The notes beneath the pieces are model-generated. The model saw only the letters and a program-made list of their open reading frames with translations, ran no database searches and was not told where the DNA came from. The translations under genes were made by a program, and so were the position numbers. Positions 1-64,000 of a stretch of 64,000 bases of DNA are shown piece by piece; within the stretch, counting starts at the first letter, position 1, and each line of letters begins with the position of its first letter. The DNA lies in the sequence record OR067838.1, one strand, 5' to 3'. The stretch comes from Escherichia phage KKP 3954.

Positions 1-1100
1 TTTTCGGGCCGTCAGGTCCACGCAGCGACAATTCCCAAATATCATGAGAATGAGAATAATTATCATTCGTATTCAATGACTTATGCAAGGCTCATGCCAA
101 CATAGCGACAAGGTGGCCCACCTGATTATAAATCACACAAACACTTATTTATCAATGGCTTGGCAACTTCATCATATGACGGAACAATGTCAACTGATCC
201 CGCCCATGACAAGCAGACTATTATTTATATGAGAATGATTATTATTTAAACGTTTATTAGCATATAAACTAAAATAAATCAAGAATTTTCTGATTTTATT
301 TACGTTTAAGAGAAGGTGCTCAACATTCCCGCCTGTGGCGGTAACATTTCGCCCCCAAAATTATTGCTTTTTATCTTATTATGTGCATAGTGTGCAATGT
401 ATCGGAATGATGATAATCATCCTCCCATTGCCCCCATAATTATTGCCATGCTAATTGTTTCCTTACGTAATTACCACAATGATTATTGTTATTGCGCTAA
501 TGTTATGATCTTGGTAATTACATATAATGCTAATAATAAGCCAGCGCAATAAGTGTAAGCGTCATTACGCTTGCAATTATTGCAAGCTACGCAGTAACAA
601 GAAATAACCATCACCGATGGTTATGATTGTTGGGGTGTAGTTGGCTTATTATTAGCTCGCTACGTGTCCGGCGTAGCGTGCTAATGATGATCCTTGGAAT
701 GATTCGTTTTGTAATGATTTCATTCAGTCACTATTATGGCAATATACACTATTTTGCTAATAGTTGATCTTTTAATGGTTTCGTTTGTTATTGTTCGTTA
801 GTTGGTTGTTTTGTCGTGTTATCGTTATCTTGTTTAATATTCATCATGGTTTGATTGTTTGTCGTTATCAGTCATCTTGCTATTATTCCTTTGATTATGA
901 TTAGTTTGCTTATTGTTTTATGTTGTTTGTTGGTTAGTTGTTGCGAACTATTATCAACATTATAGTTATGCACTTATATTGAATAGATAATCAATGATAG
1001 ATGATAATGGTTATCATTGCACTAGAAAGGAGGTAAAAGGGTGTTTTTGATGGTTTGTTGTTGGTTGTTGATCGATTTTAACCGCTCTAAATAGCTCTCT
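1..1100. other. Long non-coding AT-rich region with strong T/G skew on the plus strand, short inverted repeats and operator-like palindromes; no ORF of 60 aa or more on either strand
   Basis: ORF track empty before 1120; low-complexity gtt/ttg/tta-rich sequence at 660-1000; hairpin-capable repeats at 540-700. Confidence 0.5.
45..67. promoter_or_regulatory. Palindromic operator-like motif ATGAGAATGAGAATAATTATCATT (Fur-box-like AATGAT-N-ATCATT core); related copies at 231-247, 405-424, 981-1020, 11607-11628, 11667-11685, 11695-11717
   Basis: Repeated near-palindromic motif seen directly in sequence, confined to the non-coding regions flanking the early gene cluster. Confidence 0.3.
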
Positions 1101-1221
1101 AACAGCCTGTTGCCCTGAGATGTATGGTTATTCGTTTAATGGTCGATTAGCTCGATACCGTGATTTATTCAGTTTTGTTCTGTGTCGGTTTTTCATAGGC
1201 GAAAGCTATCAACATTATTCG

Positions 1222-1251
1222 GGCAAAAAGAAAGGGCGCTTGATGCGCCCT
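1222..1251 (-). terminator. Rho-independent terminator (hairpin AGGGCGCATCAAGCGCCCT plus T-run on minus strand); identical copy at 6145-6173
   Basis: GC stem-loop followed by TTTCTTTTT on minus strand, just downstream of the stop of gene 1267..1650. Confidence 0.55.
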
Positions 1252-1266
1252 GGTATGAAATGTTAT

Positions 1267-1650
1267 TTACTGATAAGCCGGATCATTTGTTATATCAATC
1301 CAATGAGATAAATTAATTTTATTTTTTGCTTTCATTTTCTCGATCAAACGTTCGGCTAATGTCTCGGAACGAATATAAACGTTTTCGCTAAAATCTTGCC
1401 CCGTTTCATCGTCGATCATCTCGCGATATTCAATTTTCCCGATAAACGCGTGATTCAGCGCATAAGTTTTACCCGTGTACCAATTATGTAAATGAATCTC
1501 GCATTTATAATCATCGCTATAACCTTCGGTTGTTCTAACTTCAACCAGATCGCCTTTAAACACTGACAAGCACCACATAGGATCACGGTCTACAGCGCCG
1601 TTAAAGTCTTTACCGTTTACAGTCGCTGCCAGGTTGATGATATTGCTCAT
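1267..1650 (-). CDS. Hypothetical early protein
   Basis: ORF track 1267..1725; start moved to ATG at 1650 with AGGAA Shine-Dalgarno (SD); TTGACA-17-TATTAT promoter upstream. Confidence 0.55.
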   Translation of the reverse strand: MSNIINLAATVNGKDFNGAVDRDPMWCLSVFKGDLVEVRTTEGYSDDYKCEIHLHNWYTGKTYALNHAFIGKIEYREMIDDETGQDFSENVYIRSETLAERLIEKMKAKNKINLSHWIDITNDPAYQ

Positions 1651-1696
1651 GGTGATTCCTCGTTTACCGTTTAAAATTGTTTGCCCTACGTGATAA

Positions 1697-1725
1697 ATAA
1701 TAATGTAAGCGTGATCCGGTGTCAA
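1697..1725 (-). promoter_or_regulatory. Sigma70-like early promoter (TTGACA, 17 nt spacer, TATTAT)
   Basis: Consensus -35 and -10 hexamers read on minus strand upstream of gene 1267..1650. Confidence 0.5.
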
Positions 1726-2033
1726 TAGGTAGAATTGTAAAGATTTGATAGTTTATTCCTTTGATGTTTTGTTGTTTGATAGGCATTAGTTATCAATATA
1801 TAGCGGGGTCTTCCGGTGATTATCTTCCCCTGCTTCCAGGTGCCGCCCGTTCAATAAGTATAACAAAAAACAGAACAAAAACAAGTCCTGTTTTTCTTAT
1901 TTTTAAAACCAGTTGCCAACCGTTTCCAATAGGTCACTGACTACCAGGACAACACTGATCAGCACATATTCAACTATGAAGGGGATAAGCGCCAGCGTCG
2001 CTACTATGATCCCCATTGTGATGATTACCTTTC

Positions 2034-2324
2034 TCATTGTTGGCGGCTTACGTAGGCTTTACCGTTTACGGTCATCGGTATGGCCTCAAGGTCTGGATCT
2101 TCCTTAAGGTCGCGTGCAAGCTCACCGCAGCGGATACCCTCGAATCCGTGGTATTCTGTCTCGCCGTCCTTGAAAGTTTTAGCGGCAAGGCATAGGCGAT
2201 AATTAACACCGATCCGGTTTACTGCGTTGATGTCGGTTAGCGTGATAGATTCCGGCAACTCATTAGCCATTGCAGGCGCGTTAATACCAACAACCAGGGC
2301 AACTACTGCGATCATCTTTTTCAT
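2034..2324 (-). CDS. Small secreted or periplasmic protein (N-terminal signal peptide)
   Basis: ORF track; N-terminus MKKMIAVVALVVGINAPAMA is signal-peptide-like; SD present. Confidence 0.6.
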   Translation of the reverse strand: MKKMIAVVALVVGINAPAMANELPESITLTDINAVNRIGVNYRLCLAAKTFKDGETEYHGFEGIRCGELARDLKEDPDLEAIPMTVNGKAYVSRQQ

Positions 2325-2379
2325 GTTGTTTAACCTCTTCCTATTGCGTTTAATGGGGCGTTACCGCCCTGTTTATGGT

Positions 2380-2616
2380 TTATTGATTGATGTTATAATG
2401 AAAATTATTTTCTTCAATAGCTTTTAAAATAAAAGCCGTGATCGCTTTCGTGTCTACTTGTTCGAACGTATCAGAATAGCACCAATAATAATCATCCCCT
2501 ACTTTCGGCGGGTAAACCTGGACAAGGAGATCGCCACCTGGTTGATCTATAAGCTCAACATGCAAGCCGGATGATTCAGCGGTTTTAACGGCGTTTAATA
2601 CTGTTGCAATACTCAT
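2380..2616 (-). CDS. Hypothetical early protein
   Basis: ORF track; ATG start; GC hairpin leader upstream. Confidence 0.55.
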   Translation of the reverse strand: MSIATVLNAVKTAESSGLHVELIDQPGGDLLVQVYPPKVGDDYYWCYSDTFEQVDTKAITAFILKAIEENNFHYNINQ

Positions 2617-2660
2617 AATCTTTCCCTTTCTGATGTGGGGCGTTGCCGCCCCTTTGTTGA

Positions 2661-2960
2661 TTAGATCGCTGTTTCCAGTAGTTCGGCTAACGTCTTACCG
2701 CCTGATAGTTGGTCTAACGTTTGCTCTTCTGGCAAGAAATTAGCTGATATTAAACCGACTTGATTCCCTTTGTGCCAGTTAGCCTGGCGGATGATTCCAT
2801 CCTTTAAGGATTTTACCGCCATTGTGCAACCGTCGCCAAATGATTCATTTTTATGGTCCATCACTTCATAAGCGCCCAGCTTGCTGCTGTTAGGCACCAT
2901 TAACGCGAATACATCACCAACAACCAGTTTTTCTACGGTAACAATAGCGATAGTTTCCAT
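2661..2960 (-). CDS. Hypothetical early protein
   Basis: ORF track; ATG start; promoter and GC hairpin leader at about 2975-3040. Confidence 0.55.
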   Translation of the reverse strand: METIAIVTVEKLVVGDVFALMVPNSSKLGAYEVMDHKNESFGDGCTMAVKSLKDGIIRQANWHKGNQVGLISANFLPEEQTLDQLSGGKTLAELLETAI

Positions 2961-3041
2961 TTTACTTTCCTCATTATCGGCGGCACCATTGCCGCCCTAC
3001 GTGGTAAATATTAGCACACTGGCGATCTGTGTCAATACTTT

Positions 3042-3428
3042 TTATTCAATATAAATCAAATTATCTTCACCAATGTAAGCCGACACGTTCGGCATAAACT
3101 TAGCTGCATTGGTTAGGCGGTTCGCCGTGTTAGTGGTGTATATTTCAGGGCGATCCCAAAAGCCTACGCCGTGACTGTTACGGGTAAAATGTAAATCATT
3201 CCCGATCTGGTTGGCTGTTGCGCCGTCGCTCATTGCCTCAGAGATAGCGGCAAGATTAGCATTAATAAAGGCTGTTACATCCTGGGCGATCCGTTCGTCC
3301 GCGCTAGGAGAAAAATCATAATCGTCTAAGTTATCAATAAAATTACCTTCATGATCCCTTGCTGATTCAGCAAAAATAAAGGCTTCTTTATAACCGTTGA
3401 TGATTTCAATAATGATTTCTGTTTTCAT
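3042..3428 (-). CDS. Hypothetical early protein
   Basis: ORF track 3042..3446; probable ATG at 3428; overlaps upstream gene by about 22 nt. Confidence 0.5.
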   Translation of the reverse strand: MKTEIIIEIINGYKEAFIFAESARDHEGNFIDNLDDYDFSPSADERIAQDVTAFINANLAAISEAMSDGATANQIGNDLHFTRNSHGVGFWDRPEIYTTNTANRLTNAAKFMPNVSAYIGEDNLIYIE

Positions 3429-3642
3429 GCTGTATACGCTCGACAATAATAATAGTTTGCGGGATCTCGTTTTCTACTACTAACAAGGCTTTTTTCTGTG
3501 TGATAGATATTTTAACACGTTGTAAAGTAGCGGTAAAATCTTTCATTTCATTATGCGCGGATTTAGTACAATGCCAGATCTCAGGTTTACCAACTTGCAA
3601 GCCGCGTAAAAATTCCGTTTTACCTGTCTTATTCGTGATCAT
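3406..3642 (-). CDS. Hypothetical early protein
   Basis: ORF track 3406..3651; ATG at 3642. Confidence 0.5.
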   Translation of the reverse strand: MITNKTGKTEFLRGLQVGKPEIWHCTKSAHNEMKDFTATLQRVKISITQKKALLVVENEIPQTIIIVERIQHENRNHY

Positions 3643-3652
3643 TTGTTTCACC

Positions 3653-3757
3653 TTAGCCGATACCGTGGGAAGATAGGATCATGTTAGCCATAGTTGCAAC
3701 CACTCCAACCGATAACGCCAGGCCCACTATTACAACCGTGAAAATTTTCTCTAACAT
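3653..3757 (-). CDS. Hydrophobic micro-protein (34 aa, single predicted TM segment)
   Basis: Not in ORF track (under 60 aa); ATG 3757 behind early promoter and leader; translation MLEKIFTVVIVGLALSVGVVATMANMILSSHGIG. Confidence 0.4.
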   Translation of the reverse strand: MLEKIFTVVIVGLALSVGVVATMANMILSSHGIG

Positions 3758-3838
3758 GATTCTACCCTCATTAATGGGCGTTGCCTTATTGCCCCGCCCT
3801 ACGAAATACATTCTACCCGATTTATAATTGTTGTCAAA

Positions 3839-4108
3839 TTATTTTTTCAAGCTTGACCACTCAAAACACGGGGCGATCTCGTTAAAACTTGTACCCTGTA
3901 AAGCACATAATTTTTTAGCAATAGCCGCCGTAACCTGGCGTTGAACGCGCGGATCTGCTACTGATTGGAGAAAGTAGGCGGTTTTATATGTGATCATGCT
4001 TTCGCCTGTTTCCTTGTTAACATGATGCACTATTTTAGCCTTATCATCTTTTACCAGGATGTAACCGGATTCGATGGCCTTGATTGCAACGTCCAATGAT
4101 ATTTTCAT
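3839..4108 (-). CDS. Hypothetical early protein
   Basis: ORF track; ATG start; hairpin leader upstream. Confidence 0.55.
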   Translation of the reverse strand: MKISLDVAIKAIESGYILVKDDKAKIVHHVNKETGESMITYKTAYFLQSVADPRVQRQVTAAIAKKLCALQGTSFNEIAPCFEWSSLKK

Positions 4109-4154
4109 GATTTACCTCTTTATTGACGGCGGGGATTACTCCCCGCCTCATTAA

Positions 4155-4325
4155 TTACTCTTCATCGTCGCCGTTATAGTATTCAATGCCGTTTTCATCG
4201 GTTACGGTGATATTAACGCCACCGATAGCAACACGATCACGGGCAAACGTCATGGCTTCATTTAAATCTTCAGACCAAAAAATATTGTGACCTTTGCGCG
4301 ATACATAAAACATAGTCGGGATCAT
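4155..4325 (-). CDS. Hypothetical early protein (about 56 aa)
   Basis: ORF track 4155..4409 begins inside the leader hairpin (translated as HIGRRNGP); start moved to ATG 4325. Confidence 0.5.
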   Translation of the reverse strand: MIPTMFYVSRKGHNIFWSEDLNEAMTFARDRVAIGGVNITVTDENGIEYYNGDDEE

Positions 4326-4410
4326 GATTTGTTTCTCTTCTGTTGTGAGCGGTGGACCATTCCGCCGCCCTATGTGGTAAACTTTACTACGTTGTTTGCG
4401 TGCTGTCAAA

Positions 4411-4695
4411 TTATTTTTTAATGTTTTGCCCTACAAAATTAATCATTTCCTTAAGCTGTCTCTCTGTCATGATCGTACCTGGTAATTCCTCTTTAATTTC
4501 TTGCGGTAAATAGATATTACCGTGCCAGGTTAACAAACAACCGTTTTGATCTTCGCAGATAGAATAAGAAAACATCCACTCGCAATCATTTTCAAGCTCC
4601 CAAAAACACAAAAAGTCTTCTTTCCCTAAGTTTTCAACGGTTAAGCATAATCCGCGACGTGCTGCATAATTAGTTAGGCTTTTTGTGATCTTCAT
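4411..4695 (-). CDS. Hypothetical early protein (Cys-rich)
   Basis: ORF track; ATG start; promoter and hairpin leader at 4700-4770. Confidence 0.55.
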   Translation of the reverse strand: MKITKSLTNYAARRGLCLTVENLGKEDFLCFWELENDCEWMFSYSICEDQNGCLLTWHGNIYLPQEIKEELPGTIMTERQLKEMINFVGQNIKK

Positions 4696-4755
4696 GATTT
4701 TTCTCTCTTCTTGTGAGCGGCATCATTGCCGCCCTACGAGATACACTTTACCAGA

Positions 4756-4884
4756 TTAAGCGGACTTGTCAAACTGTTTTTTCTTTTTCTTTGCTTCTAA
4801 CCGTCTAAGGTTACGGCTTGACTTATTGCGCAAGGCGCTTAGATCGTCGTACCCTTTCCATGCTTGCATATCTTTCGGATTCAT
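4756..4884 (-). CDS. Small basic protein (42 aa)
   Basis: Not in ORF track; SD AAGGGGA then ATG 4884; lysine-rich C-terminus. Confidence 0.4.
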   Translation of the reverse strand: MNPKDMQAWKGYDDLSALRNKSSRNLRRLEAKKKKKQFDKSA

Positions 4885-4893
4885 GTTATCCCC

Positions 4894-5055
4894 TTACTTG
4901 TTAGCCGGATTATATGCCAGGACCGCGCCGCTTGCTTTCACGCTTTCCGCTTCATAATTGCGCAAGTCTTCTTCTGTAAGATTGAGCGCGATCACTTCCT
5001 CGATCTCAACGTCAGCGGCAAGGGCGATCTCTTTGATAATGTCTGTTGTTTTCAT
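4894..5055 (-). CDS. Small acidic protein (53 aa)
   Basis: Not in ORF track; SD AAGGTG then ATG 5055; stop lies in the SD of the next gene. Confidence 0.4.
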   Translation of the reverse strand: MKTTDIIKEIALAADVEIEEVIALNLTEEDLRNYEAESVKASGAVLAYNPANK

Positions 5056-5065
5056 GGTATGCACC

Positions 5066-5185
5066 TTATAAGATGATTAATAAGATAGTGACAACGAAAG
5101 CGATTATACTGATGGCAAATGTCATCTTTTTACCTTCGGATACTGCCGGATTTTGTACCGTGTATTCTACTGTGTATTTGCTCAT
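5066..5185 (-). CDS. Hydrophobic micro-protein (39 aa, C-terminal TM segment)
   Basis: Not in ORF track; SD GAGAGGA then ATG 5185; behind promoter and leader at about 5200-5280. Confidence 0.4.
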   Translation of the reverse strand: MSKYTVEYTVQNPAVSEGKKMTFAISIIAFVVTILLIIL

Positions 5186-5283
5186 CGTGTAATCCTCTCG
5201 TTTGCTTTGGGAACTATTCCCGCCGCCCTATGAATTAAATATACACTATCTCAAAATGATTGCAAGCCTTTTTCTAAATTATT

Positions 5284-5568
5284 TTATGCAGTAAACAAAC
5301 CATCATTTACAACGGCGGCGATGATCTCCCGTGCCATTGATTCAGGGAAAGGGGCGCTATAGTCCTGGCTTGTCTCGTTGGTATCAGTGATCCAATGATA
5401 AGCTAACGAGTAAACGCCTTTACTAATTGTTTTCAGTGAGATGATGATCACTCGATTAAGCTTATTGGTGAATGTTGCCGTTAATGTGTTACCCTCCTGC
5501 GTCATGTTAGACAAGTAAGCGGCATCATTAACCAGGGAAAACATTAGCACGGTGTTAGCTTTACTCAT
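5284..5568 (-). CDS. Hypothetical early protein
   Basis: ORF track 5284..5628; start moved to ATG 5568 after leader hairpin; SD GAGGA. Confidence 0.55.
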   Translation of the reverse strand: MSKANTVLMFSLVNDAAYLSNMTQEGNTLTATFTNKLNRVIIISLKTISKGVYSLAYHWITDTNETSQDYSAPFPESMAREIIAAVVNDGLFTA

Positions 5569-5695
5569 GATTTCATCCTCAAAGGGGGCGCGGCACCATT
5601 GCCGCCCTACACGATAACTATAACACAATATAAAGCAGGATCAACTTTTATTTTTCCACGGTGTTAGTTTGTTAATCATTGGTGATAAATAACGT

Positions 5696-5854
5696 TTACC
5701 AACGTAAAACAAGTACGCCAACTGATGCAACGGCGGCGATCTCATGTAAGGAGGAAGGTCGCGCGGTGTCATAGTAGGTACCGATAATAGCAATAGCGGC
5801 AACGGCGGCAATATCGGTAATGATTTTTTCTTGTTTTGTTGTGATAGTGGTCAT
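5696..5854 (-). CDS. Hydrophobic small protein (52 aa)
   Basis: Not in ORF track; ATG 5854 behind promoter and leader at about 5870-5930. Confidence 0.4.
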   Translation of the reverse strand: MTTITTKQEKIITDIAAVAAIAIIGTYYDTARPSSLHEIAAVASVGVLVLRW

Positions 5855-5939
5855 AATGTTTTTCTCTTTTATGTGGTCGGGAACTATTCCCGCCCTATGC
5901 GATACATCTTATCAGACCTGGTTATGGTGTCAACCATTT

Positions 5940-6125
5940 TTAAAGATATTTTATATTAATAACGTTTTCAGGTTTAACCTTGTTGTGATGTGCATCAACA
6001 TAGATCAGACCATCGTCAGAAAAGCCCAGGATCACGCCCTGCGCAATAAAACCGTATTCGTCACGGTAACGCACGGCTATTTTTAATGTTGCGTTGTAGG
6101 CTGTTTTAAGCTCGTTTAAAGTCAT
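5940..6125 (-). CDS. Hypothetical early protein
   Basis: ORF track; ATG 6125 with SD AGGGGAT. Confidence 0.55.
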   Translation of the reverse strand: MTLNELKTAYNATLKIAVRYRDEYGFIAQGVILGFSDDGLIYVDAHHNKVKPENVINIKYL

Positions 6126-6180
6126 CTGTGTTTATCCCCTGCATGTAAAAAGAAAGGGCGCTTGATGCGCCCTTGTTATG

Positions 6181-6327
6181 TTAATCCTCTAAATCCATCC
6201 AATTATATTTGTCACTCTTCCCGCGCTTTGTTTTATTACGCTTATCGCCTTTGCGGATCACTTCCTCGTTCCAGGCCTTGCGGATCTTGGAAGATTGAAT
6301 TTTTTCTGCGCGATTAGATGTATTCAT
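6181..6327 (-). CDS. Small basic protein (48 aa)
   Basis: Not in ORF track; SD GAGGAAACA then ATG 6327; behind promoter and leader at 6340-6400. Confidence 0.4.
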   Translation of the reverse strand: MNTSNRAEKIQSSKIRKAWNEEVIRKGDKRNKTKRGKSDKYNWMDLED

Positions 6328-6406
6328 TTTGTTTCCTCTTCATATGAGCGGCACCATTGCCGCTATATTGTTAATTTAAACTGTTTTGTAAAATTGTCAA
6401 GGTTTA

Positions 6407-6760
6407 TCATTCATAAGAGCAAGCAAGGATCACGCCTGCAATATAAAGCCAATAATTTTCCCTTTCTCGTTGGATTTTATCATCGCTGCTATTCTCTTTA
6501 ATGTATCCCCAGGATGTTAACAAGCGATCAATTTCCCAATATTCGAAAGCGATATTGATATCTGATGGCAAACCTTGTAACCATGATGCAAGTGCTTTAA
6601 CAATACTATAATTAAAACGTGATTGGTTATCAGGGTACCAATACTCGGAATTAAAACGGCGCATCAATTCCGCGATCTTCTCTTTTTCGGTTGTAATACC
6701 GTAATCATTAAAATCGATAGCGGCAAGGATGTACTCTTTAATTGCATTTTGTGCTTTCAT
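6407..6760 (-). CDS. Hypothetical early protein
   Basis: ORF track; ATG 6760; promoter and leader at 6775-6835. Confidence 0.55.
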   Translation of the reverse strand: MKAQNAIKEYILAAIDFNDYGITTEKEKIAELMRRFNSEYWYPDNQSRFNYSIVKALASWLQGLPSDINIAFEYWEIDRLLTSWGYIKENSSDDKIQRERENYWLYIAGVILACSYE

Positions 6761-6850
6761 GGTCTTTCTCTCTTTTTGAGCGGGAACTATTCCCGCCCTA
6801 CGTGTAACAGTTTACTAAAAATTAAATCCGTGTCAAGCCTTATTTTGTTA

Positions 6851-7063
6851 CTACCATTTGGTATACCCTGTCTCAATGTTAGTAAACACTGTTATCCCGT
6901 CCTGGCGTTCACTCATTAACATACAAGGCGCTAACATCCTTTCTACTGCCTTGCACTCATTATAAGCGGCGGTGATGTCTCCTGCTGCCTTGTCTTCTGT
7001 GGTGAATGTATCGTTTACGTAAACCTGACCAGCAACAACGGCGACAATAGCAAAAGTAATCAT
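6851..7063 (-). CDS. Hypothetical early protein (hydrophobic N-terminus)
   Basis: ORF track; ATG 7063; promoter with -10 inside the hairpin loop at 7085-7135. Confidence 0.55.
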   Translation of the reverse strand: MITFAIVAVVAGQVYVNDTFTTEDKAAGDITAAYNECKAVERMLAPCMLMSERQDGITVFTNIETGYTKW

Positions 7064-7137
7064 GATGTTTCCTTGTTAATAGTGGTTTCTCTTCTCTATA
7101 GCGCCCATTATAAGGCGCTATAACGAAAAGTCAACGA

Positions 7138-7305
7138 TTATTTTTTAAGGCTTAAAGTACCTAACTTGTCAGCATGACGCAGACCAGGGAAGATCCATTT
7201 GCCTGATTCATCTTTTACCGGGGCTTTAAACGTTGCGCCCAGGTTGGCGGCGTTAACTTTACGTGCAACGTTGCGAGCGGCTTCACGGGTAGCGAAAGTG
7301 ATCAT
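7138..7305 (-). CDS. Hypothetical early protein (about 55 aa)
   Basis: ORF track 7138..7389; start moved to ATG 7305 with SD GAGGAAACA. Confidence 0.5.
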   Translation of the reverse strand: MITFATREAARNVARKVNAANLGATFKAPVKDESGKWIFPGLRHADKLGTLSLKK

Positions 7306-7395
7306 GATGTTTCCTCTTCTCTTTGTTAGGCGGTGGGCTATTCCACCGCCTTGATGAATACAGTTTACTTTATTTTTGCAGTATTGCAAGCGGTT

Positions 7396-7611
7396 TTATG
7401 AAATAAATGTCAAAGTAAAATCATAATCTTTTGACAGTTTATATTGCACCTTGTTACCGTATATGTCACCTTTACGTAAAGATCCACGGATACCGATAAC
7501 ATCCTTCACGTCTTTTAAATTTTTCACGCCTGTAATGTCTTTGTTGAAATACTCGTCATCTGAAAATAAAACTTGCTTTGCATTTTTTAACAAGGTGCGG
7601 ATATTAGCCAT
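7396..7611 (-). CDS. Hypothetical early protein
   Basis: ORF track; ATG 7611; hairpin leader at about 7630-7660. Confidence 0.55.
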   Translation of the reverse strand: MANIRTLLKNAKQVLFSDDEYFNKDITGVKNLKDVKDVIGIRGSLRKGDIYGNKVQYKLSKDYDFTLTFIS

Positions 7612-7701
7612 CGTGATAATCTCTCTTCTGTTGTGAGCGGCACCATTGCCGCCCTATGTAATATATTCTACTCTTTTTCTTTCCGGTGTCAACAATCTTT
7701 T

Positions 7702-7929
7702 TCAGATTAATTCGTCCAGGCATAACAAGCGATCAACGTTGAGATCGGTTAGGCTAATCGTCGGCACCTGGTAGGATTCGATATACTCAACGCTTGCATA
7801 TTCCCCAAAATTAGCAACAGCCCAGTTATTCAAGATTTCACATACATCATTAATCTTTTTGTTTGTTACAACTGCTACAACCTGGGAATAGCCAACGGTG
7901 CCGGATACGCGAACAATATTGATAGCCAT
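7702..7929 (-). CDS. Hypothetical early protein
   Basis: ORF track; ATG 7929; hairpin leader at 7953-7972. Confidence 0.55.
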   Translation of the reverse strand: MAINIVRVSGTVGYSQVVAVVTNKKINDVCEILNNWAVANFGEYASVEYIESYQVPTISLTDLNVDRLLCLDELI

Positions 7930-7983
7930 AATCTTTAATCTCTCTGTTGTGAGCGGGAAACCATTTCCCGCCCTATGCGATAC

Positions 7984-8011
7984 ATCTTACACTAATTTTA
8001 AACGTTGTCAA
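7984..8011 (-). promoter_or_regulatory. Early promoter of the conserved family (TTGACA, 16 nt spacer, TAAGAT), followed by GC stem-loop leader at 7953-7972
   Basis: Hexamers read on minus strand; same architecture in more than 20 copies. Confidence 0.55.
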
Positions 8012-8020
8012 CTGTTTTTA

Positions 8021-8260
8021 TTACATTCCAACCATCGCGGCACGGATCGCAGTAGTGCTATATTTGAAACCGTCTGGAGTTTTATCTTGTCCAGTTTGTT
8101 CCAGAAAAAGCATCATATCCCGCGCCGCATCATTACGATTAGCATTAGCGTTAATAAAATCCAAGGCCAACCGATACAATGATTCATCGTTATTAATCCA
8201 AAGGCTTACATTCCAATGAGTTTTGTTTTTGTGACCGTTGTAAGTTTTAGTAATAGCCAT
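8021..8260 (-). CDS. Hypothetical early protein
   Basis: ORF track; ATG start; promoter and leader upstream. Confidence 0.55.
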   Translation of the reverse strand: MAITKTYNGHKNKTHWNVSLWINNDESLYRLALDFINANANRNDAARDMMLFLEQTGQDKTPDGFKYSTTAIRAAMVGM

Positions 8261-8349
8261 GATGATAATCTCTCTTTGAATGAGGCGGGAACTATTCCCG
8301 CTCTCTATGTAATACAGTTTACTCTTTTTATTCGTGCTGTCAATGCTTT

Positions 8350-8715
8350 TTATAAATCTTTTTTACGTTTTACATCGCTTGCATGACTGTATACAGTGAT
8401 CCCATTATCACGGCAAAAACGGGAAAGATACGCGCCACGTGAAAACTCTTTACCTTCCATATTAATAACCTTGCTAAATTCTTCCAGGGCGACGGTATCA
8501 AAATGATCACCATAGCCATATTGAAACGGAACGTTAACCACCTCGATCAATTTACCGCCGATCTCAACGTCAACCATTAAAGAAAAATATGTGTTACCGT
8601 AGGACTGTTGAAACCAGCGACGGGCGCTAATATGCACCGCCTCAATGCTGGATAATTCAATTTTAGCCGTGTTAGCCAGGGTAGCATAAGAGGAAACATT
8701 AATATTACTAGCCAT
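8350..8715 (-). CDS. Hypothetical early protein
   Basis: ORF track 8350..8733; ATG 8715 preferred (SD AAGGT); the 8733 ATG abuts the hairpin without an SD. Confidence 0.5.
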   Translation of the reverse strand: MASNINVSSYATLANTAKIELSSIEAVHISARRWFQQSYGNTYFSLMVDVEIGGKLIEVVNVPFQYGYGDHFDTVALEEFSKVINMEGKEFSRGAYLSRFCRDNGITVYSHASDVKRKKDL

Positions 8716-8803
8716 GATGATAACCTTTTTCATTGTTGGCGGGAAACCACTTCCCGCCCTATGTGGTAAACTATACCAGAAGTTTAAACAGTGTCAACCG
8801 TTT

Positions 8804-9166
8804 TTATTCGTAAATTTTACCGCTTTCGGCCCATACCATAACGCGGCGCATACTATCCCAAGTGTTTTGATCCAGGTTTAAGCCGTGCAACTCTTCGGTA
8901 CTTCCCAGACCAGGTACCGCCTTGTTGTAAGTTGCATATAAGCGCCCTTGATACTCATATGCCAGGGTGAGATCCGTTTGAATCATCTTTTTAAGCATAG
9001 CATTAAGCATCATATTAGCGGCATGTTGATCACGTTTTAGCGGTAACATATCAATAAGGGCGCGATAAGCTGAAACATGAATATCAACCGTTTCACGTGG
9101 TAAATTTTTCATATCATCGCGGAAAGATACCAGATTAAACATGATAGTATTGATTTGCTTGCTCAT
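8804..9166 (-). CDS. Hypothetical early protein
   Basis: ORF track; ATG start; leader hairpin at 9188-9209. Confidence 0.55.
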   Translation of the reverse strand: MSKQINTIMFNLVSFRDDMKNLPRETVDIHVSAYRALIDMLPLKRDQHAANMMLNAMLKKMIQTDLTLAYEYQGRLYATYNKAVPGLGSTEELHGLNLDQNTWDSMRRVMVWAESGKIYE

Positions 9167-9220
9167 TGTGTTACCCTTTTTTGTTTTGGCGGGGAAGTAT
9201 TCCGCCGCCCTATGTGATAC

Positions 9221-9248
9221 ATCTTATCAGATTAAAAAACGTTGTCAA
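9221..9248 (-). promoter_or_regulatory. Early promoter of the conserved family (TTGACA, 16 nt spacer, TAAGAT)
   Basis: Hexamers on minus strand, followed by stem-loop 9188-9209 and SD+ATG of gene 8804..9166. Confidence 0.55.
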
Positions 9249-9256
9249 GAATATTT

Positions 9257-9352
9257 TTAGAAAATAATAACCGCTACTACAATCCAAAATGGAACGGCTA
9301 GAATGATACCGTTAATCGTTCCAACCGTCAAGCTATTTTCTTTATTAATCAT
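9257..9352 (-). CDS. Hydrophobic micro-protein (31 aa)
   Basis: Not in ORF track; SD AAGAGG then ATG 9352; translation MINKENSLTVGTINGIILAVPFWIVVAVIIF. Confidence 0.35.
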   Translation of the reverse strand: MINKENSLTVGTINGIILAVPFWIVVAVIIF

Positions 9353-9434
9353 TGTAAGCCTCTTGTATAATTTCACTATGAGCGGCACCATTGCCGCCCT
9401 ACGTGGTAAATATTATGCTAGTGGCGGCGATATG

Positions 9435-10254
9435 TCAAAGACTATTTTCAAAGTTTTCTAGGGCGATCCTTTTTTCTTCCTCTGTCGGCTGATAATCAGG
9501 AAAAGCATCAACACACAACAACGGCGGGATCTCTTCATACTCTTCCTCTTCCGTTGTCTCCTCGTCTTCCTCCTGGGCTATGGCTGCAATTTTGGCTAAT
9601 TTTCTCTCCGCTTGAATCAGTTTACCATCAAATACGTTTTTTGCCATGTTGTAAGCGGTCCAGGTGATGCGCTTACTTTCTAGTGCTTCATCAAGCGCCG
9701 CTATCTTGCTGGGGTATTCATCCAGGACACGAAAAGCCGGATCAACTTTGTATACAAGGGATTATCTTTCGCACCGTCGCTCGCATCTTCCGCACTGGAT
9801 AAATCAGCGTTACCATTTGCCAGCCAACCAGGGCGCACATAACGCGCTTTTACGTTGCCGTTACTACGTGCTAATCTGTTACCTATTTGCTCCCCGCTAT
9901 AGCCCGTGGATTCATCGACAAGATAATCAGGAATGATGCGCGGATCATCTGCTTCATGTTTTACCCAAGACTGGATCACATATTCGCGGCCCATATTAAC
10001 CACCTTTTTTTCAACAATCGGCATACTTTAAAAAGACTTGCTGAATCCTTGCAAGGGTAGAAAGATGTACGATAGTCACGTACGCCAACCTTGCGGATCT
10101 CGATGTTCTCGCATGTTGTTTGATCAAAAATATTTATTTCATCACGCCCCCTTATATAAACATAATGGGGATGTATTAACGCATACTTTGCTAATCTGTA
10201 AAAAGCGTTATCCTTGAACGCGATCACGTGACCTTTTAATTTGATGTAAAACAT
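9435..10254 (-). CDS. Hypothetical early protein with acidic C-terminal domain; one gene split into three track ORFs (9976..10254, 9701..10024, 9435..9647) by two apparent 1-nt deletions (T7 run 10005-10011; GTATAC 9750-9755)
   Basis: Only the first ORF has promoter, leader and SD (ATG 10254); the internal ATGs lack an SD; reading continues without stops after a -1 shift at each junction; C-terminus is Glu/Asp-rich. Confidence 0.5.
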
Positions 10255-10330
10255 TCTACCACCTTACAAATAGCGGGAACTATTCCCGCTTTATGTAACA
10301 TATTAACAAATTATTCGTTAATGTCAAGCC

Positions 10331-10603
10331 TTAAAGCAAAAACGCTACATCTTGCGCTTTTAGTGTAGTATCAACCATTTTTGGGCTTTTATAATCAACA
10401 AAACGCGCGGTTTTTTCAATAGCAAAACCGAGATAATCTTGTTTATTGAATTTACATTCTTTCTTAAATGTTTCCCGCGCCACGGTGATCGCTGCGTCCA
10501 GGGATAAACGCCCGTCAATGTTGATATTTGCGAAAGATCCGCCACCGCTCATAGGTTTACCAGTGGTGCCAGCTACGATCATTGTTGCGCTATATGATGC
10601 CAT
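10331..10603 (-). CDS. Hypothetical early protein
   Basis: ORF track 10331..10663 starts inside the leader hairpin; start moved to ATG 10603. Confidence 0.5.
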   Translation of the reverse strand: MASYSATMIVAGTTGKPMSGGGSFANINIDGRLSLDAAITVARETFKKECKFNKQDYLGFAIEKTARFVDYKSPKMVDTTLKAQDVAFLL

Positions 10604-10626
10604 GATTATAATCTCTCTTCTGTTGT

Positions 10627-10650
10627 GAGCGGCTGGACCATTCCGCCGCC
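10627..10650 (-). other. Conserved GC stem-loop in the 5-prime leader of early transcripts (example copy; family consensus GGCGGCAATGGTGCCGC with compensatory variants)
   Basis: More than 20 copies between promoter -10 and SD; stem changes are compensatory (e.g. CGGGAACTATTCCCG, CGGGAAACCATTTCCCG). Confidence 0.6.
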
Positions 10651-10661
10651 CTATGTGATAC

Positions 10662-10689
10662 ATCTTATCAGGTTGTTGGTTGTTGTCAA
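10662..10689 (-). promoter_or_regulatory. Early promoter of the conserved family (TTGACA, 16 nt spacer, TAAGAT)
   Basis: Hexamers on minus strand upstream of leader hairpin 10627-10650. Confidence 0.55.
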
Positions 10690-10695
10690 TACTTT

Positions 10696-10893
10696 TTATT
10701 CTATTCCTGCAATCTGATTAACGCGTTTGCATTTTGTAGCGTGCTGGTCTTCTGTAATTACTCCCATTTCTAACAGTGAATCAATGAAAGATAAAACCGT
10801 TTCATGATCATCCTGGGGATGACTGAACTCAGTAAAACCGTTTACTACCACGTTTATTTGTCCAGCTTTCGCCACAATGTGCAATGTTGCCAT
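10696..10893 (-). CDS. Hypothetical early protein (about 65 aa)
   Basis: ORF track 10696..10983; start moved to ATG 10893 after the leader hairpin; SD GGAG. Confidence 0.5.
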   Translation of the reverse strand: MATLHIVAKAGQINVVVNGFTEFSHPQDDHETVLSFIDSLLEMGVITEDQHATKCKRVNQIAGIE

Positions 10894-11080
10894 GATCTTA
10901 ACTCCAAATAGTGAGCGGCACCATTGCCGCGCTACGTGGTAAATATTATGCCGCCACCTGGCGAACGTCAACCACTTTTTCAATCTTTTTTATTTTCTTT
11001 TTGCTTGCTATATATAAAGGAAAGGGCTATCATCTTTCTACCGCGCCAACCAGGGCGCACAACAAAGAAAGGGCGACACC

Positions 11081-11347
11081 ATGACAACTACTACATTACA
11101 CCTTATGCACTCATTGGGCTGGCAAGGCGGCACGGTGCACCAGGTAGCAAGCGCAACAGGCTTAAAGGTTGAAACCGTTCTCAACCTGGGCGATCATAAA
11201 GTGGAAGAGATAGAACATTTTGATCCGTTCGCTGATGGTTATTTATGGGCTTGCAGTGGCGGCGGGGAAAGCAAGATCCCGCCAGCGGCGCGGGGCGATA
11301 TGCATTTTTGGTTAGGTGTCCTTTCCTGGCAAGAAAACAAAAAATAA
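11081..11347 (+). CDS. Hypothetical protein in a GC-rich island (atypical composition, possible moron)
   Basis: ORF track; only plus-strand gene in the first 18 kb; local GC clearly above the genome background. Confidence 0.45.
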   Translation: MTTTTLHLMHSLGWQGGTVHQVASATGLKVETVLNLGDHKVEEIEHFDPFADGYLWACSGGGESKIPPAARGDMHFWLGVLSWQENKK

Positions 11348-11349
11348 TC

Positions 11350-11378
11350 TTGACAAGCCCAGGGATCGGGCTTATACT
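11350..11378 (+). promoter_or_regulatory. Near-consensus sigma70 promoter (TTGACA, 17 nt spacer, TATACT) followed by a GC-rich structured segment of about 110 nt
   Basis: Hexamers seen directly; same GGG(A)CTTATACT -10 context recurs at 46759-46787. Confidence 0.5.
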
Positions 11379-11719
11379 GTTTTACATACAGAAGAGGAAG
11401 CGCCACCCCACGGCGTAAAGGCGGGGCTAACATACCAGGGCGCTGGTTGGAAGGTTGATCGCCGGTAGGCTGGGCGCTATATATTTGTAAAGAAATGTAA
11501 AGATAAAATAATCGCTTGCTTTCCTGGCTGGATCTGTTATTCTTATTACATGGCGAGGGGATACGGGAACGCGAGACAAACACCGCCCCTGCGCGTCATT
11601 CTCTAAATGAGAATGATTATCATTTACCTTATTGAATAAGAATCAATCTCATTTATAAACTTAAATGCGAATCATTATCATTTGCATTTCCATATGAGAA
11701 CTCTTCTCATTCTCACCTG

Positions 11720-11960
11720 CATAAATTTTTGTAAACTTTAAATTTTGCTTTTGTATTTTCATTTTTGTAAAAGCAAAAAAACTTTAAATACTGTGGGCGC
11801 GCAAAATTTTTAAAATTTTCCTTGACTTTTGAGTTTTGTTTTGTATCTAACATTTTAAGATAATTTTCCTAAACTTTAAATTTTGGTTTTCAACTTTCAC
11901 TTTTGTAAATTCTTAAAAAGTTTAAATAATTTGAGGAATTTTTGAGATAACAGGTAGTGG
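11720..11960. repeat. AT-rich region with two imperfect direct repeats of about 65 bp (each with AAACTTTAAATTTTG and TTTTGTAAA) and a TTTGAGATAAC direct repeat
   Basis: Repeats read directly in the sequence; no ORFs; lies between the two minus-strand gene clusters. Confidence 0.45.
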
Positions 11961-12060
11961 TAATTTGAGATAACCTTTAATCTTGTTGGTAAACCTTCAG
12001 GAACCCACCTAGATCGAATCCTAGAAAGGTCAACTGAAAAAGACAAGTGTTTGTATAGGA

Positions 12061-12096
12061 CAAAATAATAGGCTCTCTACGGTGCTGTAGGAGCCT
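12061..12096 (-). terminator. Rho-independent terminator downstream of the NADAR gene
   Basis: Hairpin GGCTCTCTAC..GTAGGAGCC followed by T-rich tract on minus strand. Confidence 0.5.
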
Positions 12097-12151
12097 TATT
12101 TCTGTGCTACAAAGTGGCACCTTTGTTCTAAAAATGAAAAAAGTTAAAATA

Positions 12152-12694
12152 TCACAAATATCGTCTTTGCGGTATTTTGTCTGGGAAAAGTATTTCGATC
12201 AGTTTATTATGATATTTGCCTAAAAGATTCTGCCCTTTCCAAGTGGCAGGGTTGAGCACCCCTGGTTCATACATCCCCATTCCAATTCCGTAAACCTTAT
12301 CGTAGGGGCTTGCTTCAACAAACGTTTTGTATTGGTAAAGGTGCAAGTCTGCATACAAATCTGGATTCTGTATATATTTCAAGCATAAACCTCGCATAAC
12401 AATACGCTCACGGTTCTCTTCCCACACGTTGTTATCAAAATCCGACACTGCCCTACCCATACGTTTGTAATAAGCTTGTTTCCTCTCGTTGTCACGTATA
12501 GTCGAGTGATCAAGGATAGCTGCTGCAATCGCATGATCCTTGAACAGCAAAGCCTTACGCCACATCATGTATTGCTCAACACAACAGAAAGTCTCATTGT
12601 AACCTGGTTCGGTTTCTGTAAAGGGTGCAATATACCAATTACTAAAAACATCTTTATGTGAAAAGAAGAATACATATTCGTCAGTTATTCTCAT
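12152..12694 (-). CDS. NADAR-domain (YbiA-like, DUF1768) protein; candidate ADP-ribose-processing enzyme
   Basis: 180 aa; FFF..FSNW..PF, EQ..M..KA.LF and NP.L motifs typical of the YbiA/NADAR fold. Confidence 0.6.
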   Translation of the reverse strand: MRITDEYVFFFSHKDVFSNWYIAPFTETEPGYNETFCCVEQYMMWRKALLFKDHAIAAAILDHSTIRDNERKQAYYKRMGRAVSDFDNNVWEENRERIVMRGLCLKYIQNPDLYADLHLYQYKTFVEASPYDKVYGIGMGMYEPGVLNPATWKGQNLLGKYHNKLIEILFPDKIPQRRYL

Positions 12695-12870
12695 TTTTTC
12701 ATACCTTCTAAGACTTTAGCTTGCCCGTCTTGAAAAGCTTTCATCAGAACTATCTTAAGATTGACTTCCAAACGTTCTTCATCCTCTTTATAACAATCCA
12801 ACACTGCTTTAAGTTCATCATAGTGGTTCAGAATAGGTTTAAAGATTTCATGATCTGCTAAACGTGCCAT
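12691..12870 (-). CDS. Hypothetical protein (about 59 aa)
   Basis: ORF track 12691..12906; start moved to ATG 12870 with SD AAGGAG. Confidence 0.5.
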   Translation of the reverse strand: MARLADHEIFKPILNHYDELKAVLDCYKEDEERLEVNLKIVLMKAFQDGQAKVLEGMKK

Positions 12871-12883
12871 AGTTTCTCCTTTG

Positions 12884-13249
12884 TTAATCCATCCACCAGT
12901 AGCCATAAACTGCGTCTGCGTCGATGAGTTTGTGTTTGTTGTTCCGCATGTAGTCTAAGATAAGTAGACGTTTATTGTATCTAGAGAGATTATGACCCTC
13001 TTTTCCGCCATAGTCAAAATATTTTGCAAGATCTTTACACTCAAACAAAATCAGTTCGGGAGTTTCTTCACACTGGTCTGTCTGGTACACTTGACGAATG
13101 ATCATGTATACATCGTCGTCTTCCGCTAAATGCTCTACTGGTCCACATCCAGCAGGAACAAATTCATAGTCCCATCTGATCAGATGTTTCTCTACTGCTT
13201 CAAAGAAGTCCATTCTTTCGTTGCGCATAATTTGAACGTCAACTAACAT
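12884..13249 (-). CDS. Hypothetical protein
   Basis: ORF track; ATG 13249 with SD AGGAGGA; contains an in-frame GTATAC at 13106-13111 with no break. Confidence 0.55.
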   Translation of the reverse strand: MLVDVQIMRNERMDFFEAVEKHLIRWDYEFVPAGCGPVEHLAEDDDVYMIIRQVYQTDQCEETPELILFECKDLAKYFDYGGKEGHNLSRYNKRLLILDYMRNNKHKLIDADAVYGYWWMD

Positions 13250-14234
13250 GTTTCCTCCTGTAATGTTCCACCATAAAGTTTATAAATGTTTTGTATTGAG
13301 GCCATGCAAGATAACTCTACTGTTTCTGTGTAGCCATCTGGCATAGAATATTTGCTCACTGCTTCCGTGTGAAGGACACGCTTACAACGCTTTTCTGCAT
13401 CTTTGCATTGCTTCACAGTAGGGAAGTGCCACACTTGGCTCTGTTTCATAGTAAACACATTATGACTATTTTGTTCTTTGATACGGCGATCACTACTATT
13501 GGCAATACCAAACTTCAAAGCACAGAGAAGATTTTGTTCATCGTAGATATAGTTGATGTATGCCTGTTGTTGTGTATGCCCTTTACACTGCGGACAACCA
13601 CGCCCCTTATGTAATAAGTGGTCAGCATTCCCTATTTGCTCCCCGTGATCCTTACATCCATATTTAAACTCTCCTGTTGAGGAAGGTTTACTAATCCACT
13701 CCATCCAGATATATCCTTTACTTTCTAAACCTTTTCTCACCTTGTAAGTGATCTGATCTTTTGTGTAACGGTAAACTCTAGTATACAACGACAAGGGATA
13801 ATCCCTTTTTTAAGATCGTTCCCTGCAATGTAAAATTTACCATCACACACTCCTGCTTGTACGTATTCATCATGAGAACAAACAGGACATTCAACCATCC
13901 AGAGAATATGACTCCCTTTACGTTTGCCTGTATTGGTGAAAATAGTACCAGGTTTAAACTTTCCTGTGTTAATGAAATCTTTTATGTGCTGATCGTCTGT
14001 CTTACCTCCTTTCCCAACTCCTTTCCCAATTGCACAGACAGGACAACCAGCACGACCAGTTTTAAAGTTTTTAAATGTTGTAGTGTTCCATTCATGAGCA
14101 TACTGACAACGATTGATCATTTTCGTGTGTTGTCCTGTAAACGGCTCAACAATTCCAATAATCTCAATCCCTTTAGCAGCAGCAATAGGTTGACACTCTT
14201 CAATATATTGTTCAATACTCTTCTTTACTGGCAT
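13243..14234 (-). CDS. Zn-finger plus T5orf172 (MUG113-like) domain protein; split into track ORFs 13737..14243 and 13243..13794 by an apparent 1-nt deletion at GTATAC 13781-13786
   Basis: N-terminal CxxC pairs; C-terminal LKFGIANSSDRRIKEQN resembles the T5orf172 core; the two ORFs join after a -1 shift inside the overlap. Confidence 0.45.
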
Positions 14235-14311
14235 ATCTAACAATTATCTCCCTATTAAACTGAAATCAATATAACAAAACCCGCCGAAGCGGGTTTAATA
14301 AGGGAGCCTTA

Positions 14312-15453
14312 TTAGAACACGCTACCCAGTGTGGTGGAACGTTGTGTTACAGGCTCCAGCACCACTCGCAGAGTGTTACCTGGTGTAGTGCTCGTCACCA
14401 GAATCTTACCACCTTCAATCAGATCACAAGTTAGACCATCACCCGTTGCACATAGATCAATATGTGGATCACCATCTTCGTCCAGGATAACATAACTGTT
14501 GGTTTCCATTGCTTCCACTTCATCATCTTTCAAACTTTGTAGATAGATGTTCAGGGAACAAGCGCCCGACAAAAACTTAGTAGGGGTGAAGTCGTGCCAG
14601 TTATTGATCCAATTCACCTTCAAGGTTTTGCCATTAGCTACGATAGAAGCCACATTCCATTTAGCATCGTTCCCTAAAGAAATACCCATCATTTCAAGAC
14701 ATTCTTTAAAAGTCATTTTTGGATAGAAATTCAATTCTTCTACAATGCCTTGAATAACATCGAAAGACAACTCTGTGCTAACATCCCATAAACGTTGGAA
14801 GTTATCTACGTGCTTTTTATTTACCAAGTTCTTATCCAAGTAATCTAACATAGTTTCACTAGACAGTTTATCGTAATTGAAACTGTAGTAGATACGACTA
14901 GGACGGTTTACAAAATATTCCGAGATATAGCCACTATTTTTAGTGAGGATGTAAAGTTTATTTCCACTTCCTGTTCCATCCAACAAGGTCAACAGTGCTT
15001 CCTGATCTTCTTTCTTAGCGTATACACTTTATCAAACTCGTCAAATAAAACAACAGCACGATCTGTAATTTTACTCATAAATTCTAAGAATCCAGCATCT
15101 GTGTAAGGCTGTGTCACCAAAATGGTTGGAATACCTAAACCTTCTGTGGACATTAGGGACATGCTAATCAGTTTAGCTAACATCGTCTTACCACTGCCCT
15201 TTGTCCCTGTCAGTAACACCCCAGTATTTTTACCTTCTTTACTACGACGAGCAAATGTTTTAATAACATGTGCGGCGCGGTCTTTAGTTTCCCCATAAAG
15301 AGTGTTCGGAAGAGAGAAACTTTCGCCACGCACTAAAGAGTAGTTACCGTGCGGATCGCAGTTGACAACCCAAACTCCAGCAGGAAGTTTATTAGCTTCA
15401 ACACCATATTCCTTATTTACAACAGCCACATCTCCAAAAATAGTGTATTTCAT
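14312..15453 (-). CDS. P-loop NTPase (AAA-type ATPase); split into track ORFs 14989..15507 and 14312..14992 by an apparent 1-nt deletion at GTATAC 15020-15025
   Basis: Walker A GTKGSGKT and Walker B VVLFDEFD; start at ATG 15453 with SD AAGGAG; downstream ORF begins on TTG without an SD and continues in the -1 frame. Confidence 0.55.
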
Positions 15454-15478
15454 TAAAACGTTTCTCCTTTTAAAATAA

Positions 15479-15811
15479 TTACTGTAAACTTTGCAGTTTT
15501 TTCTCACTCTTAATATTCTTGATTAATAAATACTCTCCTCCAGGTGCATCTTTGTATTGTTTAATAGCTACTATTTCATTTTTGCAAGTAGCTATAATCG
15601 AATAAAAAGGACGTTCCGTGTTATCTTCTTTTCCTGTATATGCCTCAACATCTTTGCACTCTTCTAGAACACCATTCCCAGGTGTATAGTAAAACTTGTT
15701 GCCTGTGATCACAACATCTTTACCAATATCCGTTTTAACTGCTACAAATTTTTGAGCGTAAGTGGTGAAGCTTACGGTAGCCAGCAATGTGGCTAAGATT
15801 AATTTTTTCAT
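15479..15811 (-). CDS. Small secreted protein (signal peptide)
   Basis: ORF track 15479..15841; ATG 15811; N-terminus MKKLILATLLATVSFTTYA. Confidence 0.55.
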   Translation of the reverse strand: MKKLILATLLATVSFTTYAQKFVAVKTDIGKDVVITGNKFYYTPGNGVLEECKDVEAYTGKEDNTERPFYSIIATCKNEIVAIKQYKDAPGGEYLLIKNIKSEKKLQSLQ

Positions 15812-15822
15812 AAACTTCCCTC

Positions 15823-15987
15823 CTATTCCCACAACATACAAATCGCAGCGACAAACATATTAGCAATAGCCGCACCAAGAACTATAAACATCGCCAATTC
15901 AGAACAATATTCACCAACCAAAGGGGATACTATTGCACAAAGTAGTCCCAATGTCAAACACAAGTTGATGATGAAGTTTAAAATCAT
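15823..15987 (-). CDS. Hydrophobic small membrane protein (54 aa)
   Basis: Not in ORF track; ATG 15987; two hydrophobic segments; stop abuts the SD of the next gene. Confidence 0.4.
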   Translation of the reverse strand: MILNFIINLCLTLGLLCAIVSPLVGEYCSELAMFIVLGAAIANMFVAAICMLWE

Positions 15988-15996
15988 ATTCTCTCC

Positions 15997-16161
15997 TTAC
16001 AACCAACCCTTTGCCTGATAGCCTTTAGAAAATCCATCTTCCCATTCTTCGAATTCCTTTTTGTGTGTCATTGGACAATATGGATTTACTTTATTAAACA
16101 TACCAAACTTGAACCCTGCGGTATACCCTTTCTTAAAAGCTATTGATTCTAAAGAGATCAT
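15997..16161 (-). CDS. Hypothetical protein (about 54 aa)
   Basis: ORF track 15997..16188; start moved to ATG 16161 with SD AGGAG. Confidence 0.5.
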   Translation of the reverse strand: MISLESIAFKKGYTAGFKFGMFNKVNPYCPMTHKKEFEEWEDGFSKGYQAKGWL

Positions 16162-16174
16162 ATTCTTTCTCCTC

Positions 16175-16426
16175 TTAGAACTCGACAATGATTTTGTCTA
16201 AGTGTTCTGCTTCAACTTGGGATAATGTTAACACCTGCACCAAACCTCTGTCAATACCAATTTTAATGACTTGCAAATAATCACCAAAAAGATCTGATAA
16301 AGAAATAGCATGTTCCGTAACTACAATAACTTCATTACCTTTAGTGTATTCTTTCCACACCCGACCACATTTATAAATGTAATCTTTTTGATCTTCAGTA
16401 ATCATTTTAGGTTTGATACTTAACAT
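16175..16426 (-). CDS. Hypothetical protein
   Basis: ORF track; ATG 16426 overlapping upstream stop (TAATG). Confidence 0.55.
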   Translation of the reverse strand: MLSIKPKMITEDQKDYIYKCGRVWKEYTKGNEVIVVTEHAISLSDLFGDYLQVIKIGIDRGLVQVLTLSQVEAEHLDKIIVEF

Positions 16427-16764
16427 TACATACTCCCGTATTCTGGTTCAATATTATGTTTACGACAAATGGTATCCCAACGTTCATTACCAAAACTTCT
16501 TCCATGTAGAGCGTTAAATGCGAAATGCTCTGCCAACCACAATACTACATCATCAGGATCTGTGTCAAGAGGAATTCTAAACTCTCGATCATAACGCATA
16601 CGCAGAATAAAATCCTTATCATCTTCAAGGAGATACATGTGACTTTTAGCCCGTGATGCCAAATCAAAGAAAGGAGGCTCGTCTTTCCAAACGTGCCGCT
16701 CAACTTCAACACCATGATCAACTACCAGAGTAGCGATCACCTCTCTCATTTCTTTACTAAACAT
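16426..16764 (-). CDS. Hypothetical protein
   Basis: ORF track 16426..16782; start moved to ATG 16764 with SD GGAGGT. Confidence 0.55.
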   Translation of the reverse strand: MFSKEMREVIATLVVDHGVEVERHVWKDEPPFFDLASRAKSHMYLLEDDKDFILRMRYDREFRIPLDTDPDDVVLWLAEHFAFNALHGRSFGNERWDTICRKHNIEPEYGSM

Positions 16765-16774
16765 ATTACCTCCA

Positions 16775-16951
16775 TTAACCAATTAGTTCAACCGATTTGC
16801 AAATGTAGATCCAAACTGGAGTGAGCATAAGAGCTATACCGAATGCACAATTCCACTTAATTCCCATTTCCTCTATTAGAGACATGATTAAGCCAACAGC
16901 ACTAATAATCAGATAGATCCCTAAGAAAGCCATTGTGAAGAATTCAGACAT
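16775..16951 (-). CDS. Small membrane protein (two predicted TM segments)
   Basis: ORF track 16775..16963; ATG 16951 with SD GGAG. Confidence 0.5.
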   Translation of the reverse strand: MSEFFTMAFLGIYLIISAVGLIMSLIEEMGIKWNCAFGIALMLTPVWIYICKSVELIG

Positions 16952-16953
16952 AT

Positions 16954-17310
16954 TTAGCTCCAAAGATTATCAAAATAACTAGCGAATAAAAGACGGCCTT
17001 CTAACCGTGCCTTCCTTTGATCTTCAGCATACACGATTTCTGGATTACCACTATCAATAAAAGCATTCTCCATCTTTTCTAAAATATTTAACCACTCTCT
17101 TCTACCTGTCTCCTCTTCTTCATCTGTATACGGCGCACTTCGATTTGGATACAAAACACGCATCAGTTTAGTGGGGATCATGACAAACGTGCTATTGTTT
17201 GCCTTCTCACGGAAGGCTTTAATTCCTGCATAGATTACCTTCCCCAAAGCTGCATCCAAATCCATCAGGTCACTTTCTTCTATTTGAATTTCATCGTGTA
17301 TAATTTTCAT
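16954..17310 (-). CDS. Hypothetical protein
   Basis: ORF track; ATG overlapping upstream stop (ATGA). Confidence 0.55.
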   Translation of the reverse strand: MKIIHDEIQIEESDLMDLDAALGKVIYAGIKAFREKANNSTFVMIPTKLMRVLYPNRSAPYTDEEEETGRREWLNILEKMENAFIDSGNPEIVYAEDQRKARLEGRLLFASYFDNLWS

Positions 17311-17594
17311 CGTGCCTTCTCCCGATCTGCATCTAATTTCAACAAGAAAGCTGTATACTCTTCCGAACCTTGGTGTAAAAACATGTGATAAGAGCTTACC
17401 AGTTTCTTCGTTGTCGTATAACGTTCCATTTCCCCAACAACACCTCCACCTAGTGTGTAGAGCACAATACCTTCAACTCCAACATGGGTTACTACTTCAA
17501 CCAAATCTGTGTTATCCCAATAGTAGTTAGGTGACACAATAAGATCTCCCACTGCCAGTTTAATGTTTGCTACTTCGTCTTGTGAATAGTACAT
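17307..17594 (-). CDS. Hypothetical protein
   Basis: ORF track; ATG 17594 with SD GAGAGGAG. Confidence 0.55.
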   Translation of the reverse strand: MYYSQDEVANIKLAVGDLIVSPNYYWDNTDLVEVVTHVGVEGIVLYTLGGGVVGEMERYTTTKKLVSSYHMFLHQGSEEYTAFLLKLDADREKAR

Positions 17595-17606
17595 TTTGTT
17601 CTCCTC

Positions 17607-17900
17607 TCACATTAAGACACGTTTTGTATCGATGGGTGCATTATCAAACATGTTAAGAACATTGTCAAGCAGTTTTACTAATTCATTTGTAATTTGTTCT
17701 TTTGAACGGGAGGAAGTGAGCACTTTGCTTTCACCAACGATATGCATAACTTTTATAGGGGCATCTAAAATAATGTTGTGTTGACGATCCTCTTCAAAAG
17801 AAGCCAACCATTTCTCATTGTTACCGTGCAAGGCTACAATCACACCAAAACCGTTAATTGTTTCAGAAATATTCTTAGTTGCTAAAGTAATGTTCATCAT
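17607..17900 (-). CDS. Hypothetical protein (first gene of the leftward 12-18 kb operon)
   Basis: ORF track; ATG 17900 with SD AGAGAGG; divergent promoter region 17901-18014. Confidence 0.55.
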   Translation of the reverse strand: MMNITLATKNISETINGFGVIVALHGNNEKWLASFEEDRQHNIILDAPIKVMHIVGESKVLTSSRSKEQITNELVKLLDNVLNMFDNAPIDTKRVLM

Positions 17901-17956
17901 CTACCTCTCTTGTTAATGTTCATACATGATACCTGAAAATAATTTCAGATCAAGTA

Positions 17957-17984
17957 TTGACATACTTTTTAATCTTGTTAAGAT
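17957..17984 (+). promoter_or_regulatory. Sigma70-like promoter (TTGACA, 16 nt spacer, TAAGAT) at the strand-switch region, driving the plus-strand module
   Basis: Hexamers seen directly, 30 nt upstream of SD+ATG at 18015. Confidence 0.55.
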
Positions 17985-18014
17985 CAACTCCTACCAAACA
18001 AAAGGAGAAAACAA

Positions 18015-18458
18015 ATGCAAAACATCCAAAACATCAAACTGACTTGGCCCGAAGCTAAAGAAGCAATGAAGGAAGGTAGACGTGTTGAGCACCGCCATTT
18101 TTGTGGTGGCGAATGGTTTGAGATGCGAGATGGTGTTATTCTCGACGAACAAGGTTATAACATGGAAACTTGGTTCAGAGGGGAAGCTTGGCAGGAAGAG
18201 GGTTGGTCTGTAATTGAAAAAGAAGACAGTAAGGAAGAAGGCGTGTTGTCTAATGTAGAACGCAAGATGAGGGAAACAAAGATACCTGCTTTGGATTTTG
18301 TATACCTGGAAGAACTTGTGGCAGCATCTTTTGTAGCAGGAAATCTTTGGAATACACCTGTTAGCCGACTGGAGAACCAAAATAACCCATCTGCTCGTAA
18401 TCACAAGCTTTATAAGGGTAAAGGTCACAACAAATTAAAGAAAGGAAAGAAGAAATGA
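18015..18458 (+). CDS. DUF2829-like (Tad2-like) small protein with Lys-rich C-terminal tail
   Basis: N-terminal about 60 aa (W.EA..A.KEGRRV ... GEWFEMRDGVI ... EGWSVIE) resemble the DUF2829 fold; strong SD. Confidence 0.4.
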   Translation: MQNIQNIKLTWPEAKEAMKEGRRVEHRHFCGGEWFEMRDGVILDEQGYNMETWFRGEAWQEEGWSVIEKEDSKEEGVLSNVERKMRETKIPALDFVYLEELVAASFVAGNLWNTPVSRLENQNNPSARNHKLYKGKGHNKLKKGKKK

Positions 18459-18601
18459 TCTACAAAAACAAGTTCACTGGTTGTCTCCGTAAATTTATCG
18501 ATAAGAAAGGGTATGTTTCTCTTGACAACGGGGTTACATGGACAGAGAATGGCACTTCAGAACAGCTGATCAAAGCTTTGCCTTACTACGAGGAGGTTTA
18601 A
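18455..18601 (+). CDS. Small hypothetical protein (48 aa)
   Basis: Not in ORF track; ATGA and TAAATG coupling with both neighbours. Confidence 0.4.
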   Translation: MIYKNKFTGCLRKFIDKKGYVSLDNGVTWTENGTSEQLIKALPYYEEV

Positions 18602-18925
18602 ATGTCAAACAGTTTGTTTAGCGTGTCAATTGCACCACGTGTCAACATCCGTTGTCAGTTTGTTACTTTACCTGGTGTAACGCATATCACATTAGAATAC
18701 GATCCTCGCTCACGAGACAACCCAATCACAGGGAAAATTGATTGTGCTTATGGAGACTTTGTTATGGATCACCAAACCCTCTTATGCTGTGTGCAACGCT
18801 TACAGGCAGGATCTTTATACATCTTTAAGAAAACAGTGTTCCAAGAGATTGCTCAAGCAGTTGAAAGCGGTATGGAGACTCTTAACGTTATGATTGAAGC
18901 AGCCAACCAGAAGGAGGTTTTATGA
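18602..18925 (+). CDS. Hypothetical protein
   Basis: ORF track; SD GAGGAGG. Confidence 0.55.
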   Translation: MSNSLFSVSIAPRVNIRCQFVTLPGVTHITLEYDPRSRDNPITGKIDCAYGDFVMDHQTLLCCVQRLQAGSLYIFKKTVFQEIAQAVESGMETLNVMIEAANQKEVL

Positions 18926-19179
18926 CACTTTATCACGTAACCACTGAAGGCGATACCGAAGGTCGTACTACGAAAGATTTAGGGTATGTTGAAGCAGATT
19001 CCCCTGAACACGCAATTAAGTATTTGCATTCCATCGGTAAATATGCGACTTATGAATATACTATCTACAAGGTTGAAGTTAGCCCTATACAAGTGGCAAC
19101 TCCTATGGTAGAGTTGAAACATCTTAAGGCAAAAGTAAGCCCTGGTATAGTGTCCGATTACAAAGGGGAAGTAAAGTGA
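18922..19179 (+). CDS. Hypothetical protein
   Basis: ORF track; SD AAGGAGG. Confidence 0.55.
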   Translation: MTLYHVTTEGDTEGRTTKDLGYVEADSPEHAIKYLHSIGKYATYEYTIYKVEVSPIQVATPMVELKHLKAKVSPGIVSDYKGEVK

Positions 19180-19388
19180 GTGGATGGATTAAAGTATCTG
19201 GTACCGAGGATGTTCCTATCGGAGAGTGGCTTGTAATCATGGCAAACGGTAAGAAGGGATTCTGTGAAGTTAACAAAACACGCAATGGCACGATAGTTGT
19301 TATCAATGGTCATTTTTATTTTGACTTGGCACCTGTGATCGCATACCATGCACTACCAACATATGAAGAGGAGATTAACAATGGCTAA
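19176..19388 (+). CDS. Hypothetical protein
   Basis: ORF track; GTG start overlapping upstream stop. Confidence 0.5.
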   Translation: MSGWIKVSGTEDVPIGEWLVIMANGKKGFCEVNKTRNGTIVVINGHFYFDLAPVIAYHALPTYEEEINNG

Positions 19389-19704
19389 CAAAGAACCACA
19401 TGTATACACTGCACTGGTAAAGCACTTGAACAAAGAACGTAACAAGATCATTGCAGATTATCGTAAATTTAAACGTAGTAGTCTAAATCGTAAATACATG
19501 CCACATGCAGCTTTTGACGCTACACGTGCAGTATTTCGTGCAAAGATTGCGGAAATGGATAATCTGCTTAAGCTTGCACGATTATCTATTCAGGCATCCA
19601 AAGTAACAGGGGTCACTCACTTCTTTGACTTCGATACTAAAGCACTATATGCACCAGAAGCAGGTGAACAATTGATTTCTCTACTTACCAAAAATAAGTG
19701 TTGA
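19381..19704 (+). CDS. Hypothetical protein (basic)
   Basis: ORF track 19348..19704; ATG 19381 with SD GAGGAG. Confidence 0.55.
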   Translation: MANKEPHVYTALVKHLNKERNKIIADYRKFKRSSLNRKYMPHAAFDATRAVFRAKIAEMDNLLKLARLSIQASKVTGVTHFFDFDTKALYAPEAGEQLISLLTKNKC

Positions 19705-19873
19705 CTTTTTTCAAAAAATATGCTACCCTAACCCCGAAGGGTCGAGCGATAGCGAGTATAGATTATGTAATAGATTAATCTCTATCGTTAGATGTTCGAA
19801 GAACAGAGATTTAAGTATTTGTTCTTATCGGTAGATGATTGTAAGATCAAGAACAATAATAGGAGAGTGTGTT

Positions 19874-20076
19874 ATGTTAGTCAGTGAAATACTACCTGAC
19901 TCTAATGGTAATCAGATCACTGTTGATTGGTTTCCTGGTATTAATGGTATACACTAGATCTAACTGCTGAATGGTCTGGTGATATTTATGGAGAAGGTGT
20001 ATTATCATTGTCTACAGAACAAATGATCATCCTTCGTGACTTCTTAATTAGTTTAGATCTAGGAGAAAACAAATGA
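19874..20076 (+). CDS. Small hypothetical protein, apparently interrupted by a 1-nt deletion at GTATAC 19947-19952
   Basis: ATG 19874 with SD AGGAGAG; frame stops at 19955 while the -1 frame runs to a TGA overlapping the next ATG; break window 19945-19954. Confidence 0.4.
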
Positions 20077-20342
20077 GTAAAACTTCTGTTGAGTTTATCG
20101 AGAAATCCCCTGTTCCAAAGTTATACCGTTTATCTGAAATTGAACCTATGTCTGTTTTCTACTATTACATTGCAGAAGTAGATGAACAAGAACGGGAATA
20201 CTATTTGGCTACAGATACAGGTGCAGTTTGCTTAACAGGCTCTCGTGCAGGAGAATACATTGTGAATAGTCGTTTTAATGAAGCAGACTCCTGTTGGGCT
20301 AAGGTTGAAACTAAGATTGTCATCAACATCACCAATCATTAA
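20073..20342 (+). CDS. Hypothetical protein
   Basis: ORF track; SD AGGAGAAAA. Confidence 0.55.
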   Translation: MSKTSVEFIEKSPVPKLYRLSEIEPMSVFYYYIAEVDEQEREYYLATDTGAVCLTGSRAGEYIVNSRFNEADSCWAKVETKIVINITNH

Positions 20343-20364
20343 GACTAATCTGATAAAGAGCTAC

Positions 20365-20394
20365 TTGACATGTGCAAAGCTCTTTGTGTAGAAT
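20365..20394 (+). promoter_or_regulatory. Sigma70-like promoter (TTGACA, 18 nt spacer, TAGAAT) with the -35 inside an AAAGAGCT/AGCTCTTT inverted repeat
   Basis: Hexamers and flanking inverted repeat seen directly. Confidence 0.45.
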
Positions 20395-20424
20395 AAAGAT
20401 TCACTTACTAAGGAGATTTTATAA

Positions 20425-20622
20425 ATGGCTACAAAGAAACAGAAAATGAAATGTCTTACTCTCACTGAACTGGGTCAAGCTTCCAACTGCGTTACTGTTG
20501 GTAAGATTTATTCTACAGTTCTTGATAAAGACAACAACAGTTTTACTTTCAAAGATGATAACGGAAACCCTCAAGTTGGGATCTACCCTTCCTGTGCTTT
20601 TGGTATTTGGGAAAAAGTGTAA
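20425..20622 (+). CDS. Hypothetical protein
   Basis: ORF track; SD AAGGAG. Confidence 0.55.
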   Translation: MATKKQKMKCLTLTELGQASNCVTVGKIYSTVLDKDNNSFTFKDDNGNPQVGIYPSCAFGIWEKV

Positions 20623-20665
20623 CTAATTAGAGGGTATACTTGTAAACAAGATTAAGGAGGCATTT

Positions 20666-20839
20666 ATGGGAGATAAACAAAGTAACATCCGTTACGCGCT
20701 TTATGGAAGAATGGGTGCAGATTGTGAATGGATGCTTCTGTCGCAACGTATACCCTCTTACAAAGAGGCTCTTGAAAAAAGAGACTATTATAAACAAACA
20801 TGGCGTTTTGTCATTTGTAAACACTATTTGGAGGCGTGA
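20666..20839 (+). CDS. Small hypothetical protein (57 aa)
   Basis: Not in ORF track; SD AAGGAGG then ATG 20666; TGATG coupling with next gene; preferred over track ORF 20703..20927. Confidence 0.45.
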   Translation: MGDKQSNIRYALYGRMGADCEWMLLSQRIPSYKEALEKRDYYKQTWRFVICKHYLEA

Positions 20840-21147
20840 TGAGTACATTATCATTAGCAGTTACGGTGCACCAGTATTACGAAGAAGCTGTAAAAGATTC
20901 AGAAAATCCATCTACATTAGTATTTGAAGATCGGACTGGTCTTAAATGGGTAGAATCTTGTGGTGAACTTTACTTTTGGTATCCACAAGGTTGCACAAGT
21001 AATTCTAATTTGTATAGTTATGAATTGGAGTATCGTGCGCCTGTAGATGAAGATGATAATTACATCATGTATTATGTTAATAATGGTTGCGGTGAAATGT
21101 TTAATGTAGTATTCTCTAAAGCCTTGAAGTCCGACGAGGAGATGTGA
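20839..21147 (+). CDS. Hypothetical protein
   Basis: ORF track 20836..21147; ATG 20839. Confidence 0.55.
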   Translation: MSTLSLAVTVHQYYEEAVKDSENPSTLVFEDRTGLKWVESCGELYFWYPQGCTSNSNLYSYELEYRAPVDEDDNYIMYYVNNGCGEMFNVVFSKALKSDEEM

Positions 21148-21506
21148 TGAGAAAAGTGCTGTTTGCCTTGCTGTTATTAGCCTCTGCTGGTGTTTTTGCT
21201 CGTGACGGCTTTAAGGTTGGGGCAGATCGCACTAAATTCTTCACATGGTTCGGAGGTGAAGCACTTTACCAAGATGGTAAAGATAAAATAAAATGTAAGT
21301 ATGTAGAAACATTAAAAGGTGTGGATGATTGGGGTGATGCTTATCGAGCAACAGGCTTCTCTTGTAAGAAACACCTTTACATTGTAGTAAAAGAGTTTCA
21401 AGATATAAATAAACAACTTTTTATTTTAGTAGATCCTAGTAAATTTAATGAACGGACAGCTTATGAAGTTGACATGTTCTTAGAATACAAGAAGGAGGAA
21501 AAATGA
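21147..21506 (+). CDS. Secreted protein (signal peptide)
   Basis: ORF track 21144..21506; N-terminus MRKVLFALLLLASAGVFA; SD GAGGAG. Confidence 0.55.
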   Translation: MRKVLFALLLLASAGVFARDGFKVGADRTKFFTWFGGEALYQDGKDKIKCKYVETLKGVDDWGDAYRATGFSCKKHLYIVVKEFQDINKQLFILVDPSKFNERTAYEVDMFLEYKKEEK

Positions 21507-21865
21507 GAGAAACGATTGTAGATGTTGTTATTAATGGTCAACGTTATGTACCTGTTGTAGAGAAAGCTGAACCAGACGCTTTAGATGTTGTTTTTGAAGA
21601 CGATGATCTTGGCACTGTTACTGTGCGTGAATATTTCAGACGACTGCTCTCTACACTTTGGGAAGAAGAAGATAGTTTCAGTGGAAAACGCCCTTTCGGT
21701 AACTCTTGCTGGCAGTTCGATTTGATTATTGGTTTGATCGATGCTGGGTACCTGGAAGGTAAAGTTTATCGTGACGAAGATGGTGGTATAGAAGATACCG
21801 ACTATGATCGTGAAGAAGCAGATAAACTCATCCAGGGTCTGATCGCACGTATGTGTTTAGGTTAA
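21503..21865 (+). CDS. Hypothetical protein (acidic)
   Basis: ORF track; ATGA overlap. Confidence 0.55.
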   Translation: MRETIVDVVINGQRYVPVVEKAEPDALDVVFEDDDLGTVTVREYFRRLLSTLWEEEDSFSGKRPFGNSCWQFDLIIGLIDAGYLEGKVYRDEDGGIEDTDYDREEADKLIQGLIARMCLG

Positions 21866-21869
21866 TATT

Positions 21870-22412
21870 GTGGACATAAAAGAACAACTGTTTTATGCTT
21901 ACTACGCAGGTTGCATAGATTGTGATGGGTCTATTATAAGCAGAAACAGGGAGACTTCAGACTCCTACACAGTAAACCTTACACAACACGAGAGATCGGC
22001 AGAAGAAATGACCGATTTGGCTAAAGAGTTGGAAAGTTATGGATATACTGTCTCTTTCACATCGCGCGTAGCTTGGGCTGAAAAATATGATAATTTGATG
22101 TATAATATCAATGTTAGCAGCAGAGAAAGTGTGATAAGATTGCTTGAGAATTTAATCCCTTATCTCCGTTTCAAAAAAGAGAAAGCGGAAGAGGCTGTCA
22201 GATTGCTAAAAGTGATGGATGTAAAGCAACCTATCATGTATGGTGTGGATGATAGACAAGCTAAACGCCGCTACTGGACAGAGGAAGAAGACCAGATTCT
22301 TGAAAAGTTAAATAGTGAAGGGTATAGTCATGCAGGGATTGGTAAGGTTCTAAACAGATCTCGCAACTCTGTATCCCACAGGTTAATGCGAAATAAGGTC
22401 AACACAAAATAA
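21870..22412 (+). CDS. LAGLIDADG-family homing endonuclease-like protein with C-terminal helix-turn-helix-like region
   Basis: Single motif YAGCIDCDGSI close to the I-CreI-type LAGLIDADG block; C-terminal WTEEEDQIL...GIGKVLNRSRNSV resembles an HTH; GTG start. Confidence 0.55.
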   Translation: MDIKEQLFYAYYAGCIDCDGSIISRNRETSDSYTVNLTQHERSAEEMTDLAKELESYGYTVSFTSRVAWAEKYDNLMYNINVSSRESVIRLLENLIPYLRFKKEKAEEAVRLLKVMDVKQPIMYGVDDRQAKRRYWTEEEDQILEKLNSEGYSHAGIGKVLNRSRNSVSHRLMRNKVNTK

Positions 22413-22424
22413 GAGGAGAATTTT

Positions 22425-22778
22425 TTGAAAAATATTATTGATGTAGATGTGTTTGGTATCACAACACTACAAGACAAACAAGCAACACTGTATTATCATA
22501 AAAAAGAGGACCAAGCTTACATCTACATCGGGGCAGAAAAGTTTGGTGTTGGAGATATGGTTTTAAATGTTGAAGGAGATCTTCCTTTAGAACAAAAGTT
22601 GAAAGTTTTTCGTTTCACAGGAGATGTTAAACTAGACGGCGTTATCGCAATCCTACAAGAAGACCATTATTACATGGTAACTTTCGTTACTCCTGCTTTC
22701 TCTGGCCTTAATGGAGAAGAAGCTCTTAACGATGTTATTATCTTAAAGATTGGTAATGCTCTAAACGATGTAAACTAA
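22425..22778 (+). CDS. Hypothetical protein
   Basis: ORF track; TTG start with SD AAGAGGAG. Confidence 0.5.
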   Translation: MKNIIDVDVFGITTLQDKQATLYYHKKEDQAYIYIGAEKFGVGDMVLNVEGDLPLEQKLKVFRFTGDVKLDGVIAILQEDHYYMVTFVTPAFSGLNGEEALNDVIILKIGNALNDVN

Positions 22779-22791
22779 AGGGGGAGTGAGT

Positions 22792-23301
22792 ATGTTCTTT
22801 GATGCAAATTCTCTTTTTGTATCTACAGCAGGGCAGTCTGCTGTTAATGCAGAATTTGAGGAAAGAGAAGAATGGATTGATAATCACAACTACGATCCAA
22901 GTAATTTAAACTGGTGCAGTTTGGATGTTGGTAATCTTAGTAGAGATAATGCACTTAGAGCATACTACTCTGTATATACTGTTGACAATCTTTATCAATA
23001 CTACGTGTTTCGTAGTCTTATTGTTAATCTTAATTTAGCTGGACGTTTAAAGAACAATAAGGCATTCACATTGGGACATTATATTCCCTTCCGTAAAGGT
23101 GGTGTGCATTTTCCATGTAATTGGATTATTCAAACACGAAAAGAAAATAGTTTAGCAGGAGACACCATGCCAAGATTTAAAGATAAATGGACATGGGAAA
23201 AACAAATGGGGTATATTAATGCACATTTGCCACCTAATCTAAAAGAACCTTATGCCAGCAGAGCTAAGGAAATGATGAGGATTGTCAAGAGTTTTTATTA
23301 A
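22792..23301 (+). CDS. Hypothetical protein
   Basis: ORF track 22786..23301; ATG 22792 with SD AGGGGGAG. Confidence 0.55.
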   Translation: MFFDANSLFVSTAGQSAVNAEFEEREEWIDNHNYDPSNLNWCSLDVGNLSRDNALRAYYSVYTVDNLYQYYVFRSLIVNLNLAGRLKNNKAFTLGHYIPFRKGGVHFPCNWIIQTRKENSLAGDTMPRFKDKWTWEKQMGYINAHLPPNLKEPYASRAKEMMRIVKSFY

Positions 23302-23315
23302 GAGAGGAGAAATAC

Positions 23316-24908
23316 GTGTCTACACAATTGAGTTTTACACCTACCGAGGAACAATACGCTATTGAAAGCGGGTATAAAGAAAATCGTTTCGTTACAATTC
23401 AAGCTAAATCTGGATCAGGTAAAACGTCAACACTGTATATGTTGGCTAATGGCACAAATGATAGTATTCTATACTTGGCGTTTAACAAAAGTATGGCAGA
23501 GGAAGCTCGACGTAAAATGCCGCCTAATGTTATGTGCCGAACGCTACATTCTATCTGCTACCAGCGTCTTCCACAAAACCTTCGACACAAATTGTCTCGT
23601 CCAGAAGGTCAATATGTTAACGTAGCTGGAACTGGTAGTGAGATTGCTAAAAAATTCAAGATTCAGAACTTGATCGATAAGAATGGTAAAGTGCTACTGA
23701 CTCGTGCAATGATCGGGTTAATGGTAAAACAAACTTTAGCTAAATACGAGTTTTCTGACGATGAACATATTGGACATAAACATTTTCCTAAAGTGCATAT
23801 GTCAGATCTTAAACGTAAGAACATCAACGAACAAAAACTTATTAACGAAGTTGTTAAATATGCGAAGCAACTTTGGCGTGAGCGTATTGATCCTAAATCA
23901 GAAACCATTATGACTCATGACACCTATGTGAAACTCTTTGAATTGAGTAAAGAAGATTTAGGATATGATATTATTTTTGGAGATGAATTCCAGGATGTTA
24001 ACCCTGCATTCCTGTCTATCCTTCGCAATGCTAAATCGGCTAAACGTATTGTTGTTGTGGGTGATGAGTTTCAGAGTATTTATCAGTTCCGTGGAAGCCA
24101 GAACATGATGAAGCAAACGGCTACATATGGGGTTGAGTTGCCTCTGACAGCTTGTTTTCGCTTTGGTCCTAAAGTTGCGGACATTGCTAATGCGATCCTT
24201 TCTGATCGCTCACCTCTGAAGCATCCGCTGGTAGGGAAAGGTTATGATACTGTCACTGGAAGTTTTCATTCTGATGTGGTAGATTATAGTAAACCTTACA
24301 CCATTATTTTCCGTAAGAATTTGACCCTGTTGCTCGAAGCTATGGACCGAATCGCTAACGGAGAAGAGATTATTATTAACGTAGATACCAAAGATTTCAT
24401 TTCTATGGTTGATAGTGTTAATGCTTTACGTAGAGGTGATTTGGACAAAGTTAAGCATGAGACAGTTCTACCTTACACTTCTTGGGAAGAATTTGTAGAG
24501 TGTGCAGAATCAGATCCTGATGCAAAACGACTTTTAAACATTGTTGTTTCTGGTAAAGCTAATAATATTGCATACACTTTACGTATGCACCGTAACTCTC
24601 CAACGGCTAAAGTTACTTTAACTACAGCCCACAAATCAAAAGGTTTGGAATGGGATCAGGTTATTGTTGCAAATGACTTCCCTTCTAATTACGATAAGAA
24701 GGGTGAGTGGGTAGGTCTTGAAGAATCAGAACGAAATCTTCTGTATGTTGCACATACACGTTGTATTAAATGTCTGCAATGGAACCGAACTGTTCAAGAG
24801 ATTTTAGACATGCATCGTTTAGGTAAGAGCACGGCTCCTGTATCTGAAGAAGATAAGCTTATAGCTGCCCTTGCTCGTAAGATTAATCAAATCAGAGAGG
24901 ATCGTTAA
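23316..24908 (+). CDS. Superfamily 1 DNA helicase (UvrD/Rep/Dda-like)
   Basis: Walker A AKSGSGKT, motif II GDEFQDVN, motif III VVGDEFQSIYQFRG, C-terminal TAHKSKGLEWD. Confidence 0.8.
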   Translation: MSTQLSFTPTEEQYAIESGYKENRFVTIQAKSGSGKTSTLYMLANGTNDSILYLAFNKSMAEEARRKMPPNVMCRTLHSICYQRLPQNLRHKLSRPEGQYVNVAGTGSEIAKKFKIQNLIDKNGKVLLTRAMIGLMVKQTLAKYEFSDDEHIGHKHFPKVHMSDLKRKNINEQKLINEVVKYAKQLWRERIDPKSETIMTHDTYVKLFELSKEDLGYDIIFGDEFQDVNPAFLSILRNAKSAKRIVVVGDEFQSIYQFRGSQNMMKQTATYGVELPLTACFRFGPKVADIANAILSDRSPLKHPLVGKGYDTVTGSFHSDVVDYSKPYTIIFRKNLTLLLEAMDRIANGEEIIINVDTKDFISMVDSVNALRRGDLDKVKHETVLPYTSWEEFVECAESDPDAKRLLNIVVSGKANNIAYTLRMHRNSPTAKVTLTTAHKSKGLEWDQVIVANDFPSNYDKKGEWVGLEESERNLLYVAHTRCIKCLQWNRTVQEILDMHRLGKSTAPVSEEDKLIAALARKINQIREDR

Positions 24909-25160
24909 ATGGCAGGGTATCACATAACAGACATTAAGAAACAACCTTATGGCAGCATAGAAAAGATTAAAGAGGAAGTAGAAGAACTTTTTGATGCTGT
25001 TGAGCAGGATTGCAAAATAATGCAACTTGTTGAATTGTCAGATATTATAGGGGCTGTCGAGGGAGTTTTAGAACAACAGTTCCCAGATATGACTTTACAA
25101 GATTTAATCATTATGTCCAACATTACTAAACGCGCTTTCCGCACAGGAGGAAGGTCATGA
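24909..25160 (+). CDS. Hypothetical protein
   Basis: ORF track. Confidence 0.5.
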   Translation: MAGYHITDIKKQPYGSIEKIKEEVEELFDAVEQDCKIMQLVELSDIIGAVEGVLEQQFPDMTLQDLIIMSNITKRAFRTGGRS

Positions 25161-25714
25161 ACACAGGTGTGATTGCCGAAGCCATCCAGAGTTATGGACG
25201 CTTTGCTGAAATGTTAGATGTTCCTTATTTAGTGGATGCAGATATTTTGGCATTCACACTGCCACCTGGCAAAGAAGATGCTCCTTTGGGGCATCCTAAT
25301 GGGAAGTTTTATGTTGCCAGTGCCGAGCAATCATTCTTGCAAATGGAAAAGGATGGCTACGAGTTTATCGCTGGTCATCCCTACATGGCCCTGACACCAT
25401 GTTACCGCACAGAGGAAGTGTTGGATGATTCTCACTTCAACATCTTCTTGAAGCTGGAGTTGATTGAGTTCTATCCCAGCTTTGGTGAAGTGAAAGAGTA
25501 TGCCGAAGAAATGCGATACTTCTTCTGGACCTACTACAAAGTCCAAACAAGAATTGTAGAAACAGAAATAGGGCTTGACGTGGAAGACATGAATGGTTTA
25601 GAATTAGGGTCATTCGGAACAAGATTGTCCCCACAAGGTCATCCATATATTTATGCAACAGCCATAGCCGAACCTCGTGCATCTATGGCAATTAACAGGA
25701 GGAATCATGATTAA
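25157..25714 (+). CDS. Hypothetical protein
   Basis: ORF track; SD AGGAGGAAGG. Confidence 0.55.
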   Translation: MNTGVIAEAIQSYGRFAEMLDVPYLVDADILAFTLPPGKEDAPLGHPNGKFYVASAEQSFLQMEKDGYEFIAGHPYMALTPCYRTEEVLDDSHFNIFLKLELIEFYPSFGEVKEYAEEMRYFFWTYYKVQTRIVETEIGLDVEDMNGLELGSFGTRLSPQGHPYIYATAIAEPRASMAINRRNHD

Positions 25715-27092
25715 TAAATTTGCCCGTAAACAGGAAGTTGCTGAAGCAGCACGTCGCGCTGGTGTGTATGACAAATTGTGTGAAGGTATTGTGAAGGTGT
25801 ATGGCTGGGAGGGAGAAGATGATCCAACCTGTTCAGGTGATTTTGCAATGAACGATATGACCTTCCCATATATTTCCTACAATGCCTCCACTGGTGAAAT
25901 AAACGGTGCAACCAGCACCAGTGTTGATCGTTATCCAGACGCAGAACAAACCACAGGAGGTTACATGTTAGATTTGATTCTTAAGAAATCAGGGTTATTG
26001 GGAATCGAAGACGTTTTCGTAGATGCAGATAGTTTATCATTAGGAGATGTTGTTAAACTACTGGTAGACTTTAGATTTGCAACAGGTAAAAGCTTCTGGA
26101 AGCCAGAAGATGCTGAACGTTTGAAGACAATCGATCCAAGTATGTATGAACTGCCACAATATAAAGATAAACAATTCCGCAAGGTTATCTTCTTTGATCG
26201 TCAAGCAGGCTTAGATGCAATGCATATTGAAGTTGGGGATTTACCACGCCCACACTCTGCTGCTACTGGTGATCGCGGCCTTGTAGAAGTCACGGCTCAA
26301 GAATTTAAAAATATGTTTGCTGCGAAATACGATGAAGCTGCGCCTGTGCCAAGTATTGAGGAGCAAGAGGAAGAACAGTTTGTAGCGGAAGATACTGCAT
26401 TTGAATATCTGCCGAACACAGGTGTTATGCCTTCGGAAGATTTCGTGCAGGTTCGCTTCAACAATGGTCAAACAGATGTTGCTAAGGGAACAGTATTCAC
26501 TTGGAATATCGACAATCTGGAAGAGTGGGCGATTAAAGAATACTTCATTCTCCCGCGCACGGCAAAATACAACTATAATAATGGTGGACACCGCCCTTGT
26601 GGTGGTCACGTAGAAGTTCTCTTTCGTGACGGAACTACGGATAGTGGATCGGCTACGCATTTCACTTGGGGTCATGTTGGATATGATCGGGATATTGTTG
26701 GTTGGCTTCCAACTAACAACCCTAAACCACGTTACCGTAAGCCTCGTAAGAAGCCTCCGGTAGGTAAGAAGAGTGTCGTTCGTGTCCTCTACACTACGCA
26801 ACAGACCTACACATTTAAAAATGTGGTAGACGTGCAAGTAACCGAGGAGCGAGTTTATATCCAATATGATCGTGAAGTTACAGAGGGTATCAAAGAATCG
26901 GTTACTACCGAAATTGAAAATAAGCTTGTTATGGCAATCATTGTGGAAGAAAGTAAAGTAGAGAACGGTAAAGCCTATACTGTTCGTGATAGCTTCTTGC
27001 GTAATATCGATGGAACCTGGGATTACAATGGACACGATGGGACCGCTGTGAAGAACGGTAAGATCATGGGAAGACAATTCCTCTCCAAATGA
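25707..27092 (+). CDS. Hypothetical protein (461 aa)
   Basis: ORF track 25677..27092; ATG 25707 with SD AGGAGG; antisense ORF 26241..27077 judged spurious. Confidence 0.6.
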   Translation: MINKFARKQEVAEAARRAGVYDKLCEGIVKVYGWEGEDDPTCSGDFAMNDMTFPYISYNASTGEINGATSTSVDRYPDAEQTTGGYMLDLILKKSGLLGIEDVFVDADSLSLGDVVKLLVDFRFATGKSFWKPEDAERLKTIDPSMYELPQYKDKQFRKVIFFDRQAGLDAMHIEVGDLPRPHSAATGDRGLVEVTAQEFKNMFAAKYDEAAPVPSIEEQEEEQFVAEDTAFEYLPNTGVMPSEDFVQVRFNNGQTDVAKGTVFTWNIDNLEEWAIKEYFILPRTAKYNYNNGGHRPCGGHVEVLFRDGTTDSGSATHFTWGHVGYDRDIVGWLPTNNPKPRYRKPRKKPPVGKKSVVRVLYTTQQTYTFKNVVDVQVTEERVYIQYDREVTEGIKESVTTEIENKLVMAIIVEESKVENGKAYTVRDSFLRNIDGTWDYNGHDGTAVKNGKIMGRQFLSK

Positions 27093-27100
27093 TAAAACTT

Positions 27101-27127
27101 AAAGGCGCACTTTGCGCCTTTTTTGAT
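27101..27127 (+). terminator. Rho-independent terminator
   Basis: AAAGGCGCACTTTGCGCCTTTTTTGA hairpin plus T-run. Confidence 0.65.
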
Positions 27128-27195
27128 TTCCCTCAAAGCTTTTTTCGGTTGAAAGAGGTAGAATAATAGTTCTACTCACAAAATAAGGATTAATA

Positions 27196-29010
27196 ATGAA
27201 AGATTTATACCAAGATGTTTTTTCTTTTTTAGATCGCACTTCAGAAACATACACTAGAGAGAATGCAAACAAACCTTCCCACCTTGTTAACACGCACAGG
27301 GATCTCTTGGCGGGGATTTTAAGCAAACATATGGCAATGACACAGATACTGCCAAAAAACTTGTCAGAATGGCATACAGAAGGTTTTGGACATATTCACG
27401 ACTTGGATTATCTGCTCTCTCCTCTTACAAACTGTTGTCTTGTTAATTATCAAGATATGTTAGAGAATGGTTTTAAGATCGGTGCTGCACAGATAGAAAA
27501 ACCAAAATCTATTGGAGTAGCTACTACAGTGCTAACTCAAATCATCCAAGCTGTTGCCTCCAGTCAGTATGGAGGTCAGACGTGTGCGCACATTGATAAA
27601 GGTCTTAGTCCTTATGTTGAAGCCAGTTTCCTTAAAAACATGGAGATAACCAAACGTCGCTACGGTTGTTATGCAAGGAAAGAAGCCCTAGAAATGACCG
27701 AACAAGATGTATATGACGCTATGCAAACTCTTTTGTATCAGGTTAACACTTTAATGAGTGTTAATGGACAATCTCCTTTTATTACAATCAGTATGGGTCT
27801 GGATACCTCTGTTTTTGGCAGAATGATCACAGCTAACTATCTTAAAGTGCATAGTAACGGTCTAGGTAAAGATCATGTAACGCCTGTATTCCCTAAAGTT
27901 ATTTTCTTTTTACAAGAAGGTGTTAACATGAAACCTAGTGATCCTAACTACGACCTTAAGCAACAAGCTTTGGCATGTTGTGCTGATCGTATTTATCCAG
28001 ATTTTATTTCTGTTCCTTTGAACAAAGAAGTTACGGGATCAGCAGATGGTACCGTTACGAGTATGGGTTGTCGTTCCTTTTTGTCATACTATGCCACCGA
28101 ACAAGGAGAAAAATATGATGGACGATTCAACCTTGGAGTAGTTTCTATCAACTTGCCTCTGATTGCTGCGGAAGCGAGAAGTAAAGGAGAATCTTTCACC
28201 GATCTTCTTAATAAACATATGGAGATAGCCTACGATGCTCACATGCTACGTGTAAACCGTATCAGACATACCAAAGCATCTGAAAACCCTATTCTTTTCA
28301 TGGAAGGGGCTTTAGCGCGTTTAAATGCCAACGATGAAATTGGTGCTTTGTTTGAAGGTGGTTATGCTTCTATTAGTATTGGTTATGTAGGTCTTGCCGA
28401 AGCTTTGGAAATCCTTTATCCAGAGGAAAAAGATAAAAAGGAACTAGGTAAAAACATTCTGCAACATATGAAAGATATGTGTGCTGTGTTTAAAGAACGA
28501 TCTAAGTTGGCATTTAGTCTTTATGGAACTCCAGCAGAATCCTTGTGCTATAAATTTGCAACAGCTTTAAATGAAAAATATCCAGGTCTGGTAGAAAGAG
28601 ACTATCTTACTAATTCTTTTCATCAACCTGTATGGTTGGTAACAAATCCTTTTGAAAAATGGGATTATGAAGCAGGTTTTGCACAGATTAGCAATGGTGG
28701 TAACATAAGTTATGTCGAAACACCAAACTTAAAGAATAACTTAGAAGCTTTGGAGACTTTAGTAGACTACGCTTATGAACATATTCACTATTTTGGTATT
28801 AATCAGCCCGTGGATCAATGCTTTAAGTGTGGTTTTCATGGAGAATTTAAGGCAACGGCTAAAGGGTTTGAGTGTCCTAATTGTGGCAACCATGAAGAAG
28901 AAACTATTTCTGTAGTTAGACGTGTATCAGGGTATCTTTCTGCCCCTAATTCACGGCCTTATAACAAAGGTAAAATGCAGGAAGTTTTGCAAAGGGAGAA
29001 ACATCTTTGA
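27196..29010 (+). CDS. nrdD: Anaerobic ribonucleoside-triphosphate reductase (class III RNR large subunit)
   Basis: 604 aa; C-terminal Zn ribbon CFKCGF..CPNCGNHE and glycyl-radical motif RRVSGYLS. Confidence 0.85.
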   Translation: MKDLYQDVFSFLDRTSETYTRENANKPSHLVNTHRDLLAGILSKHMAMTQILPKNLSEWHTEGFGHIHDLDYLLSPLTNCCLVNYQDMLENGFKIGAAQIEKPKSIGVATTVLTQIIQAVASSQYGGQTCAHIDKGLSPYVEASFLKNMEITKRRYGCYARKEALEMTEQDVYDAMQTLLYQVNTLMSVNGQSPFITISMGLDTSVFGRMITANYLKVHSNGLGKDHVTPVFPKVIFFLQEGVNMKPSDPNYDLKQQALACCADRIYPDFISVPLNKEVTGSADGTVTSMGCRSFLSYYATEQGEKYDGRFNLGVVSINLPLIAAEARSKGESFTDLLNKHMEIAYDAHMLRVNRIRHTKASENPILFMEGALARLNANDEIGALFEGGYASISIGYVGLAEALEILYPEEKDKKELGKNILQHMKDMCAVFKERSKLAFSLYGTPAESLCYKFATALNEKYPGLVERDYLTNSFHQPVWLVTNPFEKWDYEAGFAQISNGGNISYVETPNLKNNLEALETLVDYAYEHIHYFGINQPVDQCFKCGFHGEFKATAKGFECPNCGNHEEETISVVRRVSGYLSAPNSRPYNKGKMQEVLQREKHL

Positions 29011-29477
29011 ATTTTGCAGGATATGAACCTGTAGATCTTATTAATGGTGAGGGAGTTAGGTGCTCCCTCTGGGTTAGTGGTTGTAGCCACGGTTGTCGTG
29101 GCTGTTTTAACCAGAAAGCCTGGTCTTATTCTTATGGGAAACCGTTCACTAACGAAAATGTAGAGCAAGTTTTAAAAGATTTGTCAAGACCGTTTGTAAA
29201 AGGTTTAACAATTTTAGGAGGAGAACCATTAGATCCGCAGAATATTTACAATGTTAAAAACCTTATAGAAAAGGTTAGAGACGTTTATGGGTCAAGCAAA
29301 GATATAATGGTGTATACAGGATATACTTTTGAGGAAGTGCCTTTGTATATTAAAAATCTTGTTGACATTATTGTAGACGGAAAGTATGAAATAAACAATC
29401 CAACCACAAAACCTTTCAGAGGGTCAGATAATCAAAGATTATGGACCAAAACGGCGAGTGGTTGGCAATCAGATTAG
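29007..29477 (+). CDS. nrdG: Anaerobic RNR activating protein (radical SAM)
   Basis: 156 aa; CSHGCRGC radical-SAM cluster motif; TGYTFEE and GSDNQRLW blocks as in T4 NrdG; TTG start overlapping nrdD stop. Confidence 0.8.
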   Translation: MNFAGYEPVDLINGEGVRCSLWVSGCSHGCRGCFNQKAWSYSYGKPFTNENVEQVLKDLSRPFVKGLTILGGEPLDPQNIYNVKNLIEKVRDVYGSSKDIMVYTGYTFEEVPLYIKNLVDIIVDGKYEINNPTTKPFRGSDNQRLWTKTASGWQSD

Positions 29478-29490
29478 CGTAGGAGGTTTT

Positions 29491-29682
29491 ATGGTTACAT
29501 ATTTTGCTGTAGGAGATAGGGTAGGGACGGCAGGAGAACTTTTGAAGAACAGTGATCGGGACGTTAAGGACATTCTTGCAACCCTTGTGGATATTTTACA
29601 AAGAAAAGAGTTGCTTTCTGATCGAGATGTTGCTAAATTACTTGATATCGGAGGAGATGAACTTCAAAGACTTCCATTTTAA
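29491..29682 (+). CDS. Small hypothetical protein
   Basis: ORF track 29458..29682; ATG 29491 with SD AGGAGG. Confidence 0.45.
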   Translation: MVTYFAVGDRVGTAGELLKNSDRDVKDILATLVDILQRKELLSDRDVAKLLDIGGDELQRLPF

Positions 29683-29697
29683 GTGAGGAGATAAGTA

Positions 29698-30303
29698 ATG
29701 CAACATAGTGTAGTAGTCAACATGCCGAATAGTGGGGATAAATCTTTTGGTGTCCCTGCTAAAAAAGTGTGGAAAGCCCATTTTCATCTTACTTTATCTA
29801 ACGTTAGTTCTGAAGAGTTGATGAAAGCAGCTAAGATCATTGGTGCCAAATGCACAACAATTGATTTACATCGGGATACAAAGTCTCAACGTGATCGTAT
29901 GTTAACAAAGTATCAAAGCGATCTCGACACTACGTTAATGTTGCAATGTGTAGAAAAACTTGAGAATGCAGGTTTCAATGTTGTTCGTTACAAACTAGAA
30001 CGAATGTTCAAACATGTTGCCTGTGTTCTTTTCATGGATCTAAGCAAAGAAAATTACGGAGAAGTTCACATTAAAACTTCAGCAAGTGATCCTGAAGTAG
30101 AAACAAACTTCTTCCGTATTTCTTCTAATGCTGAAGAACTTGATTACCGATTTTACAATGCTCGCTTATATTCCGCAGAAGATAAGTTGCGTTTCAATGA
30201 AGCATATGATATGCTCTTGAACAGTGGGATACAGATAAAAGGCTACCACATAGAACAAGTTGTGGTAGACAGTAACTTAAATCTTGATGCATGGTGGGCC
30301 TAA
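29698..30303 (+). CDS. Hypothetical protein, first gene of the Ter-like cluster
   Basis: ORF track; SD GAGGAG. Confidence 0.55.
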   Translation: MQHSVVVNMPNSGDKSFGVPAKKVWKAHFHLTLSNVSSEELMKAAKIIGAKCTTIDLHRDTKSQRDRMLTKYQSDLDTTLMLQCVEKLENAGFNVVRYKLERMFKHVACVLFMDLSKENYGEVHIKTSASDPEVETNFFRISSNAEELDYRFYNARLYSAEDKLRFNEAYDMLLNSGIQIKGYHIEQVVVDSNLNLDAWWA

Positions 30304-30304
30304 T

Positions 30305-30961
30305 ATGACAATAAAACATATCTCTTTTGATGTATGGAATACTCTTATTTCTGCCAATCAAAACTATGCAGATGCACGTACGCACACTATTGCCACATAT
30401 GGTAGAATGTCTGAACGTGCCGCAAAAGAAGCATATAAAGATGCCAAAGAAATTATGGATAATGCTGCACTAAATGGGTGTGCAGAAGGTGTAGCATATG
30501 CATGGAATATGTTGGGAAGAAAGATAGGTTTAACCCCTGTAGAATCTGCACAAATGCGTTTTGAGTGTGAGCAATGGTTTCTTAAATTTCCTCCACATAT
30601 TGCTTTAGATTTGCCAGTTTGTTTGCTATACTTGTCTGGTAAATATGATCTTAGTATTAAAAGCAATACTAATTTTATATCTGGGGATATTTTGCGTCGT
30701 GCTTGCATGTTTGATAGTTGGAATTGTTTTGAATTTATGCATTTTTCAGACGAACATTTGTTGTGTAAACCAGATCCTAGATTCTTTGTTAGGACCGCAA
30801 CATATTCAAGCATTCCTTTGAAGGCTGAAGAGATTTTACATGTTGGGGACAGCGAAGAATTTGATGGAAAATGTGTTGACATAGGGATTAACTTCTGTCA
30901 TATTAAGAACCCTAACGACTTACTAGAGAAACTTAAAAGAGGAGAAATTGTAAATGCGTAA
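30305..30961 (+). CDS. HAD-superfamily hydrolase-like protein
   Basis: N-terminal ISFDVWNTL (HAD motif I variant) and later HVGDS; ORF track 30284..30961 trimmed to ATG 30305. Confidence 0.45.
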   Translation: MTIKHISFDVWNTLISANQNYADARTHTIATYGRMSERAAKEAYKDAKEIMDNAALNGCAEGVAYAWNMLGRKIGLTPVESAQMRFECEQWFLKFPPHIALDLPVCLLYLSGKYDLSIKSNTNFISGDILRRACMFDSWNCFEFMHFSDEHLLCKPDPRFFVRTATYSSIPLKAEEILHVGDSEEFDGKCVDIGINFCHIKNPNDLLEKLKRGEIVNA

Positions 30962-30990
30962 TCAAACTCAAATTTTTGCAAATAAATTTG

Positions 30991-31782
30991 ATGACACTGG
31001 AAACTGCTACTTTTGATATCAAAGATTATTCAAAATTGAAATTTGGTAGTAACCAAGCTGCGCGTCGTATGGGTAAAGAATTGGCACTTCAGTTTTTTGC
31101 TCAAGTGGCAATGAAACATATTGGGGAACAATTTGTTATCATTCCTTCTCCTTATAACCATGTGCATAATGCTGCAACAATGATGACAGATCATTTTATT
31201 AATTACTTTAATATGTTGCAAGCACAATATGATCAAGGTCGTTCAGCAGAACTGGATATTATTCATCGTAAAGTTAGCTATATCAACGATTATGGTTTCT
31301 TGGATAAAGCTAGTCGTAAGAAACTTATTGATGGGGATACATTCTACTGCAACAAAGAATTCTGGGGTGATAAGAAGCTTGTGTTCATTGATGATGTAAA
31401 TATCACTGGAACTCATGAAGACAAACTAATTGAGATTCTTGATGAAAATCAAGTTAAAAATGATGTTTACTTCTTGTATTTTGCAAAATATGAAGGTAAT
31501 CAAGCAGATACCGAAGCTAAGCTGAATTTTAACTATATTAATACACCAGAAGCGTTTGTTAAAATGATTAATGAAGAACGTGATGCACAGTGTCTTGTTC
31601 GTCCTATTAAGTATCTTATGGGCCAAAATCATGAAGACTTCAAAATCATTCTTAGCCAATTGCCACACTACTATGTGGAACAACTTTTCTTCGGCTGTTT
31701 AGCTGAAGGCTACAATCGAATTGCAAAGTATGCTGAAAACTTTGAGTTCTTGGATCGCTACACAAAACAACATATTCTGTAA
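30991..31782 (+). CDS. Phosphoribosyltransferase (PRTase type I)-like protein
   Basis: PRPP-binding motif KKLVFIDDVNITGTHEDKL; start ATG 30991 or TTG 30976. Confidence 0.5.
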   Translation: MTLETATFDIKDYSKLKFGSNQAARRMGKELALQFFAQVAMKHIGEQFVIIPSPYNHVHNAATMMTDHFINYFNMLQAQYDQGRSAELDIIHRKVSYINDYGFLDKASRKKLIDGDTFYCNKEFWGDKKLVFIDDVNITGTHEDKLIEILDENQVKNDVYFLYFAKYEGNQADTEAKLNFNYINTPEAFVKMINEERDAQCLVRPIKYLMGQNHEDFKIILSQLPHYYVEQLFFGCLAEGYNRIAKYAENFEFLDRYTKQHIL

Positions 31783-31795
31783 TAAGGAGCTAAAA

Positions 31796-32269
31796 ATGCT
31801 TAAAATGAAAACAGGTAATCTTATTGATGCCGCTAAAGCAGGTGAAGTAACTGTTATCGCTCATTGTTGCAATTGTATGTGTAATATGGGGGCAGGTATT
31901 GCCCCACAAATCAAACGAGCATTTCCTTACGCATATGCAGCAGACTTAGACACAATGGCTGGTGATCAAAGTAAACTAGGTTGTTTTAGTTTAGGGGTGC
32001 CAGACGAACAATCAGACCCTTTGGTATATAATCTATACGGGCAATACCGTTACGGATACAATGCTAAAGGTCGTCAGTTGGACTATGATGCACTTTACGA
32101 TGCACTAATAGCTATGGCTAATGATTTGCTTCTCCGTGACCAAAAATGTAAGATCGGCTTACCTATGATTGGCGCTGGACATGCTGGAGGTAATTGGGCT
32201 ATCATCCAAGTGATGATTGAAGAAACTTTAGTAAAAACAGGTCACGATGTGACTATTTATAAACTTTAA
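31796..32269 (+). CDS. Macro-domain protein (ADP-ribose binding/processing)
   Basis: VIAHCCNCMCNMGAGIA and GLPMIGAGHAGGNW blocks fit the macro-domain Gly-rich loops; SD AAGGAG. Confidence 0.55.
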   Translation: MLKMKTGNLIDAAKAGEVTVIAHCCNCMCNMGAGIAPQIKRAFPYAYAADLDTMAGDQSKLGCFSLGVPDEQSDPLVYNLYGQYRYGYNAKGRQLDYDALYDALIAMANDLLLRDQKCKIGLPMIGAGHAGGNWAIIQVMIEETLVKTGHDVTIYKL

Positions 32270-32281
32270 GAGGAGATTAGT

Positions 32282-32503
32282 ATGGGTGTTTTTGCAGGTA
32301 TTGTTGCAGTGGTAAGCTTTTTTGTTATTGCTTTTATGCTTAGTTTGATTCCAGCTTGGTTATTGTTGCTGGCTTACAACTATGTTGCTGAAGTTATGGG
32401 TCATGCAGATATCACTGTCCCAGTAACCTTCTGGACCGTGGTTTGTGTTTCGTTTATTCTGGCTGTATTACGAGGAATCTTTTCCTCTCATTCAACAAAA
32501 TAA
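32282..32503 (+). CDS. Small membrane protein (two TM helices)
   Basis: ORF track; hydrophobic throughout. Confidence 0.5.
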   Translation: MGVFAGIVAVVSFFVIAFMLSLIPAWLLLLAYNYVAEVMGHADITVPVTFWTVVCVSFILAVLRGIFSSHSTK

Positions 32504-32506
32504 GTG

Positions 32507-32534
32507 TTGACATAGTTCTTAAAAAGAGTAAGAT
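32507..32534 (+). promoter_or_regulatory. Early-family promoter (TTGACA, 16 nt spacer, TAAGAT) with GC stem-loop leader (32546-32564) upstream of the TerC gene
   Basis: Same promoter-leader architecture as the left-end early genes, here on the plus strand. Confidence 0.5.
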
Positions 32535-32584
32535 ATATCACATGAAGCGGGGAATAGTTCCCCGCAAAGAGAAAGGAGAAAATA

Positions 32585-33559
32585 ATGCAACTTGGTTTCC
32601 CAATCATTGATGTAGTTGTTTTAGTTGGTATTTTAGCATTGTCTATTGGTATCGATTTCTTTGGTCATAAAGAGAATAAAGAAATTGGAATTAAATCTGC
32701 TTTGCTTTGGTCTGTTTTTTGGATTGCTTTAGCTTTAGGATATTACGCATTCATTTGGGTAGAACATGGTAAAGAGTTTGCCGCGCTTTTCCTAAGTGGC
32801 TATGTGTTGGAAAAGAGTCTTTCTGTAGATAACCTAATGGTGTTCATGGCAATTTTTGCAAGCTTTGGAATTAAGAGCACACATCTCCAACATAAGATTT
32901 TACTTTGGGGGATTGCAGGAGCCATTGTCTTCCGAGGTATTTTTGTTGCAGCAGGCACCGCTTTGTTTAACCTTCATTGGTCGGTCCAAGTGTTGTTCGG
33001 TTTGATTGTAGCTTGGTCTGCCGTGGCTATCATCAAAGGTGGTGATGAAGAAGAGGATATCGATTACTCTAAACATTGGGCTGTTCGTTTAGTAGGTAAA
33101 GTTCTGCCTGTGCACAATGCACTGGATGGTGAAAAGTTCATCACCATTAAGAATGGTATTAAATATGCAACTCCTGCTCTTCTTTGTGTGTTTGTTATTG
33201 AGCTTACAGATATTGTCTTCTCTTTTGATTCAGTTCCGGCTGTGATCGGTGTGACACAAGAACCTGTGCTAGTTTATTCTGCAATGCTGATGGCTGTTCT
33301 TGGTTTACGTGCACTTTTCTTTGTGTTAAGTGTAGCTGTGAAATATCTGGTTCACTTAGAGAAAGCTGTTGCTGTGGTTCTGGTGTTTGTTGGTGCTAAA
33401 CTTATGTATCACCCGTTCGGTGAAACACTTCATGCCAAGTGGTCATTCCTCCCGCATGATATTTCCCCTAACGTAAGTCTGATGATTGTTCTAGGCACAT
33501 TAGCTCTTGGTGTTATTGCAAGCTTTATCTTCCCTGAAAAAGAAGAAGCTGCTGTTTAA
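32585..33559 (+). CDS. terC: TerC-family integral membrane protein
   Basis: 324 aa, multi-TM; conserved LSVDNLMVFMAIF and ELTDIVFSFDSVPAV blocks. Confidence 0.7.
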   Translation: MQLGFPIIDVVVLVGILALSIGIDFFGHKENKEIGIKSALLWSVFWIALALGYYAFIWVEHGKEFAALFLSGYVLEKSLSVDNLMVFMAIFASFGIKSTHLQHKILLWGIAGAIVFRGIFVAAGTALFNLHWSVQVLFGLIVAWSAVAIIKGGDEEEDIDYSKHWAVRLVGKVLPVHNALDGEKFITIKNGIKYATPALLCVFVIELTDIVFSFDSVPAVIGVTQEPVLVYSAMLMAVLGLRALFFVLSVAVKYLVHLEKAVAVVLVFVGAKLMYHPFGETLHAKWSFLPHDISPNVSLMIVLGTLALGVIASFIFPEKEEAAV

Positions 33560-33565
33560 TAGATG

Positions 33566-33590
33566 AGCCTCCTTCGGGAGGCTATTTTTA
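33566..33590 (+). terminator. Rho-independent terminator after the TerC gene
   Basis: AGCCTCCTTCGGGAGGCT hairpin plus T-run. Confidence 0.65.
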
Positions 33591-33602
33591 TAGGAGAGAC
33601 TT

Positions 33603-33953
33603 ATGAGCAATTTTGATGAAATTCAAAAACTTGTTTGGGATTTACCTGGTGATGTTGATTACGTTTCAGATTATCTTTCAAAAGTTTACCTTGGGGTAAG
33701 CGTTATGATTGTGACCAAAGATCCAATTAACCTTCCTCCTAATGTAGTAGCTTGTTGTGGAAGTGGTTCAGGAGAGGTAGAACCTGTATCTCGTTGGGAA
33801 TTAACCAAGGCTGTTTCAAAACGAAACGGCGAAGTTTTGAATATTGATATCGAACAAATCTGGACTTCTCCAGCCGCCAAGTGGAATGATCCTAATGGTT
33901 GGGATTTGTTCTTCTGGGATAATGAAACTGATGATGAGGTATTTTTAAAATGA
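33603..33953 (+). CDS. Hypothetical protein
   Basis: ORF track; SD GGAGAGA. Confidence 0.55.
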   Translation: MSNFDEIQKLVWDLPGDVDYVSDYLSKVYLGVSVMIVTKDPINLPPNVVACCGSGSGEVEPVSRWELTKAVSKRNGEVLNIDIEQIWTSPAAKWNDPNGWDLFFWDNETDDEVFLK

Positions 33954-34195
33954 AATACTTGTTGGTTGTGTTTGAAAATATTTGTTTTGCAATAGGGTTG
34001 TTTGTTGTAATTTTTGTATTGACAAGCGTAATCAACGGCAGTAAAGTGAGTTTATACCGAGATGGAGAGCAGCTTTATTGCTTCTCTGGAGATTTCAAAC
34101 ACAGATGTATTAATAGTCAAAACGAGGAAAGCAAATATGAAAAAACTAGCCCTGATTTTAATTGGTTGTATCTTTTTAACAGCTTGCGAGGATGA
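33950..34195 (+). CDS. Small membrane protein (single TM); 3-prime end overlaps the lipoprotein gene in another frame
   Basis: ORF track; the true end is uncertain. Confidence 0.35.
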   Translation: MKYLLVVFENICFAIGLFVVIFVLTSVINGSKVSLYRDGEQLYCFSGDFKHRCINSQNEESKYEKTSPDFNWLYLFNSLRG

Positions 34196-34574
34196 AACAA
34201 ATCCTACACAATATCAACAACCTCCTCAACAATACGCTCAACAAGGATCTGACGGAGATACAACTATTATCAACAATGGTGGCGGTTCTAGTAGTAGCGG
34301 TGTTGGTGAGTTTGCTACAGGTATGTTGTTAGGACATATGATGAGCGGTGGTAGTAATCGTAGCGGCGGGGATTATAACGATAACAGAACGATTATTAAT
34401 AAACATTATAACACACCTAAACCGAAAACTAATTTTTATGGTAAGCCTAAACAAGAGATAAAAACTTATGAAAAGCCAAGACAAACTTTTAAAACAAATA
34501 GCAGCTATACAACTCGTAAATCTTACAATAGCCCTTTAAGTAAAAAGAGTTCATCTCGTAGCAAGCGACGTTAA
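34137..34574 (+). CDS. Lipoprotein (signal peptide with LTAC lipobox; Gly/Ser/Asn-rich; basic C-terminus)
   Basis: ATG 34137 with SD GAGGAAAG; N-terminus MKKLALILIGCIFLTAC. Confidence 0.55.
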   Translation: MKKLALILIGCIFLTACEDETNPTQYQQPPQQYAQQGSDGDTTIINNGGGSSSSGVGEFATGMLLGHMMSGGSNRSGGDYNDNRTIINKHYNTPKPKTNFYGKPKQEIKTYEKPRQTFKTNSSYTTRKSYNSPLSKKSSSRSKRR

Positions 34575-34588
34575 TAAGGAGAAAAATA

Positions 34589-35182
34589 ATGACAATTTCT
34601 ATTCGTACTTCCATCGTAGGTGTTAAAAGGTTGCCTAATGCTTTGCAAATCACACGTGCTTTGAGGGATACGTTCTCTGCTGTGGATGAGCATAAGATGC
34701 TTGATAATCTGTCAAATTGGCCCTATTTTCATTATTTTAAAAATGAAGACGACGAGTTTATAGATGCTGTTTCTTATGGTTATGATTTCGGTAAGGAGGT
34801 TTCTCCTGAAGAATTTGTAGCTACGGTATTCCCAAATGGTTTCCCTACTCGCAGTAAACGTAAAAAAGGACCAAAAAACAAGAAACGTGCTACTAATAAA
34901 GCTACCATTTTCTTTACTGATGGGACACAGTATACGATTAAAGATTTTGAAGAAGTATCTTATACAGCAGGTGGGAATCTTTCTTTCTACACCATCAAAA
35001 AACAAAACTCTACGTTCAGCCATGTTTCTAACATGATTGAAATGTTAGTAGAAGATATTGAAAGCGTGGCTGTGTTAGGTATGCATAAAAGCTTTTTAAT
35101 TACAAATATTTCAGATTTCAGTGCACGTTTATCTGGCCCTGATTTTGAAGCCACGACCACGCATTTCACTTTTAAGGTGTAA
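34589..35182 (+). CDS. Hypothetical protein
   Basis: ORF track; SD AAGGAG; in-frame GTATAC at 34930 with no break. Confidence 0.55.
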   Translation: MTISIRTSIVGVKRLPNALQITRALRDTFSAVDEHKMLDNLSNWPYFHYFKNEDDEFIDAVSYGYDFGKEVSPEEFVATVFPNGFPTRSKRKKGPKNKKRATNKATIFFTDGTQYTIKDFEEVSYTAGGNLSFYTIKKQNSTFSHVSNMIEMLVEDIESVAVLGMHKSFLITNISDFSARLSGPDFEATTTHFTFKV

Positions 35183-35185
35183 GTT

Positions 35186-35776
35186 ATGTATACCGAGAGA
35201 GACTTGCAACTCTTGTGGTGGGAAGTGATGCAGGAAATAAAAGAAGATTTTCCTGTTTACTACAACATGTTACGTGAAGCAGGATATAAAGCTTGTGTTA
35301 GAAACAAAGTGAATAACTCTTTCGGTTGGTGCAACTACCGAGATAAAATTGTTGTTGTAAATTGGCACTTGCATAAGAACTCTACAAGAGATATGATCGT
35401 GGATACAATGAAGCACGAAATTGCTCATGCTATTGATGGTTGTATGGGTAAGTTTAGTCGGCACGGTGCTCATTGGCAAAAACTGGCAGCAGAATTAGGG
35501 GCTAATCCTAAAGCCACTTCCAAAGAGCCGTTGAACCACGAATATAAATATGTTCTTGTTCTGGTAGATAGGTTTGCGACAAGATGTGTTAGAGGTTATA
35601 ATCGTAAACCTAATCGCATGTACCCAGGTAAGCAACCTAATATGTGGTTGAAATCAGATAAAGAAGGGACCGAAGGAAAATTATGGTTGTATAAATGGGA
35701 CGATTGGGTTAAAGTAGCTAAAGAATACGGTGTTTCACCATATATAAGAGATGCAGAAGAGGAGAATGAAGAATGA
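35186..35776 (+). CDS. SprT-like zinc metalloprotease-domain protein
   Basis: HEIAHAI (HExxH) followed by HGAHW, as in SprT-like domains. Confidence 0.55.
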   Translation: MYTERDLQLLWWEVMQEIKEDFPVYYNMLREAGYKACVRNKVNNSFGWCNYRDKIVVVNWHLHKNSTRDMIVDTMKHEIAHAIDGCMGKFSRHGAHWQKLAAELGANPKATSKEPLNHEYKYVLVLVDRFATRCVRGYNRKPNRMYPGKQPNMWLKSDKEGTEGKLWLYKWDDWVKVAKEYGVSPYIRDAEEENEE

Positions 35777-36885
35777 CAAGTCCATTTTTAAAAGCAGCTA
35801 CTGGTGGTCAGAAGAAGCCTGAAATGAGCGTATTTGCTGCAACAACAGATGCAAGTAAATCTGTATTCGCTCCAAGCGTGTTAGATGCCAGTCCTGTTTA
35901 TGCACCAGCGGCACCGCAAGAAGTTCCAGTTTTGCCTTCTATGACCCGACAAGAGATCGAAGAGATTGGGGCAGAGGCAGGAACAACCTTGCGTTCCTTG
36001 AATGCCGAGGTATTAAAACATCAACGTAGTAATCAAGGAGATCAGATGAGTGAACGACTCACAGCTTTGATTAAACAGGCAAAACAACTTGATCCAAACT
36101 CTATTAAACAAAGCAAAGGTATTACTAAACTCATTAAAAAAGTTATGGGTATGAAAGAAGACCTGTTTGGGGAGTTTGATAATGTTAATAACCGTATTGA
36201 AGAGTTGGTAAAGAACCTTCAAATGGATATTCGCAAAGAAGAAGATTCCTTGGTATATCTTGAAAAGCTACATCAAGCTATTGGACAATATGCCGCAAGT
36301 TTGAACCGAGATATGCAGCTTCTAACAGCAACCTACGAAAAAGAAGAACAAGCTTTGGCTGCTCTTCCAGAAGATGCGGTAGAACAGCGACAAGTGATCC
36401 GAGATACTTTGGATCTTCTGGAGATTCGTATTGCGGATTTAAAAGCATTGCGCCTACTGTGTGTCCAAATGGGACCACGTGTGCAAGGTATGCAAAAAGT
36501 TTCTGCAAGCTTAATGCGATCTGCGCGTAACATAGTAAATAATGTTATTCCTGCTTACTCTGCTAACTTCTCAATGTATATTGAGAGCTTGCGTCAAATG
36601 AAAGCCGCAGAGACGCAGAATAACGTTCTTGATGAATTTAACCTGGCAATTAAACTGGGTAGCGATCTTGCCACACAGAATCAGATCGAAGCAGCAGCAC
36701 TGGCTAACCGTCAAGTGTTGGATATTGAAACTCTGCGTCACGATCAGGAAAACTTGGTTAAGATGTTGGAAGAAACTAACCGCATCAATACGGAAGCCCG
36801 TGCTGCTCGTGTTGATTATATTAATGAAGTTCAATCTCTGGAAGACGGGATGGTAGCTGCTGTGAAACGAGGGCTTGGTAAATGA
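35773..36885 (+). CDS. TelA-like (toxic anion resistance family) protein
   Basis: 370 aa, long predicted coiled coils; size and Ter-cluster context fit TelA; assignment from context and composition rather than a sharp motif. Confidence 0.45.
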   Translation: MTSPFLKAATGGQKKPEMSVFAATTDASKSVFAPSVLDASPVYAPAAPQEVPVLPSMTRQEIEEIGAEAGTTLRSLNAEVLKHQRSNQGDQMSERLTALIKQAKQLDPNSIKQSKGITKLIKKVMGMKEDLFGEFDNVNNRIEELVKNLQMDIRKEEDSLVYLEKLHQAIGQYAASLNRDMQLLTATYEKEEQALAALPEDAVEQRQVIRDTLDLLEIRIADLKALRLLCVQMGPRVQGMQKVSASLMRSARNIVNNVIPAYSANFSMYIESLRQMKAAETQNNVLDEFNLAIKLGSDLATQNQIEAAALANRQVLDIETLRHDQENLVKMLEETNRINTEARAARVDYINEVQSLEDGMVAAVKRGLGK

Positions 36886-37077
36886 GAATCCGTATCTATA
36901 TAATTGATGAAGACATTGGTGTCCGTTATGATGACGAAAAACGATTCGCACCGATGGGAGGCATATACCCCCAAGTGTTCTAGCAGTTTGTCGTGATTGT
37001 TATATTTATGAAGGTTGTCGTAACTTCCGTAAATTCGAACTCCTTGCAGATATTGACTTCAATGAGGAGGAGGAGTA
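36882..37077 (+). CDS. Small Zn-ribbon-like protein, apparently interrupted by a 1-nt deletion in a C5 run (36968-36972)
   Basis: ATGA coupling at both ends; 33-codon ORF stops at 36981 while the -1 frame encodes CRDCYIYEGC..EEEE up to a stop abutting the next ATG. Confidence 0.35.
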
Positions 37078-37251
37078 ATGAAAATATTACGAGTGAATAT
37101 TGAAACTGCTTGGTGTGGATGTAATGAGGTTGTGGATATCGAAATTGAAGATGATATGTCTCAAGAGGATATAGAAGATCTTGCGCACGAAACCTTTCAG
37201 GACTATTGTAATTACGGGTTCCATATTTTAGAGGAGGAAGAGGATGTTTAA
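37078..37251 (+). CDS. Small acidic Cys-containing protein (57 aa)
   Basis: Not in ORF track; SD GAGGAGGAGGAG then ATG 37078. Confidence 0.4.
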   Translation: MKILRVNIETAWCGCNEVVDIEIEDDMSQEDIEDLAHETFQDYCNYGFHILEEEEDV

Positions 37252-37447
37252 CTACGATAACGATCCTAATATTATCCAGTTAACCCGACAAGAACTGATC
37301 ACAATCATTGAAGATGCTTTTATTGATGGCTGGAATACACAAGATAATGACTGGGGTGGACCTGAAGCTTTTCTAGAACATCATAAAGCGTATGGAGAAT
37401 TTTGCGAAACCACTGTAGCTCTTGATAATCTGAAGGAGGGTTTGTAA
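37244..37447 (+). CDS. Hypothetical protein
   Basis: ORF track. Confidence 0.5.
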   Translation: MFNYDNDPNIIQLTRQELITIIEDAFIDGWNTQDNDWGGPEAFLEHHKAYGEFCETTVALDNLKEGL

Positions 37448-38010
37448 TGGGTTGTTTTAGTTTTTTGTGTAAGGAATCGGGCAAAGCTGCCCTTTCTACT
37501 TCTTTCGACGGATCACCTTGCTATCTCTTTCTTTTGAAGGATGGTGTTGTTATTGAAGAGATGTATGGCAACTATGATAGTTATGGTTGTGTTTTCTCTG
37601 GAAAGGAGGATGAAAATGGCGTTCGTGAGCGGTTCGAATGGGCTATGGATTGGGGTAAGGTTTGTGATTTAATGCATTCCTCGAATCCAAGGGACGGTAT
37701 CGCTATGGTGCTGGAAGAGTATTTTACAGGCGAGATCCCTACAGAACAATCTGACGGAGATCCTAATCAAGGTTGGGGTGATGGGGAAGAAGATCCAGAT
37801 TGTTTTTTCAGCACAGAAAAGAATAAGTTTAAACGTGTTGACAACCCTTATCACAAAGTGCATAATACTCTCATTGAAACAGAAGATAACAAGATGGAAA
37901 TTGAAGAAGATGATCCTCTTGTAACACTTCCTATAAGCGAGTTGCAAAAGATCACTAAAGAAGCTTACGATTTGGGCTTCAAAATTGGTAAAGGAGGTAT
38001 ACGTGTTTAG
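37447..38010 (+). CDS. Hypothetical protein (acidic)
   Basis: ORF track. Confidence 0.55.
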   Translation: MGCFSFLCKESGKAALSTSFDGSPCYLFLLKDGVVIEEMYGNYDSYGCVFSGKEDENGVRERFEWAMDWGKVCDLMHSSNPRDGIAMVLEEYFTGEIPTEQSDGDPNQGWGDGEEDPDCFFSTEKNKFKRVDNPYHKVHNTLIETEDNKMEIEEDDPLVTLPISELQKITKEAYDLGFKIGKGGIRV

Positions 38011-38281
38011 ATTCAATATTCAAGAAGAAAAGTGCCAGGATTTACCTATTGCTTTCGAAGATCTTGGCATAGGGGCCACATTCATGTATTATGATGCCTA
38101 TGAAGACGCAGGGTTGGATACCTACCGTAACTTGGTGTTCATTAAAAATTCCACAAACAGTGCGATCTGTATTAATGGATCACTAGCACAACGAGGCTAT
38201 ACTCATTGCATCCCACCAGATACAAATATGGTGGAAGTAGATTTAGAAGTTACCAATATTACACTTAAGAAGGAGAAATAA
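38003..38281 (+). CDS. Small protein, paralog of 39305..39574
   Basis: GTG 38003 with SD AAAGGAGG; shared blocks with its paralog (DL.IG.TF.Y, GLD, EV.L.VT.ITLK). Confidence 0.5.
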   Translation: MFRFNIQEEKCQDLPIAFEDLGIGATFMYYDAYEDAGLDTYRNLVFIKNSTNSAICINGSLAQRGYTHCIPPDTNMVEVDLEVTNITLKKEK

Positions 38282-38282
38282 T

Positions 38283-39079
38283 ATGTCCGAGAAAATCAGC
38301 CTGAAAAAACGTCAAGAAAACCTTGCTTTCTCTCTGAAAAAGAATAAGAACCTGAACGAAGGTAAGATTGTTCTTCGTGTAGCATGTGCTCTAGATATTT
38401 CTGGTAGTATGCATGGTCTATATACTCGTGGGGTAGTGAGTGATTTTGTAGGTAAACTGCTTCCTTTTGGTATGCTGTTCGACGATAATGAACAAATTGA
38501 CATGTGGGCCTTCAATACGAGTTCTCAAGAGCTTACTCCAGCAACAGCAGACGTTTACGATGACTACGTTGGTAAATGTATGCGTAATGTTCGTATCGGA
38601 GGTGGAACAAATTACGCCCCTGTAATGGCAGATATCTACGATGAGTATTTTGGCACTGTTACCAAATATGTTACCACTAAACAAGTGGTATACAAGAGGA
38701 GGCTCCAAAGAAAGGCTTCTTTAATCGTCTGCTTGGTAAAACTGAAACAGTATCGGTAGAGCGTGAAAAAGTTGTAGCTGTATCTGAACCAGGTGCTGAT
38801 GTTACTCCTGGCGTTGTATTCTTCCAGACAGACGGTGAGAATGGTGATCCTAGTGCTGTTCGTCGTCTTATTGAAGAGAATAAGAATAAGCCTATCTATT
38901 GGTTCATGGTTGGCGTTGGTAATGAGAAGTTCAGCTTCCTGAAAGAACTGGCAAATGCTTATGACAATGTTGGTTTTATTGGCATTAAAGATTTAGACTT
39001 GACAGATTCAGAGCTTTATGACAAACTCTTATCTGAAGAGTTCGGAGAGTGGGTTGTTAAAGTAGGTGCTAAAAAATGA
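38283..39079 (+). CDS. von Willebrand factor A (vWA) domain protein, TerY-like; split by an apparent 1-nt deletion at GTATAC 38688-38693
   Basis: MIDAS motif DISGSM in the N-terminal part (track ORF 38283..38759); vWA C-terminal half (VVFFQTDGENGD...WFMVGVGNEKF) continues in the -1 frame to a stop at 39077-39079. Confidence 0.6.
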
Positions 39080-39324
39080 TCGACGAGCTTGCCTCTCAAG
39101 TCGTAGAAAATTATTGGCGCGAGAGAGAAGCTTTCATTATGCGCAGTCTCAAAGAATATTTCATTGGGACTGTGAGGATGGAAGATATTGTAAGTAGAGT
39201 AGAGATTCATGTATGGCCTGATTATGAAGAATGGGTTGACAAAGAAAATGAAAATGCTATAATTCTTCGTATATACAAACCGGAGATAACATTAGGAGGA
39301 AGAAGTGTTAAACTTCGAAATTGA
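39076..39324 (+). CDS. Hypothetical protein
   Basis: ORF track; ATGA coupling. Confidence 0.5.
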   Translation: MIDELASQVVENYWREREAFIMRSLKEYFIGTVRMEDIVSRVEIHVWPDYEEWVDKENENAIILRIYKPEITLGGRSVKLRN

Positions 39325-39574
39325 TGAGCAAAAAGTAAATAAACGATGCCTTACCATTAAAGATTTGGATGTAGGAGATACTTTCGTCTATGAAAATGCA
39401 TTTGACGAAAATGGTTTAGACCTTAGTGAAGTAATTGTTTATTTAAAAGTAGATGATGGGGAAAATGATTATTCTGCTGTAGAACTAAACCATCATGCAC
39501 AATTAGTAGCAATCCAAAACACATCTAAGCTTTTGGAAGTAGAATTGACTGTAACTGGTATTACACTTAAATAA
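39305..39574 (+). CDS. Small protein, paralog of 38003..38281
   Basis: GTG start with SD GGAGGAAGAA; paralogous to the gene preceding the vWA gene. Confidence 0.5.
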   Translation: MLNFEIDEQKVNKRCLTIKDLDVGDTFVYENAFDENGLDLSEVIVYLKVDDGENDYSAVELNHHAQLVAIQNTSKLLEVELTVTGITLK

Positions 39575-39589
39575 TAGAGGAGACAAAAG

Positions 39590-40192
39590 ATGACTGATAA
39601 AATTTCCCTGAAAAAAGGCTCTAGCGAAAAAATTTCCCTGAAGAAAGTTGCTCCGGCTCTGAAAGAACTGCGCCTGGAATTCTCTTGGAAATCTGATTCT
39701 AAACTGGATCTGGATGTAAGTGCACTGGTTTGTCGTCATAATGCCGCTGGCAATCCTGAAATGCTGTCTGCACGTCATCTGGTTTGCTATGCTAACAAGT
39801 TTGATCCTGAACGTTCTACCTTCGCTGGTGACGATGTTCGTGATGGAACTGGCAGCATGGAGCAGATTGATATTACTCTGGCTAAAATCTCTCCTGATGC
39901 ACAAGAGATTGCCTTTGTTCTGACCATTGATGATGATACAGGTCTGAAACGTTTTGGTCATGCTTCTGAAGGTATGCTTAAAATCTTCGACTCCGAGCGC
40001 AATGTGGAAATTCTGGATTTTGACTTCCTGGCTCCTGAAGTAGCTGGCAACACAATCTGCCACGTGGCTTCCTTGGTTCGTGAAGATGGGGAATGGAAAC
40101 TGAAAGCATATGGTGTAGGTAAAGCTGGTCTGGATATTTGCGATGTGGTGATGGCCTTCGGTGGTAAAAAAGAATGGTATGAATGTCCATAA
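39590..40192 (+). CDS. terD: TerD-domain protein
   Basis: 200 aa; N-terminal ISLKKG..ISLKK and LDLDVSAL blocks and overall pattern match the TerD/TerE/TerZ family. Confidence 0.75.
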   Translation: MTDKISLKKGSSEKISLKKVAPALKELRLEFSWKSDSKLDLDVSALVCRHNAAGNPEMLSARHLVCYANKFDPERSTFAGDDVRDGTGSMEQIDITLAKISPDAQEIAFVLTIDDDTGLKRFGHASEGMLKIFDSERNVEILDFDFLAPEVAGNTICHVASLVREDGEWKLKAYGVGKAGLDICDVVMAFGGKKEWYECP

Positions 40193-40210
40193 TAATTAAC
40201 AAATGATTTT

Positions 40211-40230
40211 GAGGGGGAGAAATCCCCCTC
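40211..40230 (+). terminator. GC hairpin after the TerD gene (possible weak terminator; no clear T-run)
   Basis: GAGGGGGAGAAATCCCCCTC inverted repeat. Confidence 0.3.
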
Positions 40231-40291
40231 TTGCAATAAAGCCTCTATCGTGTTATACTAGAAGTTCGTTAACTTAAAAAGGAGGCAAAAT

Positions 40292-40813
40292 TTGCTGATA
40301 AAAAACTTTGTAACAGTTGCGTTACTATCCTTAACTGCTTTTACATTTACACCTGTTGTGGCGAAAGCCGAAGCTGCAAACGTAAAAACCGCTAAAGTAG
40401 TTCACAAATATACAAAGCAATATAATGATAAAATTCTATTAGCTTGTGCAATTTACGCAGAAGGTCGCGGTCTGGGTAAAAAGGGAATGAATGCCGTTGG
40501 GAATGTGGTAATCAATAGAAGAAATGATGCCTACTTTCCTAACACAGTCAGAGGAGTCTTGTTCCAGAAAGGGCAATTCTCATATGCGAAAACTTTTAAC
40601 GTAACAGAGAAAGATAAGTGGCAGGAAGCAAAAGCAATAGCGGAGCGTTTACTTTATTTAGAGAAACATTTTCCTGAATTGCGGTCTGTTTTAGATGTTA
40701 CTAAAGGTGCTCTATACTTCAAGAAGCGGAATATAAAGACACACTGGGAGCGTGATATGCGTCTTGTTTATCGAGATAAAGTGCATGGTTTCTATCTACC
40801 AAAGGGGAGTTAA
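40292..40813 (+). CDS. Secreted cell-wall hydrolase, SleB/Hydrolase_2-like (lysin candidate)
   Basis: Signal peptide; ILLACAIYAEGRG..GMNAVGNVVINR..FPNTVRGVLFQKGQFS matches the cell-wall hydrolase fold. Confidence 0.6.
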   Translation: MLIKNFVTVALLSLTAFTFTPVVAKAEAANVKTAKVVHKYTKQYNDKILLACAIYAEGRGLGKKGMNAVGNVVINRRNDAYFPNTVRGVLFQKGQFSYAKTFNVTEKDKWQEAKAIAERLLYLEKHFPELRSVLDVTKGALYFKKRNIKTHWERDMRLVYRDKVHGFYLPKGS

Positions 40814-40814
40814 A

Positions 40815-41099
40815 ATGCAAGAAGATAATACTGTTGTTGTAGCAAGTTACCTGGTTGTCGGTCTTACCGAAGAGGACGTATACTACACCCGTAAGCATTT
40901 GGAAGCATACGCTACTTTGTTTATGGAAGATGAAAAGGATGTAGATAAATACAGTATTGATATGATCAACGACAGTATTTATCCTTGTATGGTTCTTAAA
41001 GTAGATGCTGTGTTGTGGGAGCGTTTTGCAAGGACTCATGATGCTGTAGAATGCTCCGCAGTAATGTCTCAAAACAACATTTTAGGGGAGATTCACTGA
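40815..41099 (+). CDS. Hypothetical protein
   Basis: ORF track 40752..41099 trimmed to ATG 40815; in-frame GTATAC at 40878 with no break. Confidence 0.5.
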   Translation: MQEDNTVVVASYLVVGLTEEDVYYTRKHLEAYATLFMEDEKDVDKYSIDMINDSIYPCMVLKVDAVLWERFARTHDAVECSAVMSQNNILGEIH

Positions 41100-41329
41100 T
41101 GGGAGAAGTCATTGAAGTCAATTTTCGCACTAAACAAAAAGTGCAAAAATATGTCGTTATTAAAAACATTTGCGTTGTCTGCTTCAATACTGTAATATAC
41201 GATTCACGACGCGGAGAAAACGAAAATGAACCTTACATTGAAATTTCTAAGAACAAAGGTCAATGTATTTGTAAGAACTGTGCAGTAGCTATTAAGGAGG
41301 TTGTAAATGAAAACGCTTGGGACCAATGA
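41099..41329 (+). CDS. Small Zn-ribbon protein
   Basis: ORF track 41051..41329 trimmed to ATG 41099; CVVCF...CKNC. Confidence 0.5.
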   Translation: MGEVIEVNFRTKQKVQKYVVIKNICVVCFNTVIYDSRRGENENEPYIEISKNKGQCICKNCAVAIKEVVNENAWDQ

Positions 41330-41498
41330 AACTGGCGAGATCTCTCTTCAAGAAGTGACAAACGACAAACTGATTAAACTACGGGATGTAGCTCGTGACC
41401 ATCTCCAAGAATCTTTTAAAGAATATATGGAAGCACGAGATCGTGTCATCCAAATCCAACAAGAAATGATTAAACGTGGGATTGTAGCTGACAGTTAA
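41307..41498 (+). CDS. Hypothetical protein
   Basis: ORF track; SD AAGGAGG. Confidence 0.5.
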   Translation: MKTLGTNETGEISLQEVTNDKLIKLRDVARDHLQESFKEYMEARDRVIQIQQEMIKRGIVADS

Positions 41499-41514
41499 TA
41501 TAACGGAGGGGAGA

Positions 41515-42078
41515 ATGATTTATTATATTACTCCCTATCTGACAGGAAATATCGGCAAGGCTATCAATGAAGCTATTGCCGTTCTTCCAGATGATAGTTG
41601 GGTGTGTTTAAGAGATACCGATACGATGTTCCTCCTACCTGATCAACCATCTATGCTTGAAGAGCTTGTTATGTCAAACCCGCCTTTTGATGTAATAGGT
41701 GCAACTTGTAACAGGTTAGGTAGTGGTTATCAGCTTTTCTCTAACCAAATTAACGATGATCCAGATATTCTAAACCATATAGAATATGCTAAGATTGCAA
41801 GAGAATATCATAAAGTGAGTGTTGAAGAAGTTCCTTTTGGAACACCTCTGGCAGGTTTCTTTTTGCTTTTTAGAAAATCATTGTGGAATGAAATTCCTTT
41901 CGAAGAAAAATCTATCCAATTTGACTTAATTTTCTCTCGCACTTTACATGAAAAAGGAAAGAGGTTAGGATTGATGCGGGGAATGTATCTGTTTCACATT
42001 TACAGATTAGGTCAAACAAATCCTCAACGGTCTATACATCATTTATTACACTGTCACGATCACAGTAAAACTATTTAG
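41515..42078 (+). CDS. Hypothetical protein, possible glycosyltransferase-like
   Basis: ORF track; DTD motif and cluster context only; weak assignment. Confidence 0.35.
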   Translation: MIYYITPYLTGNIGKAINEAIAVLPDDSWVCLRDTDTMFLLPDQPSMLEELVMSNPPFDVIGATCNRLGSGYQLFSNQINDDPDILNHIEYAKIAREYHKVSVEEVPFGTPLAGFFLLFRKSLWNEIPFEEKSIQFDLIFSRTLHEKGKRLGLMRGMYLFHIYRLGQTNPQRSIHHLLHCHDHSKTI

Positions 42079-42086
42079 GAGAGAAA

Positions 42087-42770
42087 ATGGAAAATATTAA
42101 AATCGGAGTGGGTGTTATCACTGTAGGTGTCCGTCCACTTAAAGACTACCTTGTAACAGATCCACATGCAGATTTTCGAGTATTCAACGATCCAGATCGT
42201 AAAGGTGTAGCTTACGCCAGGAATGAACTTATGCACCAGTTTTATGAAGAAGGTTATGATTATTGGTTTATTTTTGACGACGATTGCTACCCAATCATGG
42301 AGGGATGGGAAACATATTTTGTAGATCAAGCTGTCTCTGGAGGATGGGATTTCTTTGGTATGCCGGAGTATTTCAAAGATAAAGTTGTTGGGAGTAAAGG
42401 AGAAGTTATTCTCTGGGAACTTGCAATGTGTCAATTTGCAATGTATTCTCGTGCCGTTGTTGAGAAGATGGGTTATTTCCGCCCTTACACTCACGGCTAT
42501 GGTTTTGAAGATGCTGAATGGGTACACCGTTTGAAAGCTGCTGGTTTGAATCAGGGTATTCAGGCAATACCTTGTCCACTTCGTATCATGGCTTATATCC
42601 ACCCAGACGATGTTTTTGGAAACAATCCTATGCCTTTTGCTAATCTGACAAAAGAAGAGAAAGAAGCTGCTATTGGCATTAACTGGGAAGAATATAAAGC
42701 GTCTTTAGAAGATATTAAAAATGGGAAAATCCGAATTTCTTATGAGGAGGCACTGGCACATGTCAAATAA
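42087..42770 (+). CDS. Glycosyltransferase, GT-A fold (family 2-like)
   Basis: DxD-type motif FIFDDDCYP and GYGFEDAEW block. Confidence 0.55.
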   Translation: MENIKIGVGVITVGVRPLKDYLVTDPHADFRVFNDPDRKGVAYARNELMHQFYEEGYDYWFIFDDDCYPIMEGWETYFVDQAVSGGWDFFGMPEYFKDKVVGSKGEVILWELAMCQFAMYSRAVVEKMGYFRPYTHGYGFEDAEWVHRLKAAGLNQGIQAIPCPLRIMAYIHPDDVFGNNPMPFANLTKEEKEAAIGINWEEYKASLEDIKNGKIRISYEEALAHVK

Positions 42771-43707
42771 AAAATGGACTAAACTGAAAATTGATGCAAA
42801 ACCTCACAGTGGTTGTGATTATCATCGTATTGTTATACCATTTAACAACAATAATTTTCAGCCTAAGAAAGATGTTGTCGTGTTTAACCGTATTCATTCT
42901 AAAGGGGCAGAATATGTTCTGTCCCTGAAACGTCAAGGTGTTAAGATTATTGTAGATTTAGATGATTTCTACCAACTTAATCCAGAACATTATTTAGCAA
43001 GTTTATATGAGTCAAACACTCATGCTATTGTAGCTATGGTTAAGCTTGCCGATGTGGTCATTGTGACTACGGAATATTTGGCATATAAGATCCGTCACTT
43101 AAATAGGAATGTTGTTGTGATCCGAAATGCACTTCCTTTTGATAGCGGACAATTCACTTTGTCAAATGATCGTTCATCCGGTACCCCTGTTGTATGGGCT
43201 GGCGGTGCTAGTCACGAACCCGATTTACGACTAGTCTCTAATACTTTCGATGATGAACTTCTTACTATTGCAGGATATGAAGCATCGCAGAGTATCACGG
43301 GGCAAGAGTGGATTAAGATCCGTAGAAATTTACCAAACGCCAAATATAAAGCTGCTGTAAAAGATTTAGATAATTACATGAGTGTTTACGAAAGTCATGC
43401 TATTGCTATAGCTCCTTTGGTAGACAATGATTTTAATAATTGTAAAAGTAATCTCAAAATCCTTGAAGCTGGGGCAAAAGGTATTCCGATTGTTTGTTCT
43501 AAGGTATTACCTTATTTTAACCCTGTGGATGCTCGCGCTGTTGCTTACGCAGAGAATAAAGCAGAATGGCATTACGAAATTGTTAAACTTCTTCGCAATC
43601 CGAACTATCGGGAAGATCGCGGCTTGTTCTTAGCGGAACATGTTCGAACACATTATAATCTGGCAGATGCAAACGAATTGCGACGCCAGGTTATTGAAAG
43701 CTTGTAG
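42760..43707 (+). CDS. Glycosyltransferase-like protein, tandem paralog A
   Basis: Shares NNCKSNLKILEAGAKGIPIVCS and other blocks with 43715..44659; ATG 42760 with SD GAGGAGG. Confidence 0.5.
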   Translation: MSNKKWTKLKIDAKPHSGCDYHRIVIPFNNNNFQPKKDVVVFNRIHSKGAEYVLSLKRQGVKIIVDLDDFYQLNPEHYLASLYESNTHAIVAMVKLADVVIVTTEYLAYKIRHLNRNVVVIRNALPFDSGQFTLSNDRSSGTPVVWAGGASHEPDLRLVSNTFDDELLTIAGYEASQSITGQEWIKIRRNLPNAKYKAAVKDLDNYMSVYESHAIAIAPLVDNDFNNCKSNLKILEAGAKGIPIVCSKVLPYFNPVDARAVAYAENKAEWHYEIVKLLRNPNYREDRGLFLAEHVRTHYNLADANELRRQVIESL

Positions 43708-43714
43708 GTGAAGT

Positions 43715-44659
43715 ATGGGACAAATAATTCTTGACAATCGTAACGGAATCAATTATAGTGTCTGCGATTTCCATAGGGTAGTGCTGCCTTACTCAAGGCA
43801 GTTCTCTTCACAACCTAAACACAACGTTTTCGTTTTTAACGGAGTGCCAACAAAAGGTAAAGAGGGCTTTTTAGCCCTTAAAAACCTAGGCTTTAAAATG
43901 GTTATGGATTTGGATGACTCTTTAGTTATTCCAAAAGGACACATGTTAGAAGGTATTTTTGAATCCGGTATTCGTGAACATTTAAAATGGTTTTTAGAGC
44001 ACAGTGATCTTGTTACAACTACGACACCTGCCTTGCAAGTTGAACTTTCACAATACAATGATAATGTGCACATAATCCCTAATGGACTTCCTTATGATGA
44101 AGGTCAATTTGTGTTGACCCGTGATCGCTACTCCAAAACTCCATTAGTCTGGGCTGGAAGTGAAACACATAAACAAGATTTGGCTATCTTACCCGATTTT
44201 GGTAAAGATCTTACAATATGTGGTTTTCGTAGGGATTCTGAAGTTTTAAGTAGTCGTGAATGGTCTTTAATCAGAGAAAATGTAGCACCAACTTGTGTTT
44301 ATGAAGGTGTAAGACCATATGCCAACTACATGGAATCTTACGATGGTCATCAAATCAGTCTTGCACCATTGATCGATAACGTGTTTAATAATGCAAAAAG
44401 CAATCTTAAAATTCTTGAGGCAGGTGCTAAGGGTTTACCTTTAATCTGCTCTCCTCGTGAGAATTATCATACACAAGAGTTTAAAGATTTGTTATTCTTT
44501 GCTGAAACACCTTCCGAGTGGAAAGATATTACGGAATACTTATTAAGTGCTCCCGATGTTTGCATGGAGAAAGGATTAGCATTAGCTAAGTATGTCAGGA
44601 CTCATTATCACATTGATGTGTTGAATGAGCGTCGTAGACTTTTATTTGAGGAGCTATAA
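43715..44659 (+). CDS. Glycosyltransferase-like protein, tandem paralog B
   Basis: About 35-40 percent identical to the preceding gene by eye (NNAKSNLKILEAGAKGLPLICS). Confidence 0.5.
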   Translation: MGQIILDNRNGINYSVCDFHRVVLPYSRQFSSQPKHNVFVFNGVPTKGKEGFLALKNLGFKMVMDLDDSLVIPKGHMLEGIFESGIREHLKWFLEHSDLVTTTTPALQVELSQYNDNVHIIPNGLPYDEGQFVLTRDRYSKTPLVWAGSETHKQDLAILPDFGKDLTICGFRRDSEVLSSREWSLIRENVAPTCVYEGVRPYANYMESYDGHQISLAPLIDNVFNNAKSNLKILEAGAKGLPLICSPRENYHTQEFKDLLFFAETPSEWKDITEYLLSAPDVCMEKGLALAKYVRTHYHIDVLNERRRLLFEEL

Positions 44660-44937
44660 TGATTAACACTTTTGATTTTGAATACACCACTCGTAACGGG
44701 AAAGCCTTGGTCGTGGAGGTGGATTACTATTATGAAGAACCTAATCCACTTTCTCGTGAAAGTGATTGGGATTACCACGGAGGGCTTTTAATTGACGGTA
44801 TTCGTTTTTATGAAGGATCTACAGAAGTTTTTGAAAAAGATTTAAATGTAACTGTAGCAGAAATTGCTTTCCAATTTAGAAAGCACATGGAAGAACTAGA
44901 AGCAGAATATATGATGGAGACTAACGAACCATTTTAA
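44659..44937 (+). CDS. Hypothetical protein
   Basis: ORF track; SD GAGGAG. Confidence 0.55.
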   Translation: MINTFDFEYTTRNGKALVVEVDYYYEEPNPLSRESDWDYHGGLLIDGIRFYEGSTEVFEKDLNVTVAEIAFQFRKHMEELEAEYMMETNEPF

Positions 44938-44949
44938 CAGGAGAACAAA

Positions 44950-46728
44950 GTGTCGCACATTATAACTAAATATGGATTTGATGTTGATCTTAGCAAGGAA
45001 GGACATACAGGTTGTCCGCGCTGCATGAAAAATGGCAAGGATCGCTCTCGTAATAACCTGATGGTTTACGGATTAGATTCTAATGGAGAGCATAAAGGTG
45101 CTAAGTGCTTTGCGTGTGAATACACTATTCCTAGCGTAGAATGGTTACGAGAAAATGGTGAAGTTTTAGAAGAAGAGGAGGAGATTGTGGGTTCGGAATT
45201 TAATAAACAGATTCATCGTAAAATTGTTCAAGAAACATCAACCAACCCACGTGGTTATCGAGGCATTAAAGAAAAAGTTTCATCTTTCTATGGTGTTCGT
45301 TATGAATACCGTCAGGAAGGGGATCAGATGGTAGTAGAAAGTTGTTTATATCCGACTACCATCGGTAAAGAATTGGTTGGTTTTAAGCGTCGTATTCATC
45401 CTAAAGATTTCAGTAAACCTATTGGTCAAGTAGGTAAAGATGTAGATCTTTTTGGACAAATTCGTTTTGCAGACCGTTCTCATACTGTTGTAATTACAGG
45501 TGGTGAACACGATGCTCTGGCAGCTTATCAAATGCTATCTGAAAACTTGGACAGTAAATATGAGCTTCCAGCCGTAGTAAGTGGCACAACTGGTGAAACC
45601 AGTATGTATAAACAAGTTCAGGCACAATATCCTTTCTTTGAAAAATTTAAGAAGATTATTGTTTGCATGGATAACGACAAAGCAGGTAATGAGGCATTTG
45701 AAAATATTGTTAAGGTGCTGCCTCGTAACAAAGTCTACCGTATGCAGATGGATCTTAAGGATGCCAATCAGTATCTGGAAGAAGGCCGTGCAAAAGATTT
45801 CGTAAAAGCTTTTTGGAGTGCTCGTCTATACACCCCAGCAGGTGTTTATGCTTCTAATGTCTTGTATGAAGCTGCATTGGAATGCTTGGAATCCAAGATG
45901 ATTACCTTGCCTCCTTTTATGCGTGTTGCTGCAAACATGTTGGGTGGTGGTTTAGTAGAAGAAGAGATTACAGTCATCCTGGCAAAGACCAGTATCGGTA
46001 AAACTTTGATGGTGAACGAGATCACCAAACATATTATTGTTGCACACCCAGAACATACCCTAGGTATTCTGTCCTTGGAAGCGACTTATAAAAAGTATTC
46101 TCGTAACCTGTTATCCTCTTTCCTACACATTCCTCTACACAGGAAAACACCGGAAGAGAAATTTCAAATCTTGGAAGAGAATAAAGAAAAAATCCTAGAT
46201 TTTTACGAAAGAGAAGATGGATCACCACGTTTTTACGTGTGTGATGATCGTGGAGCAGATGTGGAGTCTATCAAAGAAAAAGTTTTGGAGATGATCATCT
46301 ATTTTGGAGTAACAATTCTTGTTATCGACCCTTATTCTGATTTGCTTTCTGGTATGGATGTTCAAGCCCAGGAAGAGTTAGCAACATGGTTGAAGCGAAT
46401 CATGAAAGAGTATGCTATAACTATTATCGTCATCTCACACGTTAAGAAGTCAGCTAATGGTGGCAATGAGCACTTAACAGAGGACGATGCAATGGGTAGT
46501 AGTTTCTTGGCTAAAGGTGCTGGTATTACCTTGGCTTTGGAACGAGATAAGGCTGCTGAAGATCCTGTAGAACGTAATACAACTCATTGCTTTATCCTAA
46601 AAAACCGTGAGTTCTCGGAGACTGGTCCAGCAGGGCAGTTTTACTATGACATTAGAACTGCAACTCTTCACGACAAAGAGCAGTATTTTAACAACCCTGC
46701 TAACTTACCTACGGATAGCAACTACTAA
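44950..46728 (+). CDS. Bifunctional DNA primase-helicase (T7 gp4-like: Zn ribbon, TOPRIM, DnaB-like helicase)
   Basis: CPRC..C..C zinc ribbon, TOPRIM blocks VVITGGEHD and DNDKAG, Walker A AKTSIGKT, Walker B ILVIDPYSD. Confidence 0.8.
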   Translation: MSHIITKYGFDVDLSKEGHTGCPRCMKNGKDRSRNNLMVYGLDSNGEHKGAKCFACEYTIPSVEWLRENGEVLEEEEEIVGSEFNKQIHRKIVQETSTNPRGYRGIKEKVSSFYGVRYEYRQEGDQMVVESCLYPTTIGKELVGFKRRIHPKDFSKPIGQVGKDVDLFGQIRFADRSHTVVITGGEHDALAAYQMLSENLDSKYELPAVVSGTTGETSMYKQVQAQYPFFEKFKKIIVCMDNDKAGNEAFENIVKVLPRNKVYRMQMDLKDANQYLEEGRAKDFVKAFWSARLYTPAGVYASNVLYEAALECLESKMITLPPFMRVAANMLGGGLVEEEITVILAKTSIGKTLMVNEITKHIIVAHPEHTLGILSLEATYKKYSRNLLSSFLHIPLHRKTPEEKFQILEENKEKILDFYEREDGSPRFYVCDDRGADVESIKEKVLEMIIYFGVTILVIDPYSDLLSGMDVQAQEELATWLKRIMKEYAITIIVISHVKKSANGGNEHLTEDDAMGSSFLAKGAGITLALERDKAAEDPVERNTTHCFILKNREFSETGPAGQFYYDIRTATLHDKEQYFNNPANLPTDSNY

Positions 46729-46748
46729 GGGCTTCGGCCCTTTTATTA
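46727..46748 (+). terminator. Rho-independent terminator after the primase-helicase gene
   Basis: AAGGGCTTCGGCCCTT hairpin plus TTTATT. Confidence 0.65.
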
Positions 46749-46758
46749 AAAATACCTG

Positions 46759-46787
46759 TTGACAACTTTGCGGAAGGGACTTATACT
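46759..46787 (+). promoter_or_regulatory. Sigma70-like promoter (TTGACA, 17 nt spacer, TATACT)
   Basis: Hexamers seen directly; -10 context GGGACTTATACT as at 11350-11378. Confidence 0.55.
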
Positions 46788-46820
46788 TGTCTCATCAACC
46801 AAACAAGAGGAGAAGTAAAA

Positions 46821-47252
46821 ATGCGTATGACAATCGATCTGAATGCAAAAGTTAAAGCTGCTGGTGCTCTGGGTGCTGGTGTTATTAAACACAAACAAGC
46901 GTTGGCATTTGCCATCCCACACATGATTGTTGAGGATCATCCTGAAGAGTTTGCTGTAAAAGTTGTTGAGAACAATGTCTCTGTTATTGAACATCTTCCA
47001 ACTGGACGTTCTTACCGTGTTGTTTCTTCTAAAGGTTTTCGTTTCGATGTAAGCCCTTCTTTCACAAAAGGTGCTGGTCGTAGTAAAGTGGGTATTCTTT
47101 CTTACAAATATTATATCGATAAAGTTGCAGATGGTGTTGCATTCTGTCGTGTAAGTGAAGGTAAAGTAGATATCATCTTTAAAAATACCAAAAACATGGT
47201 TATTTCTGATGATGGTAAAGTGGACCTCACTATTGAGTTCGCTAACAACTAA
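46821..47252 (+). CDS. Hypothetical protein
   Basis: ORF track; SD AGAGGAGAAG. Confidence 0.55.
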   Translation: MRMTIDLNAKVKAAGALGAGVIKHKQALAFAIPHMIVEDHPEEFAVKVVENNVSVIEHLPTGRSYRVVSSKGFRFDVSPSFTKGAGRSKVGILSYKYYIDKVADGVAFCRVSEGKVDIIFKNTKNMVISDDGKVDLTIEFANN

Positions 47253-47261
47253 GGAGGACTA

Positions 47262-48056
47262 TTGAGCAAGTTGAACACACTTGATCAATATTACACTAAC
47301 CCCGCTTATGCGGGGTTCTTATGTGATAAGATCAAAGAAATTTTTGGAGAGGAAGCTAACTACGTAGAACCATCTGCGGGAGAAGGAGCTTTCTCTTCTT
47401 GTTTTAAAAACATAACTTCTTTTGATATTGACCCTAAGTTTGAAGATTGTATTGAGGCAGATTTTTTAGCTCAATCTGTTGAGTCTGTTGGTAGTGTAAC
47501 TGCTTTTGTCGGTAATCCTCCATTTGGAAAAAATGCTAGTCTTGCCATTAAATTCTTTAACCATTGTGCTGAAATGCTGGATAACGAAGGTGGTATTTGT
47601 TTTATCTTGCCTCGCACATTTCAAAAAATCTTTTTTGCACACAAACTAAATCCCCATATGCATCTTCTTTACGAAGAAGAATGTCCAAAAGGATCTTTTA
47701 TTCTTCATGGAGAACCTTGGGATGTTCCTTGTGTATTCCAGATATGGATTAAACGCAACGAGAAGCGTTCTCCCGTTGTTTTAGGAGAGAATCGACTATT
47801 CGTATTAGGTAACAGTAAAGACTACGATATAGCCGTTAGGAGAGCGGGAGCAAGTGCAGGTAAAGTGTTATCAGAAGAAGATTCTTTATCTGAAGCATCT
47901 ACCTATTTTTTAAAAGCCTTGACTTCTGATCTTAAAACGCGTATCATTGAGGCTTACCCGTTACTTAAAGCTGAAGCTAGTAAAACTGCGGGAGTAAGAA
48001 GTTTAAGTTTAAAAGAACTTCAGTGGGTTCTGGAGAACATTAGAAAGGAGGAATAG
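47262..48056 (+). CDS. DNA N6-adenine methyltransferase (gamma-class-like)
   Basis: Motif I-like VEPSAGEGAF followed by motif IV GNPPFGKN; TTG start with SD AAGGAGG. Confidence 0.65.
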   Translation: MSKLNTLDQYYTNPAYAGFLCDKIKEIFGEEANYVEPSAGEGAFSSCFKNITSFDIDPKFEDCIEADFLAQSVESVGSVTAFVGNPPFGKNASLAIKFFNHCAEMLDNEGGICFILPRTFQKIFFAHKLNPHMHLLYEEECPKGSFILHGEPWDVPCVFQIWIKRNEKRSPVVLGENRLFVLGNSKDYDIAVRRAGASAGKVLSEEDSLSEASTYFLKALTSDLKTRIIEAYPLLKAEASKTAGVRSLSLKELQWVLENIRKEE

Positions 48057-50653
48057 TGAGTAAGTTTACATGGGATATTGAAGCAAACGGATTGTTGAAT
48101 AATGACACTATTGATTATTTAGCTAGTCCTTATCGTCTCAAAGACACATTTCAAATGCACTGTATTGTCTTAGAGAACCATGAAACAGGAGAAATAGTAG
48201 CTTTCCACGATGGCCCTAAATACATCTTTGATGGGCGTCCTTATGAAGAGTCAGATGGTAAATACACATATGTTCTTAAAGAGTATGTGGCGCAAGATTA
48301 CACACATTTTCAACTAAAAGATTTCCCAGACTTTATTAATCATGAAGGTTATTTTAAAGATAAGCCTGAATATCTGGTTGAAATGGCTGTGGCTCACAAC
48401 GGTATCAACTATGACTGGTTGGCTACAAAACTGTTTTATGGTTTAGATTACAGTGTTAAATATAATACGTGGGGCAAAAATAAGGTAAAACTTATTGACT
48501 CCTTGATTTTGAGTAAAGTGTTAAACCCAGATCGAAAGATTGAGGGCAAATCAGGACATAGTTTGGCAGCACTTTCTCGAAAGGCAGGGGGTGATGTAAA
48601 AATAGATTTCCGTAAAGAGATTCCAGAAGAAGATCGATTTAAGACTTTTGCTGCTGATATGCTTTATTACTGTATCTATGACAACAAAGCCAATACGAGC
48701 GTATATAATTACCTTATGGAAGAATGGGGTGATTATGATAAATGGGAAGGTCCATTTGAACTTGAACAACGTGTAGCAGACATTATTACACGCCAGGAAC
48801 ACCGTGGGTTTGCTTTTAACATGAAGCAAGCAGAAGAGAACCTTGCTTTTTTGGATGCAGAAATGGAGCGTCTTCGTTTACTCGTTGAGCCTATTTTGCC
48901 ACCTAAACCAGCAACAAAAGGTTATCTTAAGGCTTTTATTCCACCTAAGTTGCAAATTAAAAAGAACTTAGAGCCAACTAACCATATGATCAATTTTGCT
49001 AAGAAACATGATGGTCATTTGGAAGAGAGGGATGGAGATTGGTGGTTAGTGATGTTGGGGAAAGAATGGAAACTGCCAGTTGCAGCAGATGAGCCTTTGT
49101 GTGATCCTAATATCCCTGCAACATTGAACGATACTACCCATATTAAAAACTGGCTTGTAGGATTAGGTTGGGTACCGTCTGAATATAAAGATAAAGACTT
49201 GACTCTTAAATCTGGCACCAAGATTAAAAAGAGCGAGGAAGAACTTCAGAAAGGTATTCGAGCTTACGTTGAGCAAACTCTATCTTCTAATTTTTGTCAG
49301 GATCGTTGTGATCATCTGGAGTGCACACCGGAAACCTTGGAGAGGAAGATTCAAGAGCGTATAGCAAAAGGTAAAGGTCGCGGTCTTAAAGTATTGACTA
49401 ACCCATGTTTTACCAAAGGTCAGGAAAAAGAAATTTGTCCTAACCTGCAAGCTTTGGGTGAGAAATTTCCTTATGCTACACAGATTGTAGAATACTTAAC
49501 GTATAAACACCGTAGGAACTCTATTTTAGGTGGTGGTGCCGATTGGGAAGAAGACGAAGAAGATCAAGAATACGATAAAGGTTTCTTAGCCGCAGTAAGG
49601 GCGGATGGTCGTATTCCTACCCCAGCCGCTACATGTGATGCTGCAACCTCTCGTATGAAGCATAGATCTGTAGCTAATATTCCTCGTGTCACATCTTTGT
49701 TTGGATGGGAGATGCGTAACTTGTTTGGTGTAGAGGTTCCTAAATACTTCCAGATTGGCTACGACTTCGACTCTTTGGAAGCAAAAATTGAATCACACTA
49801 CTGTTGGCGGTACGAGCCGGAGCCACACGAATATTGTAACGCTCTGTTGTTAGAGAAACCTAACGATGTTCACACAATGATGGCAAAACGTATCACTGAA
49901 ACTATTGGACGTAAATTTGAACGTAGTCCTGCTAAATCTGTTAAGTATGGTATTACCTATGGTGCACAAGCCGACAAGGTTGCTAAAACAATTGGTAGCG
50001 ATAAGTTTACAGGTCAGTTGGTGTTCGATGCTTTCTGGGAAGCTGCCTTCCCACTGGCACGTCTTAAAGAACGTTTAAACGATTTCTGGGTTAAAACTGG
50101 TAAACAATATGTTTTGGGTATTGACGGTCGTAAGGTTCCTACTCGTTCTGCTCACGCGATTCTTAACTCTTTGTTCCAAAGCGGTGGGGTTATCTGTGCT
50201 AAACGTGCAATGGTTATTTATGACGACATGATCGAAGAAGAAGGGCTAAGTGTTGACTTCTTTAAAGATGACTGGAAGAATAAAGACTTCGTGCAACAAA
50301 TGATTGCATACCACGATGAAGCCCAGCTTGAAGTTTCTCGTAACCTTGTAGAATTCAAATGGTTTTCACCTGAATCATTAGGTTGGAAGAAAGTAGACGA
50401 TCCTGAAGAACAAAAGAAAATTGATAAAGAATGCCTTGCTAAAGTCGAAGAATGGAAGCATAATAAGGAAAAAGAGACAGGGCAAATTTGGGCTAACATT
50501 CATGAATCTCCCAAAGGTGGATGGTTTACAGCCTATAGTCGGGCAGGTGAACTTGCTGCTTTAGCTGTTACTAAGGCTGGAGAATTTTACAATCTTAACG
50601 TTCAGCTTACTGCCGGATATGATGTGGGTAATTCTTGGGCGTCCTGTCACTAG
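48056..50653 (+). CDS. DNA polymerase, family A, with N-terminal 3-5 exonuclease domain
   Basis: 865 aa; Exo I WDIEANGL; motif A DFDSLEAKI; motif B RSPAKSVKYGITYG; motif C YHDEAQLE. Confidence 0.85.
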   Translation: MSKFTWDIEANGLLNNDTIDYLASPYRLKDTFQMHCIVLENHETGEIVAFHDGPKYIFDGRPYEESDGKYTYVLKEYVAQDYTHFQLKDFPDFINHEGYFKDKPEYLVEMAVAHNGINYDWLATKLFYGLDYSVKYNTWGKNKVKLIDSLILSKVLNPDRKIEGKSGHSLAALSRKAGGDVKIDFRKEIPEEDRFKTFAADMLYYCIYDNKANTSVYNYLMEEWGDYDKWEGPFELEQRVADIITRQEHRGFAFNMKQAEENLAFLDAEMERLRLLVEPILPPKPATKGYLKAFIPPKLQIKKNLEPTNHMINFAKKHDGHLEERDGDWWLVMLGKEWKLPVAADEPLCDPNIPATLNDTTHIKNWLVGLGWVPSEYKDKDLTLKSGTKIKKSEEELQKGIRAYVEQTLSSNFCQDRCDHLECTPETLERKIQERIAKGKGRGLKVLTNPCFTKGQEKEICPNLQALGEKFPYATQIVEYLTYKHRRNSILGGGADWEEDEEDQEYDKGFLAAVRADGRIPTPAATCDAATSRMKHRSVANIPRVTSLFGWEMRNLFGVEVPKYFQIGYDFDSLEAKIESHYCWRYEPEPHEYCNALLLEKPNDVHTMMAKRITETIGRKFERSPAKSVKYGITYGAQADKVAKTIGSDKFTGQLVFDAFWEAAFPLARLKERLNDFWVKTGKQYVLGIDGRKVPTRSAHAILNSLFQSGGVICAKRAMVIYDDMIEEEGLSVDFFKDDWKNKDFVQQMIAYHDEAQLEVSRNLVEFKWFSPESLGWKKVDDPEEQKKIDKECLAKVEEWKHNKEKETGQIWANIHESPKGGWFTAYSRAGELAALAVTKAGEFYNLNVQLTAGYDVGNSWASCH

Positions 50654-50670
50654 TTAACTTATTGTTTTAT

Positions 50671-50692
50671 AAGGGGCTTCTGCCCCTTTATA
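50671..50692 (+). terminator. Rho-independent terminator after the DNA polymerase gene
   Basis: AAGGGGCTTCTGCCCCTTTAT hairpin. Confidence 0.6.
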
Positions 50693-50701
50693 GGAGGAGA
50701 T

Positions 50702-50893
50702 ATGCATTACGATTTAGATTGTTTTGGTATGCCTTACCTACCAGATGAATTTGAAGGTGAAGAAGAACGTGAATGGGATGATGGGGATATCCGTTGTTGG
50801 TCTTGTGGTAAAGATATGTCTTACGAACAACATATGCACAATGATGGTTTCTGCATACATTGTTATAATGAAATTGATCTGGAGGAAGATTAA
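50702..50893 (+). CDS. Small Zn-finger protein
   Basis: ORF track; CWSCGK...CIHCY; SD GGAGGAG. Confidence 0.5.
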   Translation: MHYDLDCFGMPYLPDEFEGEEEREWDDGDIRCWSCGKDMSYEQHMHNDGFCIHCYNEIDLEED

Positions 50894-51060
50894 TGGGAAA
50901 TGGTATCATGATTTGCTATAAAATTGTGCGTATTGTCGGAGACGAAGTTACCACTCGGTATTTTATGATAGAGTCTCAAGCCGATGAGGTTTACAATGAC
51001 TGGCTTGAAAAAGGTGGATACGATTTTGTATCTAAAGAAACTTTCCGTTTAGAAGTATAA
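50893..51060 (+). CDS. Small hypothetical protein (55 aa)
   Basis: Not in ORF track; SD GGAGGAAG; TAATG coupling. Confidence 0.4.
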   Translation: MGNGIMICYKIVRIVGDEVTTRYFMIESQADEVYNDWLEKGGYDFVSKETFRLEV

Positions 51061-51070
51061 GGAGAAAACA

Positions 51071-51289
51071 ATGCGTAAATTAGTGAGCTTTAATGTTTCA
51101 ATTCTTGTTGATGAACAAAATGAAGATGTTATTAAAGGTCTTGCAAATAAGATTGCAGGTGGAATGACGGAAGCTGAAGTGTGGGAAGAATGTGCTCGAC
51201 TTTATGAGGAAGGTGTTATTGAGGTCTTGGGGGATGAGATTAATATGGACGATGTTGTAAAAGTAACTGTGGAGCGTATCAATGACTAA
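51071..51289 (+). CDS. Hypothetical protein (acidic)
   Basis: ORF track; SD AAGGAG. Confidence 0.55.
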   Translation: MRKLVSFNVSILVDEQNEDVIKGLANKIAGGMTEAEVWEECARLYEEGVIEVLGDEINMDDVVKVTVERIND

Positions 51290-51875
51290 ATCAAAACAAA
51301 TCAATATTGCCAAAGAGATTCTTACCGTATTAAAGATCGCTGATCCTAATTCTGTCTTGGCTGGCGGTGCTGTTCGTGATTGGCGTATTCTTGATATTGC
51401 TGGACGTGATCTGGATTTCTACACATCCCTTCCTGCACATCGATCAGAAGAGCAAATACAAGAATTGATTGCATCTGCTTTGATGGGAACTAATGTTCGT
51501 AAACTAGGAAACAAAGAGGCTTCTGACAATTATGAGGGTGTTACTGGTCTTAAACACGTTTTTGAGTTTGAACGTGATGGTCAGCTTTGCAACCTTATGA
51601 TTATGGAACCAAGCGTAATGACAACCTTTCTAAATGAGTTTGATCTGTCCATCTGCCAGGCTGCATTTGATGGGAAGGATTGCTATTATTCTAAAGATTT
51701 TGAAACAACCTTGGAAACAGGGATCTGCTTCTTGCACAAAGATGTTAGAGAAGATGCCAAACACGTTATTAAAATTGCTACACGTTTCCCATATCTTCGT
51801 TTTGTGAAAGAGGTTAAGGTTCCACGTCCACCTCAAGTAGATACCAGATTAGAAGAAGATGATATTCCTTGGTAA
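51282..51875 (+). CDS. Nucleotidyltransferase-like protein (CCA-adding enzyme / poly(A) polymerase head-domain-like)
   Basis: LAGGAVRDWRI ... RDLDFYT resembles the GGxVRD ... DxD nucleotidyltransferase signature. Confidence 0.45.
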   Translation: MTKSKQINIAKEILTVLKIADPNSVLAGGAVRDWRILDIAGRDLDFYTSLPAHRSEEQIQELIASALMGTNVRKLGNKEASDNYEGVTGLKHVFEFERDGQLCNLMIMEPSVMTTFLNEFDLSICQAAFDGKDCYYSKDFETTLETGICFLHKDVREDAKHVIKIATRFPYLRFVKEVKVPRPPQVDTRLEEDDIPW

Positions 51876-51920
51876 TTAAAGCTTGACAATATTAAACATT
51901 TTATGATAGGATAGCATTCA

Positions 51921-52313
51921 ATGACTGAACGTTCTAAGATAGCTGTTGAAACTGTTTATGGAAACTATACCAGTTTAACACTAGTTGAGAAAAATGTTGT
52001 AGGTCTTGACAACTCTTTTTATTTTCAGATTTTGGTTATTCAAGGTGGAAACAAGAAGCTAACTGCTCGTGTTGAAGCATCTGAAATAATTGAAACCACT
52101 GTTACAAACAAAGAATTCATTTCACTGCAAGATACAATCCGAAACGTTATAGACGAAGAAGGCAAAGCTGCCACAATTAAACTCGGAGGTTTTCCAGTGC
52201 AAATAGTTCATTTCCCTAATGGTGAAATTGGAGTTGGAATAGGTAAAGGTAAATACCTGTTAGAGCAAGATGATATGGAAAGACTCCGCTCTTTCTGTGC
52301 AAAATTAATGTAA
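51921..52313 (+). CDS. Hypothetical protein
   Basis: ORF track; promoter-like TTGACA at 51883; no obvious SD. Confidence 0.45.
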   Translation: MTERSKIAVETVYGNYTSLTLVEKNVVGLDNSFYFQILVIQGGNKKLTARVEASEIIETTVTNKEFISLQDTIRNVIDEEGKAATIKLGGFPVQIVHFPNGEIGVGIGKGKYLLEQDDMERLRSFCAKLM

Positions 52314-52329
52314 TGTAGAGGAGATAATA

Positions 52330-53217
52330 ATGTCCGTAATTAATACTGAAACTGATCGTAAAGGCAAAACCGTAACTTATGCAACTGGTATCGTAGACTA
52401 CGTTAAACTGGATAAATTCGCCGAACCTAAAACTTTTCATTGGGAAGGAAAAACGATTGTTTCAACTCACCGAGCTTCTCTTGTTCTGAAAGAGAAAGGT
52501 GCTAAACCAGATGAGAAAGGTGTTTGGATTTCTCTTGGTGACATTGAACTGAAAGAAGGTTATGAAAACCTGCAAGTCAAAGAAGGTGATAACTGGATCA
52601 CTATTGAAAAAGGTGTAGAAGTAAGTATTGATATTGATCGCGTTGATAATAAAGGCGGTAAAACTTACTACAATACTAAAAAATCTCGTATTACAGTATT
52701 GTCTACCGATGGTGTTCAGAAGTCTAACAAATCTTCTGGCAATAAGGGTTCCAACGATGCTGCTCCTAAGCAGTCCTATAAAAAACGTGATACTGTAGGT
52801 CTGGAAACTGGTCACGCAGTAAATGGTGCACTGGAACTGATTCGTAATGGTGTTAAAGGCGATGCTTTCGATATCGCTGGGGTTGTTCAATCTGCAACTG
52901 TCACACTGAAATCGGAAATTGCTGAATCTCGTGGCGTTGATATTAATGATTATGATCTTGGGGCATCTGTTGGTCACGCTATCCTCAATGCTTGTAAAGA
53001 CCATACCGTTAAGACTGTATCTGTAGAAGATCTGATTGATTCTGCTCGTAAAGTTCTGGCTCTGTCTGATAAAGTTGCTGCTGCCATTCGTGGTTCCGCA
53101 GAACAGCCTAAGAAAGAAGAGAAGAAAGAAGTTAAGAAACCTGAACCACAACCAGAACCAACTCCAAGTAATCAAGAAGAACCTCCAATGGACTTCGACG
53201 ATGATATTCCATTCTGA
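52330..53217 (+). CDS. ssb: Single-stranded DNA-binding protein with host-SSB-like acidic C-terminal tail
   Basis: C-terminus ends MDFDDDIPF, the protein-interaction tail of bacterial SSB; Pro/Glu/Lys-rich linker before it. Confidence 0.65.
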   Translation: MSVINTETDRKGKTVTYATGIVDYVKLDKFAEPKTFHWEGKTIVSTHRASLVLKEKGAKPDEKGVWISLGDIELKEGYENLQVKEGDNWITIEKGVEVSIDIDRVDNKGGKTYYNTKKSRITVLSTDGVQKSNKSSGNKGSNDAAPKQSYKKRDTVGLETGHAVNGALELIRNGVKGDAFDIAGVVQSATVTLKSEIAESRGVDINDYDLGASVGHAILNACKDHTVKTVSVEDLIDSARKVLALSDKVAAAIRGSAEQPKKEEKKEVKKPEPQPEPTPSNQEEPPMDFDDDIPF

Positions 53218-53248
53218 TCTTATTGATTTATAAAGAGTTTTTATAAAA

Positions 53249-53279
53249 GAAAAGGGAACCCGCAAAGGTTCCCTTTTTT
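53249..53279. terminator. Bidirectional rho-independent terminator at the convergent junction between the replication module and the tail genes
   Basis: AAAAGGGAACC..GGTTCCCTTTTTT hairpin flanked by A-run and T-run. Confidence 0.65.
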
Positions 53280-53280
53280 A

Positions 53281-55956
53281 TTAGTCGTAATATTTCAAAC
53301 CTGTAATGAACTTCGATCCCCAATCCGCACTTGCGGCGGTGAACGTCAACATCCAAGTTGTAGCTGTACCAGTGAAGACCTCTCGTTGCACAATACCATC
53401 AGTGTGGTAAATGTCCACGCCAGTATGTCCATTCTTAGGAATAGTGAAGGTAACAGCACTGGTAGTGTCTCGTGCATAAGAACAAACAAATGGTGTCCCC
53501 GCCCAAACTGGATTTGTCATATCCCCCATCTCAAGCTGTGGAACCCAAGCAATAAGACCTGCCATACCATCTCCTGCGAAAGTGTCTGATCCACTTGCAT
53601 TCAAAGCTATAATCTCATAGGTTATAGATGCTTGTTTGGCAACTGTCACTTTGTGTAGAATTACACGATACCAACCATTCCCCATATCGATTATGTTTGC
53701 ATCTGCACCTGTAAATGTTCCAGCTACAAGATCATAAGTCCCTTCGTTAATCTCATCTCCTGAAGTCAATTTGAGTTTCACTTTAGTGATCCCATCTGGC
53801 TTCAAGAATACGGATGCCGCCCAGTGCTTACCTGCTGTAATATCAGAAGCTGTATTCACTGCTGATAAAATATGTTGTCCTGAAGTTGTAGAAGGTGTTA
53901 ACTTGTAAGTGTTAGCCGTAGTTCCAACCGGAGAGTTGATTGTTGATGCTGTGACTGTCAAGTTCGTCTTCAACCACGGGGAAGCTGTTGTCAAGTTATT
54001 GTTGATAAAGATATGTATACGGTTGGCTGCTACAACACGTCTACCTTGTGGAGTTGTACCAACATATTCTAAAGGTGCTACGGGAGCAGAACTCTCTGTA
54101 GGTACAAGGATATCTCCAGAAGCCCTGGCATAACGGTTACTCCTGTTGACCTTTACATCCGCCGGAATAGTTTCTTGCGTCAAATCATAGTCCATCACAA
54201 TCACCACAGCATTCACTGCGAGATAAGAACTATCTTCGGCAGTTACCACACCTTGATAAGTTGCTCTACAACCGATACGACAATCCCCATCAGCAACCGC
54301 TGTAATAACGCCTGTAACGGGGTCAACTGTTGCTACCGTAGGATCATTAGAGAAATACTCAACAACCATACCAGGTAAGCTTGCTGCCCCTGTTGGCGTT
54401 ATTTCTGCTACCATTGTTTGTGTTGTTCCTACATCCATCGCAGATAAGCTAGGAGTGTAAACGCTCAATGTTGAAGCATATCCTCCAGAGGTATCTGATA
54501 AAGTTGTTCCTTCAGCGTTTAAGGCTGTCATACCTGCATCAAAACCACCTTCTGCATGGAAAGTCATTAAACCAGTAGATGATATTGTCATGTTTGCAGG
54601 GGCAGAAGAAGTGTATTTAATATTGAAAAGTTTACCTCCTTCTGGGCTAACAGAATGTGTCAACTGTTTAGTTCCACCTACAATACAAATTCCTAAAGAA
54701 TCTGTAGTTAAGCCAGTTGCCAGAACATCACCCGTAATCACGGAGCTTGCTATTGGTGTGAATTTATTATAGTTTAGACCACTATTGAACAGATACGAAG
54801 CTTTCCCATCTTTCCAAATACCGGAATAATACATATCTCCATTATAAACGAAAAAGGTTCCTTGATAACCTAATTGGTTAGTAACATCCATATTCAGCGT
54901 ATGAACGCTTGTGAGCTTGTTTATATCCCAAGAACCCACTCCTTCAGGTTTAACTGGTTTTCCCACTTGGAGTGGATCTCCGCTCGCAGAATCATACCCC
55001 AAACCTAAGTTTGCAGTGTAGTTCTTACCAATAGCCCACAAGGAATTATTGATCCCAACGAAAAAAGAGTGGCGGCTTGGTGGAAACTTCCATGTTGAGA
55101 AACCTGCTGCAAAGGTATCCAGTTTAGTGTAGGTTGTTTCTGTATTAGATCTAACATATAAGTAGTTTACCATACCCGTGCCACCGGAGGTATCTCCTAC
55201 AACTATTGTCTGGGAAACTGTATTGATGTAATCTTTGACATACACTGTTTCAGTAGCGGATATCTTGGCATTGACAAAAGCTGTTGTTGTGTTATTATTA
55301 CCTGCTAAACCTTTACTAGCTCCACAAACACGCAAGGTTCCCACATTGTTGACATAAGAGCATTGGTTGTAACCTGCATCAAAAGCAACTGCTGCACTCG
55401 TTATTTGACGAGGAGTAGAAACTTCGTTAGTAGTACTTGCACCTAAACTGCCTACTGTGTTTTGACCCGATCCATAAAGAACGCCACTATTCATTAACCA
55501 GAGAGTGTTATTATATCCTCCCTTAACCTCTTTAAGATTGGCTAAAGAGATAGTCCCCGTTATTACAGATGGAAAGCTGGTCCAAGTAGTTACACATGCA
55601 TCCATACCACCTGCTGCTATAGATCCTACCAACCCTGCTGTCAATCCTGAATATTGCCATCCCCCACTATTAGTTTTAATAATAAAACAACGATCTGCGG
55701 TAAACACATCCGCTACTACAGTAGAAGCTAAGTAGAAATTATTGAATCGTGCACTACGAGTTCCATCTGCAATCTCACCAAAAAGGTTTGCACCTTGAGT
55801 AAACAATCTACCATCGTTAAGCAAAATTGCTAAACTACTGTTAGAATTACCAGCATTGTCTGGGTAATCTAAAGTGATTACTTTTTTAACAATACCCGCT
55901 GGCAGAGGAACGACACCAGTACTGGTCATAATAGTAAATATTGGAATTGGAAACAT
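53281..55956 (-). CDS. Large tail fiber / receptor-binding protein (891 aa)
   Basis: ORF track; Gly/Thr/Ser/Asn/Val-rich beta-rich composition; tail-gene context; SD GGAGGG; in-frame GTATAC at 54015 with no break. Confidence 0.55.
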   Translation of the reverse strand: MFPIPIFTIMTSTGVVPLPAGIVKKVITLDYPDNAGNSNSSLAILLNDGRLFTQGANLFGEIADGTRSARFNNFYLASTVVADVFTADRCFIIKTNSGGWQYSGLTAGLVGSIAAGGMDACVTTWTSFPSVITGTISLANLKEVKGGYNNTLWLMNSGVLYGSGQNTVGSLGASTTNEVSTPRQITSAAVAFDAGYNQCSYVNNVGTLRVCGASKGLAGNNNTTTAFVNAKISATETVYVKDYINTVSQTIVVGDTSGGTGMVNYLYVRSNTETTYTKLDTFAAGFSTWKFPPSRHSFFVGINNSLWAIGKNYTANLGLGYDSASGDPLQVGKPVKPEGVGSWDINKLTSVHTLNMDVTNQLGYQGTFFVYNGDMYYSGIWKDGKASYLFNSGLNYNKFTPIASSVITGDVLATGLTTDSLGICIVGGTKQLTHSVSPEGGKLFNIKYTSSAPANMTISSTGLMTFHAEGGFDAGMTALNAEGTTLSDTSGGYASTLSVYTPSLSAMDVGTTQTMVAEITPTGAASLPGMVVEYFSNDPTVATVDPVTGVITAVADGDCRIGCRATYQGVVTAEDSSYLAVNAVVIVMDYDLTQETIPADVKVNRSNRYARASGDILVPTESSAPVAPLEYVGTTPQGRRVVAANRIHIFINNNLTTASPWLKTNLTVTASTINSPVGTTANTYKLTPSTTSGQHILSAVNTASDITAGKHWAASVFLKPDGITKVKLKLTSGDEINEGTYDLVAGTFTGADANIIDMGNGWYRVILHKVTVAKQASITYEIIALNASGSDTFAGDGMAGLIAWVPQLEMGDMTNPVWAGTPFVCSYARDTTSAVTFTIPKNGHTGVDIYHTDGIVQREVFTGTATTWMLTFTAASADWGSKFITGLKYYD

Positions 55957-55972
55957 TTAAACCCTCCATAAA

Positions 55973-55997
55973 AAGAAAGCCCCTTTCGGGGCTTCTG
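55973..55997 (-). terminator. Rho-independent terminator/attenuator between the two fiber genes
   Basis: AGAAGCCCCGAAAGGGGCTTTCT hairpin plus T-run on minus strand. Confidence 0.55.
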
Positions 55998-58022
55998 CTA
56001 TCGTGTTACAACAACCATGTCCACGATATCACCCACACCAGGATACGTTAATTGCAAAATTGTTACTGCGTTAGCAGTAGTTGCTATTTCTGTATCATTC
56101 AGTGCTCCATAAGACGCATCTAGTGTAACCGTGTGTCCCGTTGTATCTTGAATCAAATAAATCATTGCTGAAAACGCTTTAGGTTTTGTAGAGCCAGTGA
56201 CACCAGGCCATGCTCCAACTGTCAGAGCGTCAGTTACTGTAACAACATACATATTGGAAGTTCCAGAAGGAGTCCAAGATGCTCCAGAGTTGGTAGTAGT
56301 TGTTTCAAGTTCCATGAAACCTGCTGTAACTCTAGTTGGTGTTATAGCTTCCGTAGGATCTGATCCTGATATTTCGATCCAGTTTCCATCAGAACGACCA
56401 TACGTCAAGCCGTCTTGAGGGGCTTCTGGTATACTAGGAAGAGTTCCTATAAGTGTCCACGTAGAAGAATCTGTTTTCTTAAACACTGCTCCAGTGGTAG
56501 TATTGAAGGCGTAATCATTGATAACACCGTCTCCTGCGACTGGATTAGTTGTTGCTACAAACCACTGTGCGCCGTCCTTACCGTTGGTCCCATCAATACC
56601 GTTGGTTCCGTTTGTTCCAGGATCACCCTTATCTCCTTTATCCCCTTTTTCACCTTTGTCGCCTTTAATACTTCCCATGTCAACAAAAGATGCGGAATTG
56701 GTGTCTTGATCGTAGGTATAGATGTAAAGATTACTAGTGTCTTCAGTTAAGTAGGCATCGCCATAGTTATTGTAAACAGGTAGAGCTTCACTGTTCGGAA
56801 CATGACCTTTAGCTGTAATTGATGTTCCTCCAAGACTACCAACATTCATCCATTCCGTAGCATCTTGAACCCAAACATACAAATCATTATTAATTTTATA
56901 TGCGTCACCTACTTCTCCAGTCGGAGGAAGTTCAGCTTCGCTGTTCAGAACCCCGATAATCTCTAAACCTGATCCTGTTGCACCCACTGGTCCTTGTGGA
57001 CCTAATTCGCCTTGTGGTCCTCGTTCTCCTTGCTCTCCCTTGTCTCCTTTTGGACCTTTAAGCGAGGCAATAAAATCTACTTCTGTCCCTTCATTACCAG
57101 CATCCAGCCAACTTTGATATGCAGATTTCCCTTCATCTCCATCTGTTCCATCTAGACCGTCTTTACCTGCCTCACCTTGTGGACCTTGAGGACCAACAAT
57201 ATTACCCATGTTGACCCAAGCTGTCCCATTGGAGACATAAAGATTACCACTGATAGAATAAGCTTGGCTTACGTTTTCAGAGTTAGGTTGTGGTAAGTTA
57301 CTTGTAGAAGGCAAATCCCCACGATAATCAAAACCATTAGCGTTGACACCAGGTGCACCCTGTGGACCTGTAGGACCAACGTCTCCTTTATCACCTTTTA
57401 TAGAGGCAAGAAAGTCATAAACAGATCCTGTATTACCATCTGCCAACCATACCTCGTAAGCTGATTTCCCTTCTGGTCCAAGAGAAGAAATAAGTTTCCA
57501 AACAGAACCGTCCCAAGCGTAAATCACATCACCTACGATATAACCATCCCCTGCAACGTTACCTGTAGATGGTAGTTCACTAGTGCTTGCTAATGATCCT
57601 TTAATATTAAGTTGAGCACCAGTATCCCCTTTCAAAGAAGCAAGCCATTGTGCTTCTGTTCCAACAAAACCATTATCAAGTGCGATCTGATAAGCCGATT
57701 TACCAGCTTCAGGTATTGCTTCTGACAAATCATCGATCTGTTGTTGCACTGCCGTAAACTTGGCATTGATAATTGCTATATCATCAGCGGTCCCAACACT
57801 TTGCCATGCAAGGGAAGAAATACCACCTGTGGTGGCTGGCGTAGAGTTTGCTGGAACTACTTTAGGAAAAGTTCCTTTCCATTGGTAATAATTCCCTTCT
57901 GCCGCTAACAGCAAAACTTCACGGGAATTACGTAATGTAAAACCTGCCTCAAAGCTGCGACGTTTTCGATAAGTAGCTTCTACCAGATCGGCTATCGCAC
58001 TATTAGGTCTTGTTAAATTCAT
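55998..58022 (-). CDS. Tail fiber protein with collagen-like Gly-X-Y repeat segments
   Basis: ORF track; several Gly-X-Y runs (GDKGDVGPTGPQGAPG; GPQGPQGEAGKDGLDGTDGDEG; GPKGDKGEQGERGPQGELGPQGPVGATG; GDKGEKGDKGDKGDPGTNGTNGIDGTNGKDG). Confidence 0.65.
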   Translation of the reverse strand: MNLTRPNSAIADLVEATYRKRRSFEAGFTLRNSREVLLLAAEGNYYQWKGTFPKVVPANSTPATTGGISSLAWQSVGTADDIAIINAKFTAVQQQIDDLSEAIPEAGKSAYQIALDNGFVGTEAQWLASLKGDTGAQLNIKGSLASTSELPSTGNVAGDGYIVGDVIYAWDGSVWKLISSLGPEGKSAYEVWLADGNTGSVYDFLASIKGDKGDVGPTGPQGAPGVNANGFDYRGDLPSTSNLPQPNSENVSQAYSISGNLYVSNGTAWVNMGNIVGPQGPQGEAGKDGLDGTDGDEGKSAYQSWLDAGNEGTEVDFIASLKGPKGDKGEQGERGPQGELGPQGPVGATGSGLEIIGVLNSEAELPPTGEVGDAYKINNDLYVWVQDATEWMNVGSLGGTSITAKGHVPNSEALPVYNNYGDAYLTEDTSNLYIYTYDQDTNSASFVDMGSIKGDKGEKGDKGDKGDPGTNGTNGIDGTNGKDGAQWFVATTNPVAGDGVINDYAFNTTTGAVFKKTDSSTWTLIGTLPSIPEAPQDGLTYGRSDGNWIEISGSDPTEAITPTRVTAGFMELETTTTNSGASWTPSGTSNMYVVTVTDALTVGAWPGVTGSTKPKAFSAMIYLIQDTTGHTVTLDASYGALNDTEIATTANAVTILQLTYPGVGDIVDMVVVTR

Positions 58023-58083
58023 TTATCTCTCCTATCATTAGACCATTCTATTGGAAGAAGAGGGGGAATCCCCCTCTATTCCA

Positions 58084-61000
58084 TTAGGTTGTTGGCACAT
58101 CTACTACTGGCGTTGGGCGAATAACCGCAGTATTACCTACAGAAACATTACTGGAATCATTAGGTATGGTTTTAATTCTAACTCCAGCACTTGTAGGCGT
58201 TACAATTGGATCTGCAATGTCTATTTTAACTGGGTTAGTCCACGTATCATTATCTTGATAAGGTGCACGAGTAATAACTGTGTCCAAATCTGCTCCACCT
58301 ACGCCAGCACCAGGAATACGGATACGTGTCCCTGCTGACAGAGGGTAATGATACAACCAAGAAGCATTTGTTGCTGTCCCGTTAGGAGTCAAGTTCTGTG
58401 TCAGGAAGGTATCTCCTGCCTGTGTAGCTCGAATACCGAAAGCTGGGATATCTGGAATATATGCCCCACTTGTTGTTACAAGGAAGAACGTATTATCCGC
58501 CTTGACTATCATATCACCTTTGTCAAACTCTTTCCCTGTTGGGAAATGCATTCCATCAATGTTTCGACTAGGATTAGGCTCTAAGTAATAAACTTTGCCC
58601 GTTGTCCCTACAATAGCTCCAATACCACCTGCGATATTGGTATACATATTAGCTTCAACATTACAGTTGACACGATGAATATCCGAGTAACGGCAACGGC
58701 TCCACTGTGGACGACCAGTAACCATCGTCTTGCCATCTGGGTAACAGTTTACGTTAACCATTTCAAGAACAGATTTTTCTCTACGGAAGAATCCATCATA
58801 AAATGTCCCTGGACCAGATTCAGGTTGACCAACACAATCGAAGATATTACAGGTAATGTTAGACATTGAAAGCCAAGAAGCTATACCGAACAACTGCAAT
58901 GCAGCGCAACGAATATTTTCAAAGCTAACTCTGTTTTCATAACCTGGACCAGCGGAAACTCCCGCAAAAACACGCCCAGTTTTGGTGTGAATGTTACGAA
59001 CAGAATAGTTAAAGCATGGATTTGAAGGTCTGCCCTGTGCCGGAACTACCGGATTACCTTCTTCGTCCAGAACTGCGTTAGTTCCCCACTCCAAATAAAT
59101 CATACGGATATTACTTGCAAGTGTGCTACCGTCTGTTTTAGGCTCTCCATAAACACCGTCAATCGTAAAATCTTTACTTCCATACATTACAACTGCGCCA
59201 GTTGCCAAACCTGTCCCAACAGATACAGTCTGGTCTGGATCGCCATGAATGTTTTCGATAGAGATATTACGACCAACTTCTACATGGACAATCTGACGAC
59301 AACGTTTTGCAAAAACGTTACGAATTGTAATATTCTTGCAATATTGATCATCAGGGATTCCGTAACCATATGGTCCTTTACCAGCTACACCGATACCGAT
59401 ACCCCAGTTGGACAGAGGAATAGGAGCGTTAGTCCCATCGATATTAGACAGGTAAATATTCTCAATCACACAACCATCGTCATAATGTTTATTGATGACG
59501 TTCAGTTCTATTGCATCACCTTGCATGTCCATGAAGGTAAGGTTACGGAAGACACCACGTGTTACTGGTTCCCCTGTTCCTTGTTGAAGGATGCCATACA
59601 ACCCGTTTTTAAAAATACAGTTATCAATTTCAAAAATACCTGATATTGGGTTGCCTTGGAATACCAAGCTACCAACTTGACCTGCGCGAGGAGCACCGTC
59701 CCACAAACAATCGAACATGCGCACAGCACCACCCCAATACATAACACGAGAGTTACGGAAAGTTGTGCCTTCTACTGTAGCATTTTGCACACGATAGTCG
59801 CGTTGACCACGGAACACACCCCCACGCAAAGTGATACCTTGAATATCAAAAGAGCTTGTCGTGAAAGTCATATCGCAACCGTAAGCATCGAGAATCTTGC
59901 TTTTCGAAGCTTTTGCTGCTAACAGTGCCGCTTGGAAAGCTGCTTCTGGTGTGGTATATGTTGTTGTGTTGTTAGCAAATTCTGACAAGTAGACAACATC
60001 GAATAAATCGTTGTATGTTCCACCACGAGGGGTTAACAGTCCTTCTGTATTGGTCAGAACCCATGCATTTGGACCTAATCCACCGCTTGTCTCCAATGTA
60101 TCAGAGGCCAAAATACTTTTTGGTAAACTTCCAGCCCAACGATAACGACCAGCACCACGTCCAATCGTCTGATTTTTAGCTGTCAGAGTTACGTTATTAC
60201 CAAAGCTTGTAGGCAAATGAACAAACTGTCCACGTTCAACAGCTAGTGCAGAAAGATCTACAGACCCCCCAGAATAAGTCATTACTCCAGAAACAGACAA
60301 GGATGTTAAAGTTCCTGTGATGTTAGGAGGTAATGTGTAGGAAGACTGTGCTACTGGATCATACAGAGCTTTAATCCCTGTTAACGATTGACCTGCTGTT
60401 GCGTAAGCCACCTCATCATCTAACAAACCATATTTACGAGCAATAGTTTGCAGAGGGACTTTATCCATGCTTTCTGTTAGTTCTTCCGTTTTTGTTTCTA
60501 AACTAACAAGACGGTTCTCTAGATTAGGATCTGTATCTGCTGAAGCTACGATTTTACCAATATAAGCAAAAAGCTTGTTTGGTAGTCCTGTTGCAGGATC
60601 GTGTCCCAAAGGTTCAGATAAGATGATCTTACTATCTTCTATACGGAAAGCTTCTCCCAGAACCTGAATAACACCGTTGATAGTAACAATAGCACTGTCA
60701 AAAATATAAGGAGGACTAATTACTGTTTCATAACCCGTTGCACCAGAATATACCCACGGGGTGACTTCTGTTGCTAATTGTTCTGTTTTCAGTCCCCACA
60801 ATACCCAGTTATTATCCCCTACTGGAGAATACCTTGCATAGGGATTGGGTTTACCAATGTAGCATTAGGAGCATAATAATAACCGCTCAATACCCCATTC
60901 TGGAAATAACGCAGTTGGTTAAAAACCGTTTCATTTGTGCCTTGCGCCCAATCCAATGGACTTTTAAAGAAAAAGTTGTCAACAAGGGCTTTTCTCAGGG

Positions 61001-61139
61001 TTGGTATCAACCCTGATTCTGTTTCAATACTCTCTGTAGCACTTCCATTAATAACATCATGGAGTTGGTTAGACGAGAAAATAACCAGATCTACGCCCTG
61101 TTCAAGAGACGTTGCTGGATATGTTGGGAATGTTGCCAT
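58084..61139 (-). CDS. Tailspike-like protein (probable beta-helix body), annotated as one gene from track ORFs 60819..61139 (106 aa) and 58084..60801 (905 aa)
   Basis: The 106-aa ORF has SD+ATG; the 905-aa ORF begins on TTG with no SD, 17 nt after the TAG and in the -1 frame, which is open back to 60864; composition fits tailspike/depolymerase proteins. Confidence 0.45.
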
Positions 61140-61142
61140 TAA

Positions 61143-61478
61143 TTACCCCTTATTCTGTATACGTTTAACTATGTCATCTAGCATCATTTGAATAGTAGCA
61201 TTCTTGAGGTCCATAATCTTTTCAATCTTTTGCTCAAGAGTGTTATTATTTGCCATTAATGTAGAGTTAATTTGATTTAGCATCTGGGTAAGTTCGGCTT
61301 TAGTTGCATAAGTTGATTCAACAAAGACCAACTTCTTCTCTAGCTCTCGACTTTTCTCCTCCATTTCCTCAAGATCAGAGCCGAATTTATCCATTTTTTG
61401 TTTGAAAAAGAACCAGATGACTCCGATTAAAGGGATGATTGCATCCTTTGCAAGTCCCCATGCTTCTTGAAATTCCAT
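61143..61478 (-). CDS. Small protein with N-terminal TM segment and coiled coil (tail-associated)
   Basis: ORF track; hydrophobic AIIPLIGVIWFFF then heptad-like region. Confidence 0.5.
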   Translation of the reverse strand: MEFQEAWGLAKDAIIPLIGVIWFFFKQKMDKFGSDLEEMEEKSRELEKKLVFVESTYATKAELTQMLNQINSTLMANNNTLEQKIEKIMDLKNATIQMMLDDIVKRIQNKG

Positions 61479-61487
61479 AGTGATCCC

Positions 61488-62033
61488 TTATTCCGTCGGT
61501 AATGTAGGCCAATCTATAGCGTAAGGATAGTTTTTTTGAAGCGGAACACGGTTTAGTTTAACCACATAAACTTGAAGATTTTTAAGATAAGTTAATTCAT
61601 CTTCAGTAGCCATTTCTAAATCTTTAGCATATTGTAAAGGTGTTATAAGTGCTACCGCTGTTTCTTGTAAAGAGCGAATCTTTGCACTAGCTTGTGTCAT
61701 CAACTCTTCACGGGAATACTCTTTATCCTTAAGAGTTAAGGTTTCTAAATCCAAAACCTTGTTCCTAATATCCTCAAAAGTATCTATATTAAAGTCTACT
61801 TGTGCTATAGAAAGATCTTCAGGGCAAAGTAGTGTAGGATCAGTATTCCAAAACACAATACGATTTTGATCATCAAAAACGACTTTCATTTTGTCGTTAT
61901 TGAATTCTGTGCTACGTAAATCATACCAATCGTAACCTTGATCACAACGAAGGAAAAGAATGTTCTCTGCTTCTACCAATTCTTTTAGTTCAGGATCTTC
62001 AGGAATATACTTTTTAAAATTTGTAAATATCAT
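61488..62033 (-). CDS. Hypothetical tail-associated protein
   Basis: ORF track; tail-module context. Confidence 0.5.
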   Translation of the reverse strand: MIFTNFKKYIPEDPELKELVEAENILFLRCDQGYDWYDLRSTEFNNDKMKVVFDDQNRIVFWNTDPTLLCPEDLSIAQVDFNIDTFEDIRNKVLDLETLTLKDKEYSREELMTQASAKIRSLQETAVALITPLQYAKDLEMATEDELTYLKNLQVYVVKLNRVPLQKNYPYAIDWPTLPTE

Positions 62034-63095
62034 TTAGCCTCCAATATCATACCAGTTTCCGTTAACGTTGCGCTGGAGGCGTTTGAAGTAAACCCCACCA
62101 ATGTTATCCGCAGAACTACGACCTGTTTCCTGAACAATAATACCAGAAAGAACATAACCAGAAGAACAGATATAAGTCCAAGAAACTTCGTTCCCTGGTG
62201 GATAATACACACCTTGGCTAGTATAACGAATATCTCTTACAAAGGTTCCATTAGCATAGTTGTAGTTATTTGTAATCTGATTTTGATGATTACTTTCTAC
62301 ATTGTTTATACGGGAAGAGAGGTTGCTGTTAACACTATTCAGGTTGTTTTGAACAGTGTTAATATTCGTCTGCAATGTGTTCTGAAGAGAAGTCAAACGA
62401 GAATTCAGATAATCTAAGCGAACCAAGGCATTTCCGTTAGAAGTGTCTTGTCCATTGTTTGATCTTGGATTATCTATTAGAACATAACCTGCATCATATA
62501 AACGAACACCTGCGGCTACACTACCTGTGCTAGGATTTCTACGATAAATATAAAGCTGACCTCCACTTTGGTATTCGGCAGAAATCTCACCATTAGTCTG
62601 TCCTGCAAAGTTCTTGAAAAACAGGGTTGCAGGATCTGTTGTGGAAATACCATTAACATAAACATCACCACCATAAATAGCACCACCTGCATCACGTTTT
62701 ACCAACACATTTGGTGTTACTATTGAACTAGTAGCATCTGTAATGTTTGCCGATAAGTGATTATGACTGTTGTCTTGAACTTGGATAGATAAAGTAACTT
62801 CTTTATTACCATTCCAAGTAGCTTCACCAGTAGCATCACCTGCCATTGTAATCTTAGTTCCAACTAAAGGCAAGTAAGTATCAGGTAAAGTTGGAAGAAA
62901 GTCATCCACCAAATAGCGAATCCATAAACCGATATTATTAAGAATCCAGTTCATTTCTTCGCAAGTCATGATTTGACCATAATCCATACCAACTGTGCGG
63001 ATGGTTTCTTTAGGTCTAATTTTGTTTGTGTTTAAAGTTCCTGGGAGCGTTACAGTTTGTGTAGCCCAGTCAGGATAATATATTGGCTTCGCCAT
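62034..63095 (-). CDS. Tail fiber / baseplate-associated fiber protein (353 aa)
   Basis: ORF track; Asn/Ser/Thr-rich with coiled-coil segment (LDYLNSRLTSLQNTLQTNINTVQNNL). Confidence 0.55.
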   Translation of the reverse strand: MAKPIYYPDWATQTVTLPGTLNTNKIRPKETIRTVGMDYGQIMTCEEMNWILNNIGLWIRYLVDDFLPTLPDTYLPLVGTKITMAGDATGEATWNGNKEVTLSIQVQDNSHNHLSANITDATSSIVTPNVLVKRDAGGAIYGGDVYVNGISTTDPATLFFKNFAGQTNGEISAEYQSGGQLYIYRRNPSTGSVAAGVRLYDAGYVLIDNPRSNNGQDTSNGNALVRLDYLNSRLTSLQNTLQTNINTVQNNLNSVNSNLSSRINNVESNHQNQITNNYNYANGTFVRDIRYTSQGVYYPPGNEVSWTYICSSGYVLSGIIVQETGRSSADNIGGVYFKRLQRNVNGNWYDIGG

Positions 63096-63104
63096 TTAAA
63101 CTCC

Positions 63105-63734
63105 TTAATCTATTTGCTTGAGAAGCGTATACATGCGTCCTGTTTCATCCCCAGTAGATTCCATGTATAGGGAACCTAAACCACCAATACCATGAGGCGG
63201 TTTGGTAGCATAATAAGAACTAAAACCAAAAGCTGATCCTGCTTTTGCTCCAAGACGGTAGCTACTAATAATAGGGAAAACACTTAGCAACTGTTCTAAA
63301 GCTTGATCAGATTGAAGACACAGGTTGTAGAAAAACACATCAAAGGTTTTATTCAAACCTACGTAAGTATTAAGCGTTTCACGCTCTGTTCCTGTGAAAC
63401 GGGCGAAGATATCAATTATGTCACCACGAGTCCCCGATGAGGCTACGCGGTAAGCCCTGATTTTTAATATTGTTCTATACTCTTCATCATCAGAGCCATT
63501 ACGTTCGATCCCCATTTCTTCTCCTAAGATATCTAGGTATTTGCCTGTGGCTGTGGAGATCAAGCGGTGTTTAGCAAGATAGATCATTGCCTGATCTATC
63601 TTTTGCTTTTCACTGGATACGATGTAGAGGAGCTTGACAATGTTAGGAGAAGATTTAAAATCTTCAATCAGAAGGTTTTTAACGTCTTCATTGATACTGG
63701 CCCAAGTTGTTACATGGTCAACACTCACTGCCAT
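63105..63734 (-). CDS. Tail/baseplate structural protein (hypothetical)
   Basis: ORF track; tail-module context. Confidence 0.5.
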   Translation of the reverse strand: MAVSVDHVTTWASINEDVKNLLIEDFKSSPNIVKLLYIVSSEKQKIDQAMIYLAKHRLISTATGKYLDILGEEMGIERNGSDDEEYRTILKIRAYRVASSGTRGDIIDIFARFTGTERETLNTYVGLNKTFDVFFYNLCLQSDQALEQLLSVFPIISSYRLGAKAGSAFGFSSYYATKPPHGIGGLGSLYMESTGDETGRMYTLLKQID

Positions 63735-63736
63735 TT

Positions 63737-64000
63737 TTACACTCCATACTCGTAAGAAATGTTATCAAGGTCAAAAGAAGGGACAACATTATAAGCAGGA
63801 ACTATATTATTCTCTGTATATTTACTGTCATCCTCAGTATTAAGTTTAACATAAACACGAAGAGAAGTCAAGCGTCCAAAAGCAAGTGCTGCATAAATAA
63901 CACCTTTGATTTGATCGTTCGTTACTGAAGAACCTAATTCAAAGTAAGCTTGCAGGTTTTGTAAAGCTTCTACAATGTTTTGTTTTTCTGTTCCACTTAA
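63737..64000 (-). CDS. C-terminal part of a minus-strand gene continuing beyond the window end (partial)
   Basis: Frame checked by hand as open from the stop at 63737-63739 to position 64000; absent from ORF track because it has no start inside the window. Confidence 0.45.
   Translation of the reverse strand, partial: LSGTEKQNIVEALQNLQAYFELGSSVTNDQIKGVIYAALAFGRLTSLRVYVKLNTEDDSKYTENNIVPAYNVVPSFDLDNISYEYGV

Follow-up and report, generated by a model that had tools for sequence, protein, structure and literature searches.

In the primary origin of phage T7, an AT-rich segment follows the tandem promoters phi1.1A and phi1.1B; oriF and oriG of T4 are each made up of a promoter and a downstream DNA unwinding element. 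The lambda-type origin has four phased, partly palindromic iterons beside an AT-rich segment. Repeat Region 3 of phage T5, reportedly described by Heusterspreute in 1987, is said to be the region of the injection stop signal. First-step transfer has its calculated shear point in this region; the palindromes and the DRC/DRE repeats there were considered uninterpretable, with mention of neither Fur nor other phage families, and the T5 origins were placed by electron microscopy near the genome center, outside Repeat Region 3 (Davison, bioRxiv 10.1101/866236). The replisome of the rV5 group is T7-like in combining a family A polymerase with a gp4-type primase-helicase, and a skew analysis aimed at the origin of these phages revealed transcription switches only (PMC3606486). 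The open-access literature yielded no origin mapping or transcriptome for the Stephanstirmvirinae or Vequintavirinae, and in the searchable literature neither a replication origin nor any other internal cis-acting site has been mapped in the rV5/phi92 supergroup, phages that are widely used as therapeutic coliphages and Salmonella phages.

The 64-kb window (the whole stretch of DNA analyzed, 64,000 nucleotides of Escherichia phage KKP 3954) belongs to the genus Phapecoctavirus (phAPEC8-like, Stephanstirmvirinae, ~150 kb), and positions 11300–12200 share 97% identity with phAPEC8 and many other coliphages. The − strand carries most genes between 1 and 18 kb, and GC skew within the window tracks gene orientation. 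To the left of the repeats that are the subject of this study lie ~35 small genes. Every one of them has an individual sigma70 promoter and, in its 5′ leader, a conserved hairpin; many have individual terminators as well. To the right lies a compact leftward operon encoding a NADAR protein, a homing endonuclease (GIY-YIG/CapR) and an AAA ATPase. The 800-bp non-coding gap reported in the initial annotation is borne out: 804 bp (11348–12151) separate the small-early-gene block from the leftward NADAR operon, most relatives annotate no gene there, and the ORFs present are unconserved and no longer than 49 aa. In the first 50 kb of a collinear genome the locus is the sole internal non-coding gap of more than 300 bp, the other large gap being terminal, which makes it the natural candidate for an internal site acting in cis.

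The locus forms a 1.1-kb module that runs rightward in the order ORF88, P1, RNA1, CpxR-consensus box, P2, RNA2, four Fur boxes, repeats, TTTGAGATAA boxes and terminator. The module reads on the + strand, opposite to the direction of the flanking genes. Its features are as follows.

11005–11033, + strand: P0, a sigma70-like promoter, TTGCTA-17-TATCAT, 5′ of ORF88 (consensus scan)
11081–11347, + strand: ORF88, 88 aa, with an HTH-like stretch, GGTVHQVASATGLKVETVLNL, found by inspection
11350–11378, + strand: P1, a near-consensus sigma70 promoter, TTGACA-17-TATACT, matching 11/12 consensus positions
11385–11470, + strand: RNA1, a nearly invariant structured element, GCCACCCCACGGCGTAAAGGCGGGGCTAAC...GGAAGGTTGATCGCCGG (alignment and consensus fold)
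11487–11501, + strand: CpxR-consensus match, GTAAAGAAATGTAAA, a perfect GTAAA-N5-GTAAA, centered ~55 nt upstream of the P2 start
11516–11543, + strand: P2, a sigma70-like promoter, TTGCTT-16-TATTCT, read from the sequence
11548–11625, + strand: RNA2, a hairpin-rich leader whose 5′ start, ACATrGCGrG, is like that of early-gene leaders
11606–11624, 11635–11653, 11664–11682 and 11693–11711, no strand: four palindromic Fur-box-like sites with 29-bp spacing
11724–11795, + strand: repeat unit 1, with L box AAACTTTAAATTTTGCTTTT (from 11733), TTTTCATTTTTGTAAA and R box AAAAACTTTAAATA (11775–11790)
11796–11861, + strand: degenerate middle unit, with GCGCGC plus a AAAATTTTTAAAATTTT palindrome and a TTGACT-type L box (11822)
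11855–11863, + strand: TTAAGATAA, which replaces the R box of the middle unit
11862–11933, + strand: repeat unit 2, with L box at 11871, TTTCACTTTTGTAAA at 11895 and R box AAAAAGTTTAAATA (11913–11928)
11941–11951 and 11964–11974, + strand: two TTTGAGATAAC boxes, a set of three with TTAAGATAA at 11855
12070–12096, no strand: bidirectional hairpin terminator, AGGCTCTCTACGGTGCTGTAGGAGCCT, annotated as a terminator in phAPEC8 and ASO2A

The order of the module is kept in Justusliebigvirus, in the PsgM04F clade and in further 146–153-kb contigs, and its layout recurs in GC-richer contigs that are putatively Certrevirus (PhiTE-/CR3-like) and PVP-SE1-like. In one contig the whole non-coding block is inverted relative to the ORF88 homolog, which shows that the non-coding part forms an independent unit. 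ORF88 is the sole + strand gene within a block of − strand genes; it belongs to no Pfam family, and its homologs, at 39–98% identity, adjoin the module in other phages. The sequence of P0 is conserved in Justusliebigvirus. The predicted promoters P1 and P2 hold their position in 13 divergent module loci. The P1 spacer contains a GC-rich hairpin. In P2, a GCTTGC −35 and a TAT..T −10 are conserved in the alignment of module loci; the −10 matches only 3/6 consensus positions and the consensus scan did not list this promoter. The 29-nt core motif of RNA1 is found exactly in 12 viral contigs, and the consensus fold contains one covarying pair, A-U in 7 sequences and G-C in 6; RNA1 matched no Rfam family at E<5. 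The CpxR-consensus box (consensus from PMC4846824) occurs once in 64 kb and at the same place in every module locus, and since at least one such site arose by chance in 26/100 shuffles, a single site alone is not significant. RNA2 contains a terminator-like hairpin (11595–11617), and the CATTC at the 3′ end of RNA2 pairs with GAATG of the first Fur box. The terminator at 12070–12096 closes both the module and the leftward NADAR operon and is itself conserved, with 2.2% variable sites. The Fur-box array (11604–11711), P1 and P2, RNA1 and RNA2, and the CpxR box are the most informative neighbors of the repeats, and all lie outside the coordinates of the initial annotation.

The initial annotation described two tandem imperfect direct repeats of about 65 bp, together with a number of submotifs. 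All of these submotifs lie where they had been placed: AAACTTTAAATTTTG at 11733 and 11871, TTTAAATA at 11783 and 11921, and TTTGAGATAAC at 11941 and 11964, each with only these two occurrences in 64 kb, and TTTTGTAAA at 11727, 11763 and 11901. The repeat is real, but the length given for it was too short. The two copies, 11724–11795 and 11862–11933, are 72 nt long and 81% identical, with 58/72 matching positions; 300 simulations matched for composition averaged 38.5 (sd 2.1) and never exceeded 45. The 64 kb contain four copies of the 11-nt core AAASTTTAAAT, where 0.48 are expected, and all four lie on the + strand inside the repeats, at spacings of 46/92/46 bp. The arrangement is tandem only in a qualified sense. 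TRF detected no tandem repeat array at the repeats, and the two good copies begin 138 bp apart; between them, at 11813–11846, lies a degenerate third copy that is 74% identical to the first 34 nt of the unit. A genuine head-to-tail triplet is present in Justusliebigvirus and in a distant ~146-kb contig (periods 75/67 and 67/74 bp). Because of this degenerate copy and the head-to-tail triplets of the sister lineages, the Phapecoctavirus array appears to be one of three ~69-bp units of which the middle one has decayed. Alignment of seven units from three clades gave a unit consensus of a left box, AAmTTkArmTTTTsnTTTTcAA, ~20 variable bases, and a right box, AAAAAsTTTAAATAa. The PsgM04F clade and distant ~146-kb contigs have retained three TTTGAGATA boxes. 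A scan of viral contigs with the 14-mer AAAAACTTTAAATA returned chance matches only.

The repeats are the most conserved part of the locus. Among six close Phapecoctavirus genomes, 3/216 sites (1.4%) vary in the repeats (11720–11935), with repeat unit 1 invariant, compared with 9–25% in the flanks. In the same six genomes the proportion of variable sites is 9.2% in RNA1, 12.5% in P2/RNA2, 15.7% in the Fur boxes, 18% in the spacer 3′ of the repeats, 16.2% in the NADAR gene and 12.5% in the early genes. Four Justusliebigvirus genomes give a similar picture, with 1.7% variable sites in the repeat units and 4–9.5% in the adjoining segments. In comparison with the PsgM04F clade, which is 72% identical, conservation is confined to discrete blocks with free spacers between them: the L boxes, TTTCAyTTTTGTAAA...R boxes, GCGCGC with the AAAATTTTTAAAATTTT palindrome, three (T/G)AGATAA boxes, and the terminator. 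Both L boxes have changed alike in that clade, from AAACTTTAAATTTTG to AACTTTAGAATTTG. Across the supergroup the position, copy number (2–3) and length (64–79 nt) of the units are kept, and each lineage has its own unit sequence, GATC-rich (AATACGATCT...TCGATCGAGAaCC) in the relatives of higher GC. Lineage-specific units whose copies change in parallel are the pattern expected of sites that co-evolve with a phage-encoded binding protein. Judged from these alignments, the repeats are a strongly constrained cis-acting DNA element, under selection stronger than that on the neighboring genes.

As the initial annotation had observed, the region is AT-rich. No other segment of the window is as poor in GC as positions 11721–11990 (23%; the runner-up has 27.8%), and duplex stability over 200 bp reaches its two lowest values in the 64 kb at 11803–12002 and 11595–11794, ~3.4 sd below the mean. 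Neither strand of the repeats folds better than its shuffled versions (z = +0.74 and +0.48), which leads us to reject a structured-RNA reading of the repeats and indicates that what is constrained is the DNA, or else an unstructured sequence, rather than an RNA fold. A permissive Rfam search of 10900–12300 gave nothing relevant (best E = 1.1), and no tRNA or tmRNA was detected. A-tracts in the repeats are not helically phased, as they would be in curved DNA; DnaA boxes and IHF sites occur in the module at background density only, and there is no GATC within the repeats. In PLSDB plasmids no origin-like match was obtained, the sole match being an rV5-like genome deposited as a 137.5-kb ‘plasmid’.

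The palindromes directly upstream of the repeats appear to be near-consensus Fur boxes and are predicted Fur sites. The site at 11609–11627 matches the Fur consensus GATAATGATAATCATTATC at 16/19 positions, as does a site at 46–64, where 0.06 such sites are expected, and the 7-1-7 core TGATAATnATTATCA is matched at 14/15 positions by inspection of the phage boxes. Sites with at least 13/19 matches to the consensus are enriched in the module and in a second ORF-free region, 1–1260. Among 5,426 E. coli genomes, the best match to the boxes lies 73 nt upstream of sitA, beside an MntR palindrome, and 21/25 positions are identical between Fur box 1 and the sitA promoter's Fur-box region; both Fur and MntR repress sitABCD.

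The same array, spacers included, is found at 84–87% identity over 55 bp in T5-like phages. In the T5-like phage saus47N the boxes are located at 9.5–9.7 kb of a 9,968-bp left terminal repeat, between paired DnaA boxes (TTATCCACA at 9406 and 9467) and TGTGCRAATCCGAC repeats, with one TTTGAGATA just past the end of the terminal repeat. In T5-like phages generally the array is within 300–450 bp of the terminal-repeat end. The saus47N array corresponds to T5 Repeat Region 3, the region holding the injection stop signal. Judging from these similarities, the Fur-box arrays are probably homologous in three unrelated groups of virulent enterobacterial phages: the T5-like, the phi92/phAPEC8-like and the rV5/PVP-SE1/CR3-like. 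In each the arrays border the block of genes expressed first, and they are accompanied by the CpxR box in the phAPEC8-like and rV5-like groups and by DnaA boxes in T5. ORF88 was considered as a palindrome-binding protein; the T5-like phages have the boxes and no ORF88 homolog, which weakens the case for ORF88 as a general box binder.

The TTGACT between the two good copies, taken in the initial annotation for a promoter-like element, proves to be the left box of the middle unit (11822) and is homologous to TTGAAC/TTGAAG of Justusliebigvirus. The would-be −10, TATCTA, lacks the invariant T at the last position (T6), the consensus promoter scan did not list the site, and the PsgM04F clade has TTGGTT...AAATCT in its place. 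A broader version of the same idea is that the repeats are an AT-rich cluster of sigma70 promoters and UP elements, on either strand, serving the neighboring genes. Besides the TTGACT, the scan would lend this some support, with 14 promoter-like sites in 10500–12800 against 5.5±2.6 expected, including TTTACA-18-CAAAAT (− strand, in both units) and TTTAAA-17-TAAAAT. However, the sites inside the repeats score only 9/12, TTGACT/TATCTA is not conserved, the first early gene leftward has its own promoter, and the + strand carries no gene downstream. Since the core motif is restricted, within the 64 kb, to the repeats, it is not a reused promoter type. A role as a promoter cluster is thus very unlikely, and the element is a functional DNA site, neither a chance repeat nor a promoter cluster.

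What this site does is most likely, and here we are tentative, to serve as an early replication origin of the T7/T4 type that is activated by transcription. Host RNA polymerase would start at the tandem promoters P1 and P2 and transcribe across the four Fur boxes into the three ~69-bp units, the least stable DNA of the region. The transcript, or the opening of the DNA by transcription, would then allow loading of the T7-like primase-helicase and polymerase of the phage. Assembly sites for a phage protein could be provided by the paired L and R boxes of the units and by the downstream TTTGAGATAA boxes, and host Fur (iron) and perhaps CpxR (envelope stress) could gate the transcription that reaches the repeats. 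This origin reading is suggested by repeats that are real, of a DNA type and more constrained than the neighboring genes, by two conserved predicted sigma70 promoters that point into the least stable DNA, which is the arrangement of a transcription-primed origin, by the T7-like replisome of this phage group, and by lineage-specific units that evolve in concert at the sole internal non-coding hub. By analogy, the four regularly spaced palindromic boxes abutting an AT-rich stretch recall the lambda origin. The lack of DnaA and IHF enrichment, of GATC in the repeats and of phased A-tracts argues against an origin, as does the absence of a recognizable initiator gene beside the module, where the neighbors encode NADAR, a homing endonuclease, an AAA ATPase and ORF88, which is without a family. 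Invariance over 216 bp also exceeds the needs of an unwinding element, the module converges on a terminator common to the oncoming operon, which would favor positive rather than negative supercoiling, and T5, the only studied phage with the same array, may by analogy point away from an origin given the central position of its own. A quite different possibility, which we regard as doubtful, is that the locus is a non-coding early transcription unit under the control of host signals and has no role in replication. P1 and P2 would then produce small RNAs, and with Fur off its boxes transcription would continue to the 12070 terminator and yield a longer read-through RNA, AU-rich and unstructured, with the repeats acting as RNA sites or decoys (Hfq, ProQ, RNase E) or as regulatory DNA. 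Such a unit would be consistent with the strong conserved promoters and the invariant RNA1, an RNA2 that starts with the leader of phage early mRNAs, the perfect and universally conserved CpxR-consensus box at about −55 of P2, the Fur boxes between P2 and the repeats, the conserved terminator at its end and a T-rich + strand (123 T vs 85 A). There is also a precedent in the related phage PhiTE, which expresses a functional repeat-derived non-coding RNA from another locus (PMC3475682). That antitoxin-mimic RNA, pseudo-ToxI, is absent from the module-bearing loci and from the module site, and is therefore no explanation of the module. An origin and a transcription unit explain the promoters, the RNAs and the terminator equally well, but the latter accounts less well for the DNA-type palindromes of the relatives: the units of the Certrevirus and PVP-SE1-like phages are DNA palindromes with GATC clusters (TCGATCGAGA), which are sensible as DNA and not as RNA. 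Moreover, the repeats themselves give no RNA structure signal, and the terminator-like hairpin of RNA2 may stop most transcripts 5′ of the repeats.

Two further explanations concern the entry and the packaging of the DNA. For Justusliebigvirus BME3, PhageTerm assigned a terminal repeat of 342 bp; this repeat contains Fur-like boxes and aligns with window positions 36–84, and several records begin or end at window positions 1–470. Together these place the module ~11.6 kb (7.7%) from the probable physical end. A long T5-like terminal repeat extending from the window start to the module finds no support, as no record contains a duplicate copy of these 11 kb. In a DNA-entry checkpoint of the T5 type, the incoming DNA would be held by host proteins (Fur in the present module; DnaA, with Fur-like boxes, in T5) once the first ~11.6 kb of small early genes had entered. 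This would account for the boxes and spacers held in common with T5-like phages, whose array lies at the shear point of first-step transfer, for the common order of palindromic boxes, direct repeats and TTTGAGATA, for a distance from the putative genome end of ~7.7% here and 7.9% in T5, and for an interval of ~35 small genes that each have a sigma70 promoter. It conflicts with the circularly permuted relatives: PhiTE, CB7 and rV5 are reported to be permuted, and Certrevirus phages, which also carry the module, would thus have no fixed first-entering end. The module furthermore has neither DnaA-box pairs nor DRD-type repeats, no record shows a long terminal repeat, and two-step transfer has never been reported for these phages. 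On balance such a checkpoint is unlikely, and a fuller form, in which the module is the counterpart of the T5 injection stop and, loaded with host proteins, couples entry or the start of replication to iron and envelope state, is decidedly so. The module could also be recognized by the terminase for packaging, as a large conserved non-coding repeat region whose box array in T5-like phages lies within 300–450 bp of the terminal-repeat end, and the GATC-rich units of some relatives resemble the P1 pac site. This is highly improbable: the BME3 termini map ~11.9 kb away, the coverage of CB7 has no peak, the surroundings contain no terminase gene, and the boxes are common to T5-like and rV5-like phages, whose terminases are presumably unrelated. 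The remaining probability belongs to functions that we have not thought of.

As a class description, the designation ‘candidate origin or control region’ given in the initial annotation holds, while origin function itself is not shown by any of the computations. Sequence comparisons suggest that the module is a control region, or one resembling an origin, in which host regulators are wired in an unusual way. In the open-access literature, an incomplete sample, neither the module nor its conservation is described, and the T5 palindromes are not identified as Fur boxes. As the one conserved internal non-coding region, the module offers a precise 250-bp target for mapping an origin or cis-acting site, and recognition of the T5 palindromes as near-consensus Fur boxes makes a 40-year-old question directly testable. 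If Fur and CpxR do gate the early program of these virulent phages, phage performance would depend on iron and envelope stress, a dependence that would be relevant to the gut and to phage therapy. If the checkpoint exists, the module would delimit a first-entering segment of ~11.6 kb, or 7.7% of the genome.

Among known systems, the plasmid iteron origins (P1 oriR, pSC101, R6K) resemble the module in having direct repeats that adjoin AT-rich DNA, in lineage-specific repeats with parallel copy change, and in the GATC clusters of some relatives. Several hallmarks of the classical iteron origins, to which the initial annotation's ‘iteron-like’ alludes, are nevertheless missing. Iteron arrays contain at least three direct repeats of ~17–22 bp, whereas the units here measure 72 nt (64–79 nt across the supergroup), are bipartite and are present in two good copies, or in two to three. 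No adjacent or enclosing Rep or O gene accompanies the module, no clusters of DnaA, IHF or GATC sites lie beside the repeats, and there is no similarity to PLSDB plasmids; the adjoining AT-rich candidate unwinding element, with the lowest GC and duplex stability of the 64 kb, is as in iteron origins. The lambda origin is approached by the four regularly spaced 19–21-bp palindromic boxes directly adjoining the AT-rich segment, and differs in that the boxes of the module match host Fur rather than an O-type initiator, have a 29-bp spacing and do not lie inside an initiator gene.

The Fur boxes of enterobacterial promoters (sitA, iucA) are matched by the phage sites at 16/19, 14/15 and 21/25 positions. 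The phage sites differ from these in forming an array of four at 29-bp spacing, without clear promoter overlap and in a virulent phage, and their consensus prefers GAGAAT over GATAAT. T5 Repeat Region 3 is alike in its AAATGAGAATnATTCTCATTT palindromes, arrayed at ~29–46-bp spacing and followed by direct repeats and a TTTGAGATA box, in being untranslated and highly conserved within its family, and in its location ~8% from a genome end, a putative one here, bordering the small-early-gene cluster. T5 has paired DnaA boxes (IRD′/IRC′) and nine TGTGCRAATCCGAC repeats, whereas the module has neither and carries L/R-box units instead. The T5 region also lies inside a 10-kb terminal repeat, while here the terminal repeat is apparently ~0.3 kb and 11 kb away.

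The T7 and T4 origins differ from the module in several respects. The module promoters are of the host sigma70 type, four Fur boxes and structured RNA stand between promoter and AT-rich DNA, and in place of 50–60 bp of simple AT-rich DNA there are 250 bp of nearly invariant repeat units. The module resembles these origins in its tandem promoters, here predicted, that read into the least stable and most AT-rich DNA of the region; its phage group is equipped with a T7-like family A polymerase and a gp4-type primase-helicase, and DnaA boxes would not be needed.

RNA1, the element directly 3′ of the predicted sigma70 promoter P1 in the control region, belongs to no Rfam family and is conserved from phAPEC8-like phages through CR3/PhiTE/PVP-SE1-like phages. 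It is a candidate for a new phage non-coding RNA. Features of the window, and of the comparison sequences L001 and L016, are as follows.

1-1260: second region without ORFs, in which Fur-box-like sites are abundant
46-64: match to the Fur consensus in that region, 16/19
228-248, 403-424 and 1000-1018: further Fur-box-like sites in that region
1300-10990, minus strand: many of the small early genes, with a sigma70 promoter followed by the conserved 5′ leader hairpin ACATAGGGCGGCAATGGTGCCGCTCA
11239-11583, minus strand: ORF annotated as phAPEC8 gp257, antisense to ORF88, P1, RNA1 and P2
11385-11470: RNA1, about 80 nt, almost invariant (GCCACCCCACGGCGnAAAGGCGGGGCTAAC...GGAAGGTgGATCGCCGG), behind a near-consensus promoter
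13243-14243, minus strand: GIY-YIG/T5orf172 and CapR homing-endonuclease-like gene, as two overlapping ORFs of 183 and 168 aa
L001 219-238, 1073-1092 and 3617-3636: example positions of the leader hairpin
L016 3364-3445: two tandem 41-nt repeats, TTAATG.GGCATAACTC..TTAATGAGT.G.TTATGACTCA, in Certrevirus-like relatives, with an equivalent stretch in L011, L015 and L026

In L032, a viral contig of 145,759 bp, an insertion lies within the 3′ part of RNA1. Read in module orientation, it is located approximately 200-900 nt beyond the core of RNA1, on the downstream side. It comprises an ORF that, by eye, resembles a free-standing homing endonuclease, together with a second, degenerate copy of RNA1 that has a promoter of its own. 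This arrangement fits a role of RNA1 as an invariant target sequence. The homing-endonuclease-like gene neighboring the module in the window is undivided in relatives (330-490 aa) and is split here.

The phAPEC8 gp257 ORF is probably a mis-call, because ORF88 on the plus strand (11081-11347) is the ORF conserved in distant phages. Among otherwise close Phapecoctavirus genomes, 25% of ORF88 sites are variable, and in some of these genomes ORF88 is more than 90% identical to the Justusliebigvirus allele, a pattern that suggests allele exchange at ORF88, adjoining the invariant non-coding element.

A perfect CpxR consensus, GTAAA-N5-GTAAA, is located at 11487-11501, upstream of P2, and is invariant in all module-bearing phages; another copy is found between two pre-early ORFs in the left terminal repeat of a T5-like phage (L007 4505-4519). 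RNA2, directly 3′ of P2, opens in the same way as the early-gene leaders. In phAPEC8 this leader is annotated as a "PHIRE promoter," but the hairpin has the look of a leader that is transcribed, not of a promoter.

The PLSDB E. coli "plasmid" CP057073.1 (137,565 bp) shows 71% identity to P2, RNA2 and the Fur boxes. Its size is that expected for an rV5-like phage, and the record is probably the genome of a virulent phage that was submitted as a plasmid. Within the module, the tandem 41-nt repeats of the Certrevirus-like relatives follow the GATC-rich units on the downstream side; these repeats are not ToxI-like.

The genome terminus probably either coincides with the start of the window or includes it. 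A direct terminal repeat of 342 bp has been reported for Justusliebigvirus BME3, and the ORF-free region at 1-1260 is its homologue.

What the first reader, a model, noticed from the sequence alone, without database searches (positions are those of the whole stretch)
12152..12694. Phage-encoded NADAR (YbiA-like) protein, together with a macro domain protein at 31796..32269
NADAR-family enzymes have been reported to remove ADP-ribose from guanine in DNA (reversing DarT1-type toxins), and macro domains remove ADP-ribose from thymine or proteins (as DarG does). A phage carrying both looks equipped to counter DNA ADP-ribosylating defence systems such as DarTG. The NADAR gene sits at the end of the leftward operon with other candidate counter-defence genes.
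Basis: partly seen in the sequence, partly recalled or inferred. Interest (0 to 1): 0.6.

Follow-up and report, generated by a model that had tools for sequence, protein, structure and literature searches.

The report
Phage NADAR and macrodomain ADP-ribose erasers
This E. coli phage (genus Phapecoctavirus) carries two real, conserved enzymes that strip ADP-ribose, and close relatives of both are already published phage weapons against the bacterial DarTG DNA-modifying defence, so the finding is correct but not new.

Summary
The window is a Phapecoctavirus, a ~150 kb E. coli myovirus.

**NADAR (12152..12694, minus strand, 180 aa)**
- It is a solid NADAR: Pfam E 1.9e-35, and a pLDDT 95 model matches PDB 8bau and E. 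coli YbiA.
- All catalytic residues are invariant.
- It is 58% identical to, and syntenic with, Bas60 gene bas60_0111. That gene is evidently the published AdfN^Bas60, which neutralises DarT1 and rescues phages from DarTG1.

**Macro (31796..32269, plus strand, 157 aa)**
- It belongs to the TARG1/DarG/SCO6735 class, with Gln where DarG has its catalytic Lys. SCO6735, which removes DarT-made thymidine-ADP-ribose, has the same Gln.
- T4 Tk.4 (AdfM, needed against DarTG2) also has the Gln; it is 36% identical and sits in the same phage family.

**Caveats**
- Close relatives of the macro often lie beside NAD+-reconstitution genes. A macro in that setting (Adpp) is an ADPR-1''-phosphate phosphatase.
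- This phage lacks those partner genes.
- "YbiA-like" is imprecise, and the neighbouring "counter-defence genes" are unsupported.

**Verdict:** a new member of a known kind, of modest interest. No enzyme activity could be tested here.

The parts
12152..12694 (-). NADAR-domain gene (180 aa). It is the ortholog of the Bas60 NADAR gene bas60_0111 (published as AdfN^Bas60) and a predicted guanine-N2-ADP-ribose DNA glycohydrolase.
   Evidence: Pfam E 1.9e-35. 58% identity to bas60_0111 in the same genomic position. E40, K47, K77 and E127 are invariant and R81 is nearly invariant in 58 homologs. The AF2 model (pLDDT 95.1) hits 8bau at E 4.6e-9 and YbiA 2b3w at E 1.5e-6.
31796..32269 (+). Macrodomain gene (157 aa), ALC1/TARG1/DarG class, Gln-type like SCO6735. 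Same phage family as T4 Tk.4/AdfM.
   Evidence: Sequence and fold matches. PADLOC DarG model E 2.7e-10 over its macro part. 36% identity to T4 Tk.4, E 1e-20. H23, N26, Q83 and G126 are invariant, and G128 nearly invariant, in 63 homologs.
12691..13249 (-). Two small ORFs of unknown function (71 aa and 121 aa as listed) directly upstream of the NADAR gene, overlapping one another and it. Context only.
   Evidence: ORF list. They match phrog_22330 and phrog_24465, both of unknown function, and have no Pfam hit. A promoter-like site lies at 13017-12989 on the minus strand.
30284..31782 (+). HAD-type hydrolase plus PRTase_3 (ComF-like phosphoribosyltransferase) gene pair immediately upstream of the macro gene. 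Context only; the functional link is unproven.
   Evidence: PF15610 E 1.5e-41 and a weak HAD hit. The same pair is conserved in Justusliebigvirus, Xanthomonas phage XaC1, Rhizobium phage TM21B and Caulobacter phage CcrColossus.
32282..33559 (+). 73-aa predicted membrane protein and TerC, downstream of the macro gene. They begin the rest of a phage Ter-like cluster (SprT-like 35186, TelA 35773, vWA-TerF 38283, TerD 39590). Context only.
   Evidence: Pfam hits and annotation of ESCO13 and DE16.

Best explanation
The phage encodes two independent, stand-alone ADP-ribose erasers that most likely protect its replicating DNA from DarT toxins.

- The NADAR protein (an AdfN of the Bas60 type) hydrolyses ADP-ribose from the N2 of guanine placed by DarT1. 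This cancels DarTG1 abortive-infection defence.
- The macrodomain protein (an AdfM of the T4 Tk.4 / SCO6735 Gln type) hydrolyses ADP-ribose from N3 of thymine placed by DarT2. This cancels DarTG2.

Shown here: gene presence, fold, family membership, active-site conservation, orthology or homology to the tested proteins, purifying selection, and conservation across the genus.

Inferred: both enzymatic activities and both in vivo phenotypes for this phage. The macro half is the less certain.
For: NADAR:
- Pfam, NCBIfam and PHROG hits.
- A pLDDT 95 model matches P. nicotianae NADAR bound to ADPr and E. coli YbiA.
- Residues aligned to Pn E43, K50, K75 and E125 (E40, K47, K77, E127) are invariant and R81 (Pn R79) is nearly invariant. 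Their roles are described in PMC11543638.
- It is 58% identical to bas60_0111 and holds the same slot, ATPase - endonuclease - NADAR - repeat region.
- The published AdfN^Bas60 neutralises DarT1 without phage factors and rescues three phages on DarTG1, but not on DarTG2 (PMC11825919).

Macro:
- The closest solved relatives are SCO6735, Bt_1257, DarG and TARG1, and it hits the PADLOC DarG model.
- The SCO6735 functional residues H24, N27, Q85, G126 and G128 correspond to H23, N26, Q83, G126 and G128, and the mobile loop has the same length.
- SCO6735 removes DarT-made dT-ADPr in vitro and in cells, and its Q85A mutant is inactive (PMC9411070).
- T4 Tk.4/AdfM is required against DarTG2. It shares the signature, is 36% identical and nests inside the same phage clade.
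- The whole genome of the near-identical phage DE16 has no Adps or Namat, so the NARP1-AP role has no partner enzymes.

Both: present in 70 of 70 genus-level records and under purifying selection.
Against: - No activity or phenotype has been tested for any Phapecoctavirus protein.
- E. coli YbiA and T4 30.3 NADARs remove G-ADPr in vitro yet failed to rescue cells from DarT1 in one study (PMC11125620). In vivo efficacy is therefore not guaranteed by the fold.
- The macro lacks the two lysines that SCO6735 uses to hold DNA: K34 and K89 correspond to A33 and G87.
- The active-site signature does not separate T4 AdfM from macros that sit beside NARP1 genes. A macro in that setting has been shown to be an ADPR-1''-phosphate phosphatase.
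- Of the 80 closest viral loci, 32 have a NAMPT/Namat-like gene within 10 kb.
- Identity to NARP1-linked macros (40-49%) is higher than to T4 Tk.4 (36%).
Confidence: 0.6

Rival explanations
1. The macro protein acts on soluble ADP-ribose derivatives rather than on DNA. Candidate activities are ADPR-1''-phosphate phosphatase (Adpp-like, countering RES-domain NAD+ phosphorylases), O-acyl-ADP-ribose deacylase for products of the phage's own Sir2, or clean-up of RNA-repair by-products.
For: - The NARP1-associated macro Adpp converts ADPR-1P to ADPR and overcomes aRES (bioRxiv 10.64898/2026.01.28.702374).
- Relatives of the window macro are repeatedly next to NAD+-salvage genes. Examples: Pyxpy01, PRPP-synthetase-like then NAMPT-like then macro; jumbo-phage contigs, NAMPT - NADAR - x - macro - HAD ... 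SIR2; a bacterial contig, NAPRTase - macro - NadE.
- Of 80 viral loci, 32 have NAMPT-like, 30 PRPPs-like, 23 SIR2 and 7 RNA ligase 2 within 10 kb.
- Poa1p is a good structural match (TM 0.78-0.81), and the T4-like homolog is annotated as Poa1p-like.
- DE16 encodes a Sir2 homolog.
- In this phage the macro lies next to a PRTase and a HAD phosphatase.
Against: - No Adps, Namat or NadM-type gene exists anywhere in the near-identical DE16 genome, so dephosphorylating ADPR-1P could not rebuild NAD+ by the published route.
- At the sequence level SCO6735 and DarG match far better than Poa1p (E 1.9e-12 and 1.2e-6 against 3.6e-3).
- The Gln83 signature is that of a proven DNA glycohydrolase.
- T4 also lacks NARP1 and uses its family member against DarTG2.
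- I could not obtain the Vibrio phage Gary Adpp sequence, so I could not confirm that it belongs to this family.
Confidence: 0.25
2. Both enzymes reverse ADP-ribosylation by transferases other than DarT. Possible sources are protein or RNA ADP-ribosylation by other host toxins (pierisin/ScARP-like, CmdT-like, RhsP2-like), or off-target modification by phage-encoded NAD+-using enzymes.
For: - Glu-type NADARs remove G-ADPr and C-ADPr from both DNA and RNA (PMC12945103).
- SCO6735 also de-modifies Glu/Asp-ADP-ribosylated protein.
- The NADAR's best PADLOC hit is a candidate defence-system component (PDC-M42C), not DarG1.
- Iyer et al. find that Macro and NADAR co-occur in DNA-virus genomes more often than chance would give, and argue for broad ADPr-derivative targets (PMC9503650).
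Against: The only in vivo phenotypes so far shown for the nearest tested relatives are against DarTG1 (AdfN^Bas60) and DarTG2 (T4 AdfM). I identified no ADP-ribosyltransferase gene in the window.
Confidence: 0.1
3. The NADAR is a metabolic N-glycosidase of the YbiA type that destroys reactive riboflavin-pathway intermediates. This is a housekeeping or auxiliary metabolic role, not counter-defence.
For: It scores above the curated cut-off of NCBIfam TIGR02464, 'riboflavin biosynthesis intermediates N-glycosidase' (114 against 73.7 bits). Many phage records annotate it as 'GTP cyclohydrolase II' or 'YbiA-like N-glycosidase'.
Against: - No riboflavin genes lie nearby.
- The 'GTP cyclohydrolase II' label is most likely carried over from RibA/RibD-NADAR fusion proteins; this rests on my own knowledge plus the 'ribA/ribD-fused' source names seen.
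- The ortholog in Bas60 has a demonstrated anti-DarT1 activity.
- All four NADAR families tested hydrolyse G-ADPr.
Confidence: 0.05

Closest known systems
AdfN^Bas60 (anti-DarT factor NADAR of Justusliebigvirus phages Bas60-62; Johannesman et al. 2025, PMC11825919)
   Same: - 58% identical over 172 aa, with the same length class.
- Same genomic slot after the AAA ATPase and endonuclease and before a repeat-rich non-coding region.
- Same Glu-type active site, and the same PADLOC and PHROG family.
- Sister genus in the same subfamily, Stephanstirmvirinae.
   Different: - 42% of residues differ.
- The Bas60 protein has a 7-residue insertion near residues 27-34.
- The Phapecoctavirus protein itself has never been tested.
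- I equated bas60_0111 with AdfN^Bas60 because it is the only NADAR gene found at that locus; the paper's accession table was not available.
T4 Tk.4 = AdfM (anti-DarT factor macrodomain; HIDEN-SEQ preprint 10.1101/2025.11.20.689424)
   Same: Same phage macro family and NJ clade. 36% identical over 124 aa, E 1e-20. Same H..N..Q..G.G signature, and also a stand-alone protein of about 155 aa.
   Different: - T4's loop after the Gln is 5 residues shorter.
- The genomic context differs: the tk-vs region in T4, against HAD - PRTase_3 - macro - TerC here.
- T4 evidence is genetic only; the enzymology has not been shown.
SCO6735 of Streptomyces coelicolor (PDB 5e3b; PMC9411070)
   Same: Best solved-structure sequence match (E 1.9e-12). 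Gln replaces the catalytic Lys. H, N, Q, G and G are conserved, with a mobile loop of equal length.
   Different: It is a bacterial chromosomal protein under a DNA-damage promoter. Its DNA-holding lysines K34 and K89 are not conserved in the phage protein, where they are A33 and G87.
DarG2 / PhiKZ AdfM (Lys-type DarG-like macrodomains; PMC13309987)
   Same: Same fold class (TM 0.76-0.78 to TaqDarG and MtbDarG). The Asn corresponding to TaqDarG N22 is conserved as N26.
   Different: The catalytic Lys80 (K78 in PhiKZ AdfM) is Gln83 here. There is no C-terminal DarT-binding domain: NCBIfam DarG scores 36 bits against a 250-bit cut-off.
Adpp, the macro-domain ADPR-1''-phosphate phosphatase of NARP1-AP operons (Osterman et al. 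2026 preprint)
   Same: It is a stand-alone phage macro protein with a Poa1p-like fold. Many close relatives of the window macro (40-49% identity) lie within a few genes of Adps-like and Namat-like genes.
   Different: This phage has no Adps or Namat. Whether the characterised Vibrio phage Gary protein falls in the same family was not verified.

Membership tests
NADAR superfamily (PF08719) | Profile match above the curated threshold | tested here: met
   122.9 bits against 35.1, E 1.9e-35.
NADAR superfamily (PF08719) | YbiA-like alpha+beta fold | tested here: met
   AF2 model with pLDDT 95.1. Foldseek hits 8bau at E 4.6e-9 (TM 0.78) and 2b3w YbiA at E 1.5e-6; no other hit below E 1.
NADAR superfamily (PF08719) | Catalytic and ADPr-binding residues (Pn NADAR E43, K50, K75, R79, E125) | tested here: met
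   E40, K47, K77 and E127 are invariant and R81 is nearly invariant in 25- and 58-sequence alignments that include 8bau. Residue roles come from PMC11543638.
AdfN, Bas60 type (phage anti-DarT1 NADAR) | Orthology to the tested protein (sequence plus synteny) | tested here: met
   58% identity, E 9e-69. The gene order is the same in muut and PaulScherrer.
AdfN, Bas60 type (phage anti-DarT1 NADAR) | Neutralises DarT1 toxicity and restores plaquing on DarTG1 hosts | not testable with these tools
   Shown only for the Bas60 protein (PMC11825919).
T4-type 'phage NADAR' (gp30.3 / AdfN^T4) | His in place of the conserved Glu (Pn E125 position) | tested here: not met
   The window protein has Glu127 in the EAS motif. 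The His rule is stated. The paper places Bas60-type proteins outside the T4 cluster.
DarG1 antitoxin NADAR | Asp at the catalytic position, an N-terminal extension, and adjacency to a darT1 gene | tested here: not met
   Glu127. At 180 aa the protein has no N-terminal extension (the DarG1 proteins are about 229-234 aa). The neighbours are phage genes, with no DarT. PADLOC gives PDC-M42C, not DarG.
YbiA-type riboflavin-intermediate N-glycosidase (TIGR02464) | Equivalog-domain HMM above cut-off | tested here: met
   114 against 73.7 bits. However, phmmer finds 8bau and not E. coli YbiA at E <= 0.01.
YbiA-type riboflavin-intermediate N-glycosidase (TIGR02464) | N-glycosidase activity on riboflavin intermediates, or linkage to rib genes | tested here: inconclusive
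   No rib genes lie in the neighbourhood. The activity itself cannot be tested with these tools.
Macro domain (PF01661) | Profile match and macro fold | tested here: met
   22.9 against 22.0 bits, which is marginal. phrog_335 E 1e-54. The AF2 model has pLDDT 94.6 and 226 PDB macro-type hits at E <= 1e-3.
ALC1-like class, SCO6735/Bt_1257 Gln subclass | Gln at the TARG1-K84 / DarG-K80 position, plus H24, N27, G126, G128 and the long mobile loop | tested here: met
   H23, N26, Q83, G126 and G128 are present and the loop has equal length. H23, N26, Q83 and G126 are invariant and G128 is nearly invariant in 63 homologs.
ALC1-like class, SCO6735/Bt_1257 Gln subclass | DNA-positioning lysines K34 and K89 | tested here: not met
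   They are A33 and G87 in the window protein. In SCO6735 the K34E mutation nearly abolishes DNA activity.
DarG2 antitoxin | Catalytic Lys80, a C-terminal DarT-binding domain, and an adjacent darT2 | tested here: not met
   Gln83. The protein is only 157 aa, and the NCBIfam DarG equivalog scores 36 against 250 bits. No DarT gene is nearby.
AdfM, T4 Tk.4 type | Homology and a shared active-site signature with Tk.4 | tested here: met
   36% identity, E 1e-20. Same clade and signature.
AdfM, T4 Tk.4 type | Loss of the gene sensitises the phage to DarTG2 | not testable with these tools
   Shown only for T4.
Adpp of NARP1-AP | Macro gene within two genes of an Adps + Namat pair | tested here: not met
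   phmmer at E <= 1e-3 finds no Adps/PRPPs-like or Namat/NAMPT-like ORF in the window or in the whole DE16 genome. The only part of DE16 not covered is a 1.5 kb gap inside the polymerase gene.
Adpp of NARP1-AP | ADPR-1''-phosphate phosphatase activity | not testable with these tools
   Shown for the Vibrio phage Gary protein. I could not retrieve that sequence.

The most novel reading that the evidence does not exclude
The macro gene's fixed position directly after a HAD hydrolase - PRTase_3 cassette, inside a phage Ter-like cluster, may reflect a function. The three enzymes could form an uncharacterised ADP-ribose/NAD+-linked salvage or nucleoside-metabolite route. Such a route would stand in for NARP1, which this phage lacks, and the macro would supply free ADP-ribose, as Adpp does in NARP1-AP. 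Anti-DarT2 activity would then be secondary or absent.
Probability: 0.12. Interest if true: 0.6.

Novelty: new member of a known kind. Interest (0 to 1): 0.3.

Why it matters
It extends two recently named anti-defence families, AdfN and AdfM, to a whole genus of therapeutically used E. coli phages. It predicts that Phapecoctavirus is intrinsically resistant to both DarTG1 and DarTG2.

It also flags an unresolved point. One large phage macro family, found in about 2,900 of 50,697 phage records, contains a proven anti-DarTG2 factor. Many of its members sit beside NAD+-reconstitution genes, where a macro has been shown to be an ADPR-1''-phosphate phosphatase, and the active-site signature does not tell the two groups apart. 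Annotation of these genes as either 'AdfM' or 'Adpp' therefore needs biochemical calibration.

Tried and rejected
- **Rfam:** a scan of the whole window at gathering threshold found nothing.
- **AdfN paper supplement:** the accession table is not held. I identified the Bas60 gene by locating the only NADAR gene in the PaulScherrer, EmilieFrey and JohannJBalmer records instead.
- **Ter-systems paper:** the Anantharaman/Iyer/Aravind 2012 paper is not held. The link between PRTase_3 and Ter clusters rests on my own knowledge.
- **Vibrio phage Gary Adpp sequence:** I tried a tblastn with an Adps-macro-Namat locus macro, the paper text and taxonomy. The sequence was not obtained, so its membership of the window macro's family is unverified.
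- **PRTase_3 and the 201-aa upstream protein:** PDB sequence searches gave nothing. A single-sequence viral scan for PRTase_3 found only one close relative.
- **PRTase_3-macro linkage:** I tested whether this adjacency is general. The HAD-PRTase_3 pair recurs in four phage lineages, but the macro is adjacent only in Stephanstirmvirinae. I rejected adjacency as strong evidence of coupling.
- **'DarG homolog' label for the macro:** rejected as a membership claim. There is no Lys80 and no DarT-binding domain, and the score is far below the equivalog cut-off.
- **T4-type phage NADAR label:** rejected, because the protein has Glu rather than His at the catalytic position.
Full report
**What the window is.** The DNA around both genes is 96-98% identical to Escherichia phages of the genus Phapecoctavirus (subfamily Stephanstirmvirinae). 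These are myoviruses of about 150 kb, such as tuntematon, ESCO13, DE16 and phAPEC8.

**Observation: the NADAR gene.** ORF 12152..12694 on the minus strand encodes 180 aa.
- It matches Pfam NADAR at E 1.9e-35, 122.9 bits against a gathering score of 35.1.
- It also matches phrog_1017 and NCBIfam TIGR02464, above its cut-off.
- Its ATG overlaps the stop of the preceding ORF (ATGA).
- It is the last gene of a leftward string. A non-coding, repeat-rich stretch of about 800 bp follows.

**Observation: the macro gene.** ORF 31796..32269 on the plus strand encodes 157 aa, with the start used in ESCO13 and DE16.
- It only just clears Pfam Macro (22.9 against 22.0 bits).
- It is nonetheless unambiguous. 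It matches phrog_335 at E 1e-54 and the SCO6735 structure at E 1.9e-12 by phmmer, with Bt_1257, T. aquaticus DarG and human TARG1 following.
- A pLDDT 94.6 model matches TARG1, Bt_1257, DarG, Poa1p and SCO6735 with TM 0.74-0.88.

**Observation: conservation.** Each gene is found at >=80% protein identity in 70 phage records. Pairwise dN/dS is 0.03-0.23 for NADAR and 0.01-0.08 for macro.

**The NADAR.** The model (pLDDT 95.1) hits only two solved folds: Phytophthora NADAR bound to ADP-ribose (8bau, E 4.6e-9) and E. coli YbiA (2b3w, E 1.5e-6).
- The residues that PMC11543638 identifies in ADP-ribose binding and guanine-ADPr hydrolysis are Pn E43, K50, K75, R79 and E125. They align with E40, K47, K77, R81 and E127.
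- E40, K47, K77 and E127 are invariant, and R81 nearly so, in alignments of 25 and 58 homologs.
- The Glu at 127 makes this a general-NADAR/YbiA-type enzyme. It is neither the T4-type 'phage NADAR' (His) nor a DarG1 (Asp plus an N-terminal extension).

**The link to AdfN.** Johannesman et al. (PMC11825919) report a NADAR in BASEL phages Bas60-62, named AdfN^Bas60.
- Expressed alone, it neutralises DarT1.
- It restores plaquing of RB69, T5 and Bas25 on DarTG1 hosts.
- It has no effect on DarTG2.

Bas60-62 are phi92-like phages, now Justusliebigvirus, the sister genus of Phapecoctavirus. I located their NADAR gene, bas60_0111 in PaulScherrer, annotated 'putative YbiA-like N-glycosidase'. It is 58% identical to the window protein (E 9e-69). 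It occupies the same slot: AAA ATPase, then endonuclease, then NADAR, then a repeat region. The window gene is therefore its ortholog. Anti-DarTG1 activity is inferred with good, though not complete, confidence. One study found that E. coli YbiA and T4 gp30.3 hydrolyse G-ADPr in vitro yet do not rescue cells from DarT1 (PMC11125620).

**The macrodomain: active site.** Aligned to T. aquaticus DarG, Asn22 is conserved as N26, but the catalytic Lys80 (TARG1 Lys84) is Gln83. This is not a loss of function.
- SCO6735 has Gln85 at that position. It removes DarT-made thymidine-ADP-ribose in vitro and in cells, and its Q85A mutant is dead (PMC9411070).
- The window protein keeps the SCO6735 residues H24, N27, Q85, G126 and G128 as H23, N26, Q83, G126 and G128, and has the same loop length.
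- It lacks the DNA-positioning lysines K34 and K89, which are A33 and G87 here.

**The macrodomain: relatives.** A tblastn shows that this is a very large phage family, with 2,914 records. It includes T4 Tk.4. A 2025 preprint shows that tk.4 is the single T4 gene needed to resist DarTG2, and renames it adfM. Tk.4 is 36% identical to the window protein (E 1e-20) and has the same H-N-Q-G-G signature. The PhiKZ AdfM (PMC13309987) is a different, Lys-type DarG-like macro.

**The rival for the macro.** Contexts of the family are heterogeneous.
- In Justusliebigvirus the order HAD - PRTase_3 - macro - TerC is kept.
- In Mydovirus the macro sits by RNA ligase 2.
- In Pseudomonas phage Pyxpy01 it follows PRPP-synthetase-like and NAMPT-like genes.
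- In jumbo-phage contigs it lies in a cluster NUDIX - NAMPT - NADAR - x - macro - HAD ... SIR2 ... PRPP synthetase.
- In one bacterial contig the order is NAPRTase - macro - NadE.

Among the 80 closest viral loci, the numbers with each gene type within 10 kb were:

| Gene type | Loci (of 80) |
|---|---|
| NAMPT-like | 32 |
| PRPPs-like | 30 |
| SIR2 | 23 |
| Nudix | 21 |
| NADAR | 16 |
| RNA ligase 2 | 7 |
| PRTase_3 | 5 |

The loci are not independent, but at least four distinct architectures are involved.

Osterman et al. (2026 preprint) show that a macro protein in NARP1 operons, Adpp, is an ADPR-1''-phosphate phosphatase. It lets NARP1 overcome the RES-domain defence aRES. In a neighbour-joining tree, T4 AdfM nests among NARP1-linked macros, and the active-site signature is uniform across the family. 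Sequence therefore cannot assign the activity.

Against the Adpp role in this phage: the complete genome of DE16 (97.5% identical to the window over the 9 kb around the macro gene) has no Adps-, Namat- or NadM-like gene. T4 has the same situation. I could not retrieve the characterised Vibrio phage Gary Adpp to confirm that it belongs to this family.

**Surroundings.** The macro gene lies in a phage Ter-like cluster: nrdD - nrdG - ... - HAD - PRTase_3 - macro - 73-aa membrane protein - TerC - ... - SprT-like - TelA - ... - vWA-TerF - TerD.
- The HAD-PRTase_3 pair is a conserved cassette in four unrelated phage lineages. The macro accompanies it only in Stephanstirmvirinae, so adjacency is weak evidence for coupling.
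- The genes upstream of NADAR are two small proteins of unknown function, a T5orf172/CapR-type endonuclease (frameshifted in this window) and an AAA ATPase. Nothing marks them as counter-defence genes.
- The NADAR and macro genes are 19 kb apart and on opposite strands.

**Verdict.** The NADAR half is well supported. The macro half is plausible, with a live alternative of soluble ADPr-derivative hydrolysis. This is a new member of a known kind, of modest interest.

Noticed in passing
window 13243..14243 (-): The T5orf172/CapR-type (phrog_681) endonuclease gene carries a 2-bp insertion relative to tuntematon and DE16. This splits it into two overlapping ORFs, 13737..14243 and 13243..13794. It is a pseudogene, a sequencing error or a frameshift site. 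DE16 also has a 204-bp insertion near the 5' end.
   Followed up: partly
window 11350..12150: An AT-rich non-coding region of about 800 bp lies just downstream of the NADAR gene. It holds three repeats spaced about 29 nt apart (11604-11711, with a 21-nt inverted repeat) and a 72-nt direct repeat (11724-11795 and 11862-11933). There is no Rfam match. A 'repeat_region' is annotated at the same place in tuntematon and muut.
   Followed up: partly
window 46..3203 and 11606..11682: The motif GAGAATGATTATCATT, which resembles the E. coli Fur box, occurs 15 times at <=3 mismatches against 1.46 expected. The matches cluster in the small-ORF region and in the intergenic region after NADAR. The Fur consensus GATAATGATAATCATTATC has 2 hits at <=3 mismatches against 0.06 expected. 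This may be a host-regulator or phage-regulator operator set.
   Followed up: partly
window 30284..40192: A phage-borne Ter-like cluster: HAD, PRTase_3 (PF15610), macro, TerC, SprT-like, TelA, vWA-TerF-like and TerD. It is conserved in Phapecoctavirus and Justusliebigvirus, and Pseudomonas phage Pyxpy01 also combines macro with TelA, vWA and TerC.
   Followed up: partly
window 30284..31782; L102, L103, L104: The HAD hydrolase - PRTase_3 gene pair is a conserved two-gene cassette in four unrelated phage groups: Stephanstirmvirinae, Xanthomonas jumbo phage XaC1, Rhizobium Kleczkowskaviridae (where a Nudix gene follows) and Caulobacter/Brevundimonas Dolichocephalovirinae. Its function is unknown and there is no PDB relative by sequence.
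   Followed up: partly
L012, L013 (jumbo-phage contigs); L034-L077: In many large-phage contigs a NADAR and a macro of the same families lie one gene apart. They sit inside an NAD+ cluster: NUDIX - Glu_synthase - NAMPT - NADAR - x - macro - HAD_SAK_2 ... SIR2 ... PRPP synthetase - Thg1.
   Followed up: partly
L006 4734..5450 (Justusliebigvirus SD2): The Justusliebigvirus macro gene is annotated as 239 aa, with an N-terminal extension of about 85 aa that the Phapecoctavirus protein lacks. The open frame does extend upstream. I did not check whether the extension is translated.
   Followed up: no
L099 19993..20814 (DE16); ESCO13 gp056-057: Phapecoctavirus encodes a Sir2-like protein, and ESCO13 also has a gene annotated as DprA-like, both outside this window. 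One paper lists an anti-TIR gene, Atd1, for Phapecoctavirus and Justusliebigvirus. These phages therefore carry several NAD+-related functions.
   Followed up: no
window 12152..12694: The best PADLOC match of the NADAR (and of the Bas60 gene) is PDC-M42C, a component of a candidate bacterial defence system (E 1e-35), rather than DarG1. This hints at the bacterial source of this NADAR lineage.
   Followed up: no

Follow-up and report, generated by a model that had tools for sequence, protein, structure and literature searches.

A probable T5orf172-family homing endonuclease gene with CapR-type zinc modules forms a mobile cassette beside an unrelated ATPase gene in Escherichia phage KKP 3954

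In T-even phages, the GIY-YIG homing endonucleases I-TevI and the T4 Seg proteins are encoded by free-standing or intron-borne selfish genes that spread via cleavage and recombinational repair in co-infection. Homing endonuclease genes of such type act in phage-phage competition during co-infection, and I-TevI also represses its own promoter. The T5orf172 family, represented in Pfam by PF10544/PF13455, belongs to the GIY-YIG superfamily. T5orf172 homing endonucleases have been described in the Vibrio phage ICP1, where they include Gp165, Gp174 and others (PMC8096241; Barth 2023, PMC10448857), and a position beside a conserved gene is typical for the family (PMC10448857). Gp165 is among the proteins through which the CapR domain was defined (Netter 2021, PMC8096241), a domain named after CapR, the capsid-operon repressor of the V. 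cholerae satellite PLE, which represses the ICP1 capsid operon (PMC8096241); the zinc finger of I-TevI is noted in the same work (PMC8096241). Zinc-finger repeats of the CapR/DUF723/DUF4379-like type combined with a T5orf172 domain constitute the architecture reported by Barth et al. 2023 (PMC10448857). A further ICP1 protein, Odn, consists of a T5orf172 nuclease fused to a RepA_N DNA-binding domain and lets ICP1 inactivate PLE (PMC10448857).

A probable gene of this kind is present in Escherichia phage KKP 3954, a Phapecoctavirus with a genome of 149,856 bp, of which a stretch of 64,000 nucleotides (record OR067838.1; hereafter the window) was analysed. Relatives of the region are Phapecoctavirus genomes with 90-98.6% DNA identity, for example EF1-1 and tuntematon. 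In the deposited sequence, the open reading frames 13737-14243 and 13243-13794, both on the minus strand, overlap in two frames and meet at a GTATAC at 13781-13786. Removal of the extra TA at 13783-13784 yields a putative free-standing homing-endonuclease gene at 13243..14234 (-) that starts with the ATG at 14234 and encodes 329 aa. The initial annotation had placed the merged gene at 13243-14234 and the adjoining ATPase gene at 14312-15453, and both sets of coordinates are correct, the reading frames being restored by 2-base deletions. The depositor annotated four separate pieces, and the nuclease and ATPase fragments correspond exactly to the GenBank proteins WLW41326-WLW41329 of KKP 3954. 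In relatives the nuclease gene is intact, encodes 332 aa from an annotated TTG start equivalent to 14243 and is named 'endonuclease' or 'putative homing endonuclease'. After repair, the KKP 3954 protein is 100% identical to its EF1-1 counterpart, the genes differing at 3 nucleotides, all synonymous, and is near-identical to the P0001 protein, for which 100% identity is reported while one codon is non-synonymous against the P0001-encoding contigs. It matches PHROG 681 'endonuclease' with an E-value of 1.6e-62; NCBIfam gave nothing useful and PADLOC no match for the nuclease, and the window holds no paralogues of the nuclease or the ATPase. The gene that follows, at 12884..13249 (-), is conserved, encodes 121 aa and is a gp052 homologue. 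Two genes downstream of the endonuclease lies a NADAR-domain protein gene (12152-12694 (-), Pfam E 1.9e-35), which is called 'GTP cyclohydrolase II' in the annotation of some relatives.

The N-terminal two thirds of the endonuclease form a zinc-finger array. CxxC pairs had been noticed in this part of the protein from the letters alone and are indeed present, and the strongest domain of the protein, CapR, was absent from that first reading. Pfam CapR (PF21817) matches three stretches of the nuclease (E 8.4e-22, 77.6 bits, cut-off 24.2), as well as all 46 of 46 homologues. The AlphaFold model of the full protein (pLDDT 91.6) has three Zn-knuckle modules followed by a C-terminal domain. Module A (aa 1-70, 14025..14234 (-)) is composed of a helix and three strands, then C43..H47 ... 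C64xxC67; it is treble-clef-like and has a weak DUF4379 match (E 2e-4). Module B (aa 80-150, 13785..13997 (-)) is the CapR homology domain proper, containing C116xxC119 ... C148xC150, and includes most of the best PF21817 stretch at aa 85-151. This CxxC...CxC motif, N-terminal to the nuclease domain and readable in the sequence itself, is the published CapR motif (PMC8096241). Module C (aa 155-216, 13585..13770 (-)) again has a helix and three strands, then C193xxH196 ... C213xxC216.

The remaining part, aa 220-325 (13258..13575 (-)), is a predicted T5orf172/GIY-YIG-like nuclease domain. The T5orf172/MUG113-like core proposed for it by the initial annotation does not reach the Pfam cut-offs in this protein alone, with 16.3 bits for T5orf172 (PF10544; E 0.015, cut-off 20 bits) and 17.3 bits for MUG113 (E 0.007, cut-off 22.3 bits), both over aa 228-294, but it is upheld at the level of the family, where 28 of 46 homologues match T5orf172 at E<=0.01 (best 4.5e-5), and at the level of the fold. 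The AF2 model of the C-terminal domain alone (pLDDT 91.3, pTM 0.83) adopts a beta-beta-alpha-beta-alpha-alpha topology, with strands at 14-21, 27-35 and 52-60 and helices at 38-48, 64-77 and 98-110 of the domain, so that structure prediction on the repaired translation finds the T5orf172/GIY-YIG-like fold. Its beta-beta-alpha-beta-alpha core is shared with annotated T5orf172/GIY-YIG phage proteins in BFVD, where Foldseek retrieves 67 viral predicted structures at E<=1e-3, including a GIY-YIG domain protein (1.3e-7, TM 0.79), the 'homing endonuclease' of phage UB (1.3e-8) and a 'T5 Orf172 DNA-binding domain' protein (3.5e-5). Against the PDB, the same domain gives nothing at E<=1e-3, with Slx1 and UvrC at E about 2.4; the full-length model, a multi-domain protein resembling beads on a string, gives nothing significant, and the family profile finds a single chance match (E 1.3) among PDB sequences. 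Nine positions are invariant in 46 of 46 homologues (K240, G242, R250, Q254, E280, D299, G300, E303 and T304), and Y225 is kept in at least 90%. Judged by their placement, the conserved positions would be of the catalytic type, namely a Tyr in strand 1, K/Y-x-G in strand 2, an Arg in helix 1 and a metal-binding Glu.

Comparison of related genomes shows that the nuclease gene is a discrete, sharply bounded mobile cassette located between the ATPase terminator and the ribosome-binding site of the next gene. The window and phage nieznany are 98% identical in DNA up to 14309, the ATPase stop, and 96.8% identical from 13259 onward, with no detectable DNA similarity between these two points; the nieznany gene in the nuclease slot encodes 486 aa and is 36% identical. 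Across phages, the alleles in this slot have sizes of about 327-332, 390-408 and 465-486 aa and share 36-75% identity. Phage phiWec188 (LC739537) provides a natural empty site, in which the ATPase stop is followed by a terminator, 45 nt and the gp052 start, without an endonuclease (1166-1212 of the compared sequence), and in EP57 (OR544956) a deletion (801-2306 of the compared sequence) has joined the ATPase and the gene downstream of it into one reading frame. In the window, an intrinsic-terminator-like hairpin, AAACCCGCTTCGGCGGGTTT then a T-rich tail (14277..14296 (-)), with CTTCGG as its loop, separates the ATPase stop from the endonuclease start. The post-ATPase terminator (window 14253-14311) contains AAACCCGCTTCGGCGGGTTT in the window and in tuntematon and GATGCCCCGCAAGGGGCATTT in nieznany (3640-3730 of the compared sequence) and the empty-site phage phiWec188. 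As the terminator differs between cassette alleles, the 5' boundary of the window allele's cassette is placed right at the ATPase stop codon. The 3' boundary is marked by the ribosome-binding site and start of the gp052 homologue, which sit within the final bases of the endonuclease gene. The Phapecoctavirus ATPase/gp052 junction, with an empty site, at least three allele classes and one deletion, thus constitutes a clean natural set for T5orf172 homing in coliphages.

The neighbouring gene is split in the same manner, its open reading frames 14989-15507 and 14312-14992 meeting at a GTATAC at 15020-15025. Removal of the extra TA at 15021-15024 restores a conserved AAA+ ATPase of 379 aa at 14312..15453 (-), as intact in relatives, where it is annotated 'ATPase'. 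The Walker A/B ATPase recognized here at the outset is borne out by both motifs, GTKGSGKT at 15184-15207 (-) and VVLFDEFD at 15031-15054 (-), and by a Pfam AAA match above its cut-off (29.8 against 21.2 bits); PHROG 2376 matches at 6.6e-111, and the nearest solved relatives are, with weak matches, the classic-clade AAA proteins Rix7, AFG2 and p97. It had been proposed that the nuclease and this ATPase form a pair acting on host DNA or in phage-phage competition. A two-gene system of this kind, whether a defence or anti-defence module or a means of host-DNA attack, would fit the fact that the two genes adjoin on one strand throughout the sampled Stephanstirmvirinae, but we consider it hardly credible. 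The two genes evolve at decoupled rates, the ATPase being at least 99% identical in 62 phage records and the nuclease reaching this level in only 4; the nuclease is missing beside the ATPase in phiWec188, and a terminator-like hairpin separates the two genes in the window. ATPase homologues are found in Herelleviridae, jumbo phages and others, and the distant ones in Aeromonas and Enterococcus phages have no adjoining CapR/T5orf172 gene. PADLOC, blank for the nuclease, returns weak generic P-loop matches and nothing else for the ATPase, and nothing points to an action on host DNA. Since the ATPase is conserved in many phages that lack the nuclease, the two genes do not form a functional pair. 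The ATPase gene is an early gene, widely conserved and unrelated to the nuclease, of which it is a neighbour and not a partner. The arrangement is better explained by a homing endonuclease lodged next to a conserved gene than by a two-component system.

Taken together, the locus is probably a T5orf172-family free-standing homing endonuclease gene in a mobile cassette next to an unrelated ATPase gene, with frameshifts that are most likely nanopore errors. The protein has three independently folded Zn-finger modules of the CapR/DUF4379 type, followed by the beta-beta-alpha-beta-alpha T5orf172-type domain. The zinc modules would read a long asymmetric DNA target, and the C-terminal domain, with its conserved Tyr, Lys-x-Gly, Arg and Glu positions, may nick or cut the DNA. 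In a mixed infection, the enzyme would be expected to cleave phage genomes in which the cassette is missing or present as another allele, and recombinational repair could then copy the nuclease gene and flanking markers into the cut genomes. The homing-endonuclease-like character suspected from the start is supported by the homology to Gp165, the CapR/T5orf172 architecture and the behaviour of the cassette, and with it the suggested link to phage-phage competition. A different role is conceivable, in which the intact protein has been domesticated to bind specific DNA sequences and regulate phage genes, its nuclease domain being inactive or secondary. The Zn-finger array is the best-conserved and highest-scoring part of the protein, nearly all sampled members of the phage subfamily keep a gene in the slot, and CapR-type domains have been shown to bind promoter DNA (PMC8096241). 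Yet the expected catalytic residues are invariant in the 46 homologues, and allele replacement, the empty site and the deletion are the marks of a dispensable selfish gene and not of a fixed regulator, which makes domestication of the intact protein a very improbable explanation.

The frameshifts require separate consideration. The genes described at the outset as broken by GTATAC are indeed broken in the deposited sequence, but this is most likely a sequencing artefact and not true breakage. In the nuclease gene, the 2-nt TA insertion in the GTATAC at 13781..13786 falls between Zn modules B and C, and in the ATPase gene the TA insertion in the GTATAC at 15020..15025 directly follows Walker B. 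At both sites, 7 of 7 aligned related sequences covering them (EF1-1, tuntematon, three assembly contigs of 143-151 kb and two further Logan contigs) read GTAC. Because the genes are intact and the site is GTAC in every relative examined, it is the window that carries an extra TA. An exact search for the TA-containing junction in three public collections (viral, metagenome and genome) gave 0 matches. Further insertions at sites that read GTAC in relatives are located at 3432, 6861, 9750, 19947 and 38688; the site at 19947 is part of a tandem GTAC pair (19941-19952) whose first site is garbled by a 3-nt insertion at 19941-19943. At 60828, the GGAGTACC of relatives has become GGAGAATACC inside a 1017-aa tail-fibre gene, and a 1-nt insertion adjoins a GTAC at 5711-5716. 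In all, at least 8 sites reading GTAC in relatives have 2-3-nt insertions, each disrupting a conserved gene; most are TA (GTATAC), one is AA (GAATAC) and one is the 3-nt insertion. GTAC sites account for about nine of the roughly eleven indels that break genes in the window; 37 GTAC sites stay intact, and no flanking-sequence rule separating broken from intact sites was found. Two frame changes off GTAC also differ from all relatives: a GA insertion at 15502 (GTGA to GTGAGA, minus strand), which alters the C-terminal 14 aa encoded by the gene upstream of the ATPase gene, and a 1-nt deletion in a TA-rich run at 36968, which splits a 64-aa gene. Programmed frameshifting at GTATAC was rejected, as the sites are GTAC in relatives and lie in unrelated genes, and so was a Hi-C/fill-in library artefact, given one AA insertion, one 2-nt insertion at GTGA and the fact that most GTAC sites are left intact. 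As regards composition, GTAC is strongly depleted in the window (37 found against 172 +/- 13 expected from shuffles) and GTATAC is more frequent than expected (26 against 11.9), also once the seven window-specific ones are set aside; this suggests that the phage group has long avoided a restriction activity specific for GTAC.

A literature search for KKP 3954 found no paper and no read data, and its sequencing method is accordingly deduced from sister genomes. Phage genomes of the same laboratory and period were assembled from nanopore reads only (Rapid Barcoding, GridION, Guppy 6.3.8, Flye 2.8.1), with R9.4.1 flow cells stated for the host genome in one sister paper, and the sister-genome papers report no short reads and no polishing step. 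In the same laboratory's Salmonella phage KKP_3822 (OQ674104), compared with its 98.5% relative rutana, the terminase, tape-measure and DNA polymerase genes are split by small insertions, and the receptor-binding protein gene has many 1-2-nt insertions (affected stretches 13245-14563, 23935-27646, 45446-48014 and 10280-12760). Motif-specific consensus errors are documented for such nanopore assemblies (PMC6591954). With at least 8 GTAC sites hit and nanopore-only assemblies from the depositing laboratory, the frameshifts in KKP 3954 are most likely sequencing artefacts; both genes are therefore probably intact in the real phage, and at least nine window genes would be mis-annotated as fragments through systematic errors at GTAC. 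The insertions in KKP_3822 are not GTAC-specific, so the specificity in KKP 3954 needs its own cause, for example a modification of GTAC, to which it hints and which would be worth knowing for this phage group. A homologue of 'DNA N6-adenine methyltransferase' (47262-48053), a candidate GTAC methylase, has no Pfam match.

The insertions could instead be real. In KKP 3954, the endonuclease would then be pseudogenised and the ATPase broken, and two separate products might be expressed, a DNA-binding fragment of 165 aa resembling CapR and a Zn-finger-nuclease fragment, as a step towards domestication like that of PLE CapR. The frameshifts do stand in the deposited record, with the four fragments annotated separately, and homing endonuclease genes are known to decay and be co-opted (PMC8096241). 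Moreover, five Logan contigs carry an independent frameshift allele, A6 to A5, located 26 nt upstream of an intact GTAC and producing the same two-fragment split (for example SRR14721853, about 1920-1995 of the compared sequence), which shows that real decay of the endonuclease gene happens and agrees with the decay usual in such genes. Against a real origin in KKP 3954 itself, the GTAC sites affected include those in the 99%-conserved ATPase gene and the 1017-aa tail-fibre gene, one insertion is AA, the tandem pair is garbled by an extra 3 nt, and the junction occurs in no other contig. Neither half of the genes shows extra substitutions, the repaired ATPase gene differing from relatives by 22-23 synonymous and 3 non-synonymous codons spread over both sides of the site, and the laboratory's nanopore-only pipeline demonstrably splits essential genes in KKP_3822. 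Genuine insertions are thus unlikely. Even less probable is a more specific account, in which the TA insertions are in vivo scars of GTAC restriction that split the nuclease into a CapR-like protein and a Zn-finger-nuclease, or else basecalling errors caused by an undescribed GTAC modification. The scar version draws on the fact that cutting at G^TAC, filling in the TA overhang and joining the blunt ends again would turn GTAC into GTATAC exactly; if true, it would be a snapshot of the origin of a CapR-type regulator in a lineage strongly avoiding GTAC, and the modification version would reveal a GTAC-specific DNA modification of phage or host. Nanopore consensus error remains the preferred explanation, and the endonuclease is compared with known systems below in its repaired form.

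Among these, ICP1 Odn has the nuclease domain family in common with the KKP 3954 protein but a different DNA-binding domain, and its role is anti-satellite, with no satellite link seen here. I-TevI and the T4 Seg proteins likewise combine a modular nuclease domain with a DNA-binding region including a zinc finger, but the nuclease domain of I-TevI is N-terminal and that of the KKP 3954 protein C-terminal; the structural match of the latter to solved GIY-YIG domains is weak and non-significant. PLE CapR, the source of the name of PF21817, has the same CxxC...CxC Zn-finger DNA-binding domain and is a repressor without a nuclease domain, whereas the repaired gene and all intact orthologues keep the C-terminal nuclease domain; in the frameshifted reading, the one part that would resemble PLE CapR is the N-terminal fragment of 165 aa. 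The closest counterpart is ICP1 Gp165, which BLASTP matches at 3e-23 and which itself scores sub-threshold on Pfam T5orf172 (17.3 bits). Both proteins have repeated CapR-type Zn modules followed by a C-terminal T5orf172-type domain, and, like the ICP1 T5orf172 endonucleases, the KKP 3954 enzyme is encoded by a free-standing gene beside conserved genes at a boundary of genetic exchange. The two differ in that identity is about 30% and that three Zn modules are present here as opposed to four CapR stretches in Gp165; also, in contrast to the ICP1 proteins, the carrier is an E. coli Phapecoctavirus and the protein is known from sequence and models. By its sequence, the nuclease is of an already described kind, its family and architecture having been published in 2021-2023 and an identical protein being encoded by another published phage, EF1-1. 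On its own it therefore adds little biologically, as one more member of the family to which ICP1 Gp165 belongs.
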